Translations under genes and position numbers: made by a program
The notes under the pieces: model-generated
What the model was told of the DNA's origin: nothing
The model's input: the letters and a program-made list of their open reading frames with translations, nothing else
Databases searched by the model: none
Part shown: in pieces, positions 1-64,000 of the stretch
Layout: every line of letters begins with the position of its first letter
Position numbering within the stretch: position 1 is the first letter of the stretch
DNA from: an uncultured Thermoleophilia bacterium
GTDB taxonomy: Bacteria; Actinomycetota; Thermoleophilia; UBA2241
Direction of reading: 5' to 3'
Assembly: GCA_903927755.1 (NCBI GenBank)
Contig: CAIYOD010000028.1
Coordinates: 20,374-84,373 of the forward strand
Length of the DNA: 64,000 nt

Positions 1-2498
1 CACTGGAAGAACGCGGTGAGGATCCCGAACGCCGCGCCCACGGCGAGCAGGTTGCAGAGGATGGCCTTGAGCGGCACGAGCACCGAGCGGAACGCGGCCA
101 GCAGCACGACGAAGCTGAGCGCCAGCACGACGCCGATCACCAGCGGCAAACGAGAGGAGATGATCGCCGCGAGGTCGTCGTAGGCGGCGGTCACGCCACC
201 GACGTAGACGGTGACGCCCTCGCCGCGGGTCGCGTCGGGGATCACGGAGGTGCGCAGGCGGCGGACGAGATCGGAGGTGACGGGATCCGCGGGGCGCGTG
301 GTCGCCGTCAGCGCGAACACCGCGGCGCTGCCGCTCTTGTTGACGCTCGGTGGCAAGACCGACTCGACGCCCTCCGCGTCCTCGAGCGCCCGCTGCAGGC
401 GCACCAGCCGCGGGTCGGTGGCTCGCGGCTGGCCGCCGGCGTCGGTGAGCATGCGGACGAGGTCCTTCTCGAGGGACTTCGCCCGGTCGGCCCGACGCTC
501 GAGCCGCCGCTGGTCACGCTTGAGGGCGGCGGCGTCCTCCTTGAGCCCCTCGGCGCGCTTCTCGAGGGCGTCGCCCTCGGCGGTGAGGCGCGCGCCCTGC
601 GCCTGGAGGGCGGCGCCCTGCGCCGTCAGCGCGGCGGAGTCCGCCTGCAGCGCCCGGCCGGCCGCCTCGAGCCGCCGGCCCTCGGCGGCCAGCGGCGCGG
701 CCTTCTTCTTGAGCGCCGCCGCCTCCTTCTGCAGGGCGGCGGCCTGCGCCTGGACGGTCTGAGCCTGCTGCAGCAGCGCCATCAGCTGCGCTTGCAGCTT
801 GGCGAGCTCCACAGGGTCGGTGGTCTGGGCGATCTGCGCCTGCACCGCCGCGATCTGCGCCACCAACTGCCGGCCCTGAGCCTCCAAGGCGGCGCCCTCC
901 GCCGTCAGGCGCCGCTGCTCGGCCAGCAGCGCGTTCTTGCGCGCCAGCAGCTGCCGCTGCTCGGCCAGCAGCGCATTCTTGCGCGCCAGAAGCGGCGCGG
1001 CCTGCGCCTCGAGCGCGGCCTGCTGGGCCTTGAGACTGGCCGCGCGGCGCTCGAGGGCGGCCTTGTCCGCCTTAAGGTCGTCACCGCGGCGCTCCAGCGC
1101 CTTGCCCTGCCGCTTGAGCCGACCGGCGTCCTTCTCGAGGCTGCGGCCGAGACGCTCCGCCTGCTCCTTCTTGGCCGTGTACGCTGCGCTCGGTTCGGCC
1201 ACCGGCGAGAATCGCGTGGCCACGAGCAGCCTGCCGTTGGCGCCGGGCCCGAGCCCGTCGGAGATGAGGTCGTAGGCGCGGCGCTGTGTGGCCCTCGTGG
1301 GCCAGGCGCCGAGGTCCTCCTGGCCCAGGATGAGCGTCAGCGTCGGTGCGGCCAACGGAAGCATGATCGCCAGCGCGGCGATCAGGCTGATCCAGGGATG
1401 CCGGGTCACAGTCCCCGCCCACCGCGCCCAGATGTTCTCCCCCTCGCGCGCATGTTCCGGACCCCGTCGCCACGGCAGTCGCACGGCATCGATGCGCCGG
1501 CCGACCACGCCGAGCACGGCCGGCAGGAAGGTGAGCGCCGTCAGCACTGCCACGAGCACCGCCAGCGCCGAGGCGTACCCCATGGCGCCGATGATCGGCA
1601 CCCGCGCGACGAGCAGCGAGAGCAGCGCGATGATCACGGTGACACCGGCGAACAGCACGGCGCTGCCCGACGTGGCCATGGCCCGAGCCACGGCCTCCCG
1701 CACGTCCGCTCCGCCGTGCAATTCGTCGCGATAGCGGAAGACGATGAAGAGCGCGTAGTCGATACCGACGCCGAGGCCGAGCATGGTCGCCAGGGTCGGC
1801 GCCACCACCGGGATGTCGGCCACGTGGCCGAGCAGGCCGATGAGCCCGAGCCCCGTCACCAGCGCGACGATCGCGGTGAGGATCGGCATGCCGGCCGCGA
1901 CGAGCGCGCCGAAGGTGATCGCGAGTATCACCACGCCGGCGGCGAGGCCGATGAACTCGCTGCGCCGGGACCTCTCCTCCGAGAGCCGGACACCGAGGAC
2001 GCCGCCGGCCTCGACCTGGAGTCCGGCGTCCCGGGCCGGCTGGGCGGCGGCCATGACCTCCCTCGCGAGCTCGCGCGTCACCTGGCCGCCGTTCACGTCC
2101 AGCAGGACCTGTGCGATGGCCGTCTTCTCGTCCTCGCTCATCAGAAGAGAGCGGGCGCCGCGATCGAACGGGCTGGTGACGCTGCTGACGTGCGGGACCG
2201 CCTTCATCCTCCGCACGGACGCCTCGATGGCCCGCTTGGCCGCCGGATCGACCAGGATTCCCCCGGCGGAGTGGAACACGACTGGGCTCTGCCCGTTCTG
2301 CTGCGGCGGGAACTCCCTGGCGAGGAAGTCGGTCGCCGCCTGCGTCTCGGTCCCGGGCAGGCGGATGTCGTTCGAGGTCTGCGCCCCCAGGAGCACCCAG
2401 CCGGTCGCGACCACGGCGACGACGCACGCCCACGCCAGCAGCACGAGCCAGGCGCGCCGAGCGCAGAAAGCGCCGAGTCTATAGAGAAGGGTGGACAC
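1..2498 (-). CDS. MMPL/RND-superfamily membrane transporter (partial, 3' end runs off the window)
   Basis: Absent from the ORF track because no stop lies inside the window. Hand translation of the minus strand from GTG 2498..2496 gives VSTLLYRLGAFCARRAWLVLLAWACVVAVVATGW. This is followed by a soluble domain, a TM bundle with GLGVGIDYALFIVFRYRDEL (classic MMPL motif), a second soluble region and a second TM bundle (LVIGVVLALSFVVLLAAFRSVLVPLKAILCNLL). Listed + strand ORFs 211..762 and 792..2570 are Arg/Ala-rich shadow frames. Confidence 0.85.
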   Translation of the reverse strand, partial: MSTLLYRLGAFCARRAWLVLLAWACVVAVVATGWVLLGAQTSNDIRLPGTETQAATDFLAREFPPQQNGQSPVVFHSAGGILVDPAAKRAIEASVRRMKAVPHVSSVTSPFDRGARSLLMSEDEKTAIAQVLLDVNGGQVTRELAREVMAAAQPARDAGLQVEAGGVLGVRLSEERSRRSEFIGLAAGVVILAITFGALVAAGMPILTAIVALVTGLGLIGLLGHVADIPVVAPTLATMLGLGVGIDYALFIVFRYRDELHGGADVREAVARAMATSGSAVLFAGVTVIIALLSLLVARVPIIGAMGYASALAVLVAVLTALTFLPAVLGVVGRRIDAVRLPWRRGPEHAREGENIWARWAGTVTRHPWISLIAALAIMLPLAAPTLTLILGQEDLGAWPTRATQRRAYDLISDGLGPGANGRLLVATRFSPVAEPSAAYTAKKEQAERLGRSLEKDAGRLKRQGKALERRGDDLKADKAALERRAASLKAQQAALEAQAAPLLARKNALLAEQRQLLARKNALLAEQRRLTAEGAALEAQGRQLVAQIAAVQAQIAQTTDPVELAKLQAQLMALLQQAQTVQAQAAALQKEAAALKKKAAPLAAEGRRLEAAGRALQADSAALTAQGAALQAQGARLTAEGDALEKRAEGLKEDAAALKRDQRRLERRADRAKSLEKDLVRMLTDAGGQPRATDPRLVRLQRALEDAEGVESVLPPSVNKSGSAAVFALTATTRPADPVTSDLVRRLRTSVIPDATRGEGVTVYVGGVTAAYDDLAAIISSRLPLVIGVVLALSFVVLLAAFRSVLVPLKAILCNLLAVGAAFGILTAFFQ

Positions 2499-2616
2499 GC
2501 AGCGGGTATCCTTCCACTGGCCGGGACCGGGATTCTGACCATACGTACCCCGACTCAAGTGTCAACCTGACGTGACGACGCCGCTCCGGCCGGAGGGGCC
2601 GACCAAAGGAGACAGC

Positions 2617-3177
2617 GTGAAGACAAGGATGCGCAGAACGAAGGTGGTGGCGATCGCGCTCGCAGCGCTCGCCCTGGCCGTGATCCTCGCGGGCTGCGGA
2701 AGCTCGGACAGCCCGAGCGCCGCGGCCTCGACGATCTTCCCGGAGTCGTCGCCCACCGGGACCCTCCCCGCCCTCAAGGCCTACCTGACCGACGCCCAGA
2801 CCGTCCTCGGACAGGTCAGCACCACCGTCGGGACGCTGCCGGCCGCGGTGCAAGGCATCGACAAGGTCCCGAACGACAGCTGGACCTCGGCGGCCACCCA
2901 GCTGCAGAGCATCGCGACCCAACTCGGCGACGAGGCCTCCGCTCTCGCCGCGCTGCAGCCGCCGTCCGCGCTCCAGCCGGTGCAGGACGCGGTCGTGAAG
3001 GGCATCCAGGCCGCGCAGTCGGGCATCGACGAGCTGGCGACGAAGATCGCCTCCAAGCCGGCTGCCCTCGCAAACAAGAAGGCCGAGATCCAGTCGCAGG
3101 TCGACCAGTACAAGTCGCAGCTTGAAGGACTCAGCACGCAACTGAAGAGCGCCCTGGGCGGCCTGGCGGGCCAATGA
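2617..3177 (+). CDS. Secreted lipoprotein, unknown function
   Basis: ORF 2572..3177. An AAAGGAG Shine-Dalgarno lies 4-5 nt before GTG 2617. Signal peptide VKTRMRRTKVVAIALAALALAVILAG-C has a lipobox. The mature part is Ala/Gln-rich and helical-looking. The start could also be ATG 2629. Confidence 0.6.
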   Translation: MKTRMRRTKVVAIALAALALAVILAGCGSSDSPSAAASTIFPESSPTGTLPALKAYLTDAQTVLGQVSTTVGTLPAAVQGIDKVPNDSWTSAATQLQSIATQLGDEASALAALQPPSALQPVQDAVVKGIQAAQSGIDELATKIASKPAALANKKAEIQSQVDQYKSQLEGLSTQLKSALGGLAGQ

Positions 3178-3220
3178 TCGTCTGAGCGGCCGCCGGCCCG
3201 GCGGCTCCTCTCTCTGAAGA

Positions 3221-3261
3221 ACGACGGGGCGGGCGTCCCTTCCGGATGCCCGCCCCGTCGT
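3221..3261 (+). terminator. GC-rich hairpin downstream of the lipoprotein gene
   Basis: Perfect 14-bp inverted repeat ACGACGGGGCGGGC (3221..3234) / GCCCGCCCCGTCGT (3248..3261) with a 13-nt loop. There is no U-tract, which is common in high-GC bacteria. Confidence 0.4.
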
Positions 3262-3390
3262 CGTCTGGCGGCCGGCCTCGCCCCGTCCTCGTACTTGACT
3301 GGACGGATATCCCATGCCGGATCGCGGCCGGGTCGGCATAGTAGGAGTAGTGGCACCGTCATCCCGGCGGACATCGATCGGGGAGTCGCA

Positions 3391-4161
3391 ATGATCGGGC
3401 AGCGTGGGCGCAGACATCAGCAGGGATTCACCATGATCGAGCTGCTCATCGTCGTGATCGTCATCGCCATCCTTGCGGCGATCGCCATCCCGACCTACCT
3501 CAGCCAGCGACAGAAGGCCAAGGACGCAGCCGTGAAGGACGCCGTGCACAGCCTGCAGATCGGCGTGCAGAGCTACGCCGTCGATCACAACGACACGTAC
3601 CCGGCGAGCGGCGATCTTTCCGCCCTCAAGAGTGACTACCTGGACGCCTGGCCGCGCGACCCGTATCAGGGCGGCGACATGGCCTACGCGTCGTCCCCGA
3701 CGGCCGGCTCCTACGCGTACACGTCCACCGGGACCTCGTACGACATCATCGGATGGCTGAGCGACGGCAGCTTCGAGGTCCCGGGCGGATCGGCGGTAGC
3801 GTCTGTGTTCCAGGTCAAGAGCGACTACCTCATCCAGTTGCTGCTCCAGTACTACGCGAAGAACGGCAAATGGCCACGCTCTTGGGCGCCCTACTGCTAC
3901 ACGGACCTGGGGCTGGACCCCGCCGACTACGCCTCGTCGCTGGAAGGCGTGTTCTACAAGATCGGCGGCTACAAGGTGTCCATCCGCCCCGATGCCGGCT
4001 ACACGCTGACCGTGACCGACTCCAGCGGCAAGCCCCGCGTCATGACCAATAACCTGAATTGGGACATCGTCTACGACGCGACGTCGGGCAAGTGGTACTA
4101 CCACACGATCGACCCGGCCAACGAGGTCGACATCTCCACCCTGTCGGTCACGAGGGCCTGA
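3391..4161 (+). CDS. Type IV pilin-like protein (prepilin N-terminal cleavage/methylation domain)
   Basis: ATG 3391 is preceded by GGGGAG. N-terminus MIGQRGRRHQQG-FTMIELLIVVIVIAILAAIAIPTYL is the canonical G|F(T)xxE prepilin peptidase site plus a hydrophobic helix. A C-terminal domain of about 230 aa follows. Confidence 0.75.
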   Translation: MIGQRGRRHQQGFTMIELLIVVIVIAILAAIAIPTYLSQRQKAKDAAVKDAVHSLQIGVQSYAVDHNDTYPASGDLSALKSDYLDAWPRDPYQGGDMAYASSPTAGSYAYTSTGTSYDIIGWLSDGSFEVPGGSAVASVFQVKSDYLIQLLLQYYAKNGKWPRSWAPYCYTDLGLDPADYASSLEGVFYKIGGYKVSIRPDAGYTLTVTDSSGKPRVMTNNLNWDIVYDATSGKWYYHTIDPANEVDISTLSVTRA

Positions 4162-4174
4162 GGGGCGGCGGCAC

Positions 4175-4555
4175 TCAGCTCTGAGAGTGCAGCCCGACCG
4201 TGTTGCCCTCGGTGTCGGCGATCATCGCGAAGTGGCCGGCGCCCTCCATGCCGATCGCCGTCTTGGGCATCAGGATCCGGCCGCCGGCCGCCTCGACCTT
4301 GTCGAGGGCGACCTGCAGGTCGGGGTTCGCGTTGAGGAAGACGGCGGTGCCGGTCGCGCTGGGCACGGCGCCCTCGCCGCAGACGACGGCGCCGCCGATC
4401 TCACCCTGCCGCCAGTCGGCCGGGAACCCCCACATCTCCATGCCGGGGCCGGCGTCCATCGCCTCAAGCTTGCAGTCGCAGATCGTCTCGTAGAACGTCT
4501 TAGCACGCGCCATGTCGGTGGCGGGGATCTGGAACCAGGTGATCGCGGGTGCCAT
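4175..4555 (-). CDS. VOC (glyoxalase/bleomycin-resistance/dioxygenase) family protein
   Basis: ORF 4175..4633 trimmed to ATG 4555, which is preceded by GAGGAGGG. The sequence runs MAPAITWFQIPATDMARAKTFYETI...GGRILMPKTAIGMEGAGHFAMIADTEGNTVGLHSQ, typical of a single-domain VOC fold. Confidence 0.8.
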   Translation of the reverse strand: MAPAITWFQIPATDMARAKTFYETICDCKLEAMDAGPGMEMWGFPADWRQGEIGGAVVCGEGAVPSATGTAVFLNANPDLQVALDKVEAAGGRILMPKTAIGMEGAGHFAMIADTEGNTVGLHSQS

Positions 4556-4651
4556 AAGGACCCTCCTCGCTGATCTCTCCCTCTCGGGGCTCTCCCCTCG
4601 GGGGCTTGTCCGGTAGATTGCTCCGCCGGACACGCGGGAAACCCGCGGACC

Positions 4652-5167
4652 TCAGTCGAGTGGCGGCTCGTTCCCTTCGACCGCAGGGATGGGCCCCAGA
4701 GCCGCGCGCCAGAAGATCACGTCGGCGATGGCCAGCGCCGTGCCGACCGCGACGTAGAGGATGCCCAGAAAGGTACGGCCGCCCCAGGAGTCCACCAGCG
4801 GCGTGCGGCGCAGCAGCATCCCGCCGCCCATCATCACGATGATGAACAGCCACGAGCTCGGCGCGAAGAAGCCGAAGAAGCAGGCATGGCCGCGCGTGTG
4901 GATGCGCCTGACGGCCTTGCGCGCGTAGCGGATGAGGATCAGACGAGCTTTGACGAGGCCGATAGCCACCGCGACCAGGGCGATGAGCACGATGCCGTAG
5001 CCGAAGCGTTCGTACTCGTCGGGCGCGATGGTGTAGAAGACGCCGCGGATCAACAGGATGCCGGTACCCACCAGCCACAGCAGCGCCGCGGCGACGAGCT
5101 GGACGCGGACGCCGGCGCGCGGGGTGAGGCGGCGCCAGCCGGTGCGGGAGGTTTGGAGCTCATCCAT
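4652..5167 (-). CDS. Integral membrane protein, unknown function (4 predicted TM helices)
   Basis: 171-aa ORF with alternating hydrophobic segments (LVAAALLWLVGTGILLI, GIVLIALVAVAIGLV, FFGFFAPSSWLFIIVMMGGGML, FLGILYVAVGTALAIADVIFW) and high GC3. Confidence 0.6.
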   Translation of the reverse strand: MDELQTSRTGWRRLTPRAGVRVQLVAAALLWLVGTGILLIRGVFYTIAPDEYERFGYGIVLIALVAVAIGLVKARLILIRYARKAVRRIHTRGHACFFGFFAPSSWLFIIVMMGGGMLLRRTPLVDSWGGRTFLGILYVAVGTALAIADVIFWRAALGPIPAVEGNEPPLD

Positions 5168-5186
5168 GCACCGAGGATAGCAGGCG

Positions 5187-5492
5187 TCAGAGCTCGCCGC
5201 GCAGATACGCGCCGGCGCCGTAGAACACCACGTAGTAGAGGATCACCGCGCCGGCGAGCAGCGCCAGAAGCGTCACCAGGAGCTGTAGACAGCCCTGCTG
5301 CTCCACGGAGTCGACGCGGCGGCGGCGGAACACACCGAGCCAGTGGCCGGCCAGGACGATGCCGGCCACGACGAAGCCCAGAGCCGCCAGGCCTCCCAGG
5401 ATGACCGTCCAGCCCTTCGCGCCGGAGATCAGCCGGAGGAACACCGGCGCAGCCCCGAGGATGAGCACGATGCCCACGATGGTGCGCCCCAT
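5187..5492 (-). CDS. Small membrane protein, unknown function
   Basis: ORF 5187..5732 trimmed to ATG 5492 (MGRTIVGIVLILGAAPVFLRL...). It has three hydrophobic helices. The upstream 80 codons of the listed ORF are Arg/Gly-rich and overlap a conserved intergenic element. Confidence 0.5.
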   Translation of the reverse strand: MGRTIVGIVLILGAAPVFLRLISGAKGWTVILGGLAALGFVVAGIVLAGHWLGVFRRRRVDSVEQQGCLQLLVTLLALLAGAVILYYVVFYGAGAYLRGEL

Positions 5493-5635
5493 GCCTTTCG
5501 CCTCTTGAGCCGTCTCGGTCCTCCCGTGCCCTCCGTCACCCGGCGCCAGCATACCGCCCGCCGCGCGCCGGTGGACGCCCGAGCCTGCCGCACTCGGGTG
5601 GCTGCCCTCGCCGGGCGACCGCAGCGCGCGGCCCC

Positions 5636-5732
5636 GACCGGCCGCCCCATGGTGCGTTTTCCAGCGGCACCGCATGCGGCACCATGCCCCAAACGACACA
5701 ATCGGGTCGGCCGACCGCACGCGCAGCGTCAC
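5636..5732. repeat. Conserved intergenic element, copy A
   Basis: CCATGGTGCGTTTTCCAGCGGCACCGCATGCGGCACC plus a 3' part ...CAAACGAC...CGGGTCGGCC...CGCGCAGCGTCAC. It matches copies at 8373..8424 and 8533..8604 (see finding). It contains the palindrome CCGCATGCGG. Confidence 0.7.
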
Positions 5733-5901
5733 TGGCTCCGGCCGATCGGCAACCTCGTTCGCCTCGCCGAGCGGGGCAGGGCGGCCGATCGGGGCAGGGC
5801 GGCGAATGACCCGGCCGCCGGGGCGCCGTCTGGAGTGAATGTCCGCAAGCGAGGTATGATTCTAGGCAACGTCGCCATCGGCGAGTTGCAGGGGCCCTCA
5901 T

Positions 5902-7380
5902 ATGCACATCAGTACAGTCGCTACCGACAAGGACGTCCGCGCGCCGCGTCTGGTGCCTTCCGCGGCGCAGTTGCTGAGCGCCCACAGCCTGCGCCGTGCC
6001 TTCGGCGTGACGGCGCTGCTCTCGATCGACTGCGGCTCTCTGATCGTGGCCATGCTCCTCGTGACGCTCATCTCGTGGCCGGGCCCGTCCCTGCTCTGGT
6101 GGGGGCTGTCCTGGTGGGACGTGGGCCTGGCCGTAGGGGTGTTCGTGGCCGTCGCCTCGCTGAAGGGACTCTACGGGCGAAGGCGCACCAGATACGGCAT
6201 CCGCAAGGTGGCCTCCGCCTGGGCCATCGCGTTCATCGTCACGCTGGTCTTCGTGCTCGTTGTCGACCCCGAGGGCATCGGCGCTCGCTACACGATCGCC
6301 TGGATCACGGCAGCCGTCCTCAGTATCGCGGGCCGGTCGGCGTTCGACGCGTTGATCGGCGTGGTCTTCGGCCCGAACGGCGATGCTCCGCCGGTCGTGC
6401 TCATGGGCACGCGCAAGTCATGCCGGGCGGCGCTCTCTGCCCTGGAGGCTCTGCCACCGACCAGGGGCGTCAACGTGGTCGGGCTGCTGACGCAGGACAA
6501 CGCGGCGTCGCGTGAACCCGAGGTGCGCGGGCTTCCGCGCGAGTTGGGCGACGCGAGGCACCTCCGGACGGCCCTCCTGGCCACCGGGGCGACCGAGGTG
6601 ATCATCGCCGATCCCGCGGAACTCAACGGCCGGCTGCAGGGCGTCATGGAGACATGCCGCGAGAGCGGCGTGGCCCTCAAGGTCATCTCGCCGGCCCTAC
6701 AGCCCTACACCGATGCCGTCACCTACATCCCGGGACTGGACTGCCCGCTCTTCGTGGTGCATCCCGAGCCCGCGAGCGCGACCAGCTACCTCGCCAAGCA
6801 GGTCATCGACCGCGTCTGCGCCGCGCTACTGCTCGTCGTCCTCAGCCCTGTGTTCCTGGCCATCGCCGTGGCGATCAAGCTCACCTCGCGTGGGCCCGTG
6901 TTCTTCGTGGAGGAGCGCGTGGGCGTCGGCCAGCGGCCGTTCCGCTGCTTCAAGTTCCGCACCATGGTCCGGGATGCCAGAGAGTCACAGGACGCCCTCG
7001 AGGCGCTGAACGAGGCCGATGGCGTCCTGTTCAAGCTGCGGGACGATCCCCGCGTGACGCCCGTCGGCAGGTTCCTTCGACGCCTGAGCATCGACGAGCT
7101 GCCGCAGCTCGCCAACGTGCTGACGGGCGACATGAGCTTCGTAGGGCCTCGTCCGCTGCCGCTGCGCGACTGCGGTCTCATGGAAGACTCGCACCGCCGG
7201 CGTCACGTCCTCAAGCCAGGAATGACCGGACTCTGGCAGATCAGCGGCCGTAGCCATCTCACGTTCGACGACATGGTGCGTCTGGACCTGCAGTACATGG
7301 AGAACTGGTCGCTGAGGGCCGACGCCTACATCCTGTGGCGAACGGTCGGGGCCGTCGTGCGTTCGCGCGGCGCGTACTGA
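5902..7380 (+). CDS. Polyprenyl-phosphate glycosyl-1-phosphate transferase (WbaP/EpsL-type bacterial sugar transferase)
   Basis: N-terminal multi-TM region and a central soluble domain. The C-terminal catalytic domain reads [28 protein letters not shown]...FKFRTM...[21 protein letters not shown]...[13 protein letters not shown], the hallmark of initiating sugar transferases. Confidence 0.9.
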
Positions 7381-7390
7381 GAGGGATGCC

Positions 7391-8317
7391 ATGACCACTT
7401 CTGTCGTGACCGGTGGCGCCGGGTTCCTCGGCTCGCACCTGTGTGACTACCTGCTGGACAAGGGGCACCGGGTCGTCTGCCTGGACAACCTCGACACCGG
7501 CTCGCTGGAGAACATCGAGCACATCCACGACGACCACTTCGCGTTCCACAACGTCGACGTCATCGAGCACATCGACATCGAAGAGCGCGTCGACTACGTG
7601 TTCCACCTCGCCAGCCCTGCCAGCCCGATCGACTACAACCGTCTGCCGCTGCACACGCTCAAGGTCGGCTCGTACGGGACGCACAACGCGCTCGGCCTGG
7701 CCAAGTTCAAGCGCGCCCGCTTCCTGATCTCTTCGACCTCTGAGGTGTATGGCGATCCGCTCGAACACCCTCAGAAGGAGACGTACTGGGGCAACGTGAA
7801 TCCCATCGGCCCCCGGGGAGTCTACGACGAGGCGAAGCGGTACGCGGAGGCGATGACCATGGCGTACCACCGCCAGCAGGGCGTGGACACGGCCATCGCG
7901 CGGATCTTCAACACCTACGGTCCACGCATGCGCGTGAACGACGGGCGGGCGGTCCCCACGTTCATCGACCAGGCGCTGAGAAAGCAGCCGCTGACGGTGT
8001 TCGGCGACGGCTCGCAGACCCGGTCGTTCTGCTACGTGGACGACCTCGTCGAGGGCCTCTACCTGCTCGCGACCCACGATGTGCACGAGCCGGTGAACCT
8101 CGGCAACCCCGAAGAGCACACGCTCACGGAACTCGCCGAGATGGTCCTCGACGTGACGGGCAGCCCCAGCGAGATCGTCAACGAAGCGCTGCCGATCGAC
8201 GACCCCCAGGTGCGGCAGCCCGACATCACGCGCGCGACCAGCCTGCTCGGCTGGACTCCCAAGGTGTCCCTGCGCGACGGGATGACGCGCACTGTCGATT
8301 TCGAGCTGCAGCGGTAG
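7391..8317 (+). CDS. uxs: UDP-glucuronate decarboxylase (UDP-xylose synthase), SDR family
   Basis: [38 protein letters not shown]...[10 protein letters not shown]...YDEAKR...[10 protein letters not shown]...[16 protein letters not shown] is colinear with the UXS-type extended SDRs. Ends in TAG. Confidence 0.85.
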
Positions 8318-8372
8318 CCAAAGCCGTCGCCCTGCCGTGCTCGAAGCGGGCCCGCGGGGGGCGGACCTCGAG

Positions 8373-8424
8373 CACCGGCCGGCGGGACCATAGTGCGTTT
8401 TGCAGCAGCACCGCGTGCGGTACC
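8373..8424. repeat. Conserved intergenic element, copy B1 (5' half)
   Basis: CCATAGTGCGTTTTGCAGCAGCACCGCGTGCGGTACC matches 32 of 37 positions with copy A (hand count), and the upstream ACCGGCCG is also shared. Confidence 0.7.
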
Positions 8425-8532
8425 GCCGTCGGCACCGCACACCCGCAGACGCCGGCGGCGCCGGCGGCGGCAAGGCCGGTCAGTGCCGATAGATGTTCCG
8501 CAGGGCGGAACCGCAGGCGGCACCTGGCTCTG

Positions 8533-8604
8533 CCAGTGACACCGCGTGCGGATCTGCGTGTCAAACGACTGTGCCGGGTCGGCCTGCGGCCCGCGCAATG
8601 TCAC
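8533..8604. repeat. Conserved intergenic element, copy B2 (core plus 3' half)
   Basis: An ungapped 72-nt alignment with 5661..5732 gives 50 of 72 identities by hand. Identities cluster in blocks: CCAG.G.CACCGC.TGCGG, CAAACGAC, CGGGTCGGCC, CGCGCA..GTCAC. Confidence 0.65.
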
Positions 8605-8663
8605 CCCGGCAAGCCCTCCGGCAACCGCGTTCGCGCCCGTCGCCACCAGATACCCTCACCTTC

Positions 8664-8915
8664 ATGGAGACGCCCGAGGTCATCCCCATCACCGACCTCC
8701 GTCGGGACACCGCGCGGATCATCGCCGGTCAGATCGCGGCCGAGACCCCCGCGTACATCACCCAGGGCGGGTACGTGACCGCCGTCGTCCTGTCGCCGGA
8801 GCGCTACAGGGGCCTCGCTCGCCTTGCCGAACGGGGCATGGCGGCAGACAGGGCGGCCGAAGCGAACGCGAGGATGACCGGCGGTCGGCAGCGCGAGGCA
8901 GAGGACGACGGGTAG
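8664..8915 (+). CDS. Phd/YefM-family antitoxin-like protein (no adjacent toxin)
   Basis: ORF 8493..8915 trimmed to ATG 8664. METPEVIPITDLRRDTARIIAGQIAAETPAYITQGGYVTAVVLSPERYRGL is a typical Phd/YefM N-terminal fold signature. It ends in TAG, followed by 24 in-frame coding-like codons. Confidence 0.65.
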   Translation: METPEVIPITDLRRDTARIIAGQIAAETPAYITQGGYVTAVVLSPERYRGLARLAERGMAADRAAEANARMTGGRQREAEDDG

Positions 8916-9116
8916 TCGGAGGACGTCTTCGGCTTCCTCGACCCCGAGACGGCGAAGATCCTCGACGCCGGGGGATACGAGTTCGAATGACGGGGGCGCA
9001 CGGGCGGGGCGCACAGGCGGACGGTCCGCGTCTCCGCCGTGCCGGCGGAATGGAGCGTCTTGACCGGCACAACCGGGTAGAATCGAGGCGCCCTTGTCCC
9101 GGCGCGAAAGGCCCCC

Positions 9117-9761
9117 GTGAGCGCATCCTCCAGCAGTCTCGTCTCCAGGACGGCCCCTTGGGCGGGCGCCACGGCGCTCGTCCTGCTGGCCGTCGTCGTC
9201 CTGTACTTCTTCACCGGCGCCGCCGCCACGGAGCCGTCCAAGGCGGCGCCCGTCGCAACGAACGACATCACCTACGGACCCGCGGACGCCAAGCTCACGG
9301 TCATCGAGTACTCCGACTTCCAGTGCCCCTTCTGCGCGGAATACGCCAAGTGGATGACGCAGTTGCGGCAGAAGTACGGCGATCGGGTCGAGTTCGTCTT
9401 CCGGAACTACCCGCTCTCCACCCACGAGTGGGCTTCCATCGCGGCCAAGGTCGGCTACGCCGCCTCTCTGCAGGGCAAGTTCTGGGAGATGCACGACCTG
9501 CTGTTCGAGAAGCAGGACGAGTGGGCAGCGTCCGACGACCCGCGGCCGTACTTCGACGCCTACGCCGAGAGCCTCGGCCTCGACATGGACAAGTTCCACG
9601 CGGACGCGGACGCGCAGTCCACGACCGACTTCATCAAGAGGCAGGCGGCCGAAGCCAAGAAGGCCGGCGTGACGCACACGCCCTGGTTCGACATCGGCGG
9701 TGAGTCGGTGCTCCCGCGCAGCCTGGAGCAGTTCGACAAGGCCATCCAGGAGGCGCTGTGA
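9117..9761 (+). CDS. DsbA/BdbD-family thiol:disulfide oxidoreductase (membrane anchored)
   Basis: N-terminal TM anchor, then ...LTVIEYSDFQCPFCAEYAKWM... (CPFC active site in a thioredoxin fold) and ...GVTHTPWFDIGG (cis-Pro loop region). Confidence 0.85.
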   Translation: MSASSSSLVSRTAPWAGATALVLLAVVVLYFFTGAAATEPSKAAPVATNDITYGPADAKLTVIEYSDFQCPFCAEYAKWMTQLRQKYGDRVEFVFRNYPLSTHEWASIAAKVGYAASLQGKFWEMHDLLFEKQDEWAASDDPRPYFDAYAESLGLDMDKFHADADAQSTTDFIKRQAAEAKKAGVTHTPWFDIGGESVLPRSLEQFDKAIQEAL

Positions 9762-10267
9762 GCGGCGGCCGGGACGGCGCCGAGAGCGGCCGCCGGGACG
9801 TCGCCGAAGGCTCCTCGCGCCGCTGGGTGCCCTGGGCGGTGGCGGCGCTCGCCTACGCAGGCTTCGTCCTCTCGGCCTACCTGACCATCGTCCACTACCG
9901 CGGCTACGTCTCGCCGTGCTACGTGGTGCAGGGGTGCGAGACGGTGCAGACCAGCAAGTACTCGGTGATCCTCGGCGTGCCGGTCGCGCTTCTCGGCGCC
10001 CTCTTTTTCGGCCTCATGTTCTATCTGGCGGTGGGGTTGCTCCGGAGCGGATCGCTCGTGCTGGTACGGGTGTTCAAGGTGTTCGCGTTTCTCGGCGCGC
10101 TGGCGATCGTGCCGCTGTTCCTGCTGCAGGCGATCGTCCTCAAGGCGTTCTGCACCTACTGCGTGGCCACCGAGGTCCTGATGCTGGCCATCTGGATCCT
10201 GAGCTTCCTGCTGGCGGCGCCGGCGCGGAGCGGCGAGCCGCTCGAGGCCGGCGCGACCACGGACTGA
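9758..10267 (+). CDS. Vitamin K epoxide reductase (VKOR) family protein
   Basis: ATGA overlap with the DsbA gene. It has four or five TM helices, a loop Cys pair (SPCYVVQGC) and a CTYC (CxxC) motif in the last helix. A DsbA-VKOR pair is the known DsbB-replacing arrangement. Confidence 0.85.
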   Translation: MSGGRDGAESGRRDVAEGSSRRWVPWAVAALAYAGFVLSAYLTIVHYRGYVSPCYVVQGCETVQTSKYSVILGVPVALLGALFFGLMFYLAVGLLRSGSLVLVRVFKVFAFLGALAIVPLFLLQAIVLKAFCTYCVATEVLMLAIWILSFLLAAPARSGEPLEAGATTD

Positions 10268-10431
10268 CCGGGATCTCCGCCTCGCGCCGAAGGCCGGGCG
10301 GACCGCCGGCGCCCGAGGCCCCCCGGGCCGGCTTCGCCTCTCGATGGTCGCCCCGCACCCATCCGCCAGGCAAGCGTACCGGCCGTCCTCGCCCATACCG
10401 GAACGCTCATCTTCGCAAGGCCTTGACGCCC

Positions 10432-10475
10432 GACGCGAGGGGCCGGCCCGCCTGAGCGGACCGGCCCCTCGCGTC
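10432..10475. terminator. Hairpin between convergent VKOR and oxidase genes
   Basis: Perfect 15-bp inverted repeat GACGCGAGGGGCCGG (10432..10446) / CCGGCCCCTCGCGTC (10461..10475) with a 14-nt loop. Confidence 0.4.
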
Positions 10476-10531
10476 GAAGAGCATGCGATGAGAGCATCAC
10501 CGCACTGTGCGGCGAACCCTGATATGCCTCA

Positions 10532-13500
10532 CTACTTGACTGAGAGGGCCCGGCTGTAGCTCGAGGTGCTCGAGACGAACTGCTCTGTCGCCGTCGTCGT
10601 CGCCTTGAACTTGTACTTGCCCTTCTTGCCGAGCTTGAAGTTCTTCGAGTATCTCGTGTCGGTGACCGAGGCCTTGTACGTCTTGGAGAGGACGTAGGTG
10701 CCCTTGTTGTTGCGCTTGTACACCTGGATCTTGACCGCGGGCCCCACACCCTTGCCGGGCACGATGGAACCGGTCACCTGGAACTGCCTGTTCTTCTTGA
10801 TCTTGGACGGCGCGGACGGCTTGCCGACGGACGGCTTGACCCGGACGGCGAACGTCCCATTCGAGGTGTCCTGAGAGACAAGGGCACCGGCGTCGCTGTA
10901 GTACTGCAGAAGGATGCGGTAGTCGGAGGCTGCCGGGACCGCGACCGTCCACCACGGCACCGAGTAGCTCGTGGCGCCGGTGACGGCGACTCCGCCCGGG
11001 GGCGTGATCTCGATCATGGCGGAGTCAGTACCGGGTCGCGTGGCCCAGCCGCGGACATAGCCCGTCGTGAGTCCGGCCGGCATGCTCCACGTCATGTTGT
11101 GGAAGGCCCCGACGATCCAAGACTCGCCACCGTTGGGCGATGTCACCCTCGGCGAGTTGTCGATGACCGTGAAGGTCGCATCCGACAAGTCGCTCGTGGA
11201 CGCGGTCCCTGAAGCGTCGTAGTAGGACACGCGGACCTTCCAGTCCGTCGCGGCCGGGACGTTGACCGTCCACGCGAGGCTGTAGCTGGAGGCCCCGTTC
11301 GCGGCGACGCCATCAGGTGACGTGATCTCGAACCAGTTGGGCGTCGTGCTCGGACTGTAGGCCCACACCCGGTAGAAGCCCACCGACGCAGGCGCGGAGT
11401 TCCAGCGCACGTTGTGTGTGGTACCGACGACCCAGTCCTCGCCGCCGTTCGGCGACGTCACGGCGATCGTCGGGTTCGCCTCGAAGGTAGCGCTGATGGT
11501 GTGGTCGGTGCTGACGTTCGTGAAGGTGTAGCTGCCCGCCGTCAGCGCCCCGGCGTCGGCCACGCCGTCGACCAGGACCTCCCGGATGTGATAGCCGGTG
11601 TCGGCCGCGATGGTGAACGTCAGGCTGTCCTCGAACACGACGGACTGCGGGCCGAGCGGCGTGATCGTGCCGTTCGCGCCGGCGCTCGAGGTGATGGTGT
11701 ACACGTCACGTTCGAAGGTCGCTTCGATCGTGTGGTCGGCCACCAGGTCCGTGAACGTGTAGGTGTACGTGCGAGGATCTACCACGTCGGTCCGGCTCAC
11801 ACCGTCGACCTTGACGTCCAGGATGTGGTAGTGGTTGTTCGCCTCGATGATGTAGTTCTGCGTCCCGTTCACGCGCACCGTCTGCTTGCCCTTGGGCGCG
11901 ATGCTGCCGCCGGGCCCGGCGGTGGAGGTGATGGTCACTTCGCTGCGCGTGAAGCTGACTTCGATGGTGTGGTCCTCCTGGACGTCGGCGAAGGTGTAGC
12001 TGCCGGCGGCAGCGGCGACCGGGTCGGCGACGTTGTCCACCAGCACCTCGCGGATGCGGTAGTGGAGATCGGGCGTGAACGTGAACGTCTCGCTGCCGCC
12101 ACGGCCGACCGCCACACTGCCGGACGGCGTGATGCCGCCGTCGGCGCCCGCCGGCGCCGTGATCGTGAACTGCGGCCCCACGACCACTCTGTTGGAGGTG
12201 GAGGCCACCGTCATCTGCGGGTACTTGACGTCGGCCACATACCCGACGGTGTTCTGAGCGACCATCCGGTAGTACACGGTGGTGGTCGCCGGGTCGAACG
12301 GCGTCGGGTCGATCATGGTCAGACCGGCACGGTGGGTATTGGGCTGGTCGAGCGGCGACGGCATCGTCCCCACTGTGGTCCAGGTGCCGCCCCGATCGTC
12401 AGACCGCTGCCCGACGAACGCCGTTTCAGTGATCGAGTTGTCGTCCCAGGTGAGTGTGGCTGTCTGCATGGCGCCGCCGCCGGCGAGCGATGCACTGAGG
12501 TTGCTCGGCGCCACCGGCGGGAGCGCCAGGGTCTGCGGCCGCATCATGTCCATCTCTTCGTGGCTCAGGATGTGGCAGTGCCAGACGTACTCCCAGCCGT
12601 AGTTCACCAGTTGGTTGACGATCGGCGCCGTCGGGACGCCCTGCGCATCCACGCTGTTGAACAGCTTGGTCGATCCGGTCGGGTCCATCGGGTTCAGGTT
12701 GCGGATCGCGTTCGGGACCTCGAACGGCAGCTCGGGGATGATCGGCCGCAGAGCGACGATGGTGTCCTCGAGCGGGGCGACGCGAATGGTCTCCTTCCAG
12801 CCGAGCTCACCGGGCTCCGGGGCGATCACGATGTTGTCCCAGGTGACCCGGTTGAGCATCTGCACGTCGTAGAGGTGGAAGTGGATCGGGTGCGTGTCCA
12901 CCCCGTTGTGGGTGATGCGCCAGATCTGCGTGCCGTCGGTGGCGCTGGTGATCGGCGTGATCTTGACGTCGCTCACCGGGTTGCCGTCGGCGTCCCACGT
13001 GACGTCGTGCTTGGGCAGGTTGGTGCCGTTGAGCATCTCCGTCGCCGGGTTCACATAGGGATAGAAGGTGCCGTTCTGCACGCCCGGCGTCGGCGGCTGG
13101 GCCTCGAGGCCGAGGTTGGCCTGCATGCGGCCGAACTCGTCGAAGGTGGTCGCGTTCATCTCGTCGTGGATGGCCTTGGGCTGCAGCGACAGGGTCGTCT
13201 TGAGATCCGGCTTCTCGAGCGTGTTGAAGCCGAAGGTCATGGTGTCGTTGACGCGCACGAAGCCGTCGCAGATCTGGAACGTGGGGTTCGCCGTGTTCGG
13301 GACGGGGTTGCAGTTGCTGTTGGCGGCGAAGCCGGTGCCGAGGGCCTTGTTGTACGCGGCCTGCCCGACGATGATCGGGGGCTGGCTCGACTCGAACACG
13401 CCGGAGCCGTCCGTCTTGTGGGCGAACGCGGTGTTCAGCTTGTTCAGGTCAAAGGCGGCTGCCGGCGCGGCGGCCGCGATCTTGACACGCATGATGGTGC

Positions 13501-16330
13501 GCGTGTTGGGGCCGTAGCCCGGCAGGATGGTCGGCGCGCCGTTCGGGCTCAGGTCCGGGCCGCCGGTGTAGTAGTCGTAGGTCGGGACGCGGGCGGGGAA
13601 CGCTGCCGGGGCGTCGTTGTACAGGATCAGCGTCTTGCCGGCGAACTTGGAGAAATCGACGATCACATCGGCCCGCTCGGCGGGCGAGAGCAGCAGGGAG
13701 TGCAGGTCGACGTTGCCGACGTCGAAGCGCGTCGGGTCGGTGATCCAGGTGGTCTCCTGCTGGCCGTCGACCACGGCCGGTGTCGGCAAGAAGCCGCCCT
13801 CGGAGCCGATGTGGATCCAGTCGGGGCCGTTGGTCGAGGCGTTGTGCACCGGCGTCGGGAAGACCACCGGGTCGGTCTGCGCCGCCGCGAGCAACTGCGG
13901 ATCCAGCGCGACTTCGCTGTCCGTGCCCGTGGACGGGTCGGCGACATACCACTGGAAGTTGAAGAACCGGTCGTTGGCGGCGTTCAGCATGCGGAAGCGG
14001 TAGGTCTTGGGCTGAAGCGTGACCTCCGGGTACGCCACGCCGTTGACGACCGCCGTGTCGTTGAACTGCTCCATGCCGGCCGAGATGTTCGGCGTGCCGG
14101 GGATCTCATTCGGCTCGCAGAACGGGTCGGTCTGGTAGGTCCAGGTGGCCGGGTCGTCGACATTGCAGGTCGGGTCGTAGTACGGGTTGGGGATAGGTCC
14201 GTACGTGGTGGCTGCAGCCGGGGGCCAGAACCACGGGCCGTACATCCAGCGGCCGTAGGCGCTCATGCCGCCCGCGTCGCCGGGGTTCTGCGCCGGCATG
14301 TACACGTGGTGGTACCAGAAGTTGCCGTAGCCGCCCCAGCGAGCCTTGTCCCACGTTGGGTCCTGGCCATAGCTGGTGATGTTTCCCTGGTCATCGACCT
14401 GGTCGTAGAGCTGCGTGTCCTGCGGCACGAAAGTGCGGTCCTGGACGATGAGCGGGATGGTGTCCGCGGCATCCGGGATCGTGTTGCTGGCGATGAGCTC
14501 CTTCTCCTTGTCGTCGGAGACCAGGTAGCCCGCCGCCTCACCCGCATACACGTTCAGGCGCGTGATGCCCCACGCGTGGTCGTGGTAGAACATCAGCCGC
14601 GCGCTCTGCTGGTTGGTGTAGAAGAACGTCTGGATGCCGTCCCCGGGGTCGATGCCGACCGTCATGTCGGGCACGTTCTGCACGCTCACGCCCTGCGGCC
14701 AAGGGGTGTCCTCGTTGGCCGGCGTGATCCACTGGTGTGGCGTTCCGTCGCTGATCCACGGGGTGACGCCACCGTGCAGATGCAGCGTGGCGCGGTTGTC
14801 CTTGAAGCAGTCGGCGGACTTGGGCTCGTCGGTGCAGATGGGGTTGCGTACCCTGTCCAGCACGCTGCTCTCGTTGACCGGGTCAGGCAGCCCCATCGGG
14901 CCCATACCGGAGCCCATGAGCGTGCTGTCGACCGGCAGGAACAGGTCGCCCTCCTGCCCGTTCGGCAGCAGGTTGTGGAACACGATGCGCACCGGCTTGT
15001 CCTTGGTGGCCCCGATGGTCGGCCCGAGCCACTGCGGCTTGGTCACCGCGAGCACCGGATCGCCGCCCGCGTCGAGGATCGGGACGCTGGTCCCGTCGAG
15101 CTTCTCGGTGACCAGCGGATAGTGCTGGCTGATGGCGGCGTTGGCCGCCGTCTCCAGCTGCACGTAGCCGCGCACCAGCGTCGCCGGCAGGTCGCTGTTG
15201 AACTTGGTCCGGTACTGGACCAGCGCGATCTCGTACTCGTCGGACTTGACGGGATCGCCGTTGCCGTCGGGGTAGGTCTTCTCGTCCGGGACGCCAAGGG
15301 GGATGAACTTCGCGTCGGGGCTGGTAGTCCAGTCGGGGCAGCTGCCGGCGACCGCGGGGTTGCAGAGGCCCGGCAACTGGTCCTGGAACTTCTTGATGCC
15401 GCCGGCGGTGACGTAGCCGGCGCCGGGAGCCGTGAGGGTGATGCCGGTGACGGCGCCGTTCTCCACGACGGCCGTACCGGCGGCGCCGCTGCCGTTGCCG
15501 ACGGCGTCGGCGAAGGTCACCGTCGGCGCCGAGGTGTAGCCGGCGCCGAAGGTGTCGAGCGTCACGCTGGAGACCTCCATCGTGCAGGTCGCCGAAGCAC
15601 CGGCGCCGCCGTTGATGATGGGGTCGTAGAGCGTGCCGTCACGGATCACGACGCTCGGCGCCGTGAGGTAGCCCGATCCAGGGTTGTCGAGGATGATCGC
15701 CGTGACGGCGCCGTTGCCGTCGATGTCCACGTGAGCCGTGGCCTTGGTGCCTGTGGAGTCGTCCGGCTCGTCGAAGTCCACGGTGGGGAGGGTGTAGCCG
15801 GTGCCGGCGTTCCGCAGTTGGAGGTCCTTGACGCTGCCGTAGGCCGTCGCTTTGGCTTGCGTGGTCGCGCCGCCGCCGGACATGGTGACCGTCGGGGACT
15901 TGTACCCGGCGCCGCCGGCAGTGACGTTGACCGCGACCACAGCCCCACTATTGGTGACCGTCGCCGTGGCGGTGGCTCCCGTGCCGAGGCCGGTGATGCT
16001 GACCGTGGGACTGGTGTAGCCGCTGCCGGGGTCGGTGATGGTGATGCCGGTGACGACGCCGTTTCCACCCACCGTGGCCGTCGCCGTCGCACCCGTGCCG
16101 GTTCCGCCGTTGTCCGTGATCGTGACGGTGGCGTCCGGTAGTGTCAATGGGCTCAGCACCCAGTTGGGCCAGGGGCCGAAGTAGTGCGGCACGCCCGGGA
16201 TGTTGGCCGGAGCCGCAGCCTCGCCCTGAGTCATCTTGACCATGAAGAGTGCGGTGAGCAACGCCACCGCGATGAAGACCAGTACGCTGGCCTTGGCCAG
16301 TGACATGTTGCGCACGACCCTCGCAGCCAT
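10532..16330 (-). CDS. Giant membrane-anchored multicopper oxidase with N-terminal Gly/Thr repeats and C-terminal FN3, B-repeat-like and beta-sandwich modules
   Basis: ORF 10532..16453 trimmed to ATG 16330, preceded by GGGGAAGGGG. Signal anchor MAARVVRNMSLAKASVLVFIAVALLTALFMV. All four MCO copper motifs are present: HLHGG, FYHDHAW, HPIHFHLYD, WHCHILSHEEMDMM. Ends TAG-TGA. Confidence 0.9.
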   Translation of the reverse strand: MAARVVRNMSLAKASVLVFIAVALLTALFMVKMTQGEAAAPANIPGVPHYFGPWPNWVLSPLTLPDATVTITDNGGTGTGATATATVGGNGVVTGITITDPGSGYTSPTVSITGLGTGATATATVTNSGAVVAVNVTAGGAGYKSPTVTMSGGGATTQAKATAYGSVKDLQLRNAGTGYTLPTVDFDEPDDSTGTKATAHVDIDGNGAVTAIILDNPGSGYLTAPSVVIRDGTLYDPIINGGAGASATCTMEVSSVTLDTFGAGYTSAPTVTFADAVGNGSGAAGTAVVENGAVTGITLTAPGAGYVTAGGIKKFQDQLPGLCNPAVAGSCPDWTTSPDAKFIPLGVPDEKTYPDGNGDPVKSDEYEIALVQYRTKFNSDLPATLVRGYVQLETAANAAISQHYPLVTEKLDGTSVPILDAGGDPVLAVTKPQWLGPTIGATKDKPVRIVFHNLLPNGQEGDLFLPVDSTLMGSGMGPMGLPDPVNESSVLDRVRNPICTDEPKSADCFKDNRATLHLHGGVTPWISDGTPHQWITPANEDTPWPQGVSVQNVPDMTVGIDPGDGIQTFFYTNQQSARLMFYHDHAWGITRLNVYAGEAAGYLVSDDKEKELIASNTIPDAADTIPLIVQDRTFVPQDTQLYDQVDDQGNITSYGQDPTWDKARWGGYGNFWYHHVYMPAQNPGDAGGMSAYGRWMYGPWFWPPAAATTYGPIPNPYYDPTCNVDDPATWTYQTDPFCEPNEIPGTPNISAGMEQFNDTAVVNGVAYPEVTLQPKTYRFRMLNAANDRFFNFQWYVADPSTGTDSEVALDPQLLAAAQTDPVVFPTPVHNASTNGPDWIHIGSEGGFLPTPAVVDGQQETTWITDPTRFDVGNVDLHSLLLSPAERADVIVDFSKFAGKTLILYNDAPAAFPARVPTYDYYTGGPDLSPNGAPTILPGYGPNTRTIMRVKIAAAAPAAAFDLNKLNTAFAHKTDGSGVFESSQPPIIVGQAAYNKALGTGFAANSNCNPVPNTANPTFQICDGFVRVNDTMTFGFNTLEKPDLKTTLSLQPKAIHDEMNATTFDEFGRMQANLGLEAQPPTPGVQNGTFYPYVNPATEMLNGTNLPKHDVTWDADGNPVSDVKITPITSATDGTQIWRITHNGVDTHPIHFHLYDVQMLNRVTWDNIVIAPEPGELGWKETIRVAPLEDTIVALRPIIPELPFEVPNAIRNLNPMDPTGSTKLFNSVDAQGVPTAPIVNQLVNYGWEYVWHCHILSHEEMDMMRPQTLALPPVAPSNLSASLAGGGAMQTATLTWDDNSITETAFVGQRSDDRGGTWTTVGTMPSPLDQPNTHRAGLTMIDPTPFDPATTTVYYRMVAQNTVGYVADVKYPQMTVASTSNRVVVGPQFTITAPAGADGGITPSGSVAVGRGGSETFTFTPDLHYRIREVLVDNVADPVAAAAGSYTFADVQEDHTIEVSFTRSEVTITSTAGPGGSIAPKGKQTVRVNGTQNYIIEANNHYHILDVKVDGVSRTDVVDPRTYTYTFTDLVADHTIEATFERDVYTITSSAGANGTITPLGPQSVVFEDSLTFTIAADTGYHIREVLVDGVADAGALTAGSYTFTNVSTDHTISATFEANPTIAVTSPNGGEDWVVGTTHNVRWNSAPASVGFYRVWAYSPSTTPNWFEITSPDGVAANGASSYSLAWTVNVPAATDWKVRVSYYDASGTASTSDLSDATFTVIDNSPRVTSPNGGESWIVGAFHNMTWSMPAGLTTGYVRGWATRPGTDSAMIEITPPGGVAVTGATSYSVPWWTVAVPAASDYRILLQYYSDAGALVSQDTSNGTFAVRVKPSVGKPSAPSKIKKNRQFQVTGSIVPGKGVGPAVKIQVYKRNNKGTYVLSKTYKASVTDTRYSKNFKLGKKGKYKFKATTTATEQFVSSTSSYSRALSVK

Positions 16331-16574
16331 TTGAACCCCTTCCCCTGAGCCTTGAACCCCGACGTATCTTGGTCTCGGCTGACCTGTTCTGTCGCGATCA
16401 CCGGCGCGGGCACGCAGACGAGCGCCCTCCCAGGACGAATCCGGTCTAATCATGACCGAATTGGTCCGATGCTGAACACCGATGGAAGGCCTGACATCAC
16501 CTAGCCGAATGGCATAGGGGCCTTTGGCGCCGGCCGGTCAGGAGAGGAGTAAGGCCGCGACTCACGCTCGGGTG

Positions 16575-17282
16575 TCAGTCGCCGTTGGCTCCCGGGTCCG
16601 CGCCGTCGGCGCGGACGGTCCCGTCGCCCATCTCGAGGTGCCGGGTGCCGAACGGGATGAGGTTCCGCGCGTGGGTGACCATGGCGATCGTGAGGCGCTG
16701 CTCCGAATGCACGCGGCTGAAGATCTGCATGATCTCGTCCTCGGTCTCCTCGTCCAGGTCGCTGCTCGGCTCGTCGGCCAACAGGAGCGTCGGGCGGTTG
16801 ACGAGCGCGCGGGCGACGACCACCCGCTGCTGCTGGCCGGCCGAGAGCTCGCGTGGCAGCGCCTCTGTGCGGTGTCCGAGGCCGACAAGGTCGAGCAGTT
16901 CGCGGGCGCGCTGCGGCCCGTCCTCGTGCTCCACCCCGCTGAACTCGAGCGGCAGCATCACGTTCTGCTCCAGCGAGAGGCCGGGGATGAGACTGGGGAA
17001 CTGGAAGACGAAGCCCATGGTGCGGTTGCGCAGGCCGCTGCGCTCGGCGTCGCTGATGCTCCAGATGTCCACGCCGTCCACGGTCACGGTGCCGCTGGTG
17101 GGCGTGGCGAGGCCGGAGGCCACGTTGAGCAAGGTGGTCTTGCCGCACCCGGAGCGGCCGGTGATGACGAGGAACTCGTTGGTCTCGATGTCGAGATCCA
17201 CGTCGTGCAGCGCCGCGAACGAGGCGGCGTCCTTGCCGCTGTACGACTTGCCGATCCCGCGCAGAGAAACCGCTGCAGTCAT
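16575..17282 (-). CDS. ABC transporter ATP-binding protein (MacB/LolD-like)
   Basis: Walker A GRSGCGKTT, Q-loop, signature LSAGQQQRV, Walker B LLLADEPSSDLD and H-loop VTHA. Confidence 0.9.
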   Translation of the reverse strand: MTAAVSLRGIGKSYSGKDAASFAALHDVDLDIETNEFLVITGRSGCGKTTLLNVASGLATPTSGTVTVDGVDIWSISDAERSGLRNRTMGFVFQFPSLIPGLSLEQNVMLPLEFSGVEHEDGPQRARELLDLVGLGHRTEALPRELSAGQQQRVVVARALVNRPTLLLADEPSSDLDEETEDEIMQIFSRVHSEQRLTIAMVTHARNLIPFGTRHLEMGDGTVRADGADPGANGD

Positions 17283-17286
17283 GCGC

Positions 17287-18489
17287 TCACTCCCTCATGG
17301 AGACGGCCGGCTCCTCACGCGAGGCGCGCAGGGCGGGGACGATCGCCGCCGCGGCGGCGACGACCAGCGCCACGAGCAGGCCGACGACCACCAGGACGAT
17401 CATGCTGAGCACGGACGGCAGCAGGATGGTGAAGCCGAGCGCGGAGACGAGCAGATCGTGGAAGAAGTAGACCACGACCACCGCCAGCACAGCCCCGGCG
17501 AGGCCGCCGGCCACGGCGAGCACGGAGGCCTCGGTCATGTACGCCAGCATCACGAAGCGCTGCGTGGCGCCGAGAGCGCGCAGCACGCCGATCTGACGGC
17601 GGCGGTCGTGCACCGACATCAGGAAGATCACGGCCATGAGGGCCAGAGAGAGGGCCACGGTGAGTACCACGATCACGACCAGGGTCCGCAGCACGCCGGA
17701 GATCTGGTCGCCGTAGGAGCCGAACATCTCGGCCGCCGGCACCGCCTGGACTTCCGGCACCGCGTCGGTGATCGCCTGCGCGACCTGGGTGCGGTCGGCG
17801 CCCTGGTCGACCTTGACCAGTACGGACGACACGGTGTCGGTCAGGAGCGGGAGCGCCATCTTGGCCTTCGTCTTGGAGATCTCCTGCATCGCATAGGCCG
17901 AGGGGAAGGTCATGAACAGCGTCTGATCGAGGTTGGTGCCGGTCCGCTCGAGATTGCCGACGAGGTCGAAGTCGTAGCCATAGAGCTTGATCTTGTCCTG
18001 CCCCTCGGGCACGAAGACGTCCGCGCCGCCGACGGCTTGGCCCACCTGCAGGTCGTGGCCCAGCTTCTCCTGGAGCCACGGCTCGACCGTGAAGTCGGTG
18101 ACCGGGTCGAAGGCGAACATGAACATGGTCGACACCGAGCAGCAGGAGGAGTTCGCCATCGAGGTCAGATAGAGCTGCGACGAGGCCTGGGCCACGCCGG
18201 GCACGGCCGTGATCCTGTCCACGACCCCGCGCGGCATGTAGGTGTTGGTCGCGTTGCCCAGCAGCAGCGCGCCCTCGACGCCCGTGACGGAGCCGCGCGG
18301 GACGACGACGACGTCGGCGCCCAGGCGCTCGCGCGCCAGGCGCAGGCTGTCCTGGCCGCCGCGCGAGATGATCACGGTGGTCAGCACCATGGCGGCCACG
18401 AGCAGCGCGCAGCCGCCGACCAGCCAGCTGCGCAGCGGGTTGCTCGAGATGCCGGTGAGGGCGAGCCTGATGAGGCTGCGGGATCTCAG
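17287..18489 (-). CDS. ABC transporter permease, FtsX/MacB type (probable non-canonical CTG start)
   Basis: ORF 17287..18399 encodes the periplasmic domain and the C-terminal FtsX 3-TM bundle (RRRQIGVLRALGATQRFVM...). The expected N-terminal LRSRSLIRLALTGISSNPLRSWLVGGCALLVAAM helix is in frame upstream of the first GTG. I found no ATG/GTG/TTG back to the in-frame stop at 18619. CTG 18489 sits 8 nt after GAGG. Confidence 0.8.
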   Translation of the reverse strand: MRSRSLIRLALTGISSNPLRSWLVGGCALLVAAMVLTTVIISRGGQDSLRLARERLGADVVVVPRGSVTGVEGALLLGNATNTYMPRGVVDRITAVPGVAQASSQLYLTSMANSSCCSVSTMFMFAFDPVTDFTVEPWLQEKLGHDLQVGQAVGGADVFVPEGQDKIKLYGYDFDLVGNLERTGTNLDQTLFMTFPSAYAMQEISKTKAKMALPLLTDTVSSVLVKVDQGADRTQVAQAITDAVPEVQAVPAAEMFGSYGDQISGVLRTLVVIVVLTVALSLALMAVIFLMSVHDRRRQIGVLRALGATQRFVMLAYMTEASVLAVAGGLAGAVLAVVVVYFFHDLLVSALGFTILLPSVLSMIVLVVVGLLVALVVAAAAAIVPALRASREEPAVSMRE

Positions 18490-18502
18490 AACAGGCGCCT
18501 CG

Positions 18503-19024
18503 TCACGCTGCGGCGACGGTGGCAGCCGGGCCGTCCGTGGGGCGCCGCATCTCGCCGAGCACGAGCACTGCGATGGCGAGAGCGACAGTGATGCCGCCGC
18601 AGATGAGCAGCGTGGGCTTCATCTGCGTGTTGCAGACCATGTCCGGGTTCACACAGGTGCCGATGACGCTCGTCGGGATGAGGATGGTGAGCACGCCGAT
18701 GATCGCTGCGAGGATCCCGATGACACGGATGGTCTCCTTGCGTTTCGCGAACAGGAGCAGCGCGCCGAGGGCGAACAGCGGGATGCCGGCGATGAGCTCC
18801 GCGCGCGCCGACCAAAGGCACTTCATCATGCGGTAGGGCACGGCCGCCTCGCCGGCGCCGGCCTCCATGCCCCCCATGCTGGCATACTGCGCGGCGGCGC
18901 CCGAGTCGCTCGTCTTCATGTTGATGGTCTCGGGATGCTCATTGCCGGACTCGCAGTTGGTGTACTGCGGCACGATGATGATGGCGAGCGCGACGATCAT
19001 GAGCAGTACCGCGAGAACCTTCAC
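18503..19024 (-). CDS. DUF4418-family small membrane protein
   Basis: ORF 18503..19069 trimmed to GTG 19024, preceded by GAGGAGGAG. The pattern is a TM helix, then QYTNCE...YRMMKCLWSARAEL, TM helices, then IGTCVNPDMVCN. This matches my recollection of DUF4418 (conserved Cys pairs, usually next to MacB-like ABC genes). Confidence 0.7.
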   Translation of the reverse strand: MKVLAVLLMIVALAIIIVPQYTNCESGNEHPETINMKTSDSGAAAQYASMGGMEAGAGEAAVPYRMMKCLWSARAELIAGIPLFALGALLLFAKRKETIRVIGILAAIIGVLTILIPTSVIGTCVNPDMVCNTQMKPTLLICGGITVALAIAVLVLGEMRRPTDGPAATVAAA

Positions 19025-19084
19025 GAGTGCTCCTCCTCGGGTGCGGACCGCGGCAACCCCCCGGCCCATCTGTGGTCGGATTGT

Positions 19085-22000
19085 ATGGTAGCGTTTTGTG
19101 CCCGTCCATCAACGATCGAGGCGTTGACGCGGACGACCGGGCTGTCGGGGGAGGACGAGCTGGAGATCCAGAGACCGGCGAGGCTGGCGGCGGCTGTGAC
19201 CGCGCTGCTCGCGACGGCCGTTCTGGCCGCCGGACTGGCCGCCTGCGGCGGCGCGGATGACGACGGCGCGCCGCAGGCGGGCGTCGCCCCGCGCGGCGCC
19301 TCCGGCGTGGACGCCGGCGTCACCAACGGCGCGGTCACCTACAACCCTCGCGACCTCGTGGCGCTGATGGCCGACGACCCCACGCGGGGGGAGCGCTTCA
19401 GCGCCGCGACCAGGGCCGTCCAGAAGTCCGCCGGTCAGCCGGCCCCCCCGGCGCCGCGCCTGGACCCCGGCGCCACCCCCGACTACTTCGGCGGCGTCCC
19501 CAACTGGGCGCTCAGCCCTCAGCTGCGCAAGTTCGTGGACGAGCTGCCCGGCGTCGGGGCCGGCGCCTCCAACGGCCTCGGCCAGTACATCCCGGTGGCA
19601 ACGCCCGACACGGTCACCTACCCCGGCTCCGACTACTACGAGATAGCGGTGCGCGAGTACGCAGAGCAGTTGCACAGCGACCTCCCCGCGACCAGGCTGC
19701 GCGGGTACGTGCAGCTCAACATCGGTACGGATTCGAGTGGTCGCACCACGGTCGGCCCCGCGCCGATCCACTACCTCGGCCCACTCATCCGCGCCCGCCG
19801 CGGCCGGCCTGTTCGCATCAAGTTCGTCAACCAACTGCCCCCCGGGAAGGCGGGCGACCTGTTCCTGCCCGTGGACACGACGACCAGAGGCGCCGGCGCG
19901 GGCCCGCGGGGCGGCGGCGACCTGTACCCACAGAACCGCGCGTCCCTCCACCTGCACGGGGGGCTCACGCCCTGGATCAGCGGTGGCACGCAGTACCAGT
20001 GGATCACGCCGGCCGGCGAGCGGAGCCCCTACCGGTCAGGCCCGAGCCTGGTCAATGTTCCCGACATGTGGTTCGACGAGCAGGGTCGACCGGTGAGCGA
20101 AGGAGCACCCGGGGCCACCAACGACCCCGGCCCGGGCACCACGACGCTCTACTTCCCCAACGACCAGAGCGCCCGCTTCCTCTACCTGCACGACGACACC
20201 TTCGGCCTGACGCGCCTGAGCGTGTACGCGGGTGAGTCGTCGCCCTACTTCGTCGGCGACGCCGTGGACGATGAGCTCGTCGCCGGCAACACCGGCGAGC
20301 CCGCCTCCAGCCGCGCCATCAAAGCTCCCGTGGAGCCCGGCACCGTTCCGGCCGCCGAGCTGCCGCTCATCATCGAGGACAAGACCTTCGTCCCCGCCGC
20401 CGAGGAGCTCCGCGTCCAGGACCCCACGTGGGACATTGCGCGCTGGGGAGGCCTCGGCGCCCTCTGGTATCCGCACGTGTACATGCCCAACCAGGACGCG
20501 GCGGACGCGGTCAACGCCATGGGACGGTGGGACTATCTGCCCTGGTACTGGCGGGGCTACGCAGAGACGGAGAACGGCCCCGTGGCCAACCCGCTCTTCG
20601 GCACCGTGGCGTCCCAGCCCGAGCAGAACCCGGGGACGCCGAGCCCCTCCGTGGTGCCCAGCGCGTTCCTCGACACGATGCTCGTCAACGGGACCGCCTA
20701 CCCCTACGCCAGGGTGGAGCGCAAGGCCTACCGGCTGCGCATCCTCAACGCCTGCGGCGACCGCCAGCTGAACCTCCAGCTGTACTACGCGCGCTCCGAC
20801 AGCTTCGCCGAGACCGGTCCGGGAGGAAGGCCCGAGCTCCAGACCGATTCGGGCGACGTCGCCATGCTGCCGTCCATGTCCCCCGTCGGGGGCGGCTGGC
20901 CCGCGCGCTGGCCGACGGACGCGCGCGCGGGCGGCGTGCCGGACCCGCGCGCCATCGGACCGGACATGATCCAGATCGGCAACGACGGCGGCCTGCTGCC
21001 CCAGAGCGCCGAGCTCAAGAGCACGCCGGTCGGGTTGGAGTACCTGGCGCCCAGCGCCCGGGACCAGGCGATGGGCGAGTTCACCTCGATCATCGCGATC
21101 AACGGCCGGGCGCTCTACCTCGCGCCCGGCGAGCGCGCCGATGTGATCGTCGACTTCTCGCAGGTCCCGGCCGGTTCCAAGCTCATCCTGTACAACGACG
21201 CCCCGGCGCCCGCCCCCAACGGGGACAGCCGCGTGGACTACTACACCGATGACGTGGACCAGACCGCCATCGGCGGCGCGCCCATCACCGTCGCGGGCTA
21301 CGGACCCAACACGCGCACCGTCCTTCAGTTCCAGGTCGATGGACCAGCGGCGGCGCCGTTCGACCTCGAGCGGCTGCGCCGCGCGCTCCCGGCTGCCTAC
21401 GCGGCCGCGCAGGACCCCGTGCTGGTCCCGTCAGTCGAGTACGACGCGGTGTACGGGACCTCGGCCGAGGAGGACGACCTGGGCGCCGATACCCCGGAGG
21501 CGGCGCCGTCCAGTGCGGCGCCGGAAGCCATGCAGGGTGGCGGCATGGACGAAAGCATGGCGCAAGGCGAAGCGTCGACCGTCCCGCAGAAGGAGTCCGG
21601 CACGCTCACCTTCACGCCTCTGGGCCGGGCCTACCGGCTGACGCTGCCCGTGCAGGGCAAGATGGTGAGCGACCTGTTCGACCCGACCTACGGCCGCAGG
21701 ACCGCCACACTTGGCGTCGACGCTCCCCTCTCTGCGAGCGGCGTGAGGACGGCCGTGCCCTACTCCGCCATCGACCCCGCCACCGAGTACCTGGCCGTGG
21801 ACGAGGAGGCGACCGCGCCACAGCTGGGCGACGCCACTCAGCTGTGGCGCATCACCCATGACGGCACGGAGTCGCACAGCATCTCCTTCGGCGGCTTCGA
21901 CGTGCAGGTGGTGGAGCGCGCGCGGCGCAGCGGCGCAGCGCGCGCGCCCGACCCCGGCGAGCTCGGCTGGAAGGACACGCTGCGCGTCGACCCGCTCGAG

Positions 22001-22537
22001 TCGGTGCTCATCGCGGTGCGGCCGGTCCTGACGAACGTGCCCTTCAAGCTGCCGGCCAGCCAGCGCGACCTCGACGTGACACGCGAGCCCGGCGCCAAGG
22101 GCGGGTTCACGGAGCTGGACCCGGTCACCGCGGCGCCGTTGCGCCGTGAGGTCGTCAATGCACCGGCCGAGCTGAGCTTCGAGGCGTACTGGAGCATCCA
22201 CCTCATCGGTGGCGAGGAGAGCCACACAGCCCGGCCGCTCGTGCTCCAAGGGACGACGGAGGCGCCGGACGGGCTGACGGCGACGGGAGAGGGTACCAGC
22301 GTCAAACTGGCGTGGACGACGCCTCTGTTCCCGCCGCCCGTCATCGGCTACGTGGTGGAACGGGCGGCCGACGAAGGCTTCGCCGCGGACGTGACGACCT
22401 TCGCGACTCCGGCCGACGCCTCCACGTACACCGACACGACCGCGGAGGGCGGACGCACCTACTTCTACCGCGTCCGCACCGAGTCGGCCGCAGGCTGGTC
22501 GCCGTGGTCCGCGGCCGCCGAGGCGAGCCTGCCCTGA
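19085..22537 (+). CDS. Multicopper-oxidase-like lipoprotein with degenerate copper sites and C-terminal FN3 domain
   Basis: Colinear with the catalytic core of 10532..16330 (PDYFGGVPNWALSP, HLHGGLTPWISGGTQYQWITP). Lipobox ALLATAVLAAGLAA-C. Copper motifs are altered: LHDD, HSISFG, WSIHLIGGEES. The listed ORF start 18242 is a shadow extension. The true start is uncertain: ATG 19085, TTG 19124, or CTG 19160 just after GGGGGAGGA. Confidence 0.8.
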   Translation: MVAFCARPSTIEALTRTTGLSGEDELEIQRPARLAAAVTALLATAVLAAGLAACGGADDDGAPQAGVAPRGASGVDAGVTNGAVTYNPRDLVALMADDPTRGERFSAATRAVQKSAGQPAPPAPRLDPGATPDYFGGVPNWALSPQLRKFVDELPGVGAGASNGLGQYIPVATPDTVTYPGSDYYEIAVREYAEQLHSDLPATRLRGYVQLNIGTDSSGRTTVGPAPIHYLGPLIRARRGRPVRIKFVNQLPPGKAGDLFLPVDTTTRGAGAGPRGGGDLYPQNRASLHLHGGLTPWISGGTQYQWITPAGERSPYRSGPSLVNVPDMWFDEQGRPVSEGAPGATNDPGPGTTTLYFPNDQSARFLYLHDDTFGLTRLSVYAGESSPYFVGDAVDDELVAGNTGEPASSRAIKAPVEPGTVPAAELPLIIEDKTFVPAAEELRVQDPTWDIARWGGLGALWYPHVYMPNQDAADAVNAMGRWDYLPWYWRGYAETENGPVANPLFGTVASQPEQNPGTPSPSVVPSAFLDTMLVNGTAYPYARVERKAYRLRILNACGDRQLNLQLYYARSDSFAETGPGGRPELQTDSGDVAMLPSMSPVGGGWPARWPTDARAGGVPDPRAIGPDMIQIGNDGGLLPQSAELKSTPVGLEYLAPSARDQAMGEFTSIIAINGRALYLAPGERADVIVDFSQVPAGSKLILYNDAPAPAPNGDSRVDYYTDDVDQTAIGGAPITVAGYGPNTRTVLQFQVDGPAAAPFDLERLRRALPAAYAAAQDPVLVPSVEYDAVYGTSAEEDDLGADTPEAAPSSAAPEAMQGGGMDESMAQGEASTVPQKESGTLTFTPLGRAYRLTLPVQGKMVSDLFDPTYGRRTATLGVDAPLSASGVRTAVPYSAIDPATEYLAVDEEATAPQLGDATQLWRITHDGTESHSISFGGFDVQVVERARRSGAARAPDPGELGWKDTLRVDPLESVLIAVRPVLTNVPFKLPASQRDLDVTREPGAKGGFTELDPVTAAPLRREVVNAPAELSFEAYWSIHLIGGEESHTARPLVLQGTTEAPDGLTATGEGTSVKLAWTTPLFPPPVIGYVVERAADEGFAADVTTFATPADASTYTDTTAEGGRTYFYRVRTESAAGWSPWSAAAEASLP

Positions 22538-22601
22538 CACGACCGCCGGGCGCTTGCGGGGTCGCCCGCGCGGCTACAATGACGCACGAGACGGAGGGCG
22601 A

Positions 22602-24632
22602 GTGAACCTACCGCAGGTGCTGATGGGCATCGCCGCGGGGATCGGCATCCTCGCGGCCCTCACGCACGGCCTCGCCGGCTTCGCCCGGCGGCCGCGCGAC
22701 CGTGCGCGGATCACGTTCGCGCTCGCCGCCGCAGCGGCGGCCACGGGCGCTCTCTCCGTGCTCGCCCTCTACTCGATCACGGACATCGACCTGCACATCA
22801 AGGTCATGAAGTGGGGGTACTTCCCCGCGACCGTCGTGTGGACGGGGTCCATCGTCTGGTTCGTCGCCTTCGTCGCCGACGTGCGGCCGATGCGGTTCCT
22901 GCTCGGGCTCACGGCGGGCTTCGCCTTCACGCTGGCCGTCAACGTCGCGCTCCCGCGAGGGATCCTCCATCAGGACAAGGGCGGGCTCATGGAGATGGAC
23001 TCCATGGGCGGCTCCGTCATGGTCATGACGAACTCCTCGCCGCACGTCCTCCAGAACGTGACCGACGCGCTCACGCTCGTCTCCTTCGTCTTTCTCTGCT
23101 ACGCGGTCTATCGGGTCTACCGCCGCCCCGGGAGCGAACGCGCCGGCTACCTTGGCCTGATGACCGCCCTTCTCGCGGTCGCGACCATCTTCGACGCGAT
23201 CATCGAACATCGGATCGTCATCAGCTTCAGCACGCTGTACCTCTCGCAGGTCAGCTTCGCCGCGGTGATCATCGCCGTGAGTCTCGCTCTGAGGCGGGAG
23301 TCACTGCGCGTCGAGACGGAGCTGCAGCTGTACCGCACGCACATGGACGAGCTCGTCGAGGAGCGCGTGCGACAGCTCGACGAGGCCCACGCGCAACTGG
23401 CGCGCGAGACGGAAGAGCGGCGGGCGACGGAGGAGGCGCTCCGTCGCAGGGAGGAGGAGCTGGACGCCCTGCAGCGCATGGCGCAGGTCCTCGCGGGGCG
23501 CGCCACGCTGGCGGAAGCGCTCGACGAGGCCAACGCCGCCATCGCCGGTCTCTTCAAGGCGCGCTACGCCCGCGTCCGCCTGCTGACCGGAGACGACAGC
23601 GGTGACGACGACCCGGCCGGGCAGACCGCCGCGCAGGCAGCGGCGAGGAACGCGACCGGGGCCGGCGACGAAGAGGGAGCCCCGGTCCTCACCGCCTTCG
23701 ACCTCGCGGTCACCGGCAGAGCCATGCGCGACGGCGTCATGGTCGCCGCGGAGGCGGCCGTCTGGCCGGACCTGCCGAGGGACCTGCGCCGACAGGCCGC
23801 CGACGAGGGCCTCGGCTACGTGCTGGCGGCGCCGCTCGCGGCCACCTCAGGCCCGGCCGGCGCGCTCGTCATCGCCCGCGGCGACCGCGGTGGTCCGTTC
23901 TCCGCCGAGGAGCAGCAGCTGGCCAGGACCGCCGGCGAGGCGCTCGCCGCCGTCATCGAGATCGACCGCCTGTACCGCACGGCCACAAGACAGGCGGCGG
24001 CCGAGGAGCGACAGGCGCTGGCGCGCGACCTGCACGACGCCGTGACCCAGAGCATCTACAGCGCCACCCTGATCGCCGAGGCGCTGCCCGCCGTGTGGGC
24101 GCGCGACCCGGCAGAGGGCGAGCAGAACCTCGAGCGCCTGCGCCGGCTCGTCCGCGCCGCGCTGGCCGAGATGCGCACGCTCCTCTTCGAGCTCCGTCCT
24201 GCCGCGCTCGAGACGGCGCCGCTCGACGGGCTGATCGAGCGTCTCGGCGACGCCCTGGCCGGGCAGACACAGATCGACGTGACCATCGAGGTGGATGACG
24301 TCGACCTGCCGGCCGACGTCAAGATCGCCTTCTACAGAGTGACGCAGGAGGCGTTCAGCAACATCGCCAAGCACGCGCGCGCCGCCGCGGTGACCGCGCG
24401 CCTGCTCGCCGTCGACGGCGGGGCCACCCTCACGGTGCAGGACGACGGAAGAGGCTTCGATTCGGCGTCGGTGCCGAGCGGCCACATGGGCCTGCACATC
24501 ATGAGCGAGCGCGTCGAGCGCGTGGCCGGCTCGCTCAGCGTGGAGAGCGGGCCCGGGGCGGGGACGACGATCCGTGCGGAGTGGCTTCAGACCGCTTCGG
24601 ACGAGCGACCAGTGGAGAGAATGGGGGCATGA
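22602..24632 (+). CDS. Sensor histidine kinase, multi-TM N-terminal module plus GAF plus HisKA_3/HATPase (NarL-partner type)
   Basis: GTG 22602 follows GGAGGG. The protein has six to seven TM helices, a coiled coil, a GAF-like region, the H-box LARDLHDAVTQSIYSATL and an ATPase domain (NIAKHA...DDGRGF...GLHIMSERV...GTT). Confidence 0.85.
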   Translation: MNLPQVLMGIAAGIGILAALTHGLAGFARRPRDRARITFALAAAAAATGALSVLALYSITDIDLHIKVMKWGYFPATVVWTGSIVWFVAFVADVRPMRFLLGLTAGFAFTLAVNVALPRGILHQDKGGLMEMDSMGGSVMVMTNSSPHVLQNVTDALTLVSFVFLCYAVYRVYRRPGSERAGYLGLMTALLAVATIFDAIIEHRIVISFSTLYLSQVSFAAVIIAVSLALRRESLRVETELQLYRTHMDELVEERVRQLDEAHAQLARETEERRATEEALRRREEELDALQRMAQVLAGRATLAEALDEANAAIAGLFKARYARVRLLTGDDSGDDDPAGQTAAQAAARNATGAGDEEGAPVLTAFDLAVTGRAMRDGVMVAAEAAVWPDLPRDLRRQAADEGLGYVLAAPLAATSGPAGALVIARGDRGGPFSAEEQQLARTAGEALAAVIEIDRLYRTATRQAAAEERQALARDLHDAVTQSIYSATLIAEALPAVWARDPAEGEQNLERLRRLVRAALAEMRTLLFELRPAALETAPLDGLIERLGDALAGQTQIDVTIEVDDVDLPADVKIAFYRVTQEAFSNIAKHARAAAVTARLLAVDGGATLTVQDDGRGFDSASVPSGHMGLHIMSERVERVAGSLSVESGPGAGTTIRAEWLQTASDERPVERMGA

Positions 24633-25264
24633 CCGAGCACGGGGACATCCGAGTCATGATCGTCGACGACCATCAGATGGTGCGCGAGGGTCTGAAGGTG
24701 CTGCTGTCGACCTATGACGACATCGAGGTCGTCTGCGAGGCCGCGGATGGGTCCGAGGCCGTGGAACAGTGCGCCGCGGAGCGACCCGATGTGGTCCTCA
24801 TGGATGTCATGATGCCGGTCATGGACGGCGCCGAGGCCACCGCGGAGATCACGGCCCAGTTCCCGGAGGTGCGCGTCATCGCGCTCACCAGCTTCGTCGA
24901 CCAGGAGTACGTCAAGAAGACCCTCGACGCCGGCGCGATCAGCTACCTCCTCAAGGACGCGCGCCCGGATGCGCTGACCCGGGCCATCAGAGACGCCATG
25001 GACGGCAGAGGCACGATCGACAGCGGCGCCATGAAGGCGCTCATCGCCCGGGGGCAGGACGCCGAGATCGGCAGGGAGCTCACGGCGCGCGAGCGCGAAG
25101 TACTCGCGCTCGTCGCGGGCGGCCTCAGCAACAAGGAGATCGCCGAGGTGCTCACGTTGAGCGTCGGCACCGTCCGCCTGCACGTCAGCAACATCCTCTC
25201 CAAGCTGGGGGCCCCCAACCGCACCACGGCCGCCGCCATAGCCATGAAGCACGGGCTGGCCTGA
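24629..25264 (+). CDS. NarL/FixJ-family response regulator (REC plus LuxR-type HTH)
   Basis: ATGA overlap with the kinase gene. Sequence: IRVMIVDDHQMVREGL...DVVLMDVMMPVMDG...LTSF...YLLKD, then LTAREREVLALVAGGLSNKEIAEVLTLSVGTVRLHVSNILSKLG. Confidence 0.9.
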   Translation: MTEHGDIRVMIVDDHQMVREGLKVLLSTYDDIEVVCEAADGSEAVEQCAAERPDVVLMDVMMPVMDGAEATAEITAQFPEVRVIALTSFVDQEYVKKTLDAGAISYLLKDARPDALTRAIRDAMDGRGTIDSGAMKALIARGQDAEIGRELTAREREVLALVAGGLSNKEIAEVLTLSVGTVRLHVSNILSKLGAPNRTTAAAIAMKHGLA

Positions 25265-25396
25265 GCAGGCCCGACGTGCGGCTATGACCTTTGTCGAGGT
25301 CGGGATACATCACCTGCCCGTGGCGTCGCTCCCCGGGGTGCGCGATGATGGATCGTCTGTGCTCCCTACGAGCATCCCGACCGGAAGGAGGGCGGC

Positions 25397-25777
25397 ATGC
25401 GCGTTCTGCTGGCCACCGACCGCCCCGACCTCGGTCACGCCATCTCGCTGTTCCTCTCGGAACGACGGATCCACGTGGTCGACGTCGTCGACGACTCCGA
25501 CCTCCTTCTTCAGCAGACTGAAGCGGCGCGACCCGACGTCGTCCTCGTGGACTGGAGACTCGGTGAAGCGGCCGCCAGCCGCTCGGTGGCCGACCTCATG
25601 CACCGTGACGATCCCACGCCGGTCATCATCCTGAGCACGGCGCAGGAGCGGCCTCGGGCCCGCAGGTCCGGAGCCGCCGCCTACGCCACGCTGGGGGACC
25701 ACCCCGACTCACTGCTGGCCGCGATCCGCGAAGTGGGGCCGGAGCCGGCGGACGACGCGGTCGATTCCGCCGGCTGA
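25397..25777 (+). CDS. Stand-alone receiver-like domain protein (atypical)
   Basis: MRVLLATDRPDL...DVVLVDWRL...VIILST fits the REC topology with the phospho-Asp position present. The N-terminal acidic pair and the conserved Lys region look degenerate. Confidence 0.55.
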   Translation: MRVLLATDRPDLGHAISLFLSERRIHVVDVVDDSDLLLQQTEAARPDVVLVDWRLGEAAASRSVADLMHRDDPTPVIILSTAQERPRARRSGAAAYATLGDHPDSLLAAIREVGPEPADDAVDSAG

Positions 25778-25807
25778 CCGCGGCGCGCCCGTCGCGGCGC
25801 GCCGGGG

Positions 25808-27298
25808 CTACTCCGCGTCGGGCCCGGCGCCCTGCAGCGCCGGCTCCCGCGAGGCCGCGAACTCGAGCACGACCACGGTGCGGCCCGGACGCGTGGTGAG
25901 CACGACGCGCGTGCACAGCTGCAGCATGATGGTGAACCCCATGCCCAAGCTGGCGGCCGTCGAGAAGCCGGGGACCAGCGTGGCGCGGGGCAGCGTCCTG
26001 AAGTCGATCCCCGGGCCCTCGTCGCTGATCGCGATCTGCAGGCTGTCCTCCCGCACGAACGCCTGGTACGAGCCTCCGCCGGCGTGCTTGATCGCGTTGT
26101 CGAGTGCCTCGCCCGCGGTGCTCAGCAGGTCGGTGTGGCGGATGCGCCCCGGGAAGCAGCCCTCGGCGGCGCGGACCGCCGCGCGGCGGATCGTGGCGAG
26201 CTGCGCCGGCGCGCCGAAGACGGCCGGCGGCGCGAGCGGCGACCCAAGCTCGTCCGCCAGTTGCTCGTCGGTGAGGAGGATGAGCTTGCCGCCGGTCACC
26301 GCGTCCAGCACGTCGACGTACGCCAGCCGGATCCCCTCTTCCTGCCGGCGCAGCGCCCGCTCGGCCTCGCGCAGGTCGGTGACGTCGGTCGCCGACACCA
26401 CCCAGAGGTCGTCGGCGGCCGGGTACGCCGAGAGCAGTTCGTAGTCCCCCTGCGTCCGCAGGTACACCTCGCAGCGAGCCGGGCGACCCGCCGCAATGGC
26501 GCCGGAGACCACGTCGAAGTAGGCCTGCAGCCGCTCGTCGCTGCCGTCGAACTCGCTGAGGCGCCACCCCACCAGTCGTTCGCTGTGGACCTTGGTCCGC
26601 CGCGCCTGGACGGGGTTGATATCGGCGATGACGAGGTCCTCGACCTCGCCGCCGGAGCTTCGTTCCACACGGAAGACGACGAGGCCCTCGGCGGCGTTGT
26701 CGAAGAGACGCCTGTACCGCTGTTCGCTCTCCAGCAGCAGCGCGTGCTTCTGCTCGTGCTGCAACGCGCTCAGCCCGAGCTCTCCGAGCATGCCGACGAA
26801 GTCGGAGAGGAACCCGATCGTCTTCTGCAGGCGAGCCTGCGTGATCACCGGGACCCGATCGAGCGCCTGCAGATACGCGTCCACGTCGAACCCGAGACGC
26901 CGCGCCCGCTCGGCGAACACCTGCCGGTCCACATCGTCGTCCTCGAAGAAGAACTGCCCGGTGTAGACGTTGGCGACGTGCTCGCCGGCGACGACCAGCG
27001 GGAAGGCGACGTCCCAGAGGCCGTTGCTGCAGCGATACGCGTAGTGCTCGCTCCCGTCCAGACCCTGGACGAGGCGCTGATTGATCAGCAGGTCGCTCTC
27101 GAGGCACCCCTGCAGCGTGTCGGGATGCTCACGATGAAAGCGGGTGCAGATGTCCTGCCAGCCCGTGGCGATCAGGACGTTGCCAGAGAGATCGAGCAGG
27201 GCGAGGGTGACATCAAAGGCCTGGGAGAGACTGTCGCAGAGTCGCTGGACGCGGTCCAGATCGATGAGCTTGGTCAACTCGTACCCGCTCGGCCCCAT
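25808..27298 (-). CDS. PocR-PAS sensory protein with C-terminal GHKL ATPase-like domain (no HisKA H-box seen)
   Basis: ORF 25808..27418 trimmed to ATG 27298. PocR-like region: LDLSGNVLIATGWQDICTRFHREHPDTLQGCLESD...YRCSNGLWDVAFPLVV...VYTGQFFFEDDD. PAS: SEQRYRRLFDNAAEGLVVF. C-terminus GEALDNAIKHAGGG...ISDEGPGI...GMGFTIM resembles anti-sigma-kinase-type ATPases. Ends in TAG. Confidence 0.75.
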   Translation of the reverse strand: MGPSGYELTKLIDLDRVQRLCDSLSQAFDVTLALLDLSGNVLIATGWQDICTRFHREHPDTLQGCLESDLLINQRLVQGLDGSEHYAYRCSNGLWDVAFPLVVAGEHVANVYTGQFFFEDDDVDRQVFAERARRLGFDVDAYLQALDRVPVITQARLQKTIGFLSDFVGMLGELGLSALQHEQKHALLLESEQRYRRLFDNAAEGLVVFRVERSSGGEVEDLVIADINPVQARRTKVHSERLVGWRLSEFDGSDERLQAYFDVVSGAIAAGRPARCEVYLRTQGDYELLSAYPAADDLWVVSATDVTDLREAERALRRQEEGIRLAYVDVLDAVTGGKLILLTDEQLADELGSPLAPPAVFGAPAQLATIRRAAVRAAEGCFPGRIRHTDLLSTAGEALDNAIKHAGGGSYQAFVREDSLQIAISDEGPGIDFRTLPRATLVPGFSTAASLGMGFTIMLQLCTRVVLTTRPGRTVVVLEFAASREPALQGAGPDAE

Positions 27299-27436
27299 CG
27301 GGCGTTCGCCTCCACTTGCGCCGAATCGGCGCACCCCTCGCGGCGCCCCCGCCGCGCGGAACAGTCCTCCCTCTTGGTTACCCGCCAGGCGCGGGCCCCG
27401 AACGCGGCCGGCCCGCACGAGACGCTCAGCCTTCGT

Positions 27437-28864
27437 CTAGCTGCCCGACTGCGCCGTCACCCGGCCCGAATCCACCGCCTCGCGCAGGGCGTCGTAGTCG
27501 CTCTGGTTCTGCTCCGCGTACGCATCCGCGAAGTCGGCGACGGCGCGGTCGAAGATGTCGCCGACGCCCAGGTAGGCGGCAATCGCGATGCGGTCGCCCG
27601 AACGCGCGTGCGCGCGAGCCAGCACCCAGGAGCACATCATCGCGTACGTGTGCCACGCGCCCTCGGTCATCGCCCCGACGTTGAACGACCCCTTGCCGTC
27701 CCAGAGCTGGCGCACGTAGAAGTCGTAGGGTCTGCCGTCGAACCCGGTCACGCTGTACCAGCCGAGCAGGATGTCGCCGACCGCCTGCATCAGCCGCTGG
27801 CCCTCGACCACGCGCCGCCCGGAGTTGCGGAACCGGCTGCGTCCGACGAAGCGCTCCAGGACGGAGGCCTGCGCCTGCTTGGCCTGAAGGAACAGCGGGT
27901 CGCCCTCGTCGCGGCCGAAGAACAGCAGGACCCAGGCGCGGGTGCCGACGCTGCCGACCCCGACGACCTTGCGCGCCATGTCCCGGTAGCGGTAGAGGTC
28001 ATACGCCGCTCGCCGGTCTTTCGGCAGCGTCTCCCGGTAGTTGCGGAGAGCTTCCTCCACGGCATGCGTGAAGCGCGCCCGCTCGTCGCCCGCGAGCAGC
28101 TCTCGGGCGGGCACCAGCAGCGGCGGGTCGCTGCGGAGCCGCGTCTTCCCCTCCACCTCGGCGGTGAGGCGGGAGAGCGCGCGGAGGTCGTGCTTCATCT
28201 CCGCGCGTGACATGTCCTTGGCCATCCGCTTAGCGTCCTTGCCTCCAAGCGACGTGAGGTGGTTCTGGATGAGGTCGGCGTCGAGCCGCGTGTACCAGAG
28301 GTCGATGGCGCGCTTCTCGGCCATCTCCAGCATCGCCTCGCGATAGGCGCGTACGCAGTGCATGACGATCGACCGCCGCGTGGACGCGGCGTAGCCGTGG
28401 TCGCGCGCCGCGATCTCGAAGCTGACCGCGAGGCGCTTGACGTCCCACTCCCACGGCCCGGGCAGCGTCTCGTCGAAGTCGTTGATGTCGAAGACCAGCC
28501 GCCGCTCCGGCGACTGGTACAGGCCGAAGTTCATGAGGTGGCTGTCGCCGCACAGCTGGGCCGTGAGCCCGGAGTCGGGCGTCCCGGCCAGGTCCGTCGC
28601 CATGAGCAGCGCGCCGCCCCGGTAGAAGGTGCCCGGCGAGACGAGCATGCGCGCGTAGCGGAGGGGCACCAGGTCGAGGACGCGATCGGCCCCCTGCTCC
28701 TCGAGCAGGCCGACCGGATCTGGACGATCGGCGGGCGCCTCCCACCGCGCGTGCGCGGAGCGGGGCGCCTGTTTGCGCGCCGCCTTGCCGCGGGCGGCGC
28801 GCTCGGCAGGCGTGAGCTTCTTCGCCTGGGCGATCTCGGGCAGCAGTTCAACCACGGCCCTCAC
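27437..28864 (-). CDS. DUF2252 domain-containing protein
   Basis: 475-aa ORF. PVGLLEEQGADRVLDLVPLRYARMLVSPGTFYRGGALLMATDL...LCGDSHLMNFG...FDINDFDET...WEWDVKRLAVSFEIAAR matches my recollection of the DUF2252 family. Ends in TAG. Confidence 0.8.
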   Translation of the reverse strand: MRAVVELLPEIAQAKKLTPAERAARGKAARKQAPRSAHARWEAPADRPDPVGLLEEQGADRVLDLVPLRYARMLVSPGTFYRGGALLMATDLAGTPDSGLTAQLCGDSHLMNFGLYQSPERRLVFDINDFDETLPGPWEWDVKRLAVSFEIAARDHGYAASTRRSIVMHCVRAYREAMLEMAEKRAIDLWYTRLDADLIQNHLTSLGGKDAKRMAKDMSRAEMKHDLRALSRLTAEVEGKTRLRSDPPLLVPARELLAGDERARFTHAVEEALRNYRETLPKDRRAAYDLYRYRDMARKVVGVGSVGTRAWVLLFFGRDEGDPLFLQAKQAQASVLERFVGRSRFRNSGRRVVEGQRLMQAVGDILLGWYSVTGFDGRPYDFYVRQLWDGKGSFNVGAMTEGAWHTYAMMCSWVLARAHARSGDRIAIAAYLGVGDIFDRAVADFADAYAEQNQSDYDALREAVDSGRVTAQSGS

Positions 28865-28991
28865 CCCTCCAGGACGACGGCGGTACCACTCACGGTGACG
28901 ATCATCGGCTTCCCCCTCTCATGATGCGCCGGGCGGCTGCGCCGAACGATATGCTGCCGCCAAAGAAGACGCAAACACTCCGGCTTTGCCG

Positions 28992-29039
28992 GTCGGGGCG
29001 AGCCCGTCGGGGCGAGCCCGTCGAAGCGAGCCCGTCGAC
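28992..29039. repeat. 14-bp tandem repeat, 3 copies plus a partial copy
   Basis: GTCGGGGCGAGCCC GTCGGGGCGAGCCC GTCGAAGCGAGCCC GTCGAC read directly. It is not inside any convincing CDS. Confidence 0.85.
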
Positions 29040-29106
29040 TCGTCGCCCGGGCGGAGGTAATGGCCGCCTCAGCCCAGACCGTGGAGGCGGCCCAGCTTGG
29101 GCGGCT

Positions 29107-29406
29107 TCAGGAAGTGACGGAACGACCCTTCGTGCGGGTGATGAAGGCGATCTCGCCCTCGCAAGACGAGTCGAGGCGGAAGTACACGGGCTGTGCCACC
29201 GGAGGTTGCGCGGATACGCCTGCAGGCCCGTCGTGTCCAGCTGGAAGTCGTCGTAGTGCCACTCCATCTCGTAGGTCTCGAACGCCAGCCGTCGGCGAAG
29301 ACCATGGTGAGCTCCGGCGTCGTGATCCTCCCCCAGTGCCACCGGTTCAGGTACTTGGATTCGCCGCACGGAGCACGGTCCGACGCCTGGGCATGGGGGG
29401 GGTCAT
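29107..29406 (-). pseudogene. Decayed small gene (about 100 codons) broken by three single-base frameshifts, family not recognised
   Basis: Three consecutive minus-strand segments in different frames all have high GC3 and protein-like sequence. Segment 1: HAQASDRAPCGESKYLNRWHWGRITTPELTMVFADGW. Segment 2: FETYEMEWHYDDFQLDTTGLQAYPRNL. Segment 3: VAQPVYFRLDSSCEGEIAFITRTKGRSVTS-stop. ATG 29406 would join segment 1 if the C8 tract (G8 on +, 29395..29402) had one more base. Confidence 0.35.
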
Positions 29407-29535
29407 CCTGCCGGGCACTCCGAAGACGGATAGCCGACGGCTCTACATTCTGGGTGGCCGGTTTTCTGCAGCCCCCAGATGGCTATCCATCGGCTATCCG
29501 GGAATAGAGTGCCCCGCGAGTGCCCACCAGAGCAG

Positions 29536-29644
29536 CGTGGTCTGCTCGAGCGCGGTCTGCTCGAGCGCGGTCTGCTCGAGCGCGGTCTGCTCGAGCGCGG
29601 TCTGCTCGAGCGTGGTCTGCTCGAGCGCGGTCTGCTCGAGCGCG
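29536..29644. repeat. 15-bp perfect tandem repeat, 7 copies plus a partial copy
   Basis: CG(T/C)GGTCTGCTCGAG x7 read directly. Copies 1 and 6 carry T. Each unit contains the palindrome GCTCGAGC. Confidence 0.95.
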
Positions 29645-29895
29645 ACCCTTACGTCGAGCCCACCCCAGCGTCCGCGCGCCCCCTGAAAGGCTCCGGCCGC
29701 ACGAAGGCGGGTCGATCGAGGCGGTTCCGTGGCGGACGCCGACCGCATGGCCTACAACGAGTGGGACTCGCCGGACGAGCGCATGCTGCGGGGGATTTAC
29801 GAGGCCTTCGGGGTGCACTGCTCCGAGCGCCGGCGCCACCCCATTGCGGGATGACGACCCGCGGCGGCGGGCCGAACACGCACGAGTCCAGTCGC

Positions 29896-29997
29896 TCAGT
29901 GAGCGAGCAGCTGGATCACGATGGCGAGCGCGATGAAGCACATGATCATGGTCGCGAGGTAGATCCGCTCGGCCAGGATATGGCTCTTGCTCTCCAT
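29896..29997 (-). CDS. 33-aa hydrophobic small ORF (candidate small membrane protein)
   Basis: Below the ORF-track size cutoff. ATG 29997 lies 3 nt after GGAGGAG. Product: MESKSHILAERIYLATMIMCFIALAIVIQLLAH. High GC3, one TM helix. It lies 228 nt downstream of the radical SAM gene on the same strand. Confidence 0.4.
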   Translation of the reverse strand: MESKSHILAERIYLATMIMCFIALAIVIQLLAH

Positions 29998-30224
29998 GAC
30001 TCCTCCACACCAGATAGAACGTCACACTGTCCATACTGTACCCCATAAGGATGAGTTTGTCTCCGTCTAAAGGATGAGACCGTCCATCCCTGAGGAGGAG
30101 ACTCAGAGGAGGGCATCGCCTCCTGAGCTGAGGCGGGGGTGCAACGAGCTGCTGTTCTGGATGGAGTGACGGCCGGATCGACGCGGGCCGCCTCGTCGCC
30201 GCGGCGAGACCCGCCGCGGGGCGA

Positions 30225-31643
30225 TCAGCGGCCGGTCGCCGCAGCGGCGCGCTGGGGATCGGCCTGCGGCTCGATCGCCCGGAGCCTCCCCGCTATCTCC
30301 TCGAGATAGCGGCGATTGTCCGGGCGCCTCTCCCAGCGACGCACGAACCACCAGCACCACAGGTGGTCGTGCGCCACGCTCCAGCGTCGGCGAGCGAGCT
30401 GGTGGAGGAACCGCCGGAACGAGTAGAAGCGCTTGTACGCCCGCAGAAGCTCGCCCTGCAGCTCCGCCGGCGTCATCTTCAGTGGCGCGATCATCACGTG
30501 CTGGCCGTCGTAGAGCTCCCAGCGTCTGTCGACGATGCGGCCCGCCGCCTCCATCTCGTCCCACCACTCCGTGCCCGGCGCCGGCGTCAGGACGTTGAGC
30601 ATGACGGTGTCGATGTCGTGCCGAAGGGCGAAGTCCGCGGTGTCGCGGACGGTCTGGCGATCGTCGGTGTCGGCGCCGAGGACGAACATCCCGTGGGAGC
30701 GGATGCCGTACTCGTGCAGCGTGTCGACGGCGGAGACGATGTCGGCCACGGTCTGGGACTTGTGGAGAGCGTCGAGCGTGGCCTGGTCCACGGATTCCAA
30801 CCCCAGTCCGACGACCCTGCAGCCCGAGTCCCTCATGAGGCCCAGCAGCTCGGGATCCCGCACGACATCGGTGCGCACCTGTGACTGCCAGGGGATCACC
30901 ACGCCGCGCTCGATCATCAGGCGCAGCAGCGTCTTGAGGCGCTTCGCGTCCGCCGCGAAATTGTCGTCGTAGAAGAAGATGTGCTTTGGCCGTTTCTCCT
31001 CGATCTCGGCCACGACACTCTCAGCGCTGCGGTATCGGTACTTGCGCCCGAACATCGCCGTGACGGAGCAGAAGCTGCAGCCGAACGGACAGCCCCAGCT
31101 CGTCATGATGGGCGTGGACTGCATGCGCTCGTGGCCCACGATCAGCGTGAGGTCCGGCACCGGGAGCTCGTCGAGGTCCGGACAGGCGTCGCGGCGCTCG
31201 TTGTGCACGGCACGGCCGTCGCGCAGGAAGGAAAGGCCACGGATGGAGTCCAGCTCGAGGTCTCCGTATATGGCCTCCATGAGCTCGAAGATGAGACTGT
31301 CGCCCCCCTCGCCGCGGGCGACGTAGTCCACATGCCCGAGCGCCTCCTCGGCCATGAAGGTGACGTGGGCGCCGCCCATGACCACCGGCACGCCGAGACC
31401 GCGCAGCCGGTCGGCGATGGCGTAGCCCGCCGGCGCCGTGGAGGTGGTGGTCGACAGGCCCACGAGGTCCGCGCCCGCGACGTCGTCCCAGTCCACGGGC
31501 GCCATGTCGGTGCAGTAGATGCGCACGTCGTGGCCCGCGGCCTTGAGCGCCGCGCCGATCATCGGCAGACCCAGCCGCGGATAGCGCCACGGCGACATGA
31601 TGTGGACGCTGGGCGGCTCCGGCTCGATCAGGCGGATCTTCAT
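30225..31643 (-). CDS. B12-binding domain-containing radical SAM protein
   Basis: N-terminal cobalamin-binding-like Rossmann region (LGLPMIGAALKAAGHDVRIY...VGLSTTTS...VVMGGAHVTF). Radical SAM cluster motif CPFGCSFC (CxxxCxxC), followed by the TIM-barrel region. Confidence 0.9.
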   Translation of the reverse strand: MKIRLIEPEPPSVHIMSPWRYPRLGLPMIGAALKAAGHDVRIYCTDMAPVDWDDVAGADLVGLSTTTSTAPAGYAIADRLRGLGVPVVMGGAHVTFMAEEALGHVDYVARGEGGDSLIFELMEAIYGDLELDSIRGLSFLRDGRAVHNERRDACPDLDELPVPDLTLIVGHERMQSTPIMTSWGCPFGCSFCSVTAMFGRKYRYRSAESVVAEIEEKRPKHIFFYDDNFAADAKRLKTLLRLMIERGVVIPWQSQVRTDVVRDPELLGLMRDSGCRVVGLGLESVDQATLDALHKSQTVADIVSAVDTLHEYGIRSHGMFVLGADTDDRQTVRDTADFALRHDIDTVMLNVLTPAPGTEWWDEMEAAGRIVDRRWELYDGQHVMIAPLKMTPAELQGELLRAYKRFYSFRRFLHQLARRRWSVAHDHLWCWWFVRRWERRPDNRRYLEEIAGRLRAIEPQADPQRAAAATGR

Positions 31644-31746
31644 GCGATCCTCGCGCGGACTCCTTGCGCGACGACGGTCGTCACGTTCATGACCTCAGAG
31701 TACCCCGCGCGCAGGAGACGTGACCCACGTCAGCCGTCGACTCTCT

Positions 31747-32877
<1,131 letters not shown>

Positions 32878-33052
32878 GCGTCTCCTGCCGTCGGTGCCGC
32901 CCCTGGGTGTGGGGCGGCCAGGTGCCGGAGGCAGCCGGGAAGCCGGCAACCTCTGCTCGCGGCGGGCGACGCGGGCGCCGAGTCGAAAGGGAGGGACGTC
33001 AGGCGACGTGCGGAGCGAGGCTGTAAGTGTAGCAGGCTCGCGCGCAGATATC

Positions 33053-33061
33053 TGCTATACT
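33053..33061 (+). promoter_or_regulatory. Extended -10 promoter element upstream of the cold-shock gene
   Basis: TGCTATACT (TGnTATAAT-like) lies about 115 nt upstream of the csp start. This leaves a long AT-richer 5' UTR (GTCTTTTTATTTTAG), as is typical for csp genes. Confidence 0.4.
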
Positions 33062-33176
33062 GTCCCTGCGGACCGACCTGGTCCGCGGGAATTGCGACGT
33101 GACACACCGCATTTCACAGCGGTAGTCACGTCTTTTTATTTTAGTGCCCGAGTGTGGGCGAAGGGATTTGATCAGC

Positions 33177-33380
33177 ATGGCGACAGGCAAAGTCAAGTGG
33201 TTCAGCGCGGAAAAGGGTTACGGCTTCATCGAGCAGGAGGGCGGCGACGACCTCTTCGTTCACTTCTCCGAGATCCAGAGCGAGGGCTTCAAGTCCCTCG
33301 ACGAGGGTCAGGCCGTCTCGTTCGACACCGGCACCGGCAAGAACAACAAGCCGCAGGCGACGAACGTGCGGGTGCTGTAG
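33177..33380 (+). CDS. cspA: Cold-shock protein (CspA family)
   Basis: [50 protein letters not shown] contains the RNP1 (KGYGFI) and RNP2 (VFVHF-like) motifs. Ends in TAG. Confidence 0.95.
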
Positions 33381-33414
33381 CAGCGACAGCGCAGCCACGC
33401 AGCATTGTCTGAAA

Positions 33415-33451
33415 GGCCGGGCGGCTCTCTGAGCCGCCCGGCCTTTTCTTT
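33415..33451 (+). terminator. Rho-independent terminator
   Basis: Perfect 13-bp stem GGCCGGGCGGCTC / GAGCCGCCCGGCC with a 3-nt loop, followed by TTTTCTTT. Confidence 0.75.
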
Positions 33452-33504
33452 GGTCCCGCGCCCGAACCCGCCAGGCGCCGGGGAGACTCGCGGCCAAGTG
33501 CCGG

Positions 33505-33870
33505 TCAGGCCGCTCCGCAGAGCGTGTCACTCGGATGCAGCGCGCAGTAGCGCTCCGTCGAAGCCGTGAGCCGCGGCCGCCGGCTGATCAGCACCCACGC
33601 CACGATGCCCACGGCGAGCGCCGCGGCGACTCCGATCACGATCCAGGTGGTCGTCGAGAACGAACTTGCCGTGGACTCAGCAGCCGCCTGAGCCGCGGCC
33701 GCCAGCGGCGGTGAGATCCCGCCCCTCCCCGCCGTGCCGGCCGTGGCGATCCCGCCTCCGGCCCCGCTCCCGGTGACGTTGGCGGCGAGCGCCGCCGGTA
33801 CGAAGACGGCGACCGTAAGCAACGCCAGAAGCAGCATGCCCGCGAGCCGCCGTTGTGCTGTGATCTTCAT
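33505..33870 (-). CDS. Secreted/membrane-anchored protein, unknown function
   Basis: Signal peptide MKITAQRRLAGMLLLALLTVAVFVPAALA, a Gly/Ala-rich linker, a C-terminal TM helix (WIVIGVAAALAVGIVAWVLI) and a Cys pair at the end. Confidence 0.55.
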   Translation of the reverse strand: MKITAQRRLAGMLLLALLTVAVFVPAALAANVTGSGAGGGIATAGTAGRGGISPPLAAAAQAAAESTASSFSTTTWIVIGVAAALAVGIVAWVLISRRPRLTASTERYCALHPSDTLCGAA

Positions 33871-34050
33871 CTCTCACCTCTCAGGGGCGGGCGCCGCCTC
33901 CCGGCGATGCCTTCGCCCCCGTCGGCCGGCGGGTCATGCCCGCCTCCCCCGCCACGAGGTACCTCTTCAGCGTGTCCCGCGGAACGAGCGACAAACCCGT
34001 CGGCGCGTTCGGCCGGAGGCCGAGGCCGAGTCCTGGCGAGCGCGCGGACG

Positions 34051-34299
34051 TCAGCGGTCGCGGCGGCGGCGCAGCAGTGAGGCCGCCGCCACGAGGGCGC
34101 CGATGCCGGCCGCGACGGCCGGCACCACGACGATCGCCTTGCGGCCGACGCTCCTGGCCCTCTCGGCCGTCGCATCGGCAGCGTGCTGAAGCTCCTCGCC
34201 CAACGCAGCGAACGCCGACTGGAGCCCCTCGCGCTCGGCGACGATGTCGCTGGTGATCTCCTCGGGGGAGCGCGCCGGCTTCTTCTCAGTGTCTGCCAT
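34051..34299 (-). CDS. DUF3618-like small protein with C-terminal TM anchor
   Basis: SPEEITSDIVAEREGLQSAFAALGEEL followed by a TM helix and an RRRRDR tail. It is translationally coupled (ATGA) to the upstream gene. Confidence 0.6.
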   Translation of the reverse strand: MADTEKKPARSPEEITSDIVAEREGLQSAFAALGEELQHAADATAERARSVGRKAIVVVPAVAAGIGALVAAASLLRRRRDR

Positions 34300-34820
34300 C
34301 AGGGCCTCGCCTGGGTCGATGGAGTGCCCGGCGTCTCATCGGTCGCCGGCGCCGGCGACTCGCTCTCCGTGAGCGCCGGCGTCTCGGCGGGCACCGGAGC
34401 CGCCTTCTTCGTGGGTCTCAGTGACTTCGCCGTCTTCGAGGCCCCGTCCTTGACGGTCGCGATCGTGGTCTTCGCCTCGACCGGCGCCTGTGGCGGCGGC
34501 GCGACCTGCAGCTTCTGCAGCTTGTTCCGGCCGGCCAGGACCAGGATGGCGATGATGAGGAACAGGACGAGCGTGACGATGAGCAACGCGAGCCACGTGG
34601 GGAGGAACAACGCCAGTGCGACGGTGATGGTCGCCAGAAGGAAGCCGAGCGCGTACAGGGCGAGCAGACCGGCGGCGGCGAGCATGCCGATCGCGCCGCC
34701 GTACTCCTGGGCCTTCTTCTTGAGCTCGGCCTTGAGCAGCTCGACGTTCAGCTCGACGAGCTTCTGGCCGCGCGTCCTGATGTCCGTCAGGGACGCGGAG
34801 ATGCGCTCACGGACTCCCAT
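34299..34820 (-). CDS. Holin-X / phage-holin-3_6-like membrane protein (actinobacterial type)
   Basis: ORF trimmed to ATG 34820. It has an amphipathic N-terminus (LVELNVELLKAELKKKAQEYG), two TM helices and a Pro/Ala/Thr-rich tail. This architecture is typically found next to DUF3618 genes. Confidence 0.6.
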   Translation of the reverse strand: MGVRERISASLTDIRTRGQKLVELNVELLKAELKKKAQEYGGAIGMLAAAGLLALYALGFLLATITVALALFLPTWLALLIVTLVLFLIIAILVLAGRNKLQKLQVAPPPQAPVEAKTTIATVKDGASKTAKSLRPTKKAAPVPAETPALTESESPAPATDETPGTPSTQARP

Positions 34821-34876
34821 GGGCGGACTGTACCATCGCCCTAGTCGAGTCACACCGTTGACTCAGCGGAGTGGTG

Positions 34877-35086
34877 CTACTTCACGAGGCTGCGAACGGC
34901 GGCACGACGCCGGGGCACGGCGGCGGCGACGTCGTGCAGCGAGCAGTACAGCGCGGGGTTGTACGTCGAGAGGACGGTGTTGCAGTGAGGCGCTCCACAG
35001 ACACGCCCGCTGCCGTAGGCAGGGACCTGCTGGCTGGGTCTGCCGGCGCCGGTCTGGAGGTACGAGCCGATCACGCGGGACTTCAC
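34877..35086 (-). CDS. Small Cys/His-rich protein (putative zinc ribbon)
   Basis: 69 aa. The motif VCGAPHCNTVLSTYNPALYCSLHD (C-x4-C ... C-x2-H) suggests a metal-binding knuckle. It is the first gene of the Holin-X operon. Ends in TAG. Confidence 0.5.
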   Translation of the reverse strand: MKSRVIGSYLQTGAGRPSQQVPAYGSGRVCGAPHCNTVLSTYNPALYCSLHDVAAAVPRRRAAVRSLVK

Positions 35087-35271
35087 GACGAGGGAGAAAC
35101 GCGGAGGAGATGGTCCATCAGGCAGAGCCTTCCGTAGACCAGTTCATTCTACGCTGATTGTCGTAGGTTGGCAACCCGGCGTGAGCGGTTCATGAACCCC
35201 GGCGGCACGGGGAAGAACAGAGCGCGCGGGTCCCGCACCGGACCCGACCCGGAGCGCGAAAGGAGCGGACC

Positions 35272-35415
35272 ATGCCCGACGAGAAGCGGGATCACCCGGA
35301 CGAGATCGACGACGAGATGCCGGACATCGGTGGACCGCCATGCGGAGACATCTTCGGCACGCCCGACACCATCATCATCACCGACGACCCGACCGGCGGC
35401 GATCAGGAGGGCTGA
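35272..35415 (+). CDS. 47-aa highly acidic small ORF
   Basis: Below the ORF-track cutoff. AAAGGAG lies 7 nt before ATG 35272. Product: MPDEKRDHPDEIDDEMPDIGGPPCGDIFGTPDTIIITDDPTGGDQEG. High GC3. Confidence 0.35.
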   Translation: MPDEKRDHPDEIDDEMPDIGGPPCGDIFGTPDTIIITDDPTGGDQEG

Positions 35416-35450
35416 GCCTGACCCGCAGGCGCTCCTGGCAAGACGGCTGA

Positions 35451-37109
35451 TCAGCGTCCTGGTCGAGCGGCGGTGTCCGGTCGGCGCTCCCCTCGGCGCT
35501 CCGACTCCCCGGCAGACGCGACGTCGACCGGATAGTGCCGGCGCCCGACCAGGAGCACGACGCCGGCCGCCGCCAGCGGGATCAGCATGATGAGGAAGGC
35601 GACCAGAAGCCCGTGAGTCTGCGCCGGGACGATGGCCGACTCCGTGCCCTCCTCCAATCCGGCATCGCCGGAGATGAAGAGACCCGCGATGACGCCGAAG
35701 AGCAGGGGCCCAAACGCCTCGAGCGTGTTGCGCAGGGCCGTGCGCACCCCCTGGGCGCGCCCCCAGAGCTGGGCCGGCACGACATCCAGCTGCGCCGCGT
35801 CGAGCGGAGGATTGGGAGCCGAAAGCGCCGCCAGCCCCAGAAACAGGAGCGGCAGCGAGACGAGGAGGCTCGTCGAGAGCAGTGCGGGCACGAACAGCAC
35901 CGCGGCCACGATGAACGCGACTCCCGACACGACGATGCGGGCGTCGATCCGCCCGCGCTCGATCCACCGGTCGGCAAGGCGCCCCGCGGTGAGCAAGCCG
36001 AGGATCGACCCCGCACCGACGAGCCCGAGGATCAGCGTCGCCATCGCCTGTCCGACGTCGAAGTGCCCGCGGGCGAAGAGCACCGCGAACGTCCGTATCC
36101 CGGCGAGGAACAGGTAGCCGAGCGAGGAGGCGACGATCAGGTACACGTTGGTGCGCACGCGAAGCACGTAGAGCACGACTTGCCAGAGTGACATCGTCGC
36201 GGGATCGGCGGCCACGACGCGGTCCTCAGCGTGCTGAACGCCTCGCCTCCTGACCTCGGCCAGTACCGCATCGTCGGTGCGGACGGCGTCTTCGCCGGCG
36301 TAGGGCACGGCGTCCGCCGCGCTCGTCTCTTCGACCGGCACGAACCCCGTCGCCCCCGGCTCCAGCCTGCTCTGTCCGCCGCGAGCGGGCTCGGGCAGCC
36401 TGGTCCACAGCGCCCAGGCCAGGGCGATGCTCGGCACGGCGAGCATGACGAAGGCCGCCCGCCATCCGAACGCGGCGGAGACGAGAGAGGACACGCCGAT
36501 GCCCAGGCCGGCGCCGACCACCTCGCCGGCGACGATGTAGCCGTAGATCGTGCCGCGTTCTCCGGCGGGGAAGAAGTCGCCCGTCAAGGAGGCGACGGCC
36601 GGCACAGCCGTCGCCGTCACGGCGCCCAGCAGGAGGCGCGTGAGCAGCAGCATCTCGAAGGAGGTCGAGAATCCGCTCGCCGCCTCCGCCACGCCCCAGA
36701 GCACGATGCTGACCGCCAGCACGTTCACGCGCCGCGTCTTGTCGACGAGGACGCCGAAGGGGATGGCGGCGAGCGCGCCGACGAGCGACGAGACCGTCAC
36801 GAGGAGCCCGAGCTCGGCCGTCCCGATGCCGAGCGCCGGCTGCAGCTGCGGCGCGATGGCGCCGACCGAGCTGGCGTCGGCGGCGCTCAGCGCGAGCACC
36901 AGGCCGAGCAGGACGATGACCGTCCGCCGGGGAGGGCCGCCCAGACGGTCGGTAAGCCGGTCCGAATGATGCCGTGCTCGCCGCCCCAGCCAAGGCCTCA
37001 GGCTGTCGGTCCAGAAGGGCCACCTGGGCGCCTTTCTGAGCTGCGGCTGTGGCGTGCTGTCGGTTGCGGCCGGCATCCCTGCCTCGTCCAATGGTCCTGC
37101 CAGGGTCAT
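35451..37109 (-). CDS. MFS transporter
   Basis: 12-14 hydrophobic helices and the MFS signature region GVLVDKTRRVNVLAVS (D-x-x-x-R-R loop 2-3). The start is uncertain (alternative ATG 37076). Confidence 0.8.
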   Translation of the reverse strand: MTLAGPLDEAGMPAATDSTPQPQLRKAPRWPFWTDSLRPWLGRRARHHSDRLTDRLGGPPRRTVIVLLGLVLALSAADASSVGAIAPQLQPALGIGTAELGLLVTVSSLVGALAAIPFGVLVDKTRRVNVLAVSIVLWGVAEAASGFSTSFEMLLLTRLLLGAVTATAVPAVASLTGDFFPAGERGTIYGYIVAGEVVGAGLGIGVSSLVSAAFGWRAAFVMLAVPSIALAWALWTRLPEPARGGQSRLEPGATGFVPVEETSAADAVPYAGEDAVRTDDAVLAEVRRRGVQHAEDRVVAADPATMSLWQVVLYVLRVRTNVYLIVASSLGYLFLAGIRTFAVLFARGHFDVGQAMATLILGLVGAGSILGLLTAGRLADRWIERGRIDARIVVSGVAFIVAAVLFVPALLSTSLLVSLPLLFLGLAALSAPNPPLDAAQLDVVPAQLWGRAQGVRTALRNTLEAFGPLLFGVIAGLFISGDAGLEEGTESAIVPAQTHGLLVAFLIMLIPLAAAGVVLLVGRRHYPVDVASAGESERRGERRPDTAARPGR

Positions 37110-37160
37110 TGTCGTTCTGCGGCGACTTCAGCGCCCGGCGCTGTCAGCCCGAGCGGGACT

Positions 37161-38093
37161 CTACCGCCGCTGCAGCCACTTGGCGACGGCGACGCCCGCC
37201 CTCGCCCCGTCTCCGGCGGCGATGATGACCTGCTTGCCGAGCTGGTCCGTCACGTCGCCGGCGGCGAACACGCCGGGGCATCTCGTCATGAGACTGCGGT
37301 CGACCTCGATCTCGCCCGCCTCGTTCACCGGCACGAGACCGCCGGTGAGCTCCTCGGCCGGGATCGAGCCCGTCTCGATGAAGACCCCGGTGACCGGAAG
37401 AGTCACTTCGCGATCGGCGCCGTCACGCAGCACCACGGCGGTGACCTGCTGGTCTCCTTCGATGCTCGTCACGTGAGACTCCGTGTGCAGTTCCAGCCGG
37501 GGGGCGGCAGCGAGCCCGGCGATCAGGGCGGAGGACGCCCTCAGCTCTCGCTGCTCGGTGATCAGCACGACGTCGGCATCGAGGGTCGTGAGCTGGAGCG
37601 CGGCCTCGGCGGCGGACTCTCCCGGACCGACGACCGCGACCCGCTGCCCGCGGAAGAAGGCGGCGTCGCAGGTCGCGCAGTAGCTCACGCCGCGCCCGAC
37701 CAGCTCCTTCTCACCGGGCACGGCGAGACGCGACGGGGCGCGCCCGGTGGCGATGATCACGGCGCGTCCGTTCAACTGCAGGCCTTCGCGAGAGTGGACC
37801 TCGAAGCCTCCCTGGGAGGGCACCAGCGCATCCGCGTGCCGACCCTGGAACGTGTCGACGTCGAACCTGTCCACGTGATCGCGGAAATGACGCGCCAGCT
37901 CACCGCCGGAGATGAGCCCGAGTCCGAGGTAGTTGTCGATCTGGCTCGCCCACTGCGCCTGGCCGCCGAGCTCACCGGCGATGACGGCCGTGGTCAGGCC
38001 CTGGCGGGCGGTGTAGACGGCGGCCGCCAGTCCGGCCGGGCCGCCTCCGATGATGACCACGTCGTAGAGGTCTCTCGGTCGTTGGTCCGCCAT
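37161..38093 (-). CDS. Thioredoxin-reductase-like FAD/NAD(P)-dependent disulfide oxidoreductase
   Basis: YDVVIIGGGPAGLAAAVY (FAD GxGxxG), redox CATC in SYCATCDAAFF, VAVVGPGESAAE (NADPH site) and C-terminal GVFAAGDV. Ends in TAG. Confidence 0.85.
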   Translation of the reverse strand: MADQRPRDLYDVVIIGGGPAGLAAAVYTARQGLTTAVIAGELGGQAQWASQIDNYLGLGLISGGELARHFRDHVDRFDVDTFQGRHADALVPSQGGFEVHSREGLQLNGRAVIIATGRAPSRLAVPGEKELVGRGVSYCATCDAAFFRGQRVAVVGPGESAAEAALQLTTLDADVVLITEQRELRASSALIAGLAAAPRLELHTESHVTSIEGDQQVTAVVLRDGADREVTLPVTGVFIETGSIPAEELTGGLVPVNEAGEIEVDRSLMTRCPGVFAAGDVTDQLGKQVIIAAGDGARAGVAVAKWLQRR

Positions 38094-38287
38094 CCGTGTC
38101 TCCCCGTTCGAGTGCCCGAGCTGGGCTCACGTGGAGCATGCCCGAAGGCCGAACGAGGCGAACCGCCGTCTAGCTAGCCGGCCCGGGCGACCCTGGTCTC
38201 TGAACTGGTTGTGAATCCCACCCGCGGGGCAGAACTGAGCGGAACGCTGTGAGCTGCGGCGGGAGCAGCGCGCGACACGGGGGAGAC

Positions 38288-41200
38288 ATGGGACCAAAGA
38301 CGCCGGAGGGTGAGCCCCGACCGGCCGTGTCCGACAGGCGCAGCCGAGCCGAAGAGCGCCTGAAGAGCGAGGGCGCGCCCACCCAGACAGGCACGCCATC
38401 CGAGTCCGACGCGGCGCTGCACGAACTGCGCGTCCACCAGGTCGAGCTCGAGATGCAGAACGAGGAGTTGCGCCGCGCCCAACTCGAGGTGGAGGAGGCG
38501 CGCTCCAGGTACTTCGAGCTCTTCGACAACGCGCCCGTCGGCTATCTCACCCTCGACGACGAGGGCTTGATAGATGACGCGAATCTCACCGCGGCCACGA
38601 CGCTCGGAGTCCCCATCTCCGCGCTGGTCGGCCAGCCGTTCACTCGCTTCGTCGCCGCGGACGATCAGGATGTCTTCTACCTGCGCCACAAAGCACTCGT
38701 ACGAACCGGCCGGCCGCAAGGCTTCGAGCTGCGCCTGCCGGGCGCCGGCGGCGGCGTGCTCTGGATGCACGCGGAGGCGGTCCTCGCCGGCGCCGGTCCC
38801 GACGGCGACCCGGCCTGTCGCCTCACGCTGACCGACATCACCGAGTACAAGCTTGACGCGGACGCGCGGATAGAAGGCCGTGCCCTGCTGCAAGCCATCG
38901 TCAACGGCACCACGGACGCCGTCTACGTGAAGGATGCGCAGGGCCGCTACCTGCTGTTCAACCCCGCCGCCGAGGACGTCACCGGCAAGCGAGCCGCCGA
39001 CGTCCTGGGGAAGGACGACCACGCTCTCTTCCCGCCCGACGAGGCCGAGACCATCATGGCGGCAGACCGCAGGGCGATCGAAGGGACGATGACCTTCGAG
39101 GAGACGGTGACCGGCGCGTCGGGCGAGTCGGTCACCTTCCTCAGCACCAAGGGCCCTTTCCACGACGAGCGCGGCGAACTGCTGGGATTATTCGGCATCG
39201 CCCGCGACATCACCAAGCGCAAGCGCGCCGAGGCGGCGCTCGCCGAGAGCGAGCGCAACTTCCGCAACTTCTTCGATACGGTCGACGACATCATCGTGGT
39301 GGCGGCGCCGGACGGCCGCCTCGTCTACGGCAATCCCGCCACCTCGACGAGGCTCGGCTACGGCGCCGAGGAGTTCCTCACGCTCCACGTCCTCGACCTT
39401 CACCCGCCCGGGAGGCGCGACGAAGCCGAGACGATCATCGGCGAGCTGCTCCGCGACGAACGCGACAGCTGCCCATTCCCGCTGCAGACGCGGGCGGGAG
39501 AGCTGGTCGCGGTGGAGACACGCGCGTGGCTCGGCCGCTGGGATGGGGCGGAGTGCATCTTCGGCGTCTGCAAGGACCTCACCCGGGAGCAGGAGGCCCT
39601 CCAACGGTTCGACCGCCTCTTCCACGGCAGCCCCGCTCTGATGACGGTGAACAGCGTGCCGGAGGGCCGGTTCACAGACGTCAACGAGGCCTACCTTGCC
39701 GCCTTCGGCTACTCGCGCGAGGAGGTGCTCGGGCGCACTGCGGTGGATCTGGGGCTCTTCGCCGACCCGCAAGAATACGCGGTCGTCGCCCAGGCGCTGG
39801 AGCTGTGCGGCCGCGTGACCAACCACGAGTTGAAGGTCCGGCGCCATGACGGGACCCTTCTCGACGGCCTCCTGTTCGCTGAGCTCATCGAGAGCCAAGG
39901 GTCGCAGCACGTCCTCACCGTCATGATCGACCAGACCGAGCGCAAGCGTGCGGAGGAGCAGCTGCGCGTGAGCGAAGAGCGACTTGCCAGGGCCGTCGAG
40001 GGATCCGGGGTCGGGCTTTGGGACTGGCAGGTGCAGGGCGGCGAGGTGGTGCTGAACGAGCGTTGGGCCGAGATCATCGGCTACACGCTCGCCGAGCTGC
40101 AGCCGGTCTCGATTGAGACGTGGCGAGGCCTCTGCCATCCGGACGACCTGCAGCGCTCGGACGTCCTCGTGGAGGAGCACTTCGCGGGGCAGTCGCCCAC
40201 CTATCGGTTCGAGGCACGCATGCGCCACAAGGACGGCCACTGGGTCTGGGTGCTCGACCGGGGGAAGGTCTCCGAGTGGGACGACGACGGGCGGCCGCTG
40301 CGGATGGTCGGCACGCACCTCGACATCAGCAGTCGCAGAGCGGCGGAAGCAGAGATCGCCGGCGCTCTGTCTGTCCTGGAGTCGACGCTCGAGTCCACCG
40401 CCGACGGGATCCTCGTCGCCGACGGCGCCGGCGGCATCACCCGGCTCAACCGGCGCTTCCTCGAGATCTGGAGCATCCCCGACGCGATCGCCGCCACCCA
40501 CGACGACGAAGCGGCCCTCGGCTACGTGCTGGACCAGCTGGTCGAGCCGGAGGAGTTCCTGAAGACGGTGCACGAACTGTACGCCGACCCGGAGCAGACC
40601 AGCTTCGACGTACTGAAGCTGAAGGGTGGCCGCGTGCTCGAGCGCTACTCGCAGCCGCAGCGCATCGGCGACTCCGTGGTCGGGCGCGTCTGGAGCTTCC
40701 GCGACGTCACCGAGCGCGTGCGGGCGGAGGGAGCGCTACAGCTGCAGTCGCGCCTACAGCGCCTGCTCATGGACATGTCGGCGCGCTACATCGACCTGCC
40801 GCTGGCAGCGGTGGACGCGACGATCGACGACTCGCTGCGCGAGCTGGGGGAGTTCGTCGAGGCCGACCGGGTCTACGTCTTCGACTACGACTTTGAGCGG
40901 CAGACGTACTCCAACACCTACGAGTGGTGCGCCGCGGGCATCGAGCCGCAGATCGACTCGCTGCAGGGTCTCCCCCTGGCGAGTCTGCCGGACTGGATCG
41001 AGGCGCATCGCCGCGGCGTCCCGACCTATGTGCCGGACGTGCTCGCCCTGCCGCAGAACGGGCTGCGGGAGGTGCTCGAACCGCAGAGCATCAAGAGCTT
41101 GCTCGGCATCCCGCTGATGAGTGCGGGCGAGTGCCTCGGCTTCGTCGGCTTCGACTCGGTGCGCCGGCACCGGGAGTACGCCGACGACGAGCGGCTGCTG

Positions 41201-42235
41201 CTGACGTTATTCGCGCGGATGCTGGGGAGCATCCGCCAGCGCCAGGGGGCGGAAGAGGCCCTGCGCCGGAGCGAGCAGCAGTACCGCCTGCTCGCGGACC
41301 ACATGACCGACCTCGTGTGGCTGATGGACATGGACATGAGCACGACCTACCAGAGCCCGTCGTCGGAGAAGGTGCGCGGCTACTCATCTGACGAGCTCAG
41401 AGTGCTGCCGATGGAGAAGAACCTCACGCCGGCGTCGCTGGAGCTGGCGATGAGGGCGTTCCGCGAGCACCTGCCGCGGATCGCGGCCGACCCGAGCTAC
41501 GACCCGGTCGTGATGCTGGAGCTCGAGTACTACCGCAAGGACGGCAGCACGTTCTGGTCCGAGAACACGTTCAGCGTGATCAGGGACGCCGAGGGCAGGC
41601 CCGTCTCGATCCTCGGCGAGGGACGAGACGTCACGGAGCGCAAGCGCGCGCAGGAGCAGATCGAGGAGCAGAACGCGGAGTTGCTGCGGCTCAACGACGA
41701 GCTCGTCGCCGAGACCACCGCGCTCGCAGAGGCCAACGCCACCATCACCCGGATCGCCGCGACCGACGTCCTGACCGGTCTCGCCAACCGCCGCAGCTTC
41801 TACGCGTCACTCGAACAGGCTGTCTCGCTGGCCCGCCGTCACGGCACGTCCCTGGCGCTCATCAGTCTCGACCTGGACGGCCTCAAGCGCGTCAACGACA
41901 CGCTCGGCCACGCCGCCGGCGACGAGGTGCTGGTGAGCTTCGCCGCGCTGGTCTTCGCGCAGTGCCGCGCCGAGGACGTGCCCGCGAGGCTCGGCGGTGA
42001 CGAGTTCAGCGTGCTCCTGCCCGCCACGGACCTCGAGGGAGCCAGGGAGCTCGCCGAGCGCGTGCTGGTGGGAGTGCGCTGCTCCGCGCAGCTGAAGGAG
42101 CGTGCAGTGACGGTGAGCATCGGGATCGCGCCGCTGCTGCCCGAAGAGCTCCCGGAGGCGTTGCTGGGCCGCGCCGACGAGGCGCTCTACGCGGCCAAGG
42201 GCGCCGGCGGCGACTCCGCGACGATCGCGGGCTGA
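38288..42235 (+). CDS. Multi-PAS/GAF diguanylate cyclase (GGDEF)
   Basis: ORF trimmed to ATG 38288. Repeated PAS S-box-like modules (several ...RDITERKRAEE... junctions), one GAF domain, and a C-terminal GGDEF domain with intact RLGGDEF and an RAED I-site five residues upstream. Confidence 0.9.
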   Translation: MGPKTPEGEPRPAVSDRRSRAEERLKSEGAPTQTGTPSESDAALHELRVHQVELEMQNEELRRAQLEVEEARSRYFELFDNAPVGYLTLDDEGLIDDANLTAATTLGVPISALVGQPFTRFVAADDQDVFYLRHKALVRTGRPQGFELRLPGAGGGVLWMHAEAVLAGAGPDGDPACRLTLTDITEYKLDADARIEGRALLQAIVNGTTDAVYVKDAQGRYLLFNPAAEDVTGKRAADVLGKDDHALFPPDEAETIMAADRRAIEGTMTFEETVTGASGESVTFLSTKGPFHDERGELLGLFGIARDITKRKRAEAALAESERNFRNFFDTVDDIIVVAAPDGRLVYGNPATSTRLGYGAEEFLTLHVLDLHPPGRRDEAETIIGELLRDERDSCPFPLQTRAGELVAVETRAWLGRWDGAECIFGVCKDLTREQEALQRFDRLFHGSPALMTVNSVPEGRFTDVNEAYLAAFGYSREEVLGRTAVDLGLFADPQEYAVVAQALELCGRVTNHELKVRRHDGTLLDGLLFAELIESQGSQHVLTVMIDQTERKRAEEQLRVSEERLARAVEGSGVGLWDWQVQGGEVVLNERWAEIIGYTLAELQPVSIETWRGLCHPDDLQRSDVLVEEHFAGQSPTYRFEARMRHKDGHWVWVLDRGKVSEWDDDGRPLRMVGTHLDISSRRAAEAEIAGALSVLESTLESTADGILVADGAGGITRLNRRFLEIWSIPDAIAATHDDEAALGYVLDQLVEPEEFLKTVHELYADPEQTSFDVLKLKGGRVLERYSQPQRIGDSVVGRVWSFRDVTERVRAEGALQLQSRLQRLLMDMSARYIDLPLAAVDATIDDSLRELGEFVEADRVYVFDYDFERQTYSNTYEWCAAGIEPQIDSLQGLPLASLPDWIEAHRRGVPTYVPDVLALPQNGLREVLEPQSIKSLLGIPLMSAGECLGFVGFDSVRRHREYADDERLLLTLFARMLGSIRQRQGAEEALRRSEQQYRLLADHMTDLVWLMDMDMSTTYQSPSSEKVRGYSSDELRVLPMEKNLTPASLELAMRAFREHLPRIAADPSYDPVVMLELEYYRKDGSTFWSENTFSVIRDAEGRPVSILGEGRDVTERKRAQEQIEEQNAELLRLNDELVAETTALAEANATITRIAATDVLTGLANRRSFYASLEQAVSLARRHGTSLALISLDLDGLKRVNDTLGHAAGDEVLVSFAALVFAQCRAEDVPARLGGDEFSVLLPATDLEGARELAERVLVGVRCSAQLKERAVTVSIGIAPLLPEELPEALLGRADEALYAAKGAGGDSATIAG

Positions 42236-42244
42236 CCGCGCCTG

Positions 42245-43324
42245 CTAAGCCACCAGAGGCAGCAGCGCCGGGGAGCCTGCGAGCTCGGCCATGAGGTCGC
42301 TGGTGCGGAGGATGCGATCGACCCTCGCGGCGGTGGTGCCCGCCGTGTAGAGCGGTCGCTCCTCGCCGACGTCGTAGCCGGCGGCGCTGAACAGCCCCTC
42401 GCAGATGCAGAAGAAGTGCTCGTTGTCGTTCTTCGCGGCGCACTGGGTGAACCGCCCGTCCGCGTCCTTGAACAGCACGTAGCCCTTGGCGCATCGCGGC
42501 GGGCGAGCCTGCACCAGCGCGTCCCTGTACATCGGAGACTCGCGCAGCACGCGGAACGGCAGGCCGCAGGGCGAGCCGGGCGCGTTGGCGACCACCATGT
42601 CTTCGGGGCGGGCGCGCAGGACGGCCTGCTTGTACTCGGGGGATGCGCTGCTCTCCTCGGTAGCCAGGAAGCGCGTCCCCATCTGCACGCCGTCGGCGCC
42701 GAGGGCGATGAAACGGCGGATGTCCTCGTGCGAGTAGACGCCGCCGGCCACGATCACCGGCAGATCGCCGTGGGCCATCGCAACCTCTTTGACCGGCGGC
42801 AGGAGCCGCTCGAGTGTGTTCTCCTCGAGGTCGACCTGATCGGCGCGAAAGCCGAGGTGGCCTCCCGCCAGAGGCCCTTCGAGCACGACCGCGTCGGGGC
42901 GGACGTGCAGACGCTCCCAGCGCCGGCAGATGACCGCCAGCGCGCGGGCGGACGAGACGATCGGGATGAGCGCGGTCTCGCGCGCCGGCTGTATGGAGGG
43001 CAGCGACAGCGGCAGGCCGGCGCCCGAGACGATCGCGTCGGCGCCGGCGTCGAGCGCCGCGCGCACGGAGGCCACGAAGTCACGCTGGAGCGCCACCATG
43101 ATGTTGACGCCGGCGAAGCCGCCGCGAGCCTTGGCGGCCTCCACCTCGAGACGCACGGCCTCGTAGATGCCCACCTTGCGCCCGAGGCGCTTGGAGACGA
43201 TACGGTCGAGCCCCGCGCTGGAGACGATCCCCAGGCCGCCCGCGACGGCCACAGCCGATGCCAGCGGGGCAAGCGACACGCCGACGCCCATTCCACCCTG
43301 GAAGATCGGCAGAGCGAGCTGCAT
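42245..43324 (-). CDS. Nitronate monooxygenase / FabK-like FMN-dependent oxidoreductase family protein
   Basis: MQLALPIFQGGMGVGVS...VNIMVA...IVSGAGLP...GPLAGGHLG...VIVAGGV...GADGVQMGTRFL. The listed ORF start 43393 adds AT-rich codons atypical for this genome, so ATG 43324 is preferred. Ends in TAG. Confidence 0.85.
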   Translation of the reverse strand: MQLALPIFQGGMGVGVSLAPLASAVAVAGGLGIVSSAGLDRIVSKRLGRKVGIYEAVRLEVEAAKARGGFAGVNIMVALQRDFVASVRAALDAGADAIVSGAGLPLSLPSIQPARETALIPIVSSARALAVICRRWERLHVRPDAVVLEGPLAGGHLGFRADQVDLEENTLERLLPPVKEVAMAHGDLPVIVAGGVYSHEDIRRFIALGADGVQMGTRFLATEESSASPEYKQAVLRARPEDMVVANAPGSPCGLPFRVLRESPMYRDALVQARPPRCAKGYVLFKDADGRFTQCAAKNDNEHFFCICEGLFSAAGYDVGEERPLYTAGTTAARVDRILRTSDLMAELAGSPALLPLVA

Positions 43325-43450
43325 GCCCTTGAGGGCGAGAAGCGGGAGCGAGGAAGGATCAGTTAACAAGACTAAAATCATACGATATTTCACGAGAAAA
43401 GGCCAGCCGGCCGCGCGTGAGAGGGACGCGGCGGGGCCGGCGGCCGTAGG

Positions 43451-44374
43451 TCAGGCGAGCAACTGCCAGAGCAGGACCCCGGCGATGACCAGCGGCGTGG
43501 ACACGGCGACGAGCAGCCGCGCCAGCTCCTTGTCGAGGTCGAAGACTGCCGCGACGACCATCGTGTAGAAGGCCACGGGCATGGCCGCGAGCAGAAGGAA
43601 GACGGCGGGGATGTGGACGCCGGCGAGCCATCCCAGCACCAGCAGGATGACCGGGGCAAGGGCGCAGCGCAGGACCACGGTCACCGCGCCGCGCCACAGG
43701 TCGCCGCGGTCGTGGCGCAGCGGCTCCAGCGAGATGGCGAGGCCGAGCTGGAGGAACCCGACGAACCCGATCAGCAACCCGACCACCGGCCCGATGGGGT
43801 CGAGCACCACGGTGAGGTCCACACTCAGCAGCCGCAGCGTCACGGCCGCCGCGCCGACGACGACCGGAGGATTGAGCAGCCAACTGCGCAGCACTTGCCG
43901 CACGCCGAGAGCCCGGCCGCCGCGCGACTCCGGCCCCGCGTAGTGCCGTGCGAGTCCCAGGATGACGCCCGGCGTCGGGATCAGGAACTGGAACTCGGTG
44001 AAGACCACGGCCAGCGCCAGGCCGGGGCCACCGAAGATGAGAGTCGCGAACGGATATCCGAGGATCGCCGTGTTGCCCAGCGTGGTGGCGTACGCCATGA
44101 CGCCCGCCTCTCCCCGGTCGCGGCTGCCGAACCGCCCCCACAGCATGCCGATGAGTAGCGTGAGCCAAGCGGCCGCGACCACGCACGCGAACGCGGCCAC
44201 GAGCTCCGGCCGCACCGCGACCGTGGTGTACGCGTATGCCACGGTGAGCGGTGAGAGCACCCAGAGCACGAACATGAACACCAGATGCGAGGCGCGCTGC
44301 GGGTCGCGGAGCCGGCGCTGCAGCGCGACGCCGGCGGCGAAGCAGGCCAGCCAGCCGGCGATCGAGATCAGCAA
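43451..44374 (-). CDS. AEC (auxin efflux carrier) family transporter
   Basis: 307 aa with about 10 TM helices, in the two-lobed arrangement typical of the AEC/MleP-like family. Confidence 0.75.
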   Translation of the reverse strand: MLISIAGWLACFAAGVALQRRLRDPQRASHLVFMFVLWVLSPLTVAYAYTTVAVRPELVAAFACVVAAAWLTLLIGMLWGRFGSRDRGEAGVMAYATTLGNTAILGYPFATLIFGGPGLALAVVFTEFQFLIPTPGVILGLARHYAGPESRGGRALGVRQVLRSWLLNPPVVVGAAAVTLRLLSVDLTVVLDPIGPVVGLLIGFVGFLQLGLAISLEPLRHDRGDLWRGAVTVVLRCALAPVILLVLGWLAGVHIPAVFLLLAAMPVAFYTMVVAAVFDLDKELARLLVAVSTPLVIAGVLLWQLLA

Positions 44375-44383
44375 GGCGAGGCC

Positions 44384-44812
44384 TCAGACGTTGTAGACTT
44401 CGCGCCCCAGGATCTTCACCCAGTTGTCCGCCAGCACCTGCTGAGCCTCTTCGGGCTTGTCCACGCCCAGGATGACGATGGCGTTGCCGTGGATCCGGCC
44501 GAGGTGCGGATAGAGATAGTGGACGTTGATGCCCGCGGCCTTCAGCGGCTTCAGCACCGCGCTCACGCTGCCCGGATGATCCGGTATCTCGACGGCGAGC
44601 ACGTCGATCTCCTTGGGGTCGTAGCCACCGCCGGTGAGGATGTTCCTGGCCTTCTCGTGGTCGTCGACGACGAACCGGACGGTGCTGATGTCCGAGGTGT
44701 CCGCCACCGAGATGGCCCTGATGTTCACGCCCTCGCGTCCCAGGAGCTCGCTGATGGTGGCGAAGCTCCCCGGGATGTTGGCGAGACTCACGGACAACTG
44801 CCTGATGGACAT
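44384..44812 (-). CDS. Tandem ACT-domain protein
   Basis: This is the 3' portion of listed ORF 44384..45379. ATG 44812 gives MSIRQLSVSLANIPGSFATISELLGREGVNIRAISVADTSD...VLAVEIPDHPGSVSAVLKPLKAAGINVHYLY, i.e. two ACT repeats. Confidence 0.8.
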   Translation of the reverse strand: MSIRQLSVSLANIPGSFATISELLGREGVNIRAISVADTSDISTVRFVVDDHEKARNILTGGGYDPKEIDVLAVEIPDHPGSVSAVLKPLKAAGINVHYLYPHLGRIHGNAIVILGVDKPEEAQQVLADNWVKILGREVYNV

Positions 44813-44817
44813 GCGCG

Positions 44818-45350
44818 TCAGTCCTTTGTGTAGTCGTGGCCCACGGCGAGGGCTCTCTTGTTGAGGTCCAGGAGCTTCGCTCTGCCTTTGCCGAGGATCT
44901 CGGCGAGATTCTCCACCATGGCGTCGTAGGAGATCATGCTGCTCGCCCTGACCAGAGCCCCGAGCATGATCATGTTGGCCACCTTGATGGAGCCCAGCTG
45001 CTCCGCCAGCTCGCTCGTGGGGACCGCGAGGATCTCGATGTCGCTCCTCGCCGTCTCGGTGTGCACGAGCGAGGAGTTGGCGCACAGAAGCCCTCCCGAC
45101 TGGAGGGCGCCCTGGAACCTGACGAAGGAGGGCTGGTTCATGGCGATGACGACTTCCGGCGACGACGCCACGGGCGAGGCGATCTCCTCGTCGGAGACGG
45201 CGACGGCGCAGTTGGCGGTGCCGCCCCGCACCTCCACGCCGTAGCTGGGCAGGTACGTGACGTACCTGCCTTCGAGCATGGCTGCGGTGGCCAGGGTCGA
45301 TCCCATGGAGAGGACGCCCTGCCCTCCGGATCCCGAGATGATGGCCTTCG

Positions 45351-45357
<7 letters not shown>
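44818..45357 (-). CDS. 2-oxoacid:ferredoxin oxidoreductase, gamma subunit
   Basis: GTG 45357. VLTKAIISGSGGQGVLSMGSTLATAAMLEGRYVTYLPSYGVEVRGGTANCAVAVSDEEI is the canonical gamma-subunit N-terminus. Confidence 0.85.
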
Positions 45358-46087
<730 letters not shown>

Positions 46088-46091
<4 letters not shown>

Positions 46092-47167
46092 GGCTGCTTC
46101 CGATCGCCGTCCGCATGGGCCTGGTAATAGTGTCGCGAGATGATCCTGTAGAGCTCGACGGGCATCGGCACGACGCCTCCGGGCCTTCCGTAGAAATGGA
46201 TGTGTCCCTCGCCCTCGAGCGCGAGTCTCACGTCCTCCACCATCTGGCCGGCGCTGAGCTCGAAGACGAAGAAGTCGGTCACCGACTTCGCCAGCTCCCG
46301 CAGGGCCTTCATGGGGAACGGCCAGAGCGTGATGGGCCGGATCATGCCCACCTTCTTGCCCTCGTCGCGGAGTCGCTTGATGGCGCCCCTGGCGATGCGC
46401 GCGCCGATGCCGTAGGCGACCACGATCATCTCGGCGTCGTCCACCAGATAGGTCTCGTAGCGGACCTCGTCCTGCTCGATGAGCCGGAACTTCCGCTGCA
46501 GCTTCCAGTTCTTCTCCTCCTGGAGTTTGACGTCGAAGATCAGGGAGTAGATCGACTGGGCGGGTCTGCCCTTGGCGCCTGTGAGCGCCCAGCTCTTGTC
46601 GTAGTCCGGCGGGCGCACGAGGCCGTCGAAGTCGACCGGCTCCATCATCTGGCCCAGGATGCCGTCGCCGAGGATGATCACGGGGCTCCGGTACTTGTCC
46701 GCCAGGTCGAAGGCCATCGGTACGACCTCCGTCAGCTCCTGGACGGACGCGGGCGCGAGGACGACGGTCCTGTAGTCGCCGTGACCGCCGCCGCGCGTGG
46801 CCTGGAAGTAGTCCGACTGCGCCCCGGCGATGCTCCCCATGCCGGGGCCGCCCCGCACCATGTTGACGATGACGGCGGGCAGCTCGTCGGCCACCAGGTA
46901 GGAGATGCCTTCCTGCTTGAGGCTCATGCCGGGGCCGCTCGACGACGTCATGGTGCGTGCTCCGGCCGCGGAGGCCCCGAGCACCATGTTGATGGCGGCG
47001 ATCTCGCTCTCCGACTGGATGAAGACACCACCCGCGCCGGGCATACGCCGGGCCATGTACTCCGTGATCTCGTTCTGGGGGGTGATGGGGTACCCGAAGT
47101 AGTGCGTGCACCCGGAGAGGACCGCCGCCTCACCCAGCGCGGCGTTGCCGCTCATCAGCTGTCTCAC
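46088..47167 (-). CDS. 2-oxoacid:ferredoxin oxidoreductase, alpha subunit
   Basis: GTG 47167 overlaps the delta stop (GTGA). VRQLMSGNAALGEAAVLSGCTHYFGYPITPQNEI...QSESEIAAINMVLGASAAGARTMTSSSGPG. An ATG 47155 start is also possible. Confidence 0.9.
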
Positions 47168-47373
47168 GACTTGCTCACCTCGATGGCCACGTCGGGGCAC
47201 ATCAGGGCGCAGTGGCGGCAGGCGCTGCACTCCTTGGAGTCGTCGAAGGCGGCGACGAAATAGCCCTTGAGATTCAGGTCGTCGGAGAGACTGATGCAGT
47301 CCTCCGGACAGAAGTCGATGCAGAGAGCACAGCCCTTGCAGCGCTCCCTGTCGATCTGGATGCTCCCTTTCAC
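47164..47373 (-). CDS. 2-oxoacid:ferredoxin oxidoreductase, delta subunit (2x[4Fe-4S] ferredoxin)
   Basis: GTG 47373 follows AAGGA. Two CxxCxxCxxxCP-type motifs: CKGCALCIDFCP and CSACRHCALMCP. Confidence 0.8.
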   Translation of the reverse strand: MKGSIQIDRERCKGCALCIDFCPEDCISLSDDLNLKGYFVAAFDDSKECSACRHCALMCPDVAIEVSKS

Positions 47374-47601
47374 TGCTGCGTCCTTGCTTCTGGCTCCGTC
47401 TGGCTTGCTGGGACGACGGCCGGTGGATCGTCCGCCGGCAGGCCGGGCCGTCAATGATAAGTGCCCGCAGCCGCGAGCACGACCGACGCCCGGCGCCGGG
47501 GCAGAGGGCGGCCGAACTGCTACTGTCTTCCTGCGTAGGGTCGGAGTCGATCACGAGCCTCGACGACCATGAGAAAGCGAGCTGGAGGGAGGTGCGCCGG
47601 C

Positions 47602-48483
47602 ATGGCGCAGAGCGGCGGTCCACAACTGCGGCTCGAGTTCTGGCGTGGGTTCAGGCAGTCCATGACGGAGCAGAGCGCCATCACCTGCGGGCGCGCGTCG
47701 TCCGAGACCTGGATGCACCACGACGCGCGGCTCAACTGCGGCAGGCTCTTCTCGATGATCCGCACGAGGGACGGAGAGATCGGATCGCAGTTCGCCCTGG
47801 ACGACCTCACCGCGCGGACGGTCTTCACTCTCCTCGGCGATCATCGGCAGGAAGTCGACGAGGCGTTCGGGCGGCCGCTCGCCTGGCGCGTGGTGAGCGA
47901 CAGAATGCATGAGATCGACCTGCGCCGGCCGGCCGACCTCGAACGCCGCGACGACTGGCCGGAGCTCTTCGCGTGGCTGGCGGACAACCTCGACGCCTTC
48001 ACCCGCGCGCTCGTCCCCTTCGTCGGTCGTTCGATCCCCACGCCCCACCAGGGCGACTGGGACGAGACGTCGTTCTTTGCCGCACTCGGCGAGCACAACC
48101 CCGGCGCCGCCGGCCCGGCCCGTGAGCTCCTCGAGTGGGGCCGGGCATCGCTGCCCCACCTGCGCTGGGGCCACGGCAAGCAGTCCGGCTCCTTCACACC
48201 CAGCGTCCTCAGGTCCGGCCTCGAGCACAGCGTGCTCAGCGTGTGGACCGACGGCCTCTTCTGCATCCGCTTCGGAGCGCTCGCCAAGACCCCGGCGTTC
48301 GCACCGGAGTCGATGCGCACCGAGCTGCTGGATCGACTCAACGAAGTCCCGCGCTTCGCCCTTCCGGCAGGAGTCCTCGACAAGTACCCCGGCCTGCCCC
48401 TGGGTCTCCTGGGCGACCCGGCGACCATGCGGGCGTTCCTCACCGCCCTGGACTGGTGCGTCGCGGTGATGAAGCAGCGCTGA
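47602..48483 (+). CDS. DUF4268-like protein with extra C-terminal domain
   Basis: ORF trimmed to ATG 47602. The N-terminal half (LRLEFWRGFRQSM...W...FALDDLTARTVFTLLGDHRQEVDEAFGRPLAWR...) fits my recollection of DUF4268. The C-terminal half was not recognised. Confidence 0.5.
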   Translation: MAQSGGPQLRLEFWRGFRQSMTEQSAITCGRASSETWMHHDARLNCGRLFSMIRTRDGEIGSQFALDDLTARTVFTLLGDHRQEVDEAFGRPLAWRVVSDRMHEIDLRRPADLERRDDWPELFAWLADNLDAFTRALVPFVGRSIPTPHQGDWDETSFFAALGEHNPGAAGPARELLEWGRASLPHLRWGHGKQSGSFTPSVLRSGLEHSVLSVWTDGLFCIRFGALAKTPAFAPESMRTELLDRLNEVPRFALPAGVLDKYPGLPLGLLGDPATMRAFLTALDWCVAVMKQR

Positions 48484-48548
48484 CCCCGGCGTCGCCGCAC
48501 GCGCGGGGCCGCGAGACGCGCCGCCCGGCTCAGCTGTGCCGTCGATAC

Positions 48549-48576
48549 TTGCGTCCTGAGCGGTTTTCTGCATAGT
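48549..48576 (+). promoter_or_regulatory. Candidate sigma-70-type promoter of the methyltransferase cluster
   Basis: TTGCGT (48549..48554), a 16-nt spacer, then CATAGT (48571..48576). It lies about 35 nt upstream of ATG 48612, which has a GGAGGTGG Shine-Dalgarno. Confidence 0.35.
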
Positions 48577-48611
48577 CGCCGCGCGACTCGTACAGCGACC
48601 GGAGGTGGACC

Positions 48612-50087
48612 ATGCGCGAAGCCGCGACGACCAACGACACCAGCCGAGCACCCGAGCAGAGCATCGGGAGCTACTTCACGCGGCTCACCGACGCGCAGTG
48701 CGAGCGGCTGCACGAGGCCACCCTGCAGGTCCTGGAGAGGACCGGGCTCATCATCGACGACCCGGAGGCTCTGGCGCTCCTCGCCGCCGCCGGCGCCGAC
48801 GTGGACGGCACGCGCGTGCGCATCGGCCCGAAGCTGGTGGAGCGCGCCCTCGCGTCCGCGCCGCGTGAGGTGACCCTCTACGACAGGAACGGCGAGCCGC
48901 GCCTCGTGCTCGCCGGCCGCCGGACCTACTACGGCACCGGCAGCGACTGCATGTACTGCTTCGACCACCGCACCGGCGAGCGGCGCCGCGCCGTGCTGCA
49001 GGACGTCGTCGAGGCGACCACCGTGACGGACGCCTGCGGGAACATCGATTTCGTGATGTCGCTGTTCACGCCGAGCGACGTGGACGCGCGCGTCGCCGAC
49101 CGCTACCAGATGGCGACGATGCTCGGCAACACCACCAAGCCCATCGTGTACATCACCATGGGCGACGAGACCGCCAATGCCGACGCCGTCGCCATGGCGG
49201 AGGCGGCGGTCGGCGGCGAGCGGCAGCTGCGCGAGCGGCCTTTCGTGGCCTGCTACAAGAACACACTGTTCCCGCTGGTGCACAACCGCGAGGCGGTGCG
49301 CACGCTGCTCGACCTCGCCGGCAAGGGGCTGCCCTGCATCTTCAGCCCCGTCTCCACGGCCGGCACCGTCGCCCCGATGACCGTCGCCGGCTCTACGGTG
49401 GTCGTCAACGCCGGGGTGCTGGCGGGCCTCGTCATGGCGCAGCTCAAACGCGAGGGCGCTCCGTACATCGCCATCGGCTGGGCCGGCGAGGCCATGGACA
49501 TGCGCACCATGGTCGACGTCTTCGCGTGGCCGGACCACCGCGGCGTCTACTCGTCGCTGCTGCACTGGTACGGGCTGCCGCTGTGGACGCTCGGCGGCGT
49601 GACCGACTCCAAGCTGCCCGACCAGCAGGCGGCGGCCGAGACGGCCCTCACCCTGATGGCCGACGCGGTCATCGGCGGGCACATCAACCACAACATCGGC
49701 TTCATCGAGTCGGCGTTCACCGGCTCGCTGACGCAGGTGGTGCTCGGCGACGACATCGCGGGCTGGATCAAGGCGTTCGTCGCGCCGGTGGACCTGAGCG
49801 ACGAGGCGCTGGGGCTCGACGTGATCGACGAGGTCGGGCCCGGCGGGCTGTTCCTGAAGCACAAGCACACGCGCCGGCACGCGCGCGACCGCTTCCAGCC
49901 CGCGGTCTTCGACCGCAGCACCTTCGAGGACTGGGGCAGGCGCGGCGGCAAGGACGCCACTGAGGTGGCCGCCGAACGCGTGGACGAGCTGCTGGCGACC
50001 CACCGGCCGGAGCCGCTGCCGGCGAGTGCCCAGACAGCGGTCGACGACATCGTGGCGCGCGCCCTGGACCGCGCTCGCCGCGCGTGA
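48612..50087 (+). CDS. MttB-superfamily methyltransferase, non-pyrrolysine member (quaternary amine/other substrate)
   Basis: 491 aa, uninterrupted and colinear with the mttB at 51508..52992 (LHEATLQVLERTG..., ...LGGVTDSKLPDQQAAAETALTLM...). It has Val where the paralogue has TAG. Confidence 0.9.
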   Translation: MREAATTNDTSRAPEQSIGSYFTRLTDAQCERLHEATLQVLERTGLIIDDPEALALLAAAGADVDGTRVRIGPKLVERALASAPREVTLYDRNGEPRLVLAGRRTYYGTGSDCMYCFDHRTGERRRAVLQDVVEATTVTDACGNIDFVMSLFTPSDVDARVADRYQMATMLGNTTKPIVYITMGDETANADAVAMAEAAVGGERQLRERPFVACYKNTLFPLVHNREAVRTLLDLAGKGLPCIFSPVSTAGTVAPMTVAGSTVVVNAGVLAGLVMAQLKREGAPYIAIGWAGEAMDMRTMVDVFAWPDHRGVYSSLLHWYGLPLWTLGGVTDSKLPDQQAAAETALTLMADAVIGGHINHNIGFIESAFTGSLTQVVLGDDIAGWIKAFVAPVDLSDEALGLDVIDEVGPGGLFLKHKHTRRHARDRFQPAVFDRSTFEDWGRRGGKDATEVAAERVDELLATHRPEPLPASAQTAVDDIVARALDRARRA

Positions 50088-50101
50088 GAGGAGGAGGCGA
50101 C

Positions 50102-51496
50102 ATGACGACGGAAGAGCGGATCCCGACGCGGCTCGGAGACGGCTCCCTCCTCACCCTGACCCGGAGTCAGATGCAGGCGGACATCGAAGCCGGCGTCGAG
50201 GCGGCCGTGAAACGCGCCCACGTCCCGCCGCTGACGGCCGCGGAGGCGGACCACCTGCTCGACATCTGCGCCTCCCGCGCCAGGTTCAGCAGCGTCGACC
50301 TGGGGACGGAGGTTGTCCTCAGCATCGACGGCACCGGTGGCCAGCTCGTCGCCGGCCGCCAGGGCGACCTGCTGACGTTCGAGCAGTACCTGGGGGCCGA
50401 CATCGTCGAGCTCTACCACATGGACTACTCGTTCAAGGCAGTGAAGACGGTGCTGCCGTTCGAGCGTCAGAGTCTCAAGAACGCGCAGCAGGCGCTCACC
50501 GTGCCGGTGCAGTACGGCGCCATGCCGGACCTGGGGCGCTACTCCCGGCCGGACGGTCCTATCGCGAACTGGTCGGAACTGCTGCCTCTGGGGCGCATCG
50601 CCGAGGCGCGCGCGGCGCAGGAGGAGGCGGCGGAGATGGCCGCGCACGACATCACCTTCGTGGCCGAGGGCGTGTGGGAGGCGGGGGCCGACGGCATCGA
50701 CCTGGACACGTCGGGCGCGGCCGGCGACGCAGACCTGCTGGCCGCGCTCACGGCGACCCGGGAGATCCGCGGTCGCTGCCCCGACATGGGGATCGAGATG
50801 GGCATGGCGAGCGAGATGGTCCTCGGGATGCACGGCGAGCTGGAGTGGCAGGGCGCCCGGCTTGCCGGCCTCTGGCCGCACCAGCAGGTGAAGCTGGCCG
50901 CCGCGGCGGGCGCCACGGTGTTCGGGCCCGCCGTCAATGTGAACTCGACGAAGTCGCTGCCCTGGAACCTGGCGCGCACGCTGACGCTGTGCAAGCCGTG
51001 CTGCGAGGAGTCGCAGATCCCCGTGCACATGAACGTCGGGATGGGCGTGGGCGGCGTGCCGATGGCCGTCCGGGCGCCGGTCGACGCGGTCTCCCGCGCC
51101 GCGCGCGCCTGCGTCGACATCCTGAAGGTGGACGGGTTGTAGGTGGGCGCCGGCGATCCGCTCGGGATGAGCGCGACGCACGCCAACGCCGCGGGCATGG
51201 GCGGGATGCGAGCCGCCGGAGATCTGGTGGCTCGCCTGCAGATGACCCGGGGCATGAGGCTCCCCGAAGCGAAGCGCTACGTGGCCGACAAGCTGGGCGT
51301 CGGTCCGTCGGACCTCTCGGACGCTCCGACGATGCACGAGGTGAGGGGCGAGCTGGGGCTCGGGCGGATCTGCTACGGGGGCGCTGCCCTCTACCCCGAC
51401 CAGCCGAGCGCGATGGAGGCCAAGTTCCGCATCGCCGAGGTGCTCGGCATCCCCGTGAACTGCGTCGAGCGGTTCCGCACGCACGCGAGGATCTGA
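50102..51496 (+). CDS. mtbB: Dimethylamine:corrinoid methyltransferase MtbB with in-frame TAG (51140..51142) at the pyrrolysine position
   Basis: ORFs 50084..51142 and 51143..51496 are in the same frame, separated only by TAG. ATG 50102 follows GAGGAGGAGG. The joined 464-codon product is colinear with archaeal MtbB. ...MGMGVGGVPM...[46 protein letters not shown] matches the recalled Methanosarcina MtbB1 motif VDGI-Pyl-IGVGDPLGM...[12 protein letters not shown]. Confidence 0.9.
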
Positions 51497-51507
51497 GGGG
51501 AGCAGGG

Positions 51508-52992
51508 ATGGACGACGTACGTGACCAGCGCCTGGCCGGCGTCCCTCAGGTCCGCCTCGGCGTGCTGAGTGAGCGGGACCTGGACGACCTCCACGAGGCG
51601 ACCCTGCGGGTGCTGGAGCAGACCGGGGTCTGGGTCGAGGACGCCGAGGCCCTCGACGTGTACGCCGACGCCGGGTGCGCGGTGGACCGGGACGCGCGGT
51701 CCGTCCGCATCCCGCCAGGCGTCGTGGATGCGGCGATCGCCTCGGCCCCGGCGGAGTGGGTCCAGTGCGGCCGCGACCCCGCTCGCGACGTGCTCCTCGG
51801 CGGCGACCGGGTGACCTTCACCAACTTCTGCGAGGGCCTCTTCATGATCGACGCTCGCAGCGGCGCGCGCCGGCCGGCGACCACGCAGGACGTGGAGGAC
51901 ACGGCGCGCCTCTCCGACCGCCTCGGGATGATCGACTCCTACATGGTCGCCGTCACCGCGTCGGACGCGCCCACGGCCACCGCCTCCCTGCACGGACTGC
52001 GCGCGGCCTTCCGCGGCACGAGCAAGCACATCGTCGCCGGCGCGGCCAACGCGTTCGAGAGCGAGGCGAGCATCGACATGGCCGCGGCCATCGTCGGCGG
52101 GCGAGACCGTCTACGCGAGCGCCCGATCATCGAGTTCGGCGGCTGCCCCGTCAGCCCGCTGCGGCTGCCCCGCGAGCTGACCGAGGTGGCCATCACGGCG
52201 GCGCGCAACGGCATCCCGTTCGGCGCCTGCTCCATGGTCATGGCGGGCGCGTCGGCCCCGGTCACCCTGGCCGGCGCGCTGGTCACCCACAACGTGGAGG
52301 TCCTGGCGACCCTCGTCCTCGTCCAGTCGGTGGAACGAGGGTCGCCGTTCCGCGCCTCGAGCTCGAGCACCGGCATGGACCTGCGGGTCGGTACGTGCCC
52401 CGTCGGGTCGCCCGAGTGCGCCATGCTCAACGTCGGCGTCGCGCAGCTGGCGCGGCGGTACAACCTGCCCAGCCTCGTCGCCGGGTTGTAGGCGGACTCC
52501 AAGACGTGTGACGCCCAGGCCGGTCACGAGAAGACGCTCACCGGAGTGATGACTGCGTTGGCAGGCGCCAACCAGATCTACGGAGCGGGCATGGTCGAGT
52601 CGGGCGTCACGTTCGATCTGGGTCAGCTGGTCGTGGACGACGAGATCGCGCGCATGATCCGCCACATCCTGGAGGGGATCCCCGTCAACGAGGATACGCT
52701 GCTGCTCGGGGACATCCAGGACGTCGGCTGGTCCGGGGAGTTCATGTCCCGCAAGAGCACGCTGCACGGCATGCGAGCCATGTCGGCCCCGCGGATCTTC
52801 GACCGCGGGGTGTACGAGGTGTGGGACGCCGCGGGGAGAGTGGACCTGGCGCGGCGCGCGCGAGACAAAGCGTTGGCGCTGCTCGACGAGGACGGCGGCT
52901 GCGACCTGCCGCCCGACGTCTCCGCCGAGCTCGACGCCATCGTCGCGCGCGCGGACCGCGCCGTCACACCGCCGGCTGCACCAGATGGATGA
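51508..52992 (+). CDS. mttB: Trimethylamine:corrinoid methyltransferase MttB with in-frame TAG (52489..52491) at the pyrrolysine position
   Basis: ATG 51508 follows GAGGGGAG. The frame of the tail of ORF 50026..52491 continues after TAG into ORF 52546..52992. The junction reads ...[49 protein letters not shown], total 494 codons. This matches the G-L-Pyl-x-D-S-K context recalled for Pyl-type MttB. Confidence 0.9.
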
Positions 52993-53276
52993 GGTTGCCG
53001 CAGTGATCGGGAAGGCGCTGAGGCTGCGGCGCTTCCACGTGGTCTGACGAGTCTGCCCCAGATATGACGGCGCCGGCGGGCGCCAGACCCACCTTCTTCC
53101 GGCCCCAGTTCAGCCACCGCGTCATGACGCCTCCCCCCTCAGCAGTGTCTCACCGCGTCAGGGAGACCCGGACGCGGTGAGCTGATCGGTCGTCGCGGTC
53201 TGGCGGGCAGCATCAGGGATCCGGAGAAGCTTGTCGCAGGCAGCCCACGAAGGGAAAGCCCTGTGCGCCCTCATGA

Positions 53277-54350
53277 CTACTTCGCCTCCTCGATCCAGCC
53301 CGACCAGACGAACGTGTCGCCGGGCCGGAGGCTCTTCCGCTCCGGGAAGTACCAGAAGCCGTGGTAGGTGAGGCCGGCGTAGGCGCCGGAGCCTGTGGAC
53401 TTCCAGTACTGGAAATGCTCGTAGTCCGGCCTCGGACCGCGCACCATCGGGTCGGTGGACCATGGGCTGTTCCACCCGCCGTCCTCATTGCTGATCGTGG
53501 ATTCGACGCGGTAATCGAGACTTCCGTCCGGCCGCGTCCCGGCGATCCCCTCGATGTCGCCCTCCAGCCGGCCGGTCACGCGCGGGTCCGACTGCTCGAC
53601 ATCCCAGACCCAGGGGCCGGGGCCTTCGTACGCGGTCTTCCTGGTCGTCGCGATGCCGACGACCGGCGTCCAGTTCGCGGGCGTCGTCCCCGGCCCGGGA
53701 GCCGGCGGCACCGGGCTGCCGTCGGTCGTCTCGATCCATGCCGCTTCGACGATACGGAGGTCGGCGGTGAAGCCCTCGCCGGACTCCGCGACCCAGGCGC
53801 TCACGTGAGCGACGAGGCCGGCGTAGCCGCCGGTCCCCTTGAGGGTGCCATAGAAGTGATGCACGTCGCCGCCGGCGGCGATGCCGCCCGTCCAGCGCTT
53901 CACCCAGGTCCCACCGGCGTTGCGCAGCCGGCTCGTGCCCCACATGGTCGCACTCATGTCGCTCTGGCGCTGATCGACGTTGATGACGACCACTTCCGTG
54001 CCGGCCAGGCGCGGGTCGGAGCTGGCCCGCCGGAACGTCCAGACGGCGTGGCGGCCCTGCACCACATCCCCGACCGTCTTCGTGCTTGCGTAAGGGCGCT
54101 CCTTGACCAGCGAGCTCGTGGAGACACACGGGAGCATCCCGCGGAACTCCCGGACCGTCACCGGCGACGCGTAGGCAGCAGGCGAGCCCGAAGGAATGCC
54201 CGATGCCGCCGCCTCCGGCGGCGAGCCACTCGTGGTCGAGCTGCCGCAGGCGGCCACGACTGCGCTGTCGGCCAGGAGAAGCATCATGGTGACGATGAAG
54301 GCGGTCAGCCTCGTGCGGAGTCGCGATGGATGTCGTTTCTCGACGTTCAT
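53277..54350 (-). CDS. Lipoprotein, unknown function
   Basis: Signal peptide with lipobox (LLLADSAVVAA-C), then a 330-aa Trp/Gly-rich soluble domain. It lies downstream of the ECF sigma/anti-sigma pair. Ends TAG-TCA-TGA. Confidence 0.65.
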   Translation of the reverse strand: MNVEKRHPSRLRTRLTAFIVTMMLLLADSAVVAACGSSTTSGSPPEAAASGIPSGSPAAYASPVTVREFRGMLPCVSTSSLVKERPYASTKTVGDVVQGRHAVWTFRRASSDPRLAGTEVVVINVDQRQSDMSATMWGTSRLRNAGGTWVKRWTGGIAAGGDVHHFYGTLKGTGGYAGLVAHVSAWVAESGEGFTADLRIVEAAWIETTDGSPVPPAPGPGTTPANWTPVVGIATTRKTAYEGPGPWVWDVEQSDPRVTGRLEGDIEGIAGTRPDGSLDYRVESTISNEDGGWNSPWSTDPMVRGPRPDYEHFQYWKSTGSGAYAGLTYHGFWYFPERKSLRPGDTFVWSGWIEEAK

Positions 54351-54467
54351 GTCCCCTCCTCGGTCTCGTCTGGAGTTCGCGCTCTCCAGTCAGACAGACC
54401 GGGGGAAGGAGTCGATTCTTCGAGGGTGCCGTTGCGGGAGGACGACCCGCCGGGAGCGGGAGCGGCG

Positions 54468-55883
54468 TCACTCCTGGGGCGGCGGCGGATACGGCTGCAG
54501 GGAGTCAGCCATCTGAAGGAGCTCCCGGCCGTCGGCCCCGCCGACGATCGTCAGCAGGATCCCGTCCTTGACGGCCCAGAGATGCGGCGCGGAGGACGTG
54601 CTCGCCAGCACGATGTTCGCCGTCGCACCCTCGAAGGCCCCGTGGGTGATCGGGGCCTCGGTCCGCACGAGATCGGTCCAGTCGGGATCGCCGGAGTCGA
54701 CGGGATCCACTGTCTGCGAGTAGAACGGGTCGGCGATCCGGCGCGTCGACACCGTGAGCGCGTCGAAGCCGCGCGCGTACAGCAGCTCGACGACGTGCCT
54801 GGCCTTGACCCGACGGTTCGTGGTCTGCGCCCGGTCGGCAAGGGCCACGGCCATCAGCTTGTAGCCGCTGGGGGAGAAGCGGGGCACGAGCGGCGCTGAG
54901 GTGCCGAAGACCCCCACGTCCCCCAGCTTGACGCGCCTGAAGCCCCGGTCGGTGTGGCTGACCTTCAGTCCCGGCGTCGGATGCAGGGTGAACGTCCCCG
55001 CGGGCAACTGTTGGTCGACCTGCACGTCACTGATGCGCAGCTCGGCCGTAAGAACACCTGCCTGCAGCTCCTGGAAGCGGACCGGCAGCCAGGTCTGCGC
55101 GTCCACCGTGACCTTGTAGACGGGCCAGTCGATATCCCGGCCGGAGCCGGACGGGAACACCGCCGGGGTGCCCTTGGTGCATGTCACCGTCCAGGCCTGC
55201 CTGCCGTCGATCTCCGTCTTCTCCAGCTTCACCGCCCCCACGGCCTGCAGCGTCCGCAGGGAGGCGCCGAGGTCGACGCCGGTGAGCGGACTGGCCCAGC
55301 GGTCGGGTGGCCCGAGCGGGGCGTCGCGGACCACCGAAAGCCCCCGCCCCGGCTTGAGATGACGGAGGATCCCGGTCGAGGCGTCGTAGGCGACGACGTC
55401 GGTCGCGCGCCGGCTCGTGCCTCCGCCCGACCCCAGACGGCGAGTCGGGCCGAGCTGCGTCAGCAGGTAGCTCCCGTCGGTACTCTGCACGATGTGGTAC
55501 CGCCAGAGGTCGTAGTGGTGCCCCGAAAGCGACCTGTTCCAGTCGGCAGCCTTCATCATGACATCCGCCTGCCAAGTACGACCCGACGAGACGGCGCTGA
55601 GGGCCCGCTCGAGCACGGCGGCCGCGCTGACGGCTTCGGGACCGGGAGTCCGCGGCAGACCGATGAGGACGGCCGCCGCGACGGCGGCGACAACGGTCAC
55701 GGCGGCGATCGCGACGCGCAGTCTCCGCGTGCCGAGGGCGGCGCGAACGCGGCCGGGCTGCCGGCGCCCGGCGGCCTCCTCGGCGACGTGCGCGCGCATC
55801 CGATCCCAGTAGTCCGGCCCGTGGTCGGGCTCGACCAGGATCTCCAGCTGCTCCCCCAGCTCCGAGTCGCGGAACTCGTTCAT
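54468..55883 (-). CDS. Anti-sigma-factor-like membrane protein with large extracytoplasmic domain
   Basis: 4-nt overlap with the ECF sigma gene. It has a short cytoplasmic N-terminus, a single TM helix (VAIAAVTVVAAVAAAVLIGL) and an external domain of about 390 aa. Confidence 0.6.
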   Translation of the reverse strand: MNEFRDSELGEQLEILVEPDHGPDYWDRMRAHVAEEAAGRRQPGRVRAALGTRRLRVAIAAVTVVAAVAAAVLIGLPRTPGPEAVSAAAVLERALSAVSSGRTWQADVMMKAADWNRSLSGHHYDLWRYHIVQSTDGSYLLTQLGPTRRLGSGGGTSRRATDVVAYDASTGILRHLKPGRGLSVVRDAPLGPPDRWASPLTGVDLGASLRTLQAVGAVKLEKTEIDGRQAWTVTCTKGTPAVFPSGSGRDIDWPVYKVTVDAQTWLPVRFQELQAGVLTAELRISDVQVDQQLPAGTFTLHPTPGLKVSHTDRGFRRVKLGDVGVFGTSAPLVPRFSPSGYKLMAVALADRAQTTNRRVKARHVVELLYARGFDALTVSTRRIADPFYSQTVDPVDSGDPDWTDLVRTEAPITHGAFEGATANIVLASTSSAPHLWAVKDGILLTIVGGADGRELLQMADSLQPYPPPPQE

Positions 55884-56578
55884 CGCTGCACCTCGGAGCC
55901 CAGTGACGCACTGAGACGGCCGCGCAGCTTCGCCCTCGCCGCAGAGAGGCGCGAGGCCAGCGTCCCGGGCGGTACGTGGAGGATCTCGGCGGTCGTCGCG
56001 TAGTCGTATCCCTCCCGGTCGACGAGCAACACGGCGAGGCGCTGCTCGGGCGGCAAGGAGGCGAACGCGTCAGCCAGGGCAGCGCGGATCGAGAGGGTCT
56101 CTGCCGGGTCAGGCTGACCGTCGCATGGCTCCGGCAATTCGTCGGGTGGGAGGGGGTAGAGGCGATCGGCGCGAGCGATCATGTCGCAAGAGACCCTGTA
56201 GGTGATGCGGCACAGCCACGTGCCGAGGGAAGAATCGCCGCGAAAGCCGGAGAGGGAACGATAGGCTCTCAGGGTGACCTCCTGGAGCACGTCGTCCATC
56301 AGTTGCCTGGTGCCGACGACATGGTACGCCACGATCCTGAGCCTGCGGTCGTAGTGCCGCATGACGGCGACGAACGCCTCGTCGTCGCCACGCACGGCCG
56401 CGGCGAGGACGTCGGGCTCGATCTCCTCGGTCCTCTGGACGCAGGCAGACAGGACCGTCCCTCCCTCCGGACGCCTGACCCGCTTGCCTGTCAGGCTAGC
56501 AGGAACGTCCCGGAGCCGGAGCGTTGACCTGTGCCTGACAGCGGTCTTGCCGGCGACCGCGAACGCCGTCTCGTGCAT
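55880..56578 (-). CDS. ECF (group 4) sigma-70 factor
   Basis: Region 2 (DDVLQEVTLRAYRSLSGFRGDSSLGTWLCRITYRV) and region 4 (LPPEQRLAVLLVDREGYDYATTAEILHVPPGTLASRLSAARAKL). ATG 56578 is preceded by GAAGGGAAGAGG. The listed ORF extends to 56665. Confidence 0.85.
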   Translation of the reverse strand: MHETAFAVAGKTAVRHRSTLRLRDVPASLTGKRVRRPEGGTVLSACVQRTEEIEPDVLAAAVRGDDEAFVAVMRHYDRRLRIVAYHVVGTRQLMDDVLQEVTLRAYRSLSGFRGDSSLGTWLCRITYRVSCDMIARADRLYPLPPDELPEPCDGQPDPAETLSIRAALADAFASLPPEQRLAVLLVDREGYDYATTAEILHVPPGTLASRLSAARAKLRGRLSASLGSEVQR

Positions 56579-56603
56579 AGCGCCGCCTCTTCCCTTCAGG
56601 CGG

Positions 56604-56628
56604 ATAGACCGGCAGAGGGCCCTGTTTC
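56604..56628 (-). promoter_or_regulatory. Candidate ECF-type autoregulated promoter
   Basis: The minus strand reads GAAAC, 15 nt, then TCTAT (AAC / GTCT-like boxes), about 25 nt upstream of the ECF sigma start. Confidence 0.3.
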
Positions 56629-56900
56629 TTCGCCGACGCCCGAGATCCGGTGTGGCGCGGGCCATGATGGTGGTTGGGCACTGCTGGTCGTTGTAGTCCC
56701 GTGAGCCGTCGGCGCATGTCGCGCGTCCGGAAGCAGCAGGGCGTGTCCTGCCGCGGTACTACGCGCAGCAGGAGACGATCGCCGCGTCGCCCAGCGATGC
56801 CCGTCCTGTGCCATCCGCCATCCGCACCCGAGCACTTGTACTGCAGTTGCAGAACGGGGTTCGCGGAGGACTAGCGGGAGGCGGTTTCGCTGGAAATCAC

Positions 56901-56977
<77 letters not shown>

Positions 56978-57071
56978 ACAAGGGCCTTGGAGTGTAGCGA
57001 GGCGAGCCTCAGGGCGTCAACCGCGCTTGCCGGGTACGCCTCGCTGGGCGCCGCTCAGAAGAAGGTCAACG

Positions 57072-57100
57072 TTGTCATCTCTTTCTGACCGGTTTACACT
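57072..57100 (+). promoter_or_regulatory. Candidate sigma-70 promoter of vapBC
   Basis: TTGTCA (57072..57077), a 17-nt spacer, then TACACT (57095..57100). It lies about 40 nt upstream of ATG 57140 (Shine-Dalgarno GAGAGGAAGG). Confidence 0.45.
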
Positions 57101-57139
57101 CCTCAAGATGACTTGTTCGCATCGAGAGGAAGGTCCATC

Positions 57140-57436
57140 ATGCCTTCTGTGAGCATCACGGAACTGAAAGCACATCTCGCCGAGTACCTGCGCCGGACGG
57201 AGGGCGGGGAGCGATTCTTCATCACGGTCCGGGGCAAGGAGGTGGCCGAGCTCAAGCCTCCGGACCCGGAAAGGGCCGCGCTCTGGGACATGGTGCGATC
57301 CGGCGAGGCCGAGTGGAGCGGGGACTACATGATCGTCCCGTTTGACCTCCCCAAGAACGACGGGCCGCTCGTGTCCGACATCGTCCTGGAGGATCGCGGA
57401 CCGTATCCCGACGACCCGGATCCGGACGGCGGATGA
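57140..57436 (+). CDS. vapB: Type II antitoxin (Phd/YefM-like, VapB partner)
   Basis: MPSVSITELKAHLAEYLRRTEGGERFFITVRGKEVAELKP. ATGA overlap with the PIN toxin gene. Confidence 0.75.
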   Translation: MPSVSITELKAHLAEYLRRTEGGERFFITVRGKEVAELKPPDPERAALWDMVRSGEAEWSGDYMIVPFDLPKNDGPLVSDIVLEDRGPYPDDPDPDGG

Positions 57437-57876
57437 TCATCTACCTCGATGCCAGCGCATTCGCGAAGCTCGTCGTCGATGAAGACGGGGCCGACCTGGC
57501 ACGCCGCTGGTTCGACGAGGCGTCGTTGGCGACGTCGAGCATCATCACGTTCCCCGAGGCGTGCTCGGCACTCGCGCGGCGCGCCCGTGGTGAGGGGATC
57601 GATGACGGCCGGCTGGACGGATGGCTGTCCGAACTCGATGCCCGCTGGACCCGCACAGCGCACGTACGCGTGGACGAGCGCGTGGCCGGACGACTCGCGG
57701 TCGAGCACGGCCTGCGAGGCATGGATGCGGTGCACCTCGGCGCGGCGGTCGCAGTACGCGGGCGCGTCCTGGCCCGATCGAGGACCGCGATCGTCACGGT
57801 GGCGGCCTTCGACCGCCGCCTGCTCGAGGCCGCCGAGCGCGAGGGCTTCGCCACCCTCGGCGGCCCACCGACCTGA
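57433..57876 (+). CDS. vapC: PIN-domain toxin VapC
   Basis: MIIYLDASAFAKLVVDE... (first acidic residue in the YLDAS context), ...SSIITFPEA..., ...MDAVHLGAAV..., ...VAAFDRRLLEAA. This is the typical four-acidic-residue PIN layout. Confidence 0.85.
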   Translation: MIIYLDASAFAKLVVDEDGADLARRWFDEASLATSSIITFPEACSALARRARGEGIDDGRLDGWLSELDARWTRTAHVRVDERVAGRLAVEHGLRGMDAVHLGAAVAVRGRVLARSRTAIVTVAAFDRRLLEAAEREGFATLGGPPT

Positions 57877-57982
57877 CGTCCGGGGCAGCGGCGGCACCTC
57901 CTCTCCGCCCGCGTTCGTGCGCCCCTCTGGTACATCCGCCCCATCGGTGTGAGCTCCCCCACCCTTGCCGTATACTCAGTGC

Positions 57983-58636
57983 ATGAACGAAGTCCAGGAA
58001 ATGGTCATTTACGGCGTGAGCTTCGACGTCATCGGCAAGCAGCCGATCGTGCTGCTCAAGACTGTCGAGGGCAATCGCTTCCTCCCGATCTGGATCGGCC
58101 ACCCCGAGGCGGCCGCGATCCTCATCAAGCTCCAGGGCACCAGTCTGCCCCGGCCGATGACCCACGACCTGCTCACCAGCGTCATCGGCAAGTTCGAGGC
58201 CGAGGTGTCGCGCATCACGGTGACCGAGCTCAAGGAGAGCACTTTCTACGCCCGTCTCACCCTCAAGAAGGACGGCGAAGAGCTGGACATCGACTCGCGC
58301 CCCAGCGACGCGCTCGCTCTGGCGGTGCGCACCGACGCGCCGATCTTCGCGAGCACCGAGCTCATCGACGAGAACGCCATCGAGTTCGAGCGTGAGGTCG
58401 ACGACACCGAGGAGATCGTGGAGAGCTTCCGCGACTTCCTCGAGGGCGTCTCGCCGGACGACTTCCGCACCGCCGAGGTCACAGCGGACGACGAGGCGTT
58501 CCTCATCGACCACGACGCTGACGACGACGAGGATGACGACGAAGACGATGATGACCTCGATGACGAAGACATCGAGGATGACGACGAAGACGATGATGAG
58601 TTCGACGACCGGGCGGGCGGCCCACCGCAGAACTAG
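57983..58636 (+). CDS. Bifunctional nuclease (BFN/DUF151) domain protein with poly-acidic tail
   Basis: ORF trimmed to ATG 57983. VIYGVSFDVIGKQPIVLLKTVEGNRFLPIWIGHPEAAAILIKLQG...RPMTHDLL...FYARLTLKKDGEELDIDSRPSDALALAVR. The C-terminal roughly 45 residues are almost all D/E. Ends in TAG. Confidence 0.8.
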   Translation: MNEVQEMVIYGVSFDVIGKQPIVLLKTVEGNRFLPIWIGHPEAAAILIKLQGTSLPRPMTHDLLTSVIGKFEAEVSRITVTELKESTFYARLTLKKDGEELDIDSRPSDALALAVRTDAPIFASTELIDENAIEFEREVDDTEEIVESFRDFLEGVSPDDFRTAEVTADDEAFLIDHDADDDEDDDEDDDDLDDEDIEDDDEDDDEFDDRAGGPPQN

Positions 58637-58692
58637 CCGCGGCATCCCTCCGCTCTCTTCCTCCGCAGACCCCCCCGAACGAAAGGCCCGCC

Positions 58693-58983
58693 GTGAGCAC
58701 GTCCAGCGACGACCCCGTGGTCAAACAGTTCCGCGACCAGATCAGCGACAACGACCTCAAGATCATCGAGCTCATCAACAAGAGGCTCACGCTGGTCGAC
58801 AAGCTGTGGCGCTACAAGGCCGAGCACGGTCTGGACATGTACGTCCCCGCGCGCGAGGAGTGGATGGTCACGTTCCTCTCGCGCGCGAACAAGGGTCCGC
58901 TCTCGCAGGACGCGCTGCGCGAGGTCTACAGGACCATCGTCGAGACGACCAAGAGCGAAGCGACGCGGCTCGGCGCCGGCTGA
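58693..58983 (+). CDS. Chorismate mutase (AroQ class, monofunctional)
   Basis: 96 aa. FRDQISDNDLKIIELINKRLTLVDKLWRYKAEHGLDMYVPAREEWM...LREVYRTIVETTK fits the AroQ three-helix pattern (R...R/K...E). Confidence 0.8.
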   Translation: MSTSSDDPVVKQFRDQISDNDLKIIELINKRLTLVDKLWRYKAEHGLDMYVPAREEWMVTFLSRANKGPLSQDALREVYRTIVETTKSEATRLGAG

Positions 58984-59017
58984 GCAAGGCCTCCCGGCCT
59001 CGCCGCTCCGGCCGCCG

Positions 59018-59437
59018 CTAGACGTTCAGGAGGACGAAGCCCTCCCAGCCGCCGTCCCGCTGCTCAAGCGAAAGCTCAGGCAGCGTCGCCGCCTTGACGC
59101 CGCCGCAGACGATGTGGCGGCTGGTGTCGAGCGGCTCTCCGCTCACCCGGGCGCGAAGGACGTGCTCGCCCAGCTCCAGCAGGTCGAACTGGGAGAGCAC
59201 CAGCTTGCGCGCCTCGAAGACGTGCAGCAGCTCGTTCAGCCACGCCGCCAGCAGCAGGTCCATGCTCCCGGCCTCGAGCTCGACGTCCACCGACTCGACC
59301 TCGCCGATGTCGAGCGGGTCGCACACCAGGGAGAACAGCGCGAGCGCGGCCTGCTCGAAGACCTCCTCGGCCGTCGGGCCCCACACGCGCACACCGATGT
59401 CGGCGGTGCGATCGACGAGTTCGTAGCCCACGCTCAT
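59018..59437 (-). CDS. Archease
   Basis: MSVGYELVDRTADIGVRVWGPTAEEVFEQAALALFSL...GGVKAATLPELSLEQ has the typical archease N-terminal (H/R)TAD(I/V) motif and length. No RtcB gene is adjacent. Ends in TAG. Confidence 0.8.
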   Translation of the reverse strand: MSVGYELVDRTADIGVRVWGPTAEEVFEQAALALFSLVCDPLDIGEVESVDVELEAGSMDLLLAAWLNELLHVFEARKLVLSQFDLLELGEHVLRARVSGEPLDTSRHIVCGGVKAATLPELSLEQRDGGWEGFVLLNV

Positions 59438-59561
59438 AGGCACACTGTACCCATGGGAGCGCGCGCCTACGGGCCGGGCTCGTTGGAGGCCCGCTCGGAG
59501 CCGTTGGTCAGCCGGGGTTGGCGGGGGGCCGCCGGTGAGTCTGAGACGGTGGCGCCGCCGG

Positions 59562-60491
59562 TCAGCCGGAGACGGTAGCGCCGGCGGCGGACGCGGCCAG
59601 GCCGAGCGGGATCGCCGTCACGCCCTCGGCAGCGAACGCCTCGGCCATCACGCGCGCGATGCGCGAGGCGTCGGTGGCCAAGCTGACGAAGGCGATGAGG
59701 CTCGGCCCGGAGCCGGAGACGGCGACCGCGGCCGCGCCGGCGTTCAGGGCCGCCAGCCAGGCGGTGCGGCCTCCCGGGATGCGCTTGAGGCGGGAGGCCT
59801 GGTGCAGCCGGTCGTCCATCACCTGGCTGAGCAACTCGTAGTCGCCGGTGCGCAGCGCCTCCACGACGAGCGGCGTGCGCTGCAGGTTGAAGACGGCGTC
59901 GGCCATCGAGACCTCGGTCGGCAGGTCCGCCCTGGCGGCGCTGGTGCTGAACGGCAGGTCCGGCACCGCCAGCGCCACGTGCACCTCAGGCACCAGGATC
60001 TTCTTGGTGAGCAGCGTGTCCTGCCGCTGCACGACGATGGTGAGGCCGCCGAGCAGCGCCGCCGCCACGTTGTCGGGGTGGCCCTCCATGTCGGCCGCGA
60101 GCTCCAGGAGTTGCTCGCGGTCGAACGGCCGGCCGATCAGCGTGTTGGCGCCCAGGAGGCCGGCGACGATGGCGGTGGAGCTGGAGCCGAGGCCAGACGA
60201 CATCGGCACGCGGATGTCGCAGTGGATGCGCAGGCCGGCAGGCGCAGGCCGGCCGGCCTCCTCACACAGGCGCAGAAACGCCTGCGCGACCAGATTGCGG
60301 CCGTCGCGCGGCAGGCCGGCGGGGTCGGGTCCCTCGACGGTGACCACGATCCCTTCACCCTCGAGCGAGAACCGGACCTCGTTCCACAGGTCGAGCGCGA
60401 GCCCCAGGCAGTCGAATCCCGGCCCGATGTTGGCGGTGGTGGCTGGGACCCTGACCCGGCAACTCGCGCCGGGCGCCCCGGCCGGGTTCAT
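59562..60491 (-). CDS. thrB: Homoserine kinase
   Basis: ORF trimmed to ATG 60491. RVRVPATTANIGPGFDCLGLAL...PMSSGLGSSSTAIVAG (GHMP kinase motif II)...VSGSGPS. Confidence 0.9.
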   Translation of the reverse strand: MNPAGAPGASCRVRVPATTANIGPGFDCLGLALDLWNEVRFSLEGEGIVVTVEGPDPAGLPRDGRNLVAQAFLRLCEEAGRPAPAGLRIHCDIRVPMSSGLGSSSTAIVAGLLGANTLIGRPFDREQLLELAADMEGHPDNVAAALLGGLTIVVQRQDTLLTKKILVPEVHVALAVPDLPFSTSAARADLPTEVSMADAVFNLQRTPLVVEALRTGDYELLSQVMDDRLHQASRLKRIPGGRTAWLAALNAGAAAVAVSGSGPSLIAFVSLATDASRIARVMAEAFAAEGVTAIPLGLAASAAGATVSG

Positions 60492-61144
60492 GCCTCGTCC
60501 CCGTACTCCGTGGCGTCGGGGCCGGCGCCCGGCTTTCGGCCCTTGCGCCACTTCCACACAGCCCAGATCACGATCGCGACCAGCGCGGCGACGACCACGT
60601 AGTCGGCGTAGTGCAGGTACGGGCGGATCTTCTCCCAGTTCTCGCCCAGCCGCGTGCCGAGCCAGCCGAGGAAGAACACCCAGGGGATGCAGCCGAGGAC
60701 CGTGTAGAGCGTGAACTTCCAGAAGGGCATCCTGGCGATCCCCGCCGGCAGCGAGATGAACGTGCGCACGATCGGCAGGACGCGACTGAAGAAGACGGCG
60801 ATCGGCCCGTACTTGGCGAACCAGCGCTCCGCCAGCTCCACGTGGTGGTGGCGGAGCAACACGTACTTGCCGTACTTGTCGATGAACGGACGCCCGCCGT
60901 ACAGCCCGACCCAGTAGGCGATCCAGGAGCCGACGACGTTACCGGCGACCCCGGCGACGGTGATGCCGAACAGGGTCATGGTGCCCTCGCTCACGGCGAA
61001 GCCGGCGAAGGGCATGATCGCCTCGCTCGGCACCGGGATGCAGGCGCTCTCGAGCAGCATGAGGAAGAAGACCGCGGGCAGGCCCCAGTCGCCGATGAGG
61101 GCGGTCGCCCACTGGACGACGGCGTCGATGATGGATTGCATCAT
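60488..61144 (-). CDS. DedA-family membrane protein
   Basis: ORF trimmed to ATG 61144. FFLMLLESACIPVPSEAIMPFAGF...GRPFIDKYG...FFSRVLPIVRTFISLPAGIARMPFWKF is the classic DedA/SNARE-associated pattern. Confidence 0.85.
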   Translation of the reverse strand: MMQSIIDAVVQWATALIGDWGLPAVFFLMLLESACIPVPSEAIMPFAGFAVSEGTMTLFGITVAGVAGNVVGSWIAYWVGLYGGRPFIDKYGKYVLLRHHHVELAERWFAKYGPIAVFFSRVLPIVRTFISLPAGIARMPFWKFTLYTVLGCIPWVFFLGWLGTRLGENWEKIRPYLHYADYVVVAALVAIVIWAVWKWRKGRKPGAGPDATEYGDEA

Positions 61145-61265
61145 GCGGGGAAGCGTACCGTATGCACGCACGGCGCGCGCCCCGGCGAAGTGAGCGGTGG
61201 CCCCCATCCGGGGGCCTGTGGTAGGTTCCGGGCTCGACTTCTCCCGCCCTCAAGGAGGCGTAGCA

Positions 61266-62363
61266 ATGGCCGTCGGACTCATGGACATCAAGGGACAGTA
61301 CGCCGAGCTGCAGGACCGCATCGAGGATGCCGTGCTGTCGGTGCTGCGCAGCGGGCGGGTGATCCTGGGGCCGAACGTCAAGGGGTTCGAAGAAGAGGCC
61401 TCCACCTACATGGGCACCACCGGATCCGTCGGCGTCGCCAACGGCACTGACGGCCTCACCATCGCGCTGCGCGCGCTCGGTGTGGGCCCGGGCGACGAGG
61501 TCATCACCGTCCCGTTCACCTTCTACGCCACCCCCGAGGCCATCGCGCAGTCCGGGGCCAAGCCCGTGTTCGTCGACATCCTGCCGGACACGCTGTGCAT
61601 CGACCCCGACGCGATCAAGGCGGCCATCACCCCGCGCACCAAAGCGGTCATGCCGGTCGACCTCTTCGGTCTGCCGGCCGACGCAAACGCCGTGCGCAAG
61701 GTCGCGGAGGCGCACGGCCTCTCCGTGGTCGAGGACGCCTGCCAGGCGTGGGGCGCGACCTACGACGGTCGTCGCGCCGGCAGCCTCGGCGACCTGGGCG
61801 TCTTCAGCTTCTTCCCCACCAAGAACCTCGGCGGCTACGGCGACGGCGGACTGGTCACCGGCCACAGCGAGGTCCTCGTCCAGCGCGCCCGTGAGCTCCG
61901 CTTCCACGGCAGCAAGGACAAGAAGACGTTCACCGACATCGGGTTCAACTCCCGCCTGGACGAGCTCCAGGCGGCGATCCTGCGCCTCGAGCTCGGGGTC
62001 ATCGACGAGTGGAACGGCCGCCGCGCCCTGGTGGCCGAGTGGTACGACGAGTACCTGCCGGACGAGGTCGTGCGCCCCGCCGTCCCCGACGGCCACACGC
62101 ACGTCTATCACCTCTACATGATCCGCCACCCGCGCCGCGACGACATCGCCGCCGCATGCAAGGAGCGCCAGGTCGATTGCGCGGCGTACTACACCACGCC
62201 GATGCAGCTGCAGCCGGTGTTCGCCGACATGGGACACAAGCTGGGCGACTTCCCCAACACCGACGAGGCCGCGGCGACCAACCTCGCCATCCCGATGCAC
62301 CCGAACCTCACTGAGGAACAGGTGAAGGAAGTGGCCGCGGCGGTGGAGGCCGGGCTGGCCTGA
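61266..62363 (+). CDS. DegT/DnrJ/EryC1/StrS-family PLP-dependent sugar aminotransferase
   Basis: ATG 61266 follows AAGGAGG. FEEEASTYMG...GVANGTDGLTIALRALG...PFTFYATPEAI...FSFFPTKNLGGYGDGG (catalytic Lys context)...SRLDELQAAIL. Confidence 0.9.
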   Translation: MAVGLMDIKGQYAELQDRIEDAVLSVLRSGRVILGPNVKGFEEEASTYMGTTGSVGVANGTDGLTIALRALGVGPGDEVITVPFTFYATPEAIAQSGAKPVFVDILPDTLCIDPDAIKAAITPRTKAVMPVDLFGLPADANAVRKVAEAHGLSVVEDACQAWGATYDGRRAGSLGDLGVFSFFPTKNLGGYGDGGLVTGHSEVLVQRARELRFHGSKDKKTFTDIGFNSRLDELQAAILRLELGVIDEWNGRRALVAEWYDEYLPDEVVRPAVPDGHTHVYHLYMIRHPRRDDIAAACKERQVDCAAYYTTPMQLQPVFADMGHKLGDFPNTDEAAATNLAIPMHPNLTEEQVKEVAAAVEAGLA

Positions 62364-62419
62364 CGGGCGCCCGGCCCGGGAGCGGCTGACGCACCGCGCG
62401 CCGGCTGGCGCGCGGTCGG

Positions 62420-63313
62420 CTAGCGCGCCGCGGCCGGAGTGAACGAGCCGGCGCTCGCGAAGGTGCCGGCCTGCCGGTCCCAGTCGACGAGGAAGACCTC
62501 GGACGTCGGCGAGCGGAAGGTCAGGAGCCGCCGGCCGTGATCGTCGACCACGCTCGCGGCCCTGCGGTCGTCCCCGCCCTTCACGCGTCCCGTCGTGTTA
62601 CACACCAGCAGTGGGAGCCCGGTGAGCCGCGAGTCGCGCTCCCACACGCCGTTCGGCCCCATCTCGCCGGGCGCCCAGCAGGCCGGCGACACCAGGATCT
62701 GGGCGCCGGCCGCGGCCGTCTCCCGGGCGAACCGTCGCGGCCACGCGTCGGCGCAGATGAGCACTCCGGCCGCCACACCGTCCACGTCGAAGACGCCCGG
62801 CGCCCGCCCGGGCGCGGCCCATCCCTCGACGGTCCCGGGGATGACGCTCCGCTTGTGGTAGGCGCCGAGGACGCTCCCGCTGCGGTCGACCACGAGGACG
62901 CTGTTGTGGAGGCGGCGCGGCGCGCCGTCCCGCGTCGGCATGCCGGCGAACAAGGCGACGTCGTTGTCGCGCGCCAGACGCGAGAGAACCGCCGCGTGGC
63001 TCGTCCACCGCAGTCCGATCCAGCGCAGGCCGATCCTGTCGCGGAAGTAGTAGCCGCTGAGCGCCAGCTCCGGCGTGACGCACCAGTCGGCGCCACGCGC
63101 TGCGGCCTCCTCGACCGCTCCGGCGATGAGGGTGGTGTTCGCGGCGAGGTCGCCCGACGCCGGCGCGAGGTGGAGCAGAGCGATGCGCAGGGTCGTGGGA
63201 GCCGGACTGGAGCTGCGTCCGGTGTCGCCGACCTTCACGGTCGAGCCGCCGCAGGCCGCCAGGCCGACCACGGCCACAAGGATCAGGGCGGCGAGCAGCC
63301 GCGCCGCGCGCAT
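62420..63313 (-). CDS. Carbon-nitrogen hydrolase (nitrilase superfamily) lipoprotein
   Basis: Signal peptide MRAARLLAALILVAVVGLAA-C. Catalytic triad contexts: TPELALSGY (Glu), AYHKRS (Lys) and VLICADAW (Cys). The start could instead be ATG 63355. Ends in TAG. Confidence 0.8.
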   Translation of the reverse strand: MRAARLLAALILVAVVGLAACGGSTVKVGDTGRSSSPAPTTLRIALLHLAPASGDLAANTTLIAGAVEEAAARGADWCVTPELALSGYYFRDRIGLRWIGLRWTSHAAVLSRLARDNDVALFAGMPTRDGAPRRLHNSVLVVDRSGSVLGAYHKRSVIPGTVEGWAAPGRAPGVFDVDGVAAGVLICADAWPRRFARETAAAGAQILVSPACWAPGEMGPNGVWERDSRLTGLPLLVCNTTGRVKGGDDRRAASVVDDHGRRLLTFRSPTSEVFLVDWDRQAGTFASAGSFTPAAAR

Positions 63314-63525
63314 GCCGGCACGGCGCGTTTCGCCACCATCGTCGTGGTCTGTCATCCAGCAGCTGGTGATGCCTCGGCCGCTCCGCACGGCACTCCCTTC
63401 GACTCCACCAAAGCTATCGGCAGCGGCGCCTCCGGCCCTGACGTAGCCTCGGCGTTTCCTCACGCCCCGGCTCCTCGCGACCCATCGGCAGGCGCGCGGC
63501 CACGCGCGCCGAAGCGTTGACGGAC

Positions 63526-64000
63526 ATGAGAGCCTGGGTCGACATCACCGACGCTGCGGCGGTCGTCTTCTTCGCGCCGATCGTGCGCCGGCTGGAGGAC
63601 GCCGGCCACACCGTCACGCTCACGGCGCGCCGCTTCGCCGGCGCCGACCTGGTGCTGAGGCGCTACGGCCTCGGCGGAGTGCTCACCACGCAGCACCGCG
63701 GCGGCAGCCTCGGAACGCGCGCCGTCGGCCTGGTCAACAGGACGGCGCAGCTCCTCGGCTCCGCCTCGAGCGGCCGCTTCGACGTGGCCGCCGGCAGCCA
63801 CGCCAGCGACTTCGTGCTCACCGCCTGGACGCTGGCGATCCCGCAGATGACGTTCCTCGACCCCGATCGCCTCGGGCGCAGCAACCTCGTCAACGTGCGC
63901 CTGGTGGACGAGGTCGCGGTCCCCGAAGCGATCCCCGTCGCCGGCCTCATCTCCCAGGGCGCGACCCGGGAGAAGCTCTTCCGCTACCCCGGTTTCAAGG
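63526..64000 (+). CDS. DUF354-like (glycosyltransferase-fold) protein, partial, runs off the window
   Basis: Not in the ORF track because there is no stop in the window. ATG 63526 gives MRAWVDITDAAAVVFFAPIVRRLEDAGHTVTLTARRFAGADLVLRRYGL, resembling the recalled DUF354 N-terminus (W-D-I-T-x-x-x-x-V-x-F-F-x-P-I-I). Confidence 0.55.
   Translation, partial: MRAWVDITDAAAVVFFAPIVRRLEDAGHTVTLTARRFAGADLVLRRYGLGGVLTTQHRGGSLGTRAVGLVNRTAQLLGSASSGRFDVAAGSHASDFVLTAWTLAIPQMTFLDPDRLGRSNLVNVRLVDEVAVPEAIPVAGLISQGATREKLFRYPGFK

Follow-up and report, generated by a model that had tools for sequence, protein, structure and literature searches.

We found that the analysed stretch of DNA (64 kb, hereafter the window) carries at 48612-52992, on the plus strand, a tight operon of three genes in the order A (non-Pyl MttB family), B (mtbB) and C (mttB). 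It is very likely a functional operon of three corrinoid-dependent methyltransferases, the UAG codons of which would be decoded by a pyrrolysine (Pyl) system located elsewhere in the genome. The gene identities, the TAG codons at the canonical sites and a full Pyl system in the class Thermoleophilia were all shown by the analysis. We infer that this particular genome also carries a Pyl system, and likewise the substrates, the methyl acceptor and the role in physiology. The operon is one ordinary case within a group that has been little studied, in a class that carries many such genes together with complete Pyl machinery. What sets it apart locally is the corrinoid-less A-B(-C) cassette, which occurs in differing contexts among close relatives.

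In the proposed mechanism, trimethylamine would give up a methyl group to MttB (gene C) and dimethylamine one to MtbB (gene B), and each enzyme would use a residue of pyrrolysine, the rare 22nd amino acid, placed at the one in-frame UAG of its gene. Gene A would be a paralogue without need of pyrrolysine; its probable substrate is a methylated amine, quaternary or otherwise. A Pyl system of the bacterial split type (pylT, pylSn, pylSc and pylBCD), encoded elsewhere in the genome, would decode the UAG. The methyl acceptor would be a corrinoid protein that is also encoded elsewhere, as in related Thermoleophilia with the corrinoid gene inside the pyl locus. The methyl groups would then enter C1 metabolism.

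The three genes and their surroundings

Gene B (50102-51496, plus strand) scored 421 over the whole protein on TIGR02368 (curated equivalog cutoff 369), and its Pfam Dimeth_Pyl (PF09505) match of 547 bits covers profile positions 4-462 of 463. Its single in-frame TAG (codon 347, 51140-51142, plus strand) lies at the conserved Pyl position and is preceded by TTG. The Rfam model PYLIS_2 starts exactly at this codon (57.8 bits; GA 36), and the coding sequence 3′ of it is conserved. No solved structure of the MtbB family exists for comparison. These matches identify gene B as mtbB, with a dimethylamine:corrinoid methyltransferase as its predicted product.

Gene C (51508-52992, plus strand) scored 583 on TIGR02369 (cutoff 525) and aligned along its whole length with the MttB structure 7xcl/7xcm (310 bits). 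Its one TAG (codon 328, 52489-52491, plus strand) also follows a TTG, and Rfam PYLIS_3 starts exactly there (71.9 bits; GA 38). In the alignment, the X of LVAGLXADSK falls on the Pyl position of 7xcm. The score exceeds the equivalog cutoff and the UAG coincides with the Pyl site of the structure, which identifies gene C as mttB; trimethylamine is its predicted substrate.

Gene A (48612-50087, plus strand; 491 aa) matched Pfam MTTB with 283 bits. Its score on NCBIfam TIGR02369 was 362, which is under the cutoff of 525, and the position equivalent to Pyl is a valine (GGV-TDSK). The fold family, the sense codon and the score below the trimethylamine equivalog cutoff place it among the non-Pyl, MtgB-like members of the MttB superfamily. 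The nearest solved relative was the glycine betaine methyltransferase 2qne/9yce (200 bits), and a search for a close characterised homologue found none. It probably encodes a methyltransferase, the substrate of which would be a quaternary amine or some other methylated amine. Orthologues of gene A lie immediately 5′ of mtbB in three related contigs (L001, L054 and L002). As the sequence-only reading had pointed out, a Val-containing and a TAG-containing MttB gene stand in one operon.

The gap between A and B is 14 nt (GAGGAGGAGG) and that between B and C is 11 nt (GGGGAGCAGGG); GGAGGTG lies ahead of the start of gene A. When profile scores and TAG positions were re-checked, the coordinates, order and identities of the genes, the two amber codons and the operon layout described earlier all proved exact. 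Pfam scans also agreed with the earlier description of the neighbours. The OFOR alpha, beta and gamma subunits, an ACT protein and a DUF4268-family gene (47569-48483, plus strand; Pfam DUF4268, 57 bits) lie upstream, and two proteins without assignment and an ECF sigma factor lie downstream. A plausible promoter had also been proposed for the operon. A block 5′ of gene A (about 48537-48587, plus strand) with a TTGCGT...CATAGT pair is conserved in L001, while the intergenic DNA around it has long indels. However, a simple scan for the sigma-70 consensus around the cassette called no promoter, including in this block, so we can only infer that it is a candidate promoter or operator.

Partner genes and pyrrolysine use in Thermoleophilia

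The absence of corrinoid protein, activase and pyl genes from the window, as reported earlier, was confirmed by every search. Over the 64 kb, ARAGORN revealed a tRNA-Ile only and no pylT, and neither blastn with pylT nor tblastn with Thermoleophilia PylSc, PylB, PylC, PylD and corrinoid protein gave a match. A DxH[DE][IVLM]G motif scan of the window found nothing real. Pfam scans of the window proteins detected no MtbC-type, RamA-type or MtbA-type protein and, within the 64 kb, no methylcorrinoid:THF/CoM methyltransferase. The sole B12-binding domain in the window belongs to a radical SAM enzyme (30225-31643). An MtbC/MttC-type gene (B12-binding_2 plus B12-binding), which a canonical operon would contain, was found neither beside the methyltransferase genes nor anywhere else in the window.

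The earlier reading had implied an exceptional host, which our results did not support. RpoD places the host in Thermoleophilia (Actinomycetota): the window's primary sigma factor shares 73-79% identity with RpoD from MAGs that carry the name Thermoleophilia at NCBI. The cluster is 91% identical at the DNA level to contigs of Thermoleophilia MAGs. Both mtbB and mttB with a TAG are abundant in the class; for mtbB, 122-136 such copies were found in 73-76 loci of Thermoleophilia/Actinomycetota MAGs. A complete pyl locus of the bacterial type, with pylSc, pylSn, pylBCD, pylT(CUA) and a corrinoid protein, is present in related contigs. One such locus, on a 2.0-Mb contig, comprises pylSc, corrinoid, pylSn, pylT, pylD, pylC and pylB; all of its Pyl proteins are over the NCBIfam cutoffs and ARAGORN calls a tRNA-Pyl(CUA) there. 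The same contig appears to carry an RpoD 75% identical to that of the window. The genes pylT, pylS and pylBCD, for which a search of the host genome had been proposed, were absent from the 64-kb window and were all above cutoffs in the related contigs L077-L079 and L032, the latter from another Thermoleophilia MAG in which pylSc directly adjoins mtbB.

Among the 76 mtbB loci, pylSc was present in L032 only and ARAGORN called no tRNA-Pyl; the full pyl loci were located through PylSc homologues. With the PylSc of L032, more than 120 PylSc clusters share 70% identity or more, and the protein name 'pyrrolysine--tRNA(Pyl) ligase large subunit [Thermoleophilia bacterium]' is already in use at NCBI. 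A tRNA beside mtbB in about 40 loci was considered as a novel suppressor and rejected, as its sequence is the canonical tRNA-Thr(UGU).

The sequence-only reading had also asked whether this cluster was already documented in its lineage. This is partly the case, because Actinobacteriota MAGs were shown to express Pyl-encoding mttB and mtbB (Ellenbogen et al. 2023, PMC10805028), and two Actinobacteria with PylRS were counted in another study (Guo et al. 2022, PMC9630628). In contrast, no description of the exact corrinoid-less arrangement was found in the literature searched.

The amber codons and the state of the cassette in relatives

The TAG codons recurred in independent assemblies. Window positions 50041-52019 were 100% and 99.85% identical to contigs from two other metagenomes, which reproduced the TAG of gene B. 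A third, shorter metagenome contig had the same splits, 346+117 aa (B) and 327+147 aa (C). In addition, a short-read JGI contig of a relative, with at least 90% identity, carried an intact A-B-C cassette (491, 346+117 and 317+144 aa). Of 144 tblastn segments, 136 had TAG at the mtbB Pyl site and the remaining eight begin out of register; 27 Thermoleophilia copies of mttB likewise had TAG at the Pyl site. Pyrrolysine is the catalytic residue of both MttB and MtbB, and the cognate pylT and pylS are present in the class. The independent assemblies, the constancy of the site, the catalytic role of pyrrolysine and the cognate genes argue against the in-frame TAGs being sequencing or assembly errors, or being read by near-cognate suppression without pyrrolysine. 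Nothing specific to the window speaks for this explanation, which is effectively refuted.

Another in-frame TAG in the window, between a DUF2252 gene (27437-28864) and a PocR gene, was dismissed as a candidate; these are two adjacent genes that share one frame.

We also compared selection on the two sides of the mtbB TAG. Against L001, dN/dS was 0.12 before the TAG and 0.07 after it; against L054, the value after the TAG was 0.21. Among 113 mtbB copies, nonsynonymous differences made up about the same proportion 3′ of the TAG as 5′ of it. The evidence of selection on mtbB comprises this comparison and the close pairs with L001 and L054; pN/pS against distant mtbB paralogues carried no information, as saturation of synonymous sites is reached at a GC3 above 0.9. 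The purifying selection suggests that translation continues past the TAG.

It is of interest how far a functional operon is preferable to a relic, in which the Pyl machinery was lost or never acquired, B and C are inactive products truncated at the TAG and only A works. The lack of pyl and corrinoid genes in the window would fit such a relic. So would the use of TAG as an ordinary stop by 12 of the 43 window genes (28%), rpoD among them, which would make read-through costly unless it is regulated. Apparent damage was also seen in L001 and L054, the two closest relatives from long-read data. L001 has 1-nt indels in A and C; L054 lacks C and has frameshifts in A and B. However, L077-L079, which are three copies of one pyl region from two long-read metagenome assemblies, differ from each other by many frameshifts, so the indels of L001 and L054 may be assembly errors, and we downgraded them as evidence of pseudogenisation. 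Long-read assemblies of the same source show frameshift noise in housekeeping genes too. The open frames and low dN/dS after the TAG, the identical or nearly identical sequence in three other metagenome contigs, the intact cassette in the short-read relative and the common occurrence of the Pyl system in the class also stand against a relic, which we consider improbable.

It is also possible, with some reservation, that A-B(-C) is a mobile or recently transferred cassette among Thermoleophilia genomes and is not bound to one fixed methylamine locus. The 91% identity to L001 spans window positions 47578-52961 and ends at the cassette borders, beyond which the flanks are unrelated. The DUF4268 gene lies inside this block and is 79-80% identical at the amino acid level in L001 and L054. 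It accompanies the cassette in these two close relatives, but not in all; a JGI relative has an SBP_bac_5 gene instead. Among relatives whose MtbB is at least 90% identical, the cassette lies in no fewer than four genomic contexts, and gene C is present in some and absent from others. The more distant L002 (73% MtbB identity) has retained A and B as a pair but lacks C. Typical Thermoleophilia loci, moreover, differ in gene order and include a corrinoid gene. Conversely, Pfam and repeat scans revealed no integrase, transposase or terminal repeats at the cassette borders, and short stretches 3′ of the cassette are common to L054 and the window, which suggests partial synteny. The comparison of the cluster with its flanks, recommended by the earlier reading, likewise showed GC and GC3 matching those of the rest of the window. 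Mobility is compatible with the functional operon that we prefer, and it would account for the partner genes not adjoining.

The codon before the Pyl TAG was TTG in 81 of 122 mtbB copies and in 25 of the 27 Thermoleophilia mttB copies. The occurrence of this rare Leu codon is strongly non-random in two unrelated families, and the observation may be new. We speculate that Thermoleophilia might be a large and almost undescribed reservoir of Pyl decoding, which keeps TAG as a frequent stop and favours Pyl insertion through a 5′ UUG (or UAC), with the A-B-C cassette as one mobile module. If this tentative idea were true, it would give site-selective Pyl insertion its first conserved sequence cue, the UUG/UAC context. 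TTG before the Pyl UAG offers a directly testable handle on how Pyl is placed where UAG still stops.

Comparison with known systems

Known Pyl-dependent methylamine methyltransferase loci occur in Methanosarcina (mttBC, mtbBC), Desulfitobacterium hafniense and Acetohalobium arabaticum. The window genes belong to the same families (TIGR02368 and TIGR02369), have a single UAG at the canonical catalytic position and match the PYLIS models. Unlike those loci, they have no adjoining corrinoid protein, permease, RamA or pyl cassette. The host is an Actinomycetota of about 70% GC, no mtmB was seen, and TAG terminates more than a quarter of the window genes, as given above. PylSc of D. hafniense (3dsq/2zni) is the closest to Thermoleophilia PylSc (323 bits), and where it was seen the Pyl system of the class is of the bacterial split type. 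Gene A resembles MtgB (DSY3156/2qne) in its full-length match to the same fold family, in the sense codon at the Pyl site and in the D-S/A-K motif kept after that site. It differs from MtgB in its low similarity (the 200 bits noted above) and in having Val at the site. In contrast to MtgB-type genes, it is translationally coupled to mtbB and not to a corrinoid gene.

Tri- and dimethylamine are methane precursors, and Thermoleophilia are an abundant class in soil and peat. Pyrrolysine use appears to be widespread and rich in paralogues in high-GC soil Thermoleophilia, which bears on the consumers of tri- and dimethylamine in these habitats. Taken alone, the cluster is an ordinary Pyl-dependent methylamine methyltransferase operon that had been correctly recognised, and its value is as an entry point to three wider matters, namely pyrrolysine use in the class, methyltransferase genes unlinked from their partners and the TTG context of the Pyl UAG.

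A typical Thermoleophilia locus (L005, MAG MFD00709.bin.2.166) also contains mtbB(TAG), mttB(TAG) and a non-Pyl MttB paralogue, in the order SBP, mtbB, mttB, corrinoid protein, non-Pyl MttB and EamA. A corrinoid gene lies within ±10 kb of mtbB in about 25 of the 76 Thermoleophilia loci, usually 2-3 kb away. Comparatively, the sub-clade of the window, to which L001, L054, L002 and the JGI contigs belong, shows the order A-B(-C) without a corrinoid gene, and its MtbB is only 60-67% identical to the typical Thermoleophilia type. Methyltransferase genes can be unlinked from their corrinoid and pyl partners.

Operon structure and genomic surroundings

Three genes (A, B and C) occupy 48612-52992 in the same orientation, with gaps of 14 and 11 nt and a purine-rich Shine-Dalgarno stretch ahead of every one. 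Gene A (48612-50087) belongs to the MttB superfamily (Pfam MTTB, 283 bits). It scored under the NCBI trimethylamine equivalog cutoff (362 vs 525) and has Val at the pyrrolysine (Pyl) position; its nearest relative is the glycine betaine methyltransferase 2qne. Gene B (50102-51496) was identified as mtbB (TIGR02368, 421 vs a cutoff of 369); its Pyl codon, an in-frame TAG, lies at 51140-51142. Gene C (51508-52992) was identified as mttB (TIGR02369, 583 vs a cutoff of 525), with its in-frame Pyl TAG at 52489-52491. The matches to the Rfam elements PYLIS_2 and PYLIS_3 exceed the gathering scores and have their starts precisely at the TAGs of B and C. In addition, gene C could be aligned end-to-end with the solved MttB 7xcl/7xcm, which places its TAG on the pyrrolysine position. 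The sequence-only reading had given the same coordinates, order and gaps, the same identities for the two TAG-containing genes and the same contrast between Val and TAG. The observation is real and was correctly read.

The absence of pyl, corrinoid and activase genes from the window, also claimed from the sequence alone, was borne out by every search. ARAGORN found only a tRNA-Ile and no tRNA-Pyl in the window. There was no tblastn match to Thermoleophilia PylSc, PylB, PylC, PylD or corrinoid protein and no blastn match to Thermoleophilia pylT, and a six-frame search of the window for the cobalamin-binding motif revealed nothing real. Nor did Pfam, applied to practically every protein of the window, show a methyltransferase of the MtbA/MtaA or pterin-binding type or an MtbC/MttC- or RamA-type protein. 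The sole B12-binding domain in the window is part of a radical SAM enzyme encoded at 30225-31643(-). The flanking genes were likewise as described: the cluster is preceded by the OFOR operon and a DUF4268 gene and followed by genes for two unknown proteins and for an ECF sigma factor. GC and GC3 of the cluster, a comparison proposed by the same reading, match the remainder of the window.

Several other genes of the window were recorded. A PocR-sensor histidine-kinase-like protein is encoded at 25808-27418(-). Two secreted proteins of very large size (1973 and about 1100-1400 aa), multicopper-oxidase-like or of fibronectin type, are encoded at 10532-16453(-) and 19202-22537(+), with an ABC/FtsX pair between them. 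A short ORF at 29494-29748(-), in the otherwise unannotated gap at 28.9-30.2 kb, encodes about eight copies of the tandem peptide repeat ALEQT/TLEQT.

The pyrrolysine system in Thermoleophilia

The primary sigma factor of the window is 73-79% identical to RpoD of MAGs that NCBI names Thermoleophilia. Scanning one genome per GTDB species for MtbB yielded 75 loci. MAGs of Thermoleophilia or of unclassified Actinomycetota, recovered from sources such as Danish soils and Stordalen Mire, account for almost all of them. Nearest to the window were L054, from a Thermoleophilia MAG, and L001, both with 91% DNA identity over DUF4268-A-B; in L001 this identity extends through gene C as well. The label 'Deltaproteobacteria bacterium' is attached to one MAG with a Thermoleophilia-like MtbB (L045, 66% identity) and also to another MAG protein (P0316), an RpoD 75% identical to that of the window. 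These are probably mislabelled or misbinned Thermoleophilia. Such MAGs could inflate tallies of deltaproteobacterial Pyl users.

Judged by gene content, a full Pyl system is present in the class Thermoleophilia. In one related locus (L032) a PylSc gene at 11665-12522 directly adjoins mtbB (TIGR02367, 314 bits vs a cutoff of 178). With a minimum identity of 70%, homologues of this PylSc fall into more than 120 clusters, and some already bear the name 'pyrrolysine--tRNA(Pyl) ligase large subunit [Thermoleophilia bacterium]'. Around one of these homologues, three copies of one Thermoleophilia region, L077-L079 (L077 10001-18200), contain a complete pyl locus of the bacterial type, in the order amidase-pylSc, TIGR02370 corrinoid protein, radical SAM gene, pylSn, pylB-pylC-pylD-pylT(CUA). 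All its proteins exceed the NCBIfam cutoffs, and tRNA-Pyl(CUA) is present; the pylT sequence is GGGGGGTCGATCGAAAGGATCAGCGTGGGCTCTAAACCCACGTAGGCGGGTGTGACTCCCGCACTCCCCGCCA. The amidase gene overlaps the start of pylSc both here and in L032. A 1,999,427-bp contig, with an RpoD 75% identical to that of the window, appears from its length to be the pyl-bearing contig. Closest to the Thermoleophilia PylSc is the bacterial split enzyme of Desulfitobacterium hafniense. Two Actinobacteria with PylRS are on record (PMC9630628), and Actinobacteriota MAGs express Pyl-encoding mttB and mtbB (PMC10805028). Such genes are common in the host lineage and already noted there; in the searchable literature we found passing mentions only and no dedicated study of Pyl in this lineage.

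mtbB is strongly expanded among the related loci (L002-L076), with several loci per MAG and up to four TAG-containing paralogues per 21 kb (e.g. L033 and L024); the count came to 122-136 copies from 73-76 loci, with identities of about 55-75%. Such an expansion suggests substrates beyond dimethylamine. In about 40 Thermoleophilia loci (among L004-L073), a canonical tRNA-Thr(UGU) gene is no more than a few kb from mtbB, often about 100 nt downstream (e.g. L004 11497-11572). This proximity could reflect conserved synteny or mark an integration hotspot; being canonical, the tRNA was ruled out as a suppressor. For a low-GC MtbB homologue (P0100, 468 aa, in a 101-member cluster), the gene call gives a full-length protein in which Gln occupies the Pyl position (KVDGF-Q-VGVGDP); it is either a true sense-codon variant or the product of gene calling with TAG=Gln.

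The codon preceding the Pyl TAG

TAG is the terminator of 12 of the 43 window genes, including rpoD, and therefore Pyl insertion competes with termination. The same competition exists in other Pyl-using bacteria. Pyl insertion would presumably be held in check by regulated pyl expression.

Both Pyl TAGs of the window are found in the context GGG TTG TAG G (51134-51143 and 52483-52492). Among 122 mtbB copies, the codon at position -1 was TTG in 81, TAC in 37, CTG in two and TTA in two; in mttB it was TTG in 25 of 27 copies. Across these genomes and genes, no more than 3.5% of Leu codons are TTG. In an alignment of 94 mtbB copies TTG accounted for 96% of the Leu codons in the -1 column, compared with at most 10% in all 29 other Leu-rich columns, and the neighboring Gly and Val codons vary freely. 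The preference is common to two unrelated enzyme families, mtbB and mttB. According to a 2025 paper, there is no known sequence cue for targeted Pyl insertion (PMC12626013). As a lead from the Thermoleophilia copies, TTG before the Pyl TAG may be a contextual cue in the choice between Pyl insertion and termination. The interest of the present case lies mainly in this lead and in the class-wide Pyl picture.

Inferred read-through, probable function and possible mobility of the cassette

It is extremely improbable that the TAGs are artefacts. The segment 50041-52019, including the TAG of B, recurred in contigs of two other metagenomes at 100% and 99.85% identity, and another short contig had identical splits of 346+117 and 327+147 aa. 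In tblastn segments of the post-TAG part from 76 related loci, the codon at the mtbB site was TAG in 136 of 144, the remaining eight being fragments out of register; in mttB, the Pyl site is likewise TAG in 27 copies. In 113 mtbB copies with an intact tail, protein conservation after the TAG equals that before it, and dN/dS of gene B against L001 (91% identical) was 0.12 before and 0.07 after the TAG. On this evidence, the TAGs of B and C are real and, judging by selection, read through; the sequence behind a real terminator would not stay so conserved. A relic operon might be proposed from the 1-nt indels in A, B or C of the L001 (8500-12860) and L054 (8500-15560) cassettes and from the approximately 4 kb of other DNA where mttB would be in L054. 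Nevertheless, L077, L078 and L079, three copies of a single pyl region assembled from two of these long-read metagenomes, showed many frameshift differences; therefore, the indels are not proof of decay, and pseudogene calls from these long-read MAGs are unsafe. We regard a relic as unlikely.

A functional operon with corrinoid and pyl genes encoded elsewhere is the reading we hold with good confidence. MttB(Pyl) and then MtbB(Pyl) would demethylate trimethylamine and dimethylamine successively, and gene A would take a methyl group from a further methylated amine. The methyl acceptor would be a corrinoid protein encoded elsewhere, and UAG would be decoded by a pyl locus that is also encoded elsewhere. 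It is possible, if rather doubtful, that the cassette moves between genomes, which is compatible with the functional reading. Upstream of it lie OFOR and DUF4268 in the window, ADH, DUF4143 and DUF4268 in L001, and AsnC and SBP_bac_5 in one JGI contig. DNA homology between the window and L001 ends at the cassette edges, and gene C is missing in L054, in the more distant L002 and in another JGI contig. We saw no mobile-element genes or terminal repeats around the window cassette. Whereas the sub-clade of the window has A-B(-C) without a corrinoid gene, a typical Thermoleophilia locus (L005) comprises SBP, mtbB(TAG), mttB(TAG), a corrinoid protein, a non-Pyl MttB and EamA. Among the 76 loci, about 25 include a corrinoid gene in the ±10 kb around mtbB, usually at a distance of 2-3 kb.

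Follow-up and report, generated by a model that had tools for sequence, protein, structure and literature searches.

The window, that is, the whole 64 kb stretch of DNA analysed here, carries on its forward strand three closely packed methyltransferase genes preceded by a DUF4268-domain gene, and two of the methyltransferase genes contain a single in-frame TAG. The features on which the following rests are:

47578..52961, strand not assigned: cassette comprising the DUF4268 gene, the non-pyrrolysine MttB-family gene, mtbB and mttB, with approximately 91 % nucleotide identity to two other contigs
47569..48483, forward: gene with a DUF4268 domain at the left end of the cassette (PF14088, 57 bits; the same family is annotated there in contig L001)
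48612..50087, forward: MttB-superfamily methyltransferase of the non-pyrrolysine type, with no internal stop, first gene of the apparent operon (PF06253, 283 bits)
50090..50097, forward: Shine–Dalgarno sequence GGAGGAGG for mtbB, read directly from the sequence
50102..51496, forward: mtbB, predicted dimethylamine:corrinoid methyltransferase, 464 residues if the TAG is decoded (PF09505, TIGR02368)
51140..51142, forward: in-frame TAG, the putative pyrrolysine codon of mtbB, codon 347 (UAG at positions 1–3 of RF02509; 136 of 137 related copies)
51508..52992, forward: mttB, predicted trimethylamine:corrinoid methyltransferase, 494 residues if the TAG is decoded (TIGR02369, PDB 7XCL)
52489..52491, forward: in-frame TAG, the putative pyrrolysine codon of mttB and the only one in the gene (residue 334 of 7XCL_A; UAG of Rfam RF02510)

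The non-pyrrolysine MttB-family gene, mtbB and mttB lie close together on the same strand and have the look of a single operon; a scan for promoters and terminators around it returned nothing useful. The product of the first gene scores 362 bits against TIGR02369, which is under the cut-off of 525. To the left of the cassette, on the opposite strand, lies a 2-oxoacid:ferredoxin oxidoreductase operon.

The mtbB gene is represented by two reading frames in the same frame, 50084..51142 and 51143..51496, which abut and are separated solely by the TAG at 51140..51142, an arrangement that the first-pass annotation had described and that the sequence of 49900..51700 bears out. The likely start is the ATG at 50102, which is located 4 bases 3′ of the GGAGGAGG element and 14 bases past the TGA of the upstream gene, and translation from this point gives 346 residues, the TAG, a further 117 residues and a TGA at 51494..51496. 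The same annotation's read-through product of 464 codons is thereby reproduced (346, the TAG codon and 117), and the junction sequence that it quoted is in exact agreement with the DNA. Two further observations made there on the composition of the locus also hold, in that no ribosome-binding site is found in front of the GTG at 51143 that begins the region after the TAG, and that high GC3 continues unbroken over the stop (0.90 before and 0.92 after).

Family models, searched with the read-through product in which X was placed at the TAG, recognize the two parts as one protein. Pfam PF09505 (Dimeth_Pyl) is matched at 547 bits (cut-off 25) over profile positions 4–462 of 463, whilst NCBIfam TIGR02368, an equivalog model for [dimethylamine--corrinoid protein] Co-methyltransferase, gives 421 bits (equivalog cut-off 369), with residues 9–460 placed on profile positions 7–464 of 466. 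The position of the stop can be judged using the Rfam PYLIS_2 model (RF02509), which begins at the pyrrolysine UAG of mtbB; its positions 1–100 match 51140..51239 with 57.8 bits (gathering score 36), and the TAG falls on the consensus UAG at positions 1–3. Across 137 mtbB copies from 76 related loci and dozens of assemblies, the aligned codon is TAG in all but one (136), even as the surrounding residues differ from copy to copy, being K/R, I/L/V/M/C, D, G and L/Y on the 5′ side and V/I/A, G, x, G and D on the 3′ side. The earlier proposal that the TAG occupies the pyrrolysine column is therefore upheld by the dimethylamine methyltransferase family models, by RF02509 and by the related copies, and 50102..51496 is one genuine mtbB gene. 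The archaeal junction to which that annotation likened the site agrees with these model-based results.

A protein search with MtbB returned approximately 1,800 homologues; with few exceptions, the 120 best-ranked ones are 342–346 residues in length and cover 73–75 % of the query, indicating that they have been cut at this same codon by standard gene callers. Two entries with a standard residue at the site, P0100 (Q) and P0327 (L), were set aside as evidence, as they are probably gene calls made under an alternative code. When a search was seeded with P0100, the only full-length match, it retrieved Firmicute relatives that are likewise truncated at the TAG codon. A search of PDB sequences for an MtbB structure found none, the only matches having E-values of 0.4–0.5.

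The GTG that immediately follows the TAG invites the reading of a split gene, in which a 346-residue protein and a 117-residue protein initiated at GTG 51143 are synthesized independently and combine in the absence of pyrrolysine. This is highly improbable given that this GTG has no ribosome-binding site and that the corresponding codon in related copies is often ATC, ATA, GCG or GCA, none of which is a start codon; such a protein would, in addition, be devoid of the catalytic residue of the MtbB family.

The gene immediately downstream shows the same arrangement. The product of 51508..52992 scores 583 bits against TIGR02369 (cut-off 525) and 310 bits against Methanosarcina barkeri MttB (PDB 7XCL), and its sequence LVAGL-TAG-ADSK aligns with YVAGS-X334-SDAK of 7XCL_A, in which X334 is Pyl334 (PMC9842639). 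Tyr364 of 7XCL is likewise conserved in the mttB of the window. Gly110 is reported to be 100 % conserved in pyrrolysine-type MttB (PMC9842639), and here the window gene departs from that pattern, as Cys-Glu stands opposite Gly110-Thr111 in the phmmer alignment, a placement that is alignment-dependent; relatives from the same clade display NF[S/C/D]EG at this spot. From these comparisons 51508..52992 is taken to be a second pyrrolysine-type gene, mttB. Abutting reading frames on the minus strand (27437..28918 and 25808..27436) were considered as a third example of read-through and rejected, as they are separate genes with a complete DUF2252 domain and a PocR-type kinase.

The occurrence of two such codons also bears upon two further explanations, namely that the mtbB TAG reflects a sequencing or assembly error, or that a near-cognate tRNA reads through it and places a standard amino acid. 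Both are scarcely credible when 136 of 137 independent copies, drawn from dozens of assemblies, share the TAG at this codon, and when a second TAG, that of mttB, lies on the Pyl334 column.

Selection on either side of the mtbB stop was compared by the method of Nei and Gojobori, with the window gene set pairwise against four relatives (L054 was excluded, as an indel shifts its frame). The resulting dN/dS values are:

L001: 0.12 before the TAG, 0.07 after
L002: 0.30 before the TAG, 0.25 after
L003: 0.47 before the TAG, 0.45 after
L032: 0.37 before the TAG, 0.28 after

Purifying selection acts on the protein to a similar degree on both sides of the TAG, and with values of 0.07–0.45 after the stop compared to 0.12–0.47 before it, a dead 3′ end is ruled out.

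Beyond their protein-coding content, both genes harbour a predicted RNA hairpin at a similar distance from the UAG:

51208..51235, forward: 12-bp RNA hairpin with loop AGAU, 69–96 nt after the U of the mtbB UAG, equivalent to the 3′ hairpin of PYLIS_2
52553..52575, forward: 9-bp hairpin, 65–87 nt after the mttB UAG (RNAalifold, 26 copies)

A structure downstream of the mtbB UAG has previously been predicted as PYLIS_2 (PMC3639795). In the window all 12 pairs of its 3′ hairpin form, and a 44-nt fold around 51208..51235 reaches −28.7 kcal/mol (z = −4.5), with none of 200 shuffles folding as well; when the 100 nt after each UAG are folded alone, the z-scores are only −1.8 for mtbB and −0.1 for mttB. 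RNAalifold analysis of 66 de-replicated mtbB copies returns this hairpin as the only consensus structure. Eight of its pairs involve first or second codon positions and are explained by the peptide R-A-A-G-D-L-V-A-R, whilst the four third-position pairs (+69/+96, +72/+93, +75/+90 and +78/+87) are free to vary, and covary. For example, +75/+90 in 128 copies is C-G in 61, G-C in 36, U-G in 15, U-A in 6 and unpaired in 10, meaning that 92 % are paired versus the 52 % that independent columns would give. Changes on both sides are found in 65 cells, compared to 20.5 ± 3.4 in shuffles, and the covariation score is 0.26, whilst slid partner columns give 0.015–0.106. In a neighbour-joining tree, every third-position pair reverses its orientation 6–11 times, and both orientations co-occur within clusters of at least 80 % identity. 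Amongst the 2,750 variable third-position pairs of the gene these four rank 1st, 3rd, 4th and 9th; a comparable excess arises at some unrelated pairs through paralogue subfamilies. That the mtbB hairpin is under selection at the RNA level, via compensatory synonymous changes across the clade, seems well supported.

The 5′ hairpin of PYLIS_2 was rejected as a supported element in the Thermoleophilia mtbB clade, since it contains several non-standard pairs in the window and its pairing in the 128 copies is that expected of independent columns. The clade thus differs from the Rfam model, in which the covarying hairpin at 51208..51235 corresponds to the 3′ element, both in this lack of support and in the extension of the 3′ hairpin to 12 pairs. 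For mttB, one pair of the hairpin switches from A-U to U-A, and third-position entropy falls from approximately 0.7 to 0.11–0.47 across codons +7..+69 after the UAG, so that the hairpin lies within a region of reduced synonymous variation; covariation is weak here because little varies. The two hairpins begin 65–69 nt past the UAG in unrelated genes, and one could speculate that they are true recoding elements favouring pyrrolysine insertion, a possibility that we regard as rather doubtful. The PYLIS element has long been disputed; if the suggestion were true, both hairpins would be its bacterial counterpart.

With regard to the decoding machinery, none of pylT, pylS, pylB, pylC or pylD was found within the 64 kb window, and a search of the window and the mtbB loci for tRNA-Pyl using ARAGORN, Rfam, a CUA anticodon-loop scan and blastn with the tRNA-Pyl of the clade was also negative. 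A tRNA-Thr adjoining mtbB was considered as a suppressor and dismissed, as it proved to be canonical, with a UGU or CGU anticodon. Neither a motif scan nor tblastn with the corrinoid protein of the clade revealed a corrinoid protein in the 64 kb, whilst in 23 related loci the corresponding gene is located approximately 2 kb downstream of mtbB. As the pyl genes and the corrinoid protein are absent from the window, decoding in the host genome is inferred.

Related contigs provide a view of where this machinery resides. A tblastn search using a Methanosarcina mazei PylRS sequence, employed as a probe only, matched one mtbB locus, L032 from a Thermoleophilia MAG, in which a PylSc gene is convergent with the adjoining mtbB and its product scores 314 bits against TIGR02367 (cut-off 178). 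This makes pylSc present in only one of 76 mtbB loci. A scan of metagenome contigs with the L032 PylSc then uncovered 52 loci at 60–85 % identity, 33 pylSc loci containing a corrinoid protein gene and 7 of the 52 carrying a tRNA-Pyl (CUA) approximately 4 kb downstream of pylSc; the pylT sequence of the clade is GGGGGGTCGATCGGAAGGATCAGCGTGGGCTCTAAACCCACGCAGGCGGGTGTGACTCCCGCACTCCCCGCCA. The layout is clearest in L078 (71 % GC), which displays, in order, an amidase gene, pylSc and the corrinoid protein gene, with pylB, pylC, pylD and pylT on the opposite strand, the products of pylB, pylC and pylD all scoring above their equivalog cut-offs. A further reading frame in L078 (10949..11755) was discarded as spurious, since it runs antisense to the corrinoid protein gene. 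Neither pylSc nor the other pyl genes on the related contigs are accompanied by a pylSn, and those related high-GC metagenome contigs that bear the full pylT-pylSc-pylB-pylC-pylD set come with no taxonomic label. Collectively, these loci suggest that the lineage possesses a complete system that is, for the most part, encoded at a distance from mtbB, and because of this frequent separation, not finding the pyl genes in 64 kb carries little weight.

The use of stop codons in the window indicates that any recoding is local. Amongst 49 delimited genes, TGA terminates 37, TAG 12 (rpoD included) and TAA none, so that TAG is not reassigned across the genome. With TAG still terminating approximately a quarter of the genes, pyrrolysine insertion must compete with termination, and decoding would be partial or conditional. 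Such competition at UAG, with decoding that is partial or conditional, is known for other pyrrolysine-using bacteria.

The host is an uncultured soil Thermoleophilia actinobacterium of approximately 70 % GC, and the best named matches of its RpoD are in Thermoleophilia. The proteins of the window are absent from the databases searched, as an exact look-up of the non-pyrrolysine MttB product gave no record and neither MtbB nor RpoD had a match of 100 %. When one genome per species was scanned, 75 mtbB loci were recovered, nearly all in MAGs of uncultured Thermoleophilia or of other or unclassified Actinomycetota, with several copies per genome in many of them; the best match, L054, is 89 % identical. 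Some of the related MAGs bear the prefixes palsa_, bog_ and fen_, names that we take to be those of Stordalen Mire assemblies.

Conservation of the locus extends only to the limits of the cassette. By blastn, L001 covers 47578..52961 and L054 covers 47584..51540, each at approximately 91 % identity, and outside the cassette the window has no match to either contig. The flanks in the window, L001 and L054 are unrelated, so that the cassette occupies three different contexts, and its unrelated surroundings in the two closest relatives suggest that it may be recently acquired. One could envisage a cassette taken up horizontally by a host lacking the pyl genes, in which translation would end at the TAG and yield nothing but an inactive fragment of 346 residues. 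The absence of both pyl genes and a corrinoid protein from the window would fit such a scenario, as would the retention of ~91 % identity between unrelated flanks, and in L001 both of the methyltransferase genes flanking mtbB are broken into pieces. These breaks, however, accompany 20 gap openings in a 4.4 kb alignment and are equally explicable as assembly errors, and with pylSc in just one of 76 mtbB loci the lack of pyl genes from 64 kb tells us little. Furthermore, all three operon genes are intact in the window, the comparison with L001 retains a dN/dS of 0.12 before and 0.07 after the TAG, and the downstream hairpin keeps 12 of its 12 pairs. On balance, a silent cassette of this kind appears unlikely.

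It is, instead, very probable from the comparisons above that 50102..51496 is the mtbB of a Thermoleophilia host, the second of the three genes in the operon, and that its UAG is decoded as pyrrolysine by machinery encoded outside the window. PylS, encoded elsewhere like its tRNA-Pyl (CUA), would charge this tRNA, which would compete with release factor 1 to insert pyrrolysine at the UAG of 51140..51142, and the hairpin lying 69–96 nt past the UAG may tune the balance between insertion and termination. In the full-length MtbB, the pyrroline ring of pyrrolysine would activate dimethylamine, and the enzyme would then methylate a corrinoid protein encoded at another site in the genome.

Pyrrolysine-dependent MtbB and MttB are textbook enzymes in methanogens, and are also known in Firmicutes and Deltaproteobacteria. 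When compared via the family and Rfam models, the window gene resembles Methanosarcina MtbB in its full-length family match above the equivalog cut-off, in its single in-frame UAG at the anchor column of RF02509, and in the conserved G-x-GD motif right after the UAG, with a second conserved motif farther on. It differs in belonging to a bacterium (Thermoleophilia) of approximately 70 % GC, and, unlike in the mtbCB unit of Methanosarcina, it is flanked by an MttB-family paralogue and mttB, with no mtbC in the operon or the window. Desulfitobacterium hafniense and Acetohalobium arabaticum, both Firmicutes, have their pyl genes next to those for the methyltransferases. The Thermoleophilia-related loci share with these organisms a stand-alone PylS catalytic domain (pylSc), the presence of pylB, pylC, pylD and pylT in the lineage, and a UAG that is still a common stop at which insertion competes with termination. 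In contrast to them, the pyl genes are not within the 64 kb around mtbB in the window, and the related contigs have pylSc apart from the pylB-pylC-pylD-pylT unit, with no pylSn beside it.

Closest to the present case are Actinobacteriota MAGs from Stordalen Mire, which are reported to express pyrrolysine-type mttB and mtbB (PMC10805028). The phylum, the two genes and their recognition by amber truncation are the same, and the genome of the window is distinct from, but closely related to, those MAGs; the passages concerned report expression and describe no pyl genes, genomic context or downstream RNA structure. In a full-text search, actinobacterial use of pyrrolysine was covered by only one sentence (PMC10805028) and by a count of two PylRS-bearing Actinobacteria (PMC9630628). 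The mtbB of the window is thus a real recoding site of an already reported type, Actinobacteriota being known to carry such genes. The present analysis adds the second pyrrolysine gene, the Thermoleophilia host and a mobile-looking cassette without pyl or corrinoid genes, as well as the arrangement of the pyl genes in related loci of the lineage and a covarying hairpin downstream of mtbB. The latter offers an opportunity, in that synonymous mutations within it could test the effect of mRNA structure on the decoding of UAG as pyrrolysine.

Genes of this kind are readily overlooked, as standard gene callers split both mtbB and mttB in two, and nearly every database homologue amongst those listed is a 342–346-residue fragment. 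With 75 mtbB loci, and many genomes holding multiple copies, Thermoleophilia may represent a sizeable but poorly documented reservoir both of pyrrolysine use and of the anaerobic demethylation of methylamines in soil and wetland environments, a process that would use the same substrates as methylotrophic methanogens.

Directly downstream of the dimethylamine methyltransferase gene mtbB, the cassette harbours a second gene of the pyrrolysine (Pyl) type, with these features:
Window 51508..52992: mttB, with its in-frame TAG at 52489..52491
Window 51814..51828: NFCEG motif in MttB (residues 103-110)

Standard gene calling cuts mttB into two ORFs; alignment to the solved Methanosarcina barkeri MttB structure (7XCL) places the TAG opposite Pyl334. 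Gly110 is reported to be 100% conserved in Pyl-MttB (PMC9842639), and, in a placement that depends on the alignment, the Cys-Glu of the window protein falls opposite Gly110-Thr111 of the M. barkeri enzyme, with the motif taking the form NF[S/C/D]EG among clade relatives. Across window positions 52510..52700, a run of some 60 codons following the UAG, synonymous variation among Thermoleophilia mttB genes is strongly suppressed, with rare codons (e.g. TTG and GCA) being kept, suggesting that this stretch is constrained at the RNA level.

The methyltransferase cassette occurs in three contigs with approximately 91% identity:
Window 47578..52961
L001 7517..12861
L054 7528..11438

Nothing is common to the flanks of the three. 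In L001 both MttB-family genes are in pieces, with 20 gap openings in 4.4 kb, reflecting either decay or assembly indels.

Thermoleophilia genomes have several mtbB paralogues, in tandem runs of up to three, and a tRNA gene is frequently found alongside, as exemplified by one related locus:
L004 9997..15156: mtbB paralogues, as in many other loci
L004 11497..11572: tRNA-Thr(UGU) near mtbB, as in approximately 35 other Thermoleophilia loci

The paralogues group into subfamilies that each have their own junction, KIDGY-TAG-VGTGD and RLDGL-TAG-IGAGDNHS among them, and these sequence differences hint that substrates may differ between subfamilies. Over half of the related loci have the canonical tRNA-Thr(UGU) no more than a few kb from mtbB, in many cases around 100 nt 3′ of the gene, and sometimes tRNA-Thr(CGU) is present too; no such tRNA-Thr accompanies the window's cassette. 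Conserved synteny could account for this association, as could insertion of an island beside a tRNA gene.

Pyrrolysine genes in the lineage are found in two arrangements:
L078 9971..18240: pyl locus of a metagenome contig, with an amidase gene, pylSc and a corrinoid protein gene, and pylB-pylC-pylD-pylT on the opposite strand
L032 11668..12522: pylSc facing an mtbB gene, unlike L078

In L078 a DUF6328 gene follows pylT, and pylSn was not found near the locus.

Elsewhere in the window, two very large putative secreted proteins (10532..16453, minus strand; about 19300..22537, plus strand) flank an ABC transporter pair, and their translations both display multicopper-oxidase-like copper motifs, e.g. 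WHCHILSHEEMDMM. Two further minus-strand features are:
Window 30225..31643: radical SAM enzyme with N-terminal B12-binding domain (PF04055, PF02310)
Window 25808..28864: DUF2252 gene, then PocR-sensor kinase gene

The former holds the sole B12-binding domain found in the window, but is not a methyltransferase corrinoid protein. TAG terminates 12 of the 49 window genes, including rpoD (31747..32949) and the DUF2252 gene (TAG at 27437..27439), whose frame stays open through the PocR-sensor kinase gene; any UAG read-through there would yield a fusion with the kinase.

Follow-up and report, generated by a model that had tools for sequence, protein, structure and literature searches.

A 64-kb stretch of DNA (the window) from a soil member of the Thermoleophilia, a class of Actinomycetota, carries an mttB gene with an in-frame TAG, which raises the question of whether this codon ends the protein or is read as an amino acid. 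We consider it very probable that the gene specifies a full-length, pyrrolysine (Pyl)-containing trimethylamine:corrinoid methyltransferase (MttB), with UAG codon 328 decoded as pyrrolysine by machinery encoded elsewhere in the genome. The evidence comprises homology to MttB, coincidence of the TAG with the Pyl column, conservation of the TAG, selection on the codons downstream of it, and the occurrence of a Pyl cassette in related genomes.

Table 1. Features of the mttB locus, in window coordinates
Feature	Position	Strand	Basis or remark
DUF4268 gene, head of the conserved 5.4-kb module	47569..48483	+	Pfam DUF4268
Non-Pyl MttB-superfamily paralogue	48612..50087	+	Pyl column occupied by Val (GTG, codon 330)
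mtbB, predicted Pyl-type dimethylamine:corrinoid methyltransferase	50102..51496	+	TAG 51140-51142 (codon 347) is the only internal stop
Shine-Dalgarno-like GGGGAG	51497..51502	+	5 nt 5' of the mttB ATG, from sequence
mttB, predicted Pyl-type trimethylamine:corrinoid methyltransferase	51508..52992	+	Pfam MTTB, TIGR02369, 7XCL/7XCM
Conserved context GGG-TTG-TAG-G around the Pyl codon	52483..52492	+	Orthologue codon counts
TAG, proposed pyrrolysine codon (codon 328)	52489..52491	+	X334 alignment, orthologue conservation, L063/L064
Rfam PYLIS_3 (RF02510, mttB) match	52489..52588	+	71.9 bits against a gathering threshold of 38; model positions 1-100
Small hairpin G-UUGGC-AGGC-GCCAA-C	52557..52572	+	Read from sequence; holds rare TTG codon 351

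The mttB gene and its internal TAG

The mttB frame runs from ATG 51508 to TGA 52990-52992 and comprises 494 sense-or-TAG codons with a single internal stop, TAG 52489-52491, which leaves 327 residues before it and 166 after; the initial annotation had given exactly this frame, with the junction as written. When read through the TAG, the translated product was matched by the Pfam model MTTB (PF06253; 311.9 bits, residues 17-483, spanning the TAG) and exceeded the cut-off of the NCBIfam equivalog TIGR02369 (585.7 bits against 525, residues 16-483). Methanosarcina barkeri MttB (PDB 7XCL/7XCM) matched it with an E-value of about 1e-91, and codon 328 aligned with X334, the pyrrolysine of 7XCL. The TAG column and the Pyl column therefore coincide, and position 1 of the PYLIS_3 model also falls exactly on the TAG. 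Judged from its sequence, 51508-52992 is an intact mttB gene with a lone in-frame TAG at the pyrrolysine codon.

A G-L-Pyl-x-D-S-K context had been put forward as typical of Pyl-type trimethylamine methyltransferases. This proved true of the Thermoleophilia but not in general, as M. barkeri has G-S-Pyl-S-D-A-K; in other bacterial lineages the residue before Pyl is Ala, Gly or Gln.

Neighbouring genes and the 5.4-kb module

The initial annotation had pointed to a second gene whose only internal stop lies at the Pyl position, and mtbB is indeed such a gene. It scored 550 bits with Pfam Dimeth_Pyl and 424.1 bits with the NCBIfam equivalog TIGR02368 (cut-off 369.1), an Rfam PYLIS_2 (mtbB) match begins on its TAG at 51140, and the TAG is kept in 15 of 15 Thermoleophilia orthologues. 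Its TGA lies at 51494-51496, and the short gap of 11 nt to mttB suggests translational linkage of the two genes. The paralogue further upstream was likewise as first described, uninterrupted and with Val at the Pyl site: BLASTP against mttB gave 33% overall identity and placed V330 (GTG) on X328. It scored 283.5 bits with Pfam MTTB and 362 bits with TIGR02369, under the cut-off of 525. An exact-sequence look-up of this paralogue returned no match, probably because of a different called start. The three genes would form a tight operon in the order non-Pyl paralogue, mtbB and, last, mttB.

At the DNA level, the window resembles the nearest genome (L001) over 47601-52961 alone, with 90.4% similarity. 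The flanks of this 5.4-kb module are unrelated in the two genomes, and the module may therefore move between genomes; a tblastx comparison of L001 with the window gave no usable signal, owing to GC-rich composition. With a Thermoleophilia corrinoid-protein query, no corrinoid gene was found in the 64-kb window or in L001, and in about 35 other Thermoleophilia loci such a gene lies directly downstream of mttB. An adjacent mttC is usual but not defining, and the corrinoid partner may be encoded elsewhere. We also considered whether a DUF2252 gene might be fused by read-through to the PocR kinase ORF that follows its terminal TAG in the same frame; this was rejected because about 46 codons without conservation lie between that TAG and a plausible ATG.

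Conservation of the TAG among relatives

At the Pyl column, TAG is present in all 67 relatives with at least 43% identity, which come from Thermoleophilia or other Actinomycetota metagenome-assembled genomes (MAGs); none has another stop (TAA or TGA) or a sense codon instead. The TAG is not a chance stop, in line with the initial annotation. Paralogue matches below 36% identity (about 190) have a sense codon at this column in all but one case, which is an alignment gap. Viewed by locus, 62 of 62 related mttB loci were TAG-type, again in MAGs of Thermoleophilia or other Actinomycetota, which amount to about 50 species-level MAGs. The window gene lies in a divergent sub-clade, approximately 50-55% identical to the main Thermoleophilia clade. 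Orthologues have about 161 open codons 3' of the TAG, and 58 of 64 then terminate at TGA.

Pyrrolysine machinery in related genomes

Of the host genome, the 64-kb window was examined, and no pylT, pylS or pylBCD was detected in it by ARAGORN, Rfam or tblastn; the same searches were likewise negative for Pyl machinery out to 10 kb from each of the 62 related mttB loci. The tblastn queries were M. mazei PylRS, Desulfitobacterium hafniense PylSc, Thermoleophilia PylSc, PylSn, PylB, PylC, PylD and the corrinoid protein. Matches of D. hafniense PylSc antisense over the TAG region of mttB (E about 3e-4) were weak and were set aside as compositional noise.

The link to Pyl machinery consequently comes from other genomes of the class. 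MAG JBAZPK01 carries both PylSc (L071) and a TAG-type mttB (L048). MAG JAAZAR01 likewise combines a TAG-type mttB (L049) with a Pyl locus (L072), in which PylSc, PylSn, PylB, PylC, PylD and a corrinoid protein all score above the NCBIfam cut-offs and a tRNA-Pyl(CUA) is present. Identity between the Thermoleophilia PylSc and that of D. hafniense is about 50%, and the former scores above the TIGR02367 cut-off. A word-indexed search with D. hafniense PylSc gave only Bacillota among the best 120 matches; the high-GC PylSc genes were reached by an exhaustive search of representatives, and more than 120 PylSc clusters at 90% identity were found. As far as gene content can tell, these data show Pyl decoding to be widespread in soil and peat Thermoleophilia. 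The tRNA-Pyl(CUA) expected in the host would be close to GGGGGGTCGATCGGAAGGATCAGCGYGGGCTCTAAACCCACG....

Among 37 genes called with confidence in the window, 11 terminate at TAG, and suppression without regulation would therefore exact a high cost. Across Thermoleophilia, TAG ends roughly a quarter of genes.

Alternative explanations

The alternative that survives best is that mttB and mtbB are relics, intact genes in a host whose Pyl cassette was lost or never present, from which only an inactive 327-residue fragment of MttB would be made. Such a history would agree with the lack of any Pyl gene or tRNA-Pyl in the window and with the unrelated flanks of the 5.4-kb module in the window and L001, which may point to its transfer between genomes, possibly into hosts that lack Pyl. 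However, in a comparison of the window with L001, dN/dS was 0.21 for the part of mttB before the TAG and 0.35 for the part after it, and by this estimate the latter is under purifying selection. In addition, mttB has no extra stop or frameshift, the same truncation point is kept in three relatives at 87-92% identity and in one at 73%, and the nearest MAG, CAVTPJ01 (L001, L020 and L021), has three TAG-type mttB genes, two of them additional to the counterpart of the window gene and each followed by a corrinoid gene. The orthologues, with their long open frames and predominant TGA ends, have thus not accumulated the disabling mutations that the initial annotation had named as a sign of decay. 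We regard relic genes as unlikely.

Slightly less probable still is that a near-cognate or ordinary suppressor tRNA inserts a standard amino acid at the UAG, or that two polypeptides assemble, one of residues 1-327 and one restarted at GTG 52546. The prediction by gene callers of a separate MTTB fragment of 141-147 residues 3' of the TAG would be in keeping with these schemes. Against a two-piece protein, a restart at GTG 52546 would leave the 18 codons that separate it from the TAG untranslated, yet the 18-19 codons straight after the TAG are the most conserved stretch of mttB and align with the active-site region of M. barkeri MttB. Residues D330, D335, Q337, H340, E341, K342, T343 and T345, all after the TAG, are 100% conserved. 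Against a standard amino acid, the lineage has its own dedicated tRNA-Pyl(CUA), and the Pyl column was never seen with a sense codon in the orthologue clade, an absence that speaks against replacement of Pyl by a standard residue.

That mttB is a pseudogene with a recently acquired nonsense mutation, or that the TAG is a base-calling or assembly artefact, is indicated solely by the bare presence of a stop codon and can practically be dismissed. Two independent ENA assemblies from different samples (L063 and L064) are identical to mttB including the TAG, in line with the initial annotation, which had judged a sequencing error very unlikely; the TAG is kept in 67 genes down to 43% identity, and the adjoining mtbB likewise shows TAG where its family has Pyl. 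Collectively, what the initial annotation had observed is confirmed, and its interpretation of the TAG as pyrrolysine is supported.

Nucleotide context of the TAG

The codon 5' of the mttB TAG is TTG in 52 of the 52 orthologues with Leu there, and TTG makes up 6.3% of Leu codons in these genes. The mtbB TAG is flanked by the identical ten bases, GGG-TTG-TAG-G. The sharing of GGG-UUG-UAG-G by mttB and mtbB, which belong to unrelated families, together with the invariant UUG at -1, may reflect selection, and we tentatively raise the possibility, in our view a doubtful one, of a cis signal, specific to the lineage, that would bias the contest between Pyl-tRNA and release factor 1 in favour of Pyl insertion. 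The means by which Pyl-decoding organisms deal with the ambiguity of UAG have been described as unresolved (PMC12626013).

Several base pairs of the PYLIS_3 model are non-canonical in the window, where the sequence lends its structure no clear support, and the match is mainly explicable by conserved coding sequence. A second rare TTG, codon 351, lies in the small hairpin 66 nt downstream of the TAG and is TTG in 53 of 55 orthologues. In an RNAalifold analysis of 47 distinct orthologue sequences, only the short hairpin that holds this codon was kept; its pairs are almost invariant and so provide no proof by covariation. Isolated long-range pairs in the same prediction were discarded.

Proposed mechanism and comparison with known systems

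In the model that we favour, in which the UAG encodes pyrrolysine, we infer Pyl insertion in this organism and the activity of the enzyme, as well as any role of the nucleotide context. The mttB product would be a 494-residue trimethylamine:corrinoid methyltransferase, with UAG codon 328 read by Pyl-tRNA(CUA). This tRNA would be charged by a split PylSc/PylSn synthetase, and pyrrolysine would be made by PylB, PylC and PylD, with all of these genes located elsewhere in the genome. Pyl328 would be the catalytic residue, which binds and activates trimethylamine for transfer of a methyl group to a Co(I) corrinoid protein, and the mtbB product would play the same role for dimethylamine. As TAG is still a common stop in the lineage, decoding would be ambiguous, with Pyl-tRNA competing with release factor 1; how strongly the pyl genes are expressed would probably decide the outcome at UAG, possibly together with the GGG-UUG-UAG-G context.

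The gene resembles that of M. barkeri MttB (Pyl334; PDB 7XCL, 7XCM and 7XCN) in being homologous over the full length (residues 15-486), with UAG at the Pyl334 column, and both proteins share the active-site motifs PS-VAG-x-Pyl-xD[SA]K-xDxQAGHEKT and ALAGAN-IYGAGM. By contrast, the host here is a bacterium with 70% GC, Leu rather than Ser precedes Pyl, and neither mttC nor mttP adjoins mttB. In bacterial methylamine users, the methyl acceptor pathway is tetrahydrofolate, not coenzyme M, and tetrahydrofolate is the likely acceptor pathway here as well. The non-Pyl members of the MttB superfamily, such as the glycine betaine methyltransferase MtgB (PDB 2QNE/9YCE), share the fold family, and the paralogue in the window is of this type; their substrates are quaternary amines and their codon in the Pyl column is a sense codon, whereas mttB has TAG and scores above the Pyl-type cut-off.

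The machinery of the Thermoleophilia is similar to the Pyl systems of Bacillota and Deltaproteobacteria (D. hafniense PylSc, PDB 3DSQ/2ZNI) in having split PylSc and PylSn, pylBCD and pylT. Unlike D. hafniense-type systems, the cassette lies amid housekeeping genes (GluRS, CysRS and TldD/PmbA), with pylSc and pylSn on opposite strands and pylB-C-D-T a few kb away, and it is not within 10 kb of any mttB examined. A survey of PylRS listed two Actinobacteria only among 81 bacterial genomes (Guo et al. 2022, PMC9630628), so the share of abundant soil actinobacteria in demethylating trimethylamine and dimethylamine may be underestimated. Gene callers split real Pyl genes here, and mttB and mtbB should each be annotated as a single Pyl-containing protein. 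With TAG still in frequent use as a stop, the lineage offers a useful natural case for the study of ambiguous UAG decoding.

The annotation of mttB is correct, but of a kind already reported. Actinobacteriota MAGs from Stordalen Mire express Pyl-encoding mttB and mtbB truncated at the amber codon (Ellenbogen et al. 2023, PMC10805028), and mttB here is therefore another case of a known phenomenon, in the same phylum. That study inferred Pyl solely from the truncation; its main text does not contain the term pylS, and the passages searched revealed no analysis of the pyl cassette or the Pyl column (PMC10805028). The window mttB lies in a divergent sub-clade and is accompanied by mtbB and a non-Pyl paralogue, without a corrinoid gene. 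One of the related loci, L025 (palsa_647, PKYG01), has a palsa-type sample name, from which we infer that it may come from the same mire as the samples of Ellenbogen et al.

Identification of a pyrrolysine-type mttB

In-frame translation of the trimethylamine:corrinoid methyltransferase (mttB) homologue yielded 327 residues, a TAG codon (52489-52491), a further 166 residues and a terminal TGA (52990-52992), reproducing both the single-TAG frame with its junction sequence and the uninterrupted paralogue reported in the initial annotation. When the TAG was replaced by a placeholder residue for scoring, Pfam MTTB gave one unbroken match over residues 17-483, spanning the TAG (311.9 bits), and the NCBI equivalog TIGR02369 ([trimethylamine--corrinoid protein] Co-methyltransferase) scored 585.7 bits, passing its cut-off of 525; the paralogue, at 362 bits, failed it. 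The best solved-structure match was Methanosarcina barkeri MttB (7XCL/7XCM, E ~1e-91), with which the homologue shares the motifs PS-VAG-x-[Pyl]-xDxK-xDxQAGHEKT and ALAGAN-IYGAGM. Codon 328 pairs exactly with residue X at 334 of 7XCL, which is pyrrolysine (Pyl), so that the proposed coincidence of the TAG with the Pyl position holds, and BLASTP pairs the same codon with Val330 of the paralogue (33% overall identity), the valine anticipated at that site.

The claim of a second Pyl-family gene interrupted only at its Pyl position was borne out by the dimethylamine methyltransferase gene mtbB, which passes TIGR02368 (424 bits, cut-off 369) and whose sole internal stop is TAG 51140-51142. Rfam PYLIS_3 (mttB, 52489-52588, 71.9 bits) and PYLIS_2 (mtbB, 51140-51239, 57.8 bits) both place model position 1 on the TAG. 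Because several model base pairs are non-canonical in the window, these matches are read as homology of both TAGs to known Pyl codons and not as support for an RNA element. Collectively, the initial observation is confirmed and its interpretation supported, and the gene is, judged from sequence, very probably a functional Pyl-encoding mttB.

Genomic neighborhood of mttB

The window has a GC content of ~70%, at which long spurious ORFs are common, and genes were therefore selected by third-position GC content. Gaps of only 14 and 11 nt separate the three methyltransferase genes, and the mttB ATG is preceded by a Shine-Dalgarno sequence, GGGGAG. The oxidoreductase cluster upstream has a third-position GC content below that of the rest of the window, and its smaller genes were missed by the filter.

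Features of the window and of pyl cassettes in related contigs (L065, L066 and L072, the last from MAG JAAZAR01; L072 scores are against NCBIfam curated cut-offs)
Feature	Locus	Coordinates	Strand	Remark
2-oxoacid:ferredoxin oxidoreductase cluster	window	44400-47650	-	alpha, beta, gamma subunits and ACT-domain protein; upstream of module
DUF4268 gene	window			upstream of the three methyltransferase genes
Non-Pyl MttB paralogue	window	48612-50087		first of three closely spaced genes
mtbB	window	50102-51496		second gene; Pfam Dimeth_Pyl 550 bits
mttB	window	51508-52992		last of the three genes
Two genes without Pfam matches and ECF sigma factor	window			downstream of mttB
pyl cassette	L066	8919-15581
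pyl cassette	L072	8925-17961
pyl cassette	L065	10001-12320
PylSc	L072			320 bits, cut-off 178
PylSn	L072			127 bits, cut-off 51
PylD	L072			212 bits, cut-off 150
PylC	L072			337 bits, cut-off 248
PylB	L072			444 bits, cut-off 348
pyl-type corrinoid protein	L072			225 bits, cut-off 215

The DUF4268 gene and the methyltransferase genes form a 5.4-kb module (47601-52961) with 90.4% DNA identity to positions 6106-11454 of the nearest genome (L001), outside of which the flanks are unrelated. This order of genes recurs on two JGI contigs of close relatives, on which gene calling divided both Pyl genes; their flanks differ as well, which may reflect mobility of the module or rearrangement of the region. 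Within the 64-kb window, none of PylS, PylB, PylC, PylD, tRNA-Pyl or a methyltransferase-type corrinoid protein is encoded, and a gene for the last is also absent from the L001 locus. By contrast, most other Thermoleophilia TAG-type mttB genes (those with the in-frame TAG) adjoin a corrinoid protein gene, which lies directly 3' of mttB in about 35 other loci (L002, L009, L011 and L013 among them). In L072, the corrinoid protein gene adjoins pylSc, not mttB.

Conservation of the TAG codon among relatives

Four clusters in the protein database, three of them 87-92% identical and the fourth 73%, stop between residues 313 and 327, at the position of this TAG; a length of 327 residues also predominates among about 80 more matches (50-57% identity). 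With each GTDB species represented by a single genome, a scan recovered 62 loci, all from MAGs labelled Thermoleophilia (the large majority), Actinomycetes, Actinomycetota or Coriobacteriaceae, the nearest being MFD00905.bin.2.53 (CAVTPJ01, 91% amino-acid identity). When codon 328 was projected onto all tblastn matches from the 62 loci, each of the 67 with an identity of 43% or more had TAG; the ~190 paralogue matches with less than 36% identity carried Ala, His, Ser, Val, Arg or other sense codons, with one alignment gap. Downstream of the TAG, the open frame had a median length of 161 codons; of 64 complete cases, 58 terminated with TGA, and frameshifted long-read assemblies accounted for the few exceptions. 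By its sequence, the window's mttB is assigned to a divergent sub-clade.

A model of two polypeptides, the second restarting at GTG 52546, is ruled out because the most conserved mttB residues are those directly after the TAG; dN/dS between the window and L001 was 0.21 before the TAG and 0.35 after it. Sequencing error or a recent nonsense mutation is excluded by the conservation of the TAG in relatives and by independent assemblies, as the exact 327-residue product occurs on contigs of several ENA assemblies and the two ENA contigs with available DNA show no difference from the window across the TAG, in line with the earlier judgement that chance or sequencing error was very unlikely.

Some full-length MttB proteins ~51% identical to the window gene (P0005, P0006, P0010, P0017 and P0025) retain DAQ[AS]GHEKT, but their Pyl column is occupied by Leu (CTC) or Val. 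One such gene, at 3648-5135 of contig L073, forms a tandem with a TAG-type mttB whose context is CAG-TAG-GGC; the TAG-type gene and a corrinoid gene precede it. The Leu and Val proteins may be Pyl-clade enzymes in which Pyl has been replaced.

Pyl machinery in the lineage

No tRNA-Pyl or PylRS was found within 10 kb of mttB in the 62 loci. Using Desulfitobacterium hafniense PylSc, matched residue by residue to PDB 3DSQ, a word-indexed search gave Bacillota proteins only among its best 120 matches, and an exhaustive search of 50%-identity representatives returned 47 clusters below E = 1e-30. One of these, P0242, is Lys-free and Arg/Ala-rich, as is typical of high-GC genomes, and as a query yielded >120 clusters. 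Among them, PylS has already been named in Thermoleophilia MAGs by the NCBI pipeline: P0413 is 'pyrrolysine--tRNA(Pyl) ligase large subunit [Thermoleophilia bacterium]' and P0507 likewise '[Actinobacteria bacterium]'. They lie on JBAZPK010000196 and JAAZAR010000071, in the same MAGs as the TAG-type mttB loci L048 and L049, respectively.

The JAAZAR01 contig and four Logan contigs of 68% GC share an arrangement in which an opposite-strand 109-residue gene comes after pylSc, with pylD, pylC and pylB a few kb off, and ARAGORN called a CUA-anticodon tRNA as tRNA-Pyl on the JAAZAR01 contig and both Logan contigs scanned. All L072 pyl genes scored above their cut-offs, and the lineage is therefore credited, from related genomes, with a complete Pyl system. 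In the cassettes, pylSc and pylSn occupy opposite strands, pylB-C-D-pylT is a few kb distant, and tRNA-Pyl is nearly identical between contigs; the surroundings are housekeeping genes (GluRS, CysRS, TldD/PmbA, amidase), unlinked to methyltransferase genes.

The L065 locus, with a GC content of only 56.5%, carries an RVT_1 reverse-transcriptase gene, a DUF4268 gene (as at the head of the window's mttB module) and ~4.5 kb without called genes at 13703-19883, in place of pylBCD. Separately, residues 137-200 of D. hafniense PylSc gave weak antisense tblastn matches near the mttB Pyl codon (E ~3e-4, 36% identity) in L013, L020, L021, L031 and others, which are probably compositional noise.

Proposed function and UAG decoding

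Most likely, Pyl-tRNA(CUA) would decode UAG 328 to give a 494-residue MttB. By homology with M. barkeri MttB, the Pyl of this enzyme would bind trimethylamine and offer a methyl group from it to a corrinoid protein in the Co(I) state; the dimethylamine product could then be taken by MtbB. A quaternary amine is the probable substrate of the non-Pyl paralogue, in keeping with the characterised non-Pyl MttB members mentioned by Ellenbogen et al. 2023 (PMC10805028).

Of 37 window genes called with confidence, 11 terminate in TAG, as do 221/709 genes in L001-L072, the latter count including about 80 Pyl-gene TAGs and giving a share of ~22-31% depending on their inclusion; TAA is almost absent as a stop codon in both sets. 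Since TAG is still an ordinary stop codon, UAG decoding must be ambiguous. Such decoding has been demonstrated experimentally in Methanosarcina acetivorans, where pyl gene expression appears tuned to demand and a dedicated suppression mechanism is not known (PMC12626013). We infer that UAG decoding is regulated in this bacterium. A DUF2252 gene (25808-28918, - strand) ends in a TAG in frame with the next ORF, a PocR-sensor histidine kinase; chance is a likelier explanation than a read-through fusion, as ~46 non-conserved codons precede a plausible ATG.

Nucleotide context of the Pyl codons

Pyl-type MttB and MtbB are textbook enzymes of Methanosarcina, and Bacillota and Deltaproteobacteria are also known to have them. 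Actinobacteriota MAGs from Stordalen Mire were reported by Ellenbogen et al. 2023 to express Pyl-encoding mttB and mtbB. Actinobacteria account for 2 of 81 bacterial genomes encoding PylRS (Guo et al. 2022, PMC9630628), and our literature search returned no paper dealing with pyrrolysine in Thermoleophilia, the sole paper with both terms naming each a single time. The window's mttB is of an already known type, and the codon context alone might be new.

Both Pyl codons of the window are embedded in the identical ten bases GGGTTGTAGG (52483-52492 and 51134-51143). Across 55 intact mttB orthologues, whose pairwise identity had a median of 69% and a minimum of 46%, GGG stood at position -2 in 48, versus 18% usage overall; the G after the TAG is confounded with the following amino acid. 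Among 22 conserved Leu columns, TTG dominates at codons 327 and 351 only. Codon 351, TTG in 53/55 orthologues, lies in a hairpin (G-UUGGC-AGGC-GCCAA-C, 52557-52572, 66 nt 3' of the TAG), where its first U is paired with A; the pairs are nearly invariant, so that covariation cannot confirm the structure, which is inseparable from coding constraint.

The Leu codon preceding the mttB TAG was TTG in 52/52 cases, although of 2606 Leu codons in the orthologues just 6.3% are TTG, and nearby synonymous sites vary freely; TTG likewise precedes the TAG in 14 of 15 mtbB orthologues. The clean signal in the Pyl-codon context is this synonymous codon, rare yet invariant; it suggests, as a hypothesis, that the mRNA or the P-site tRNA beside UAG is under selection.
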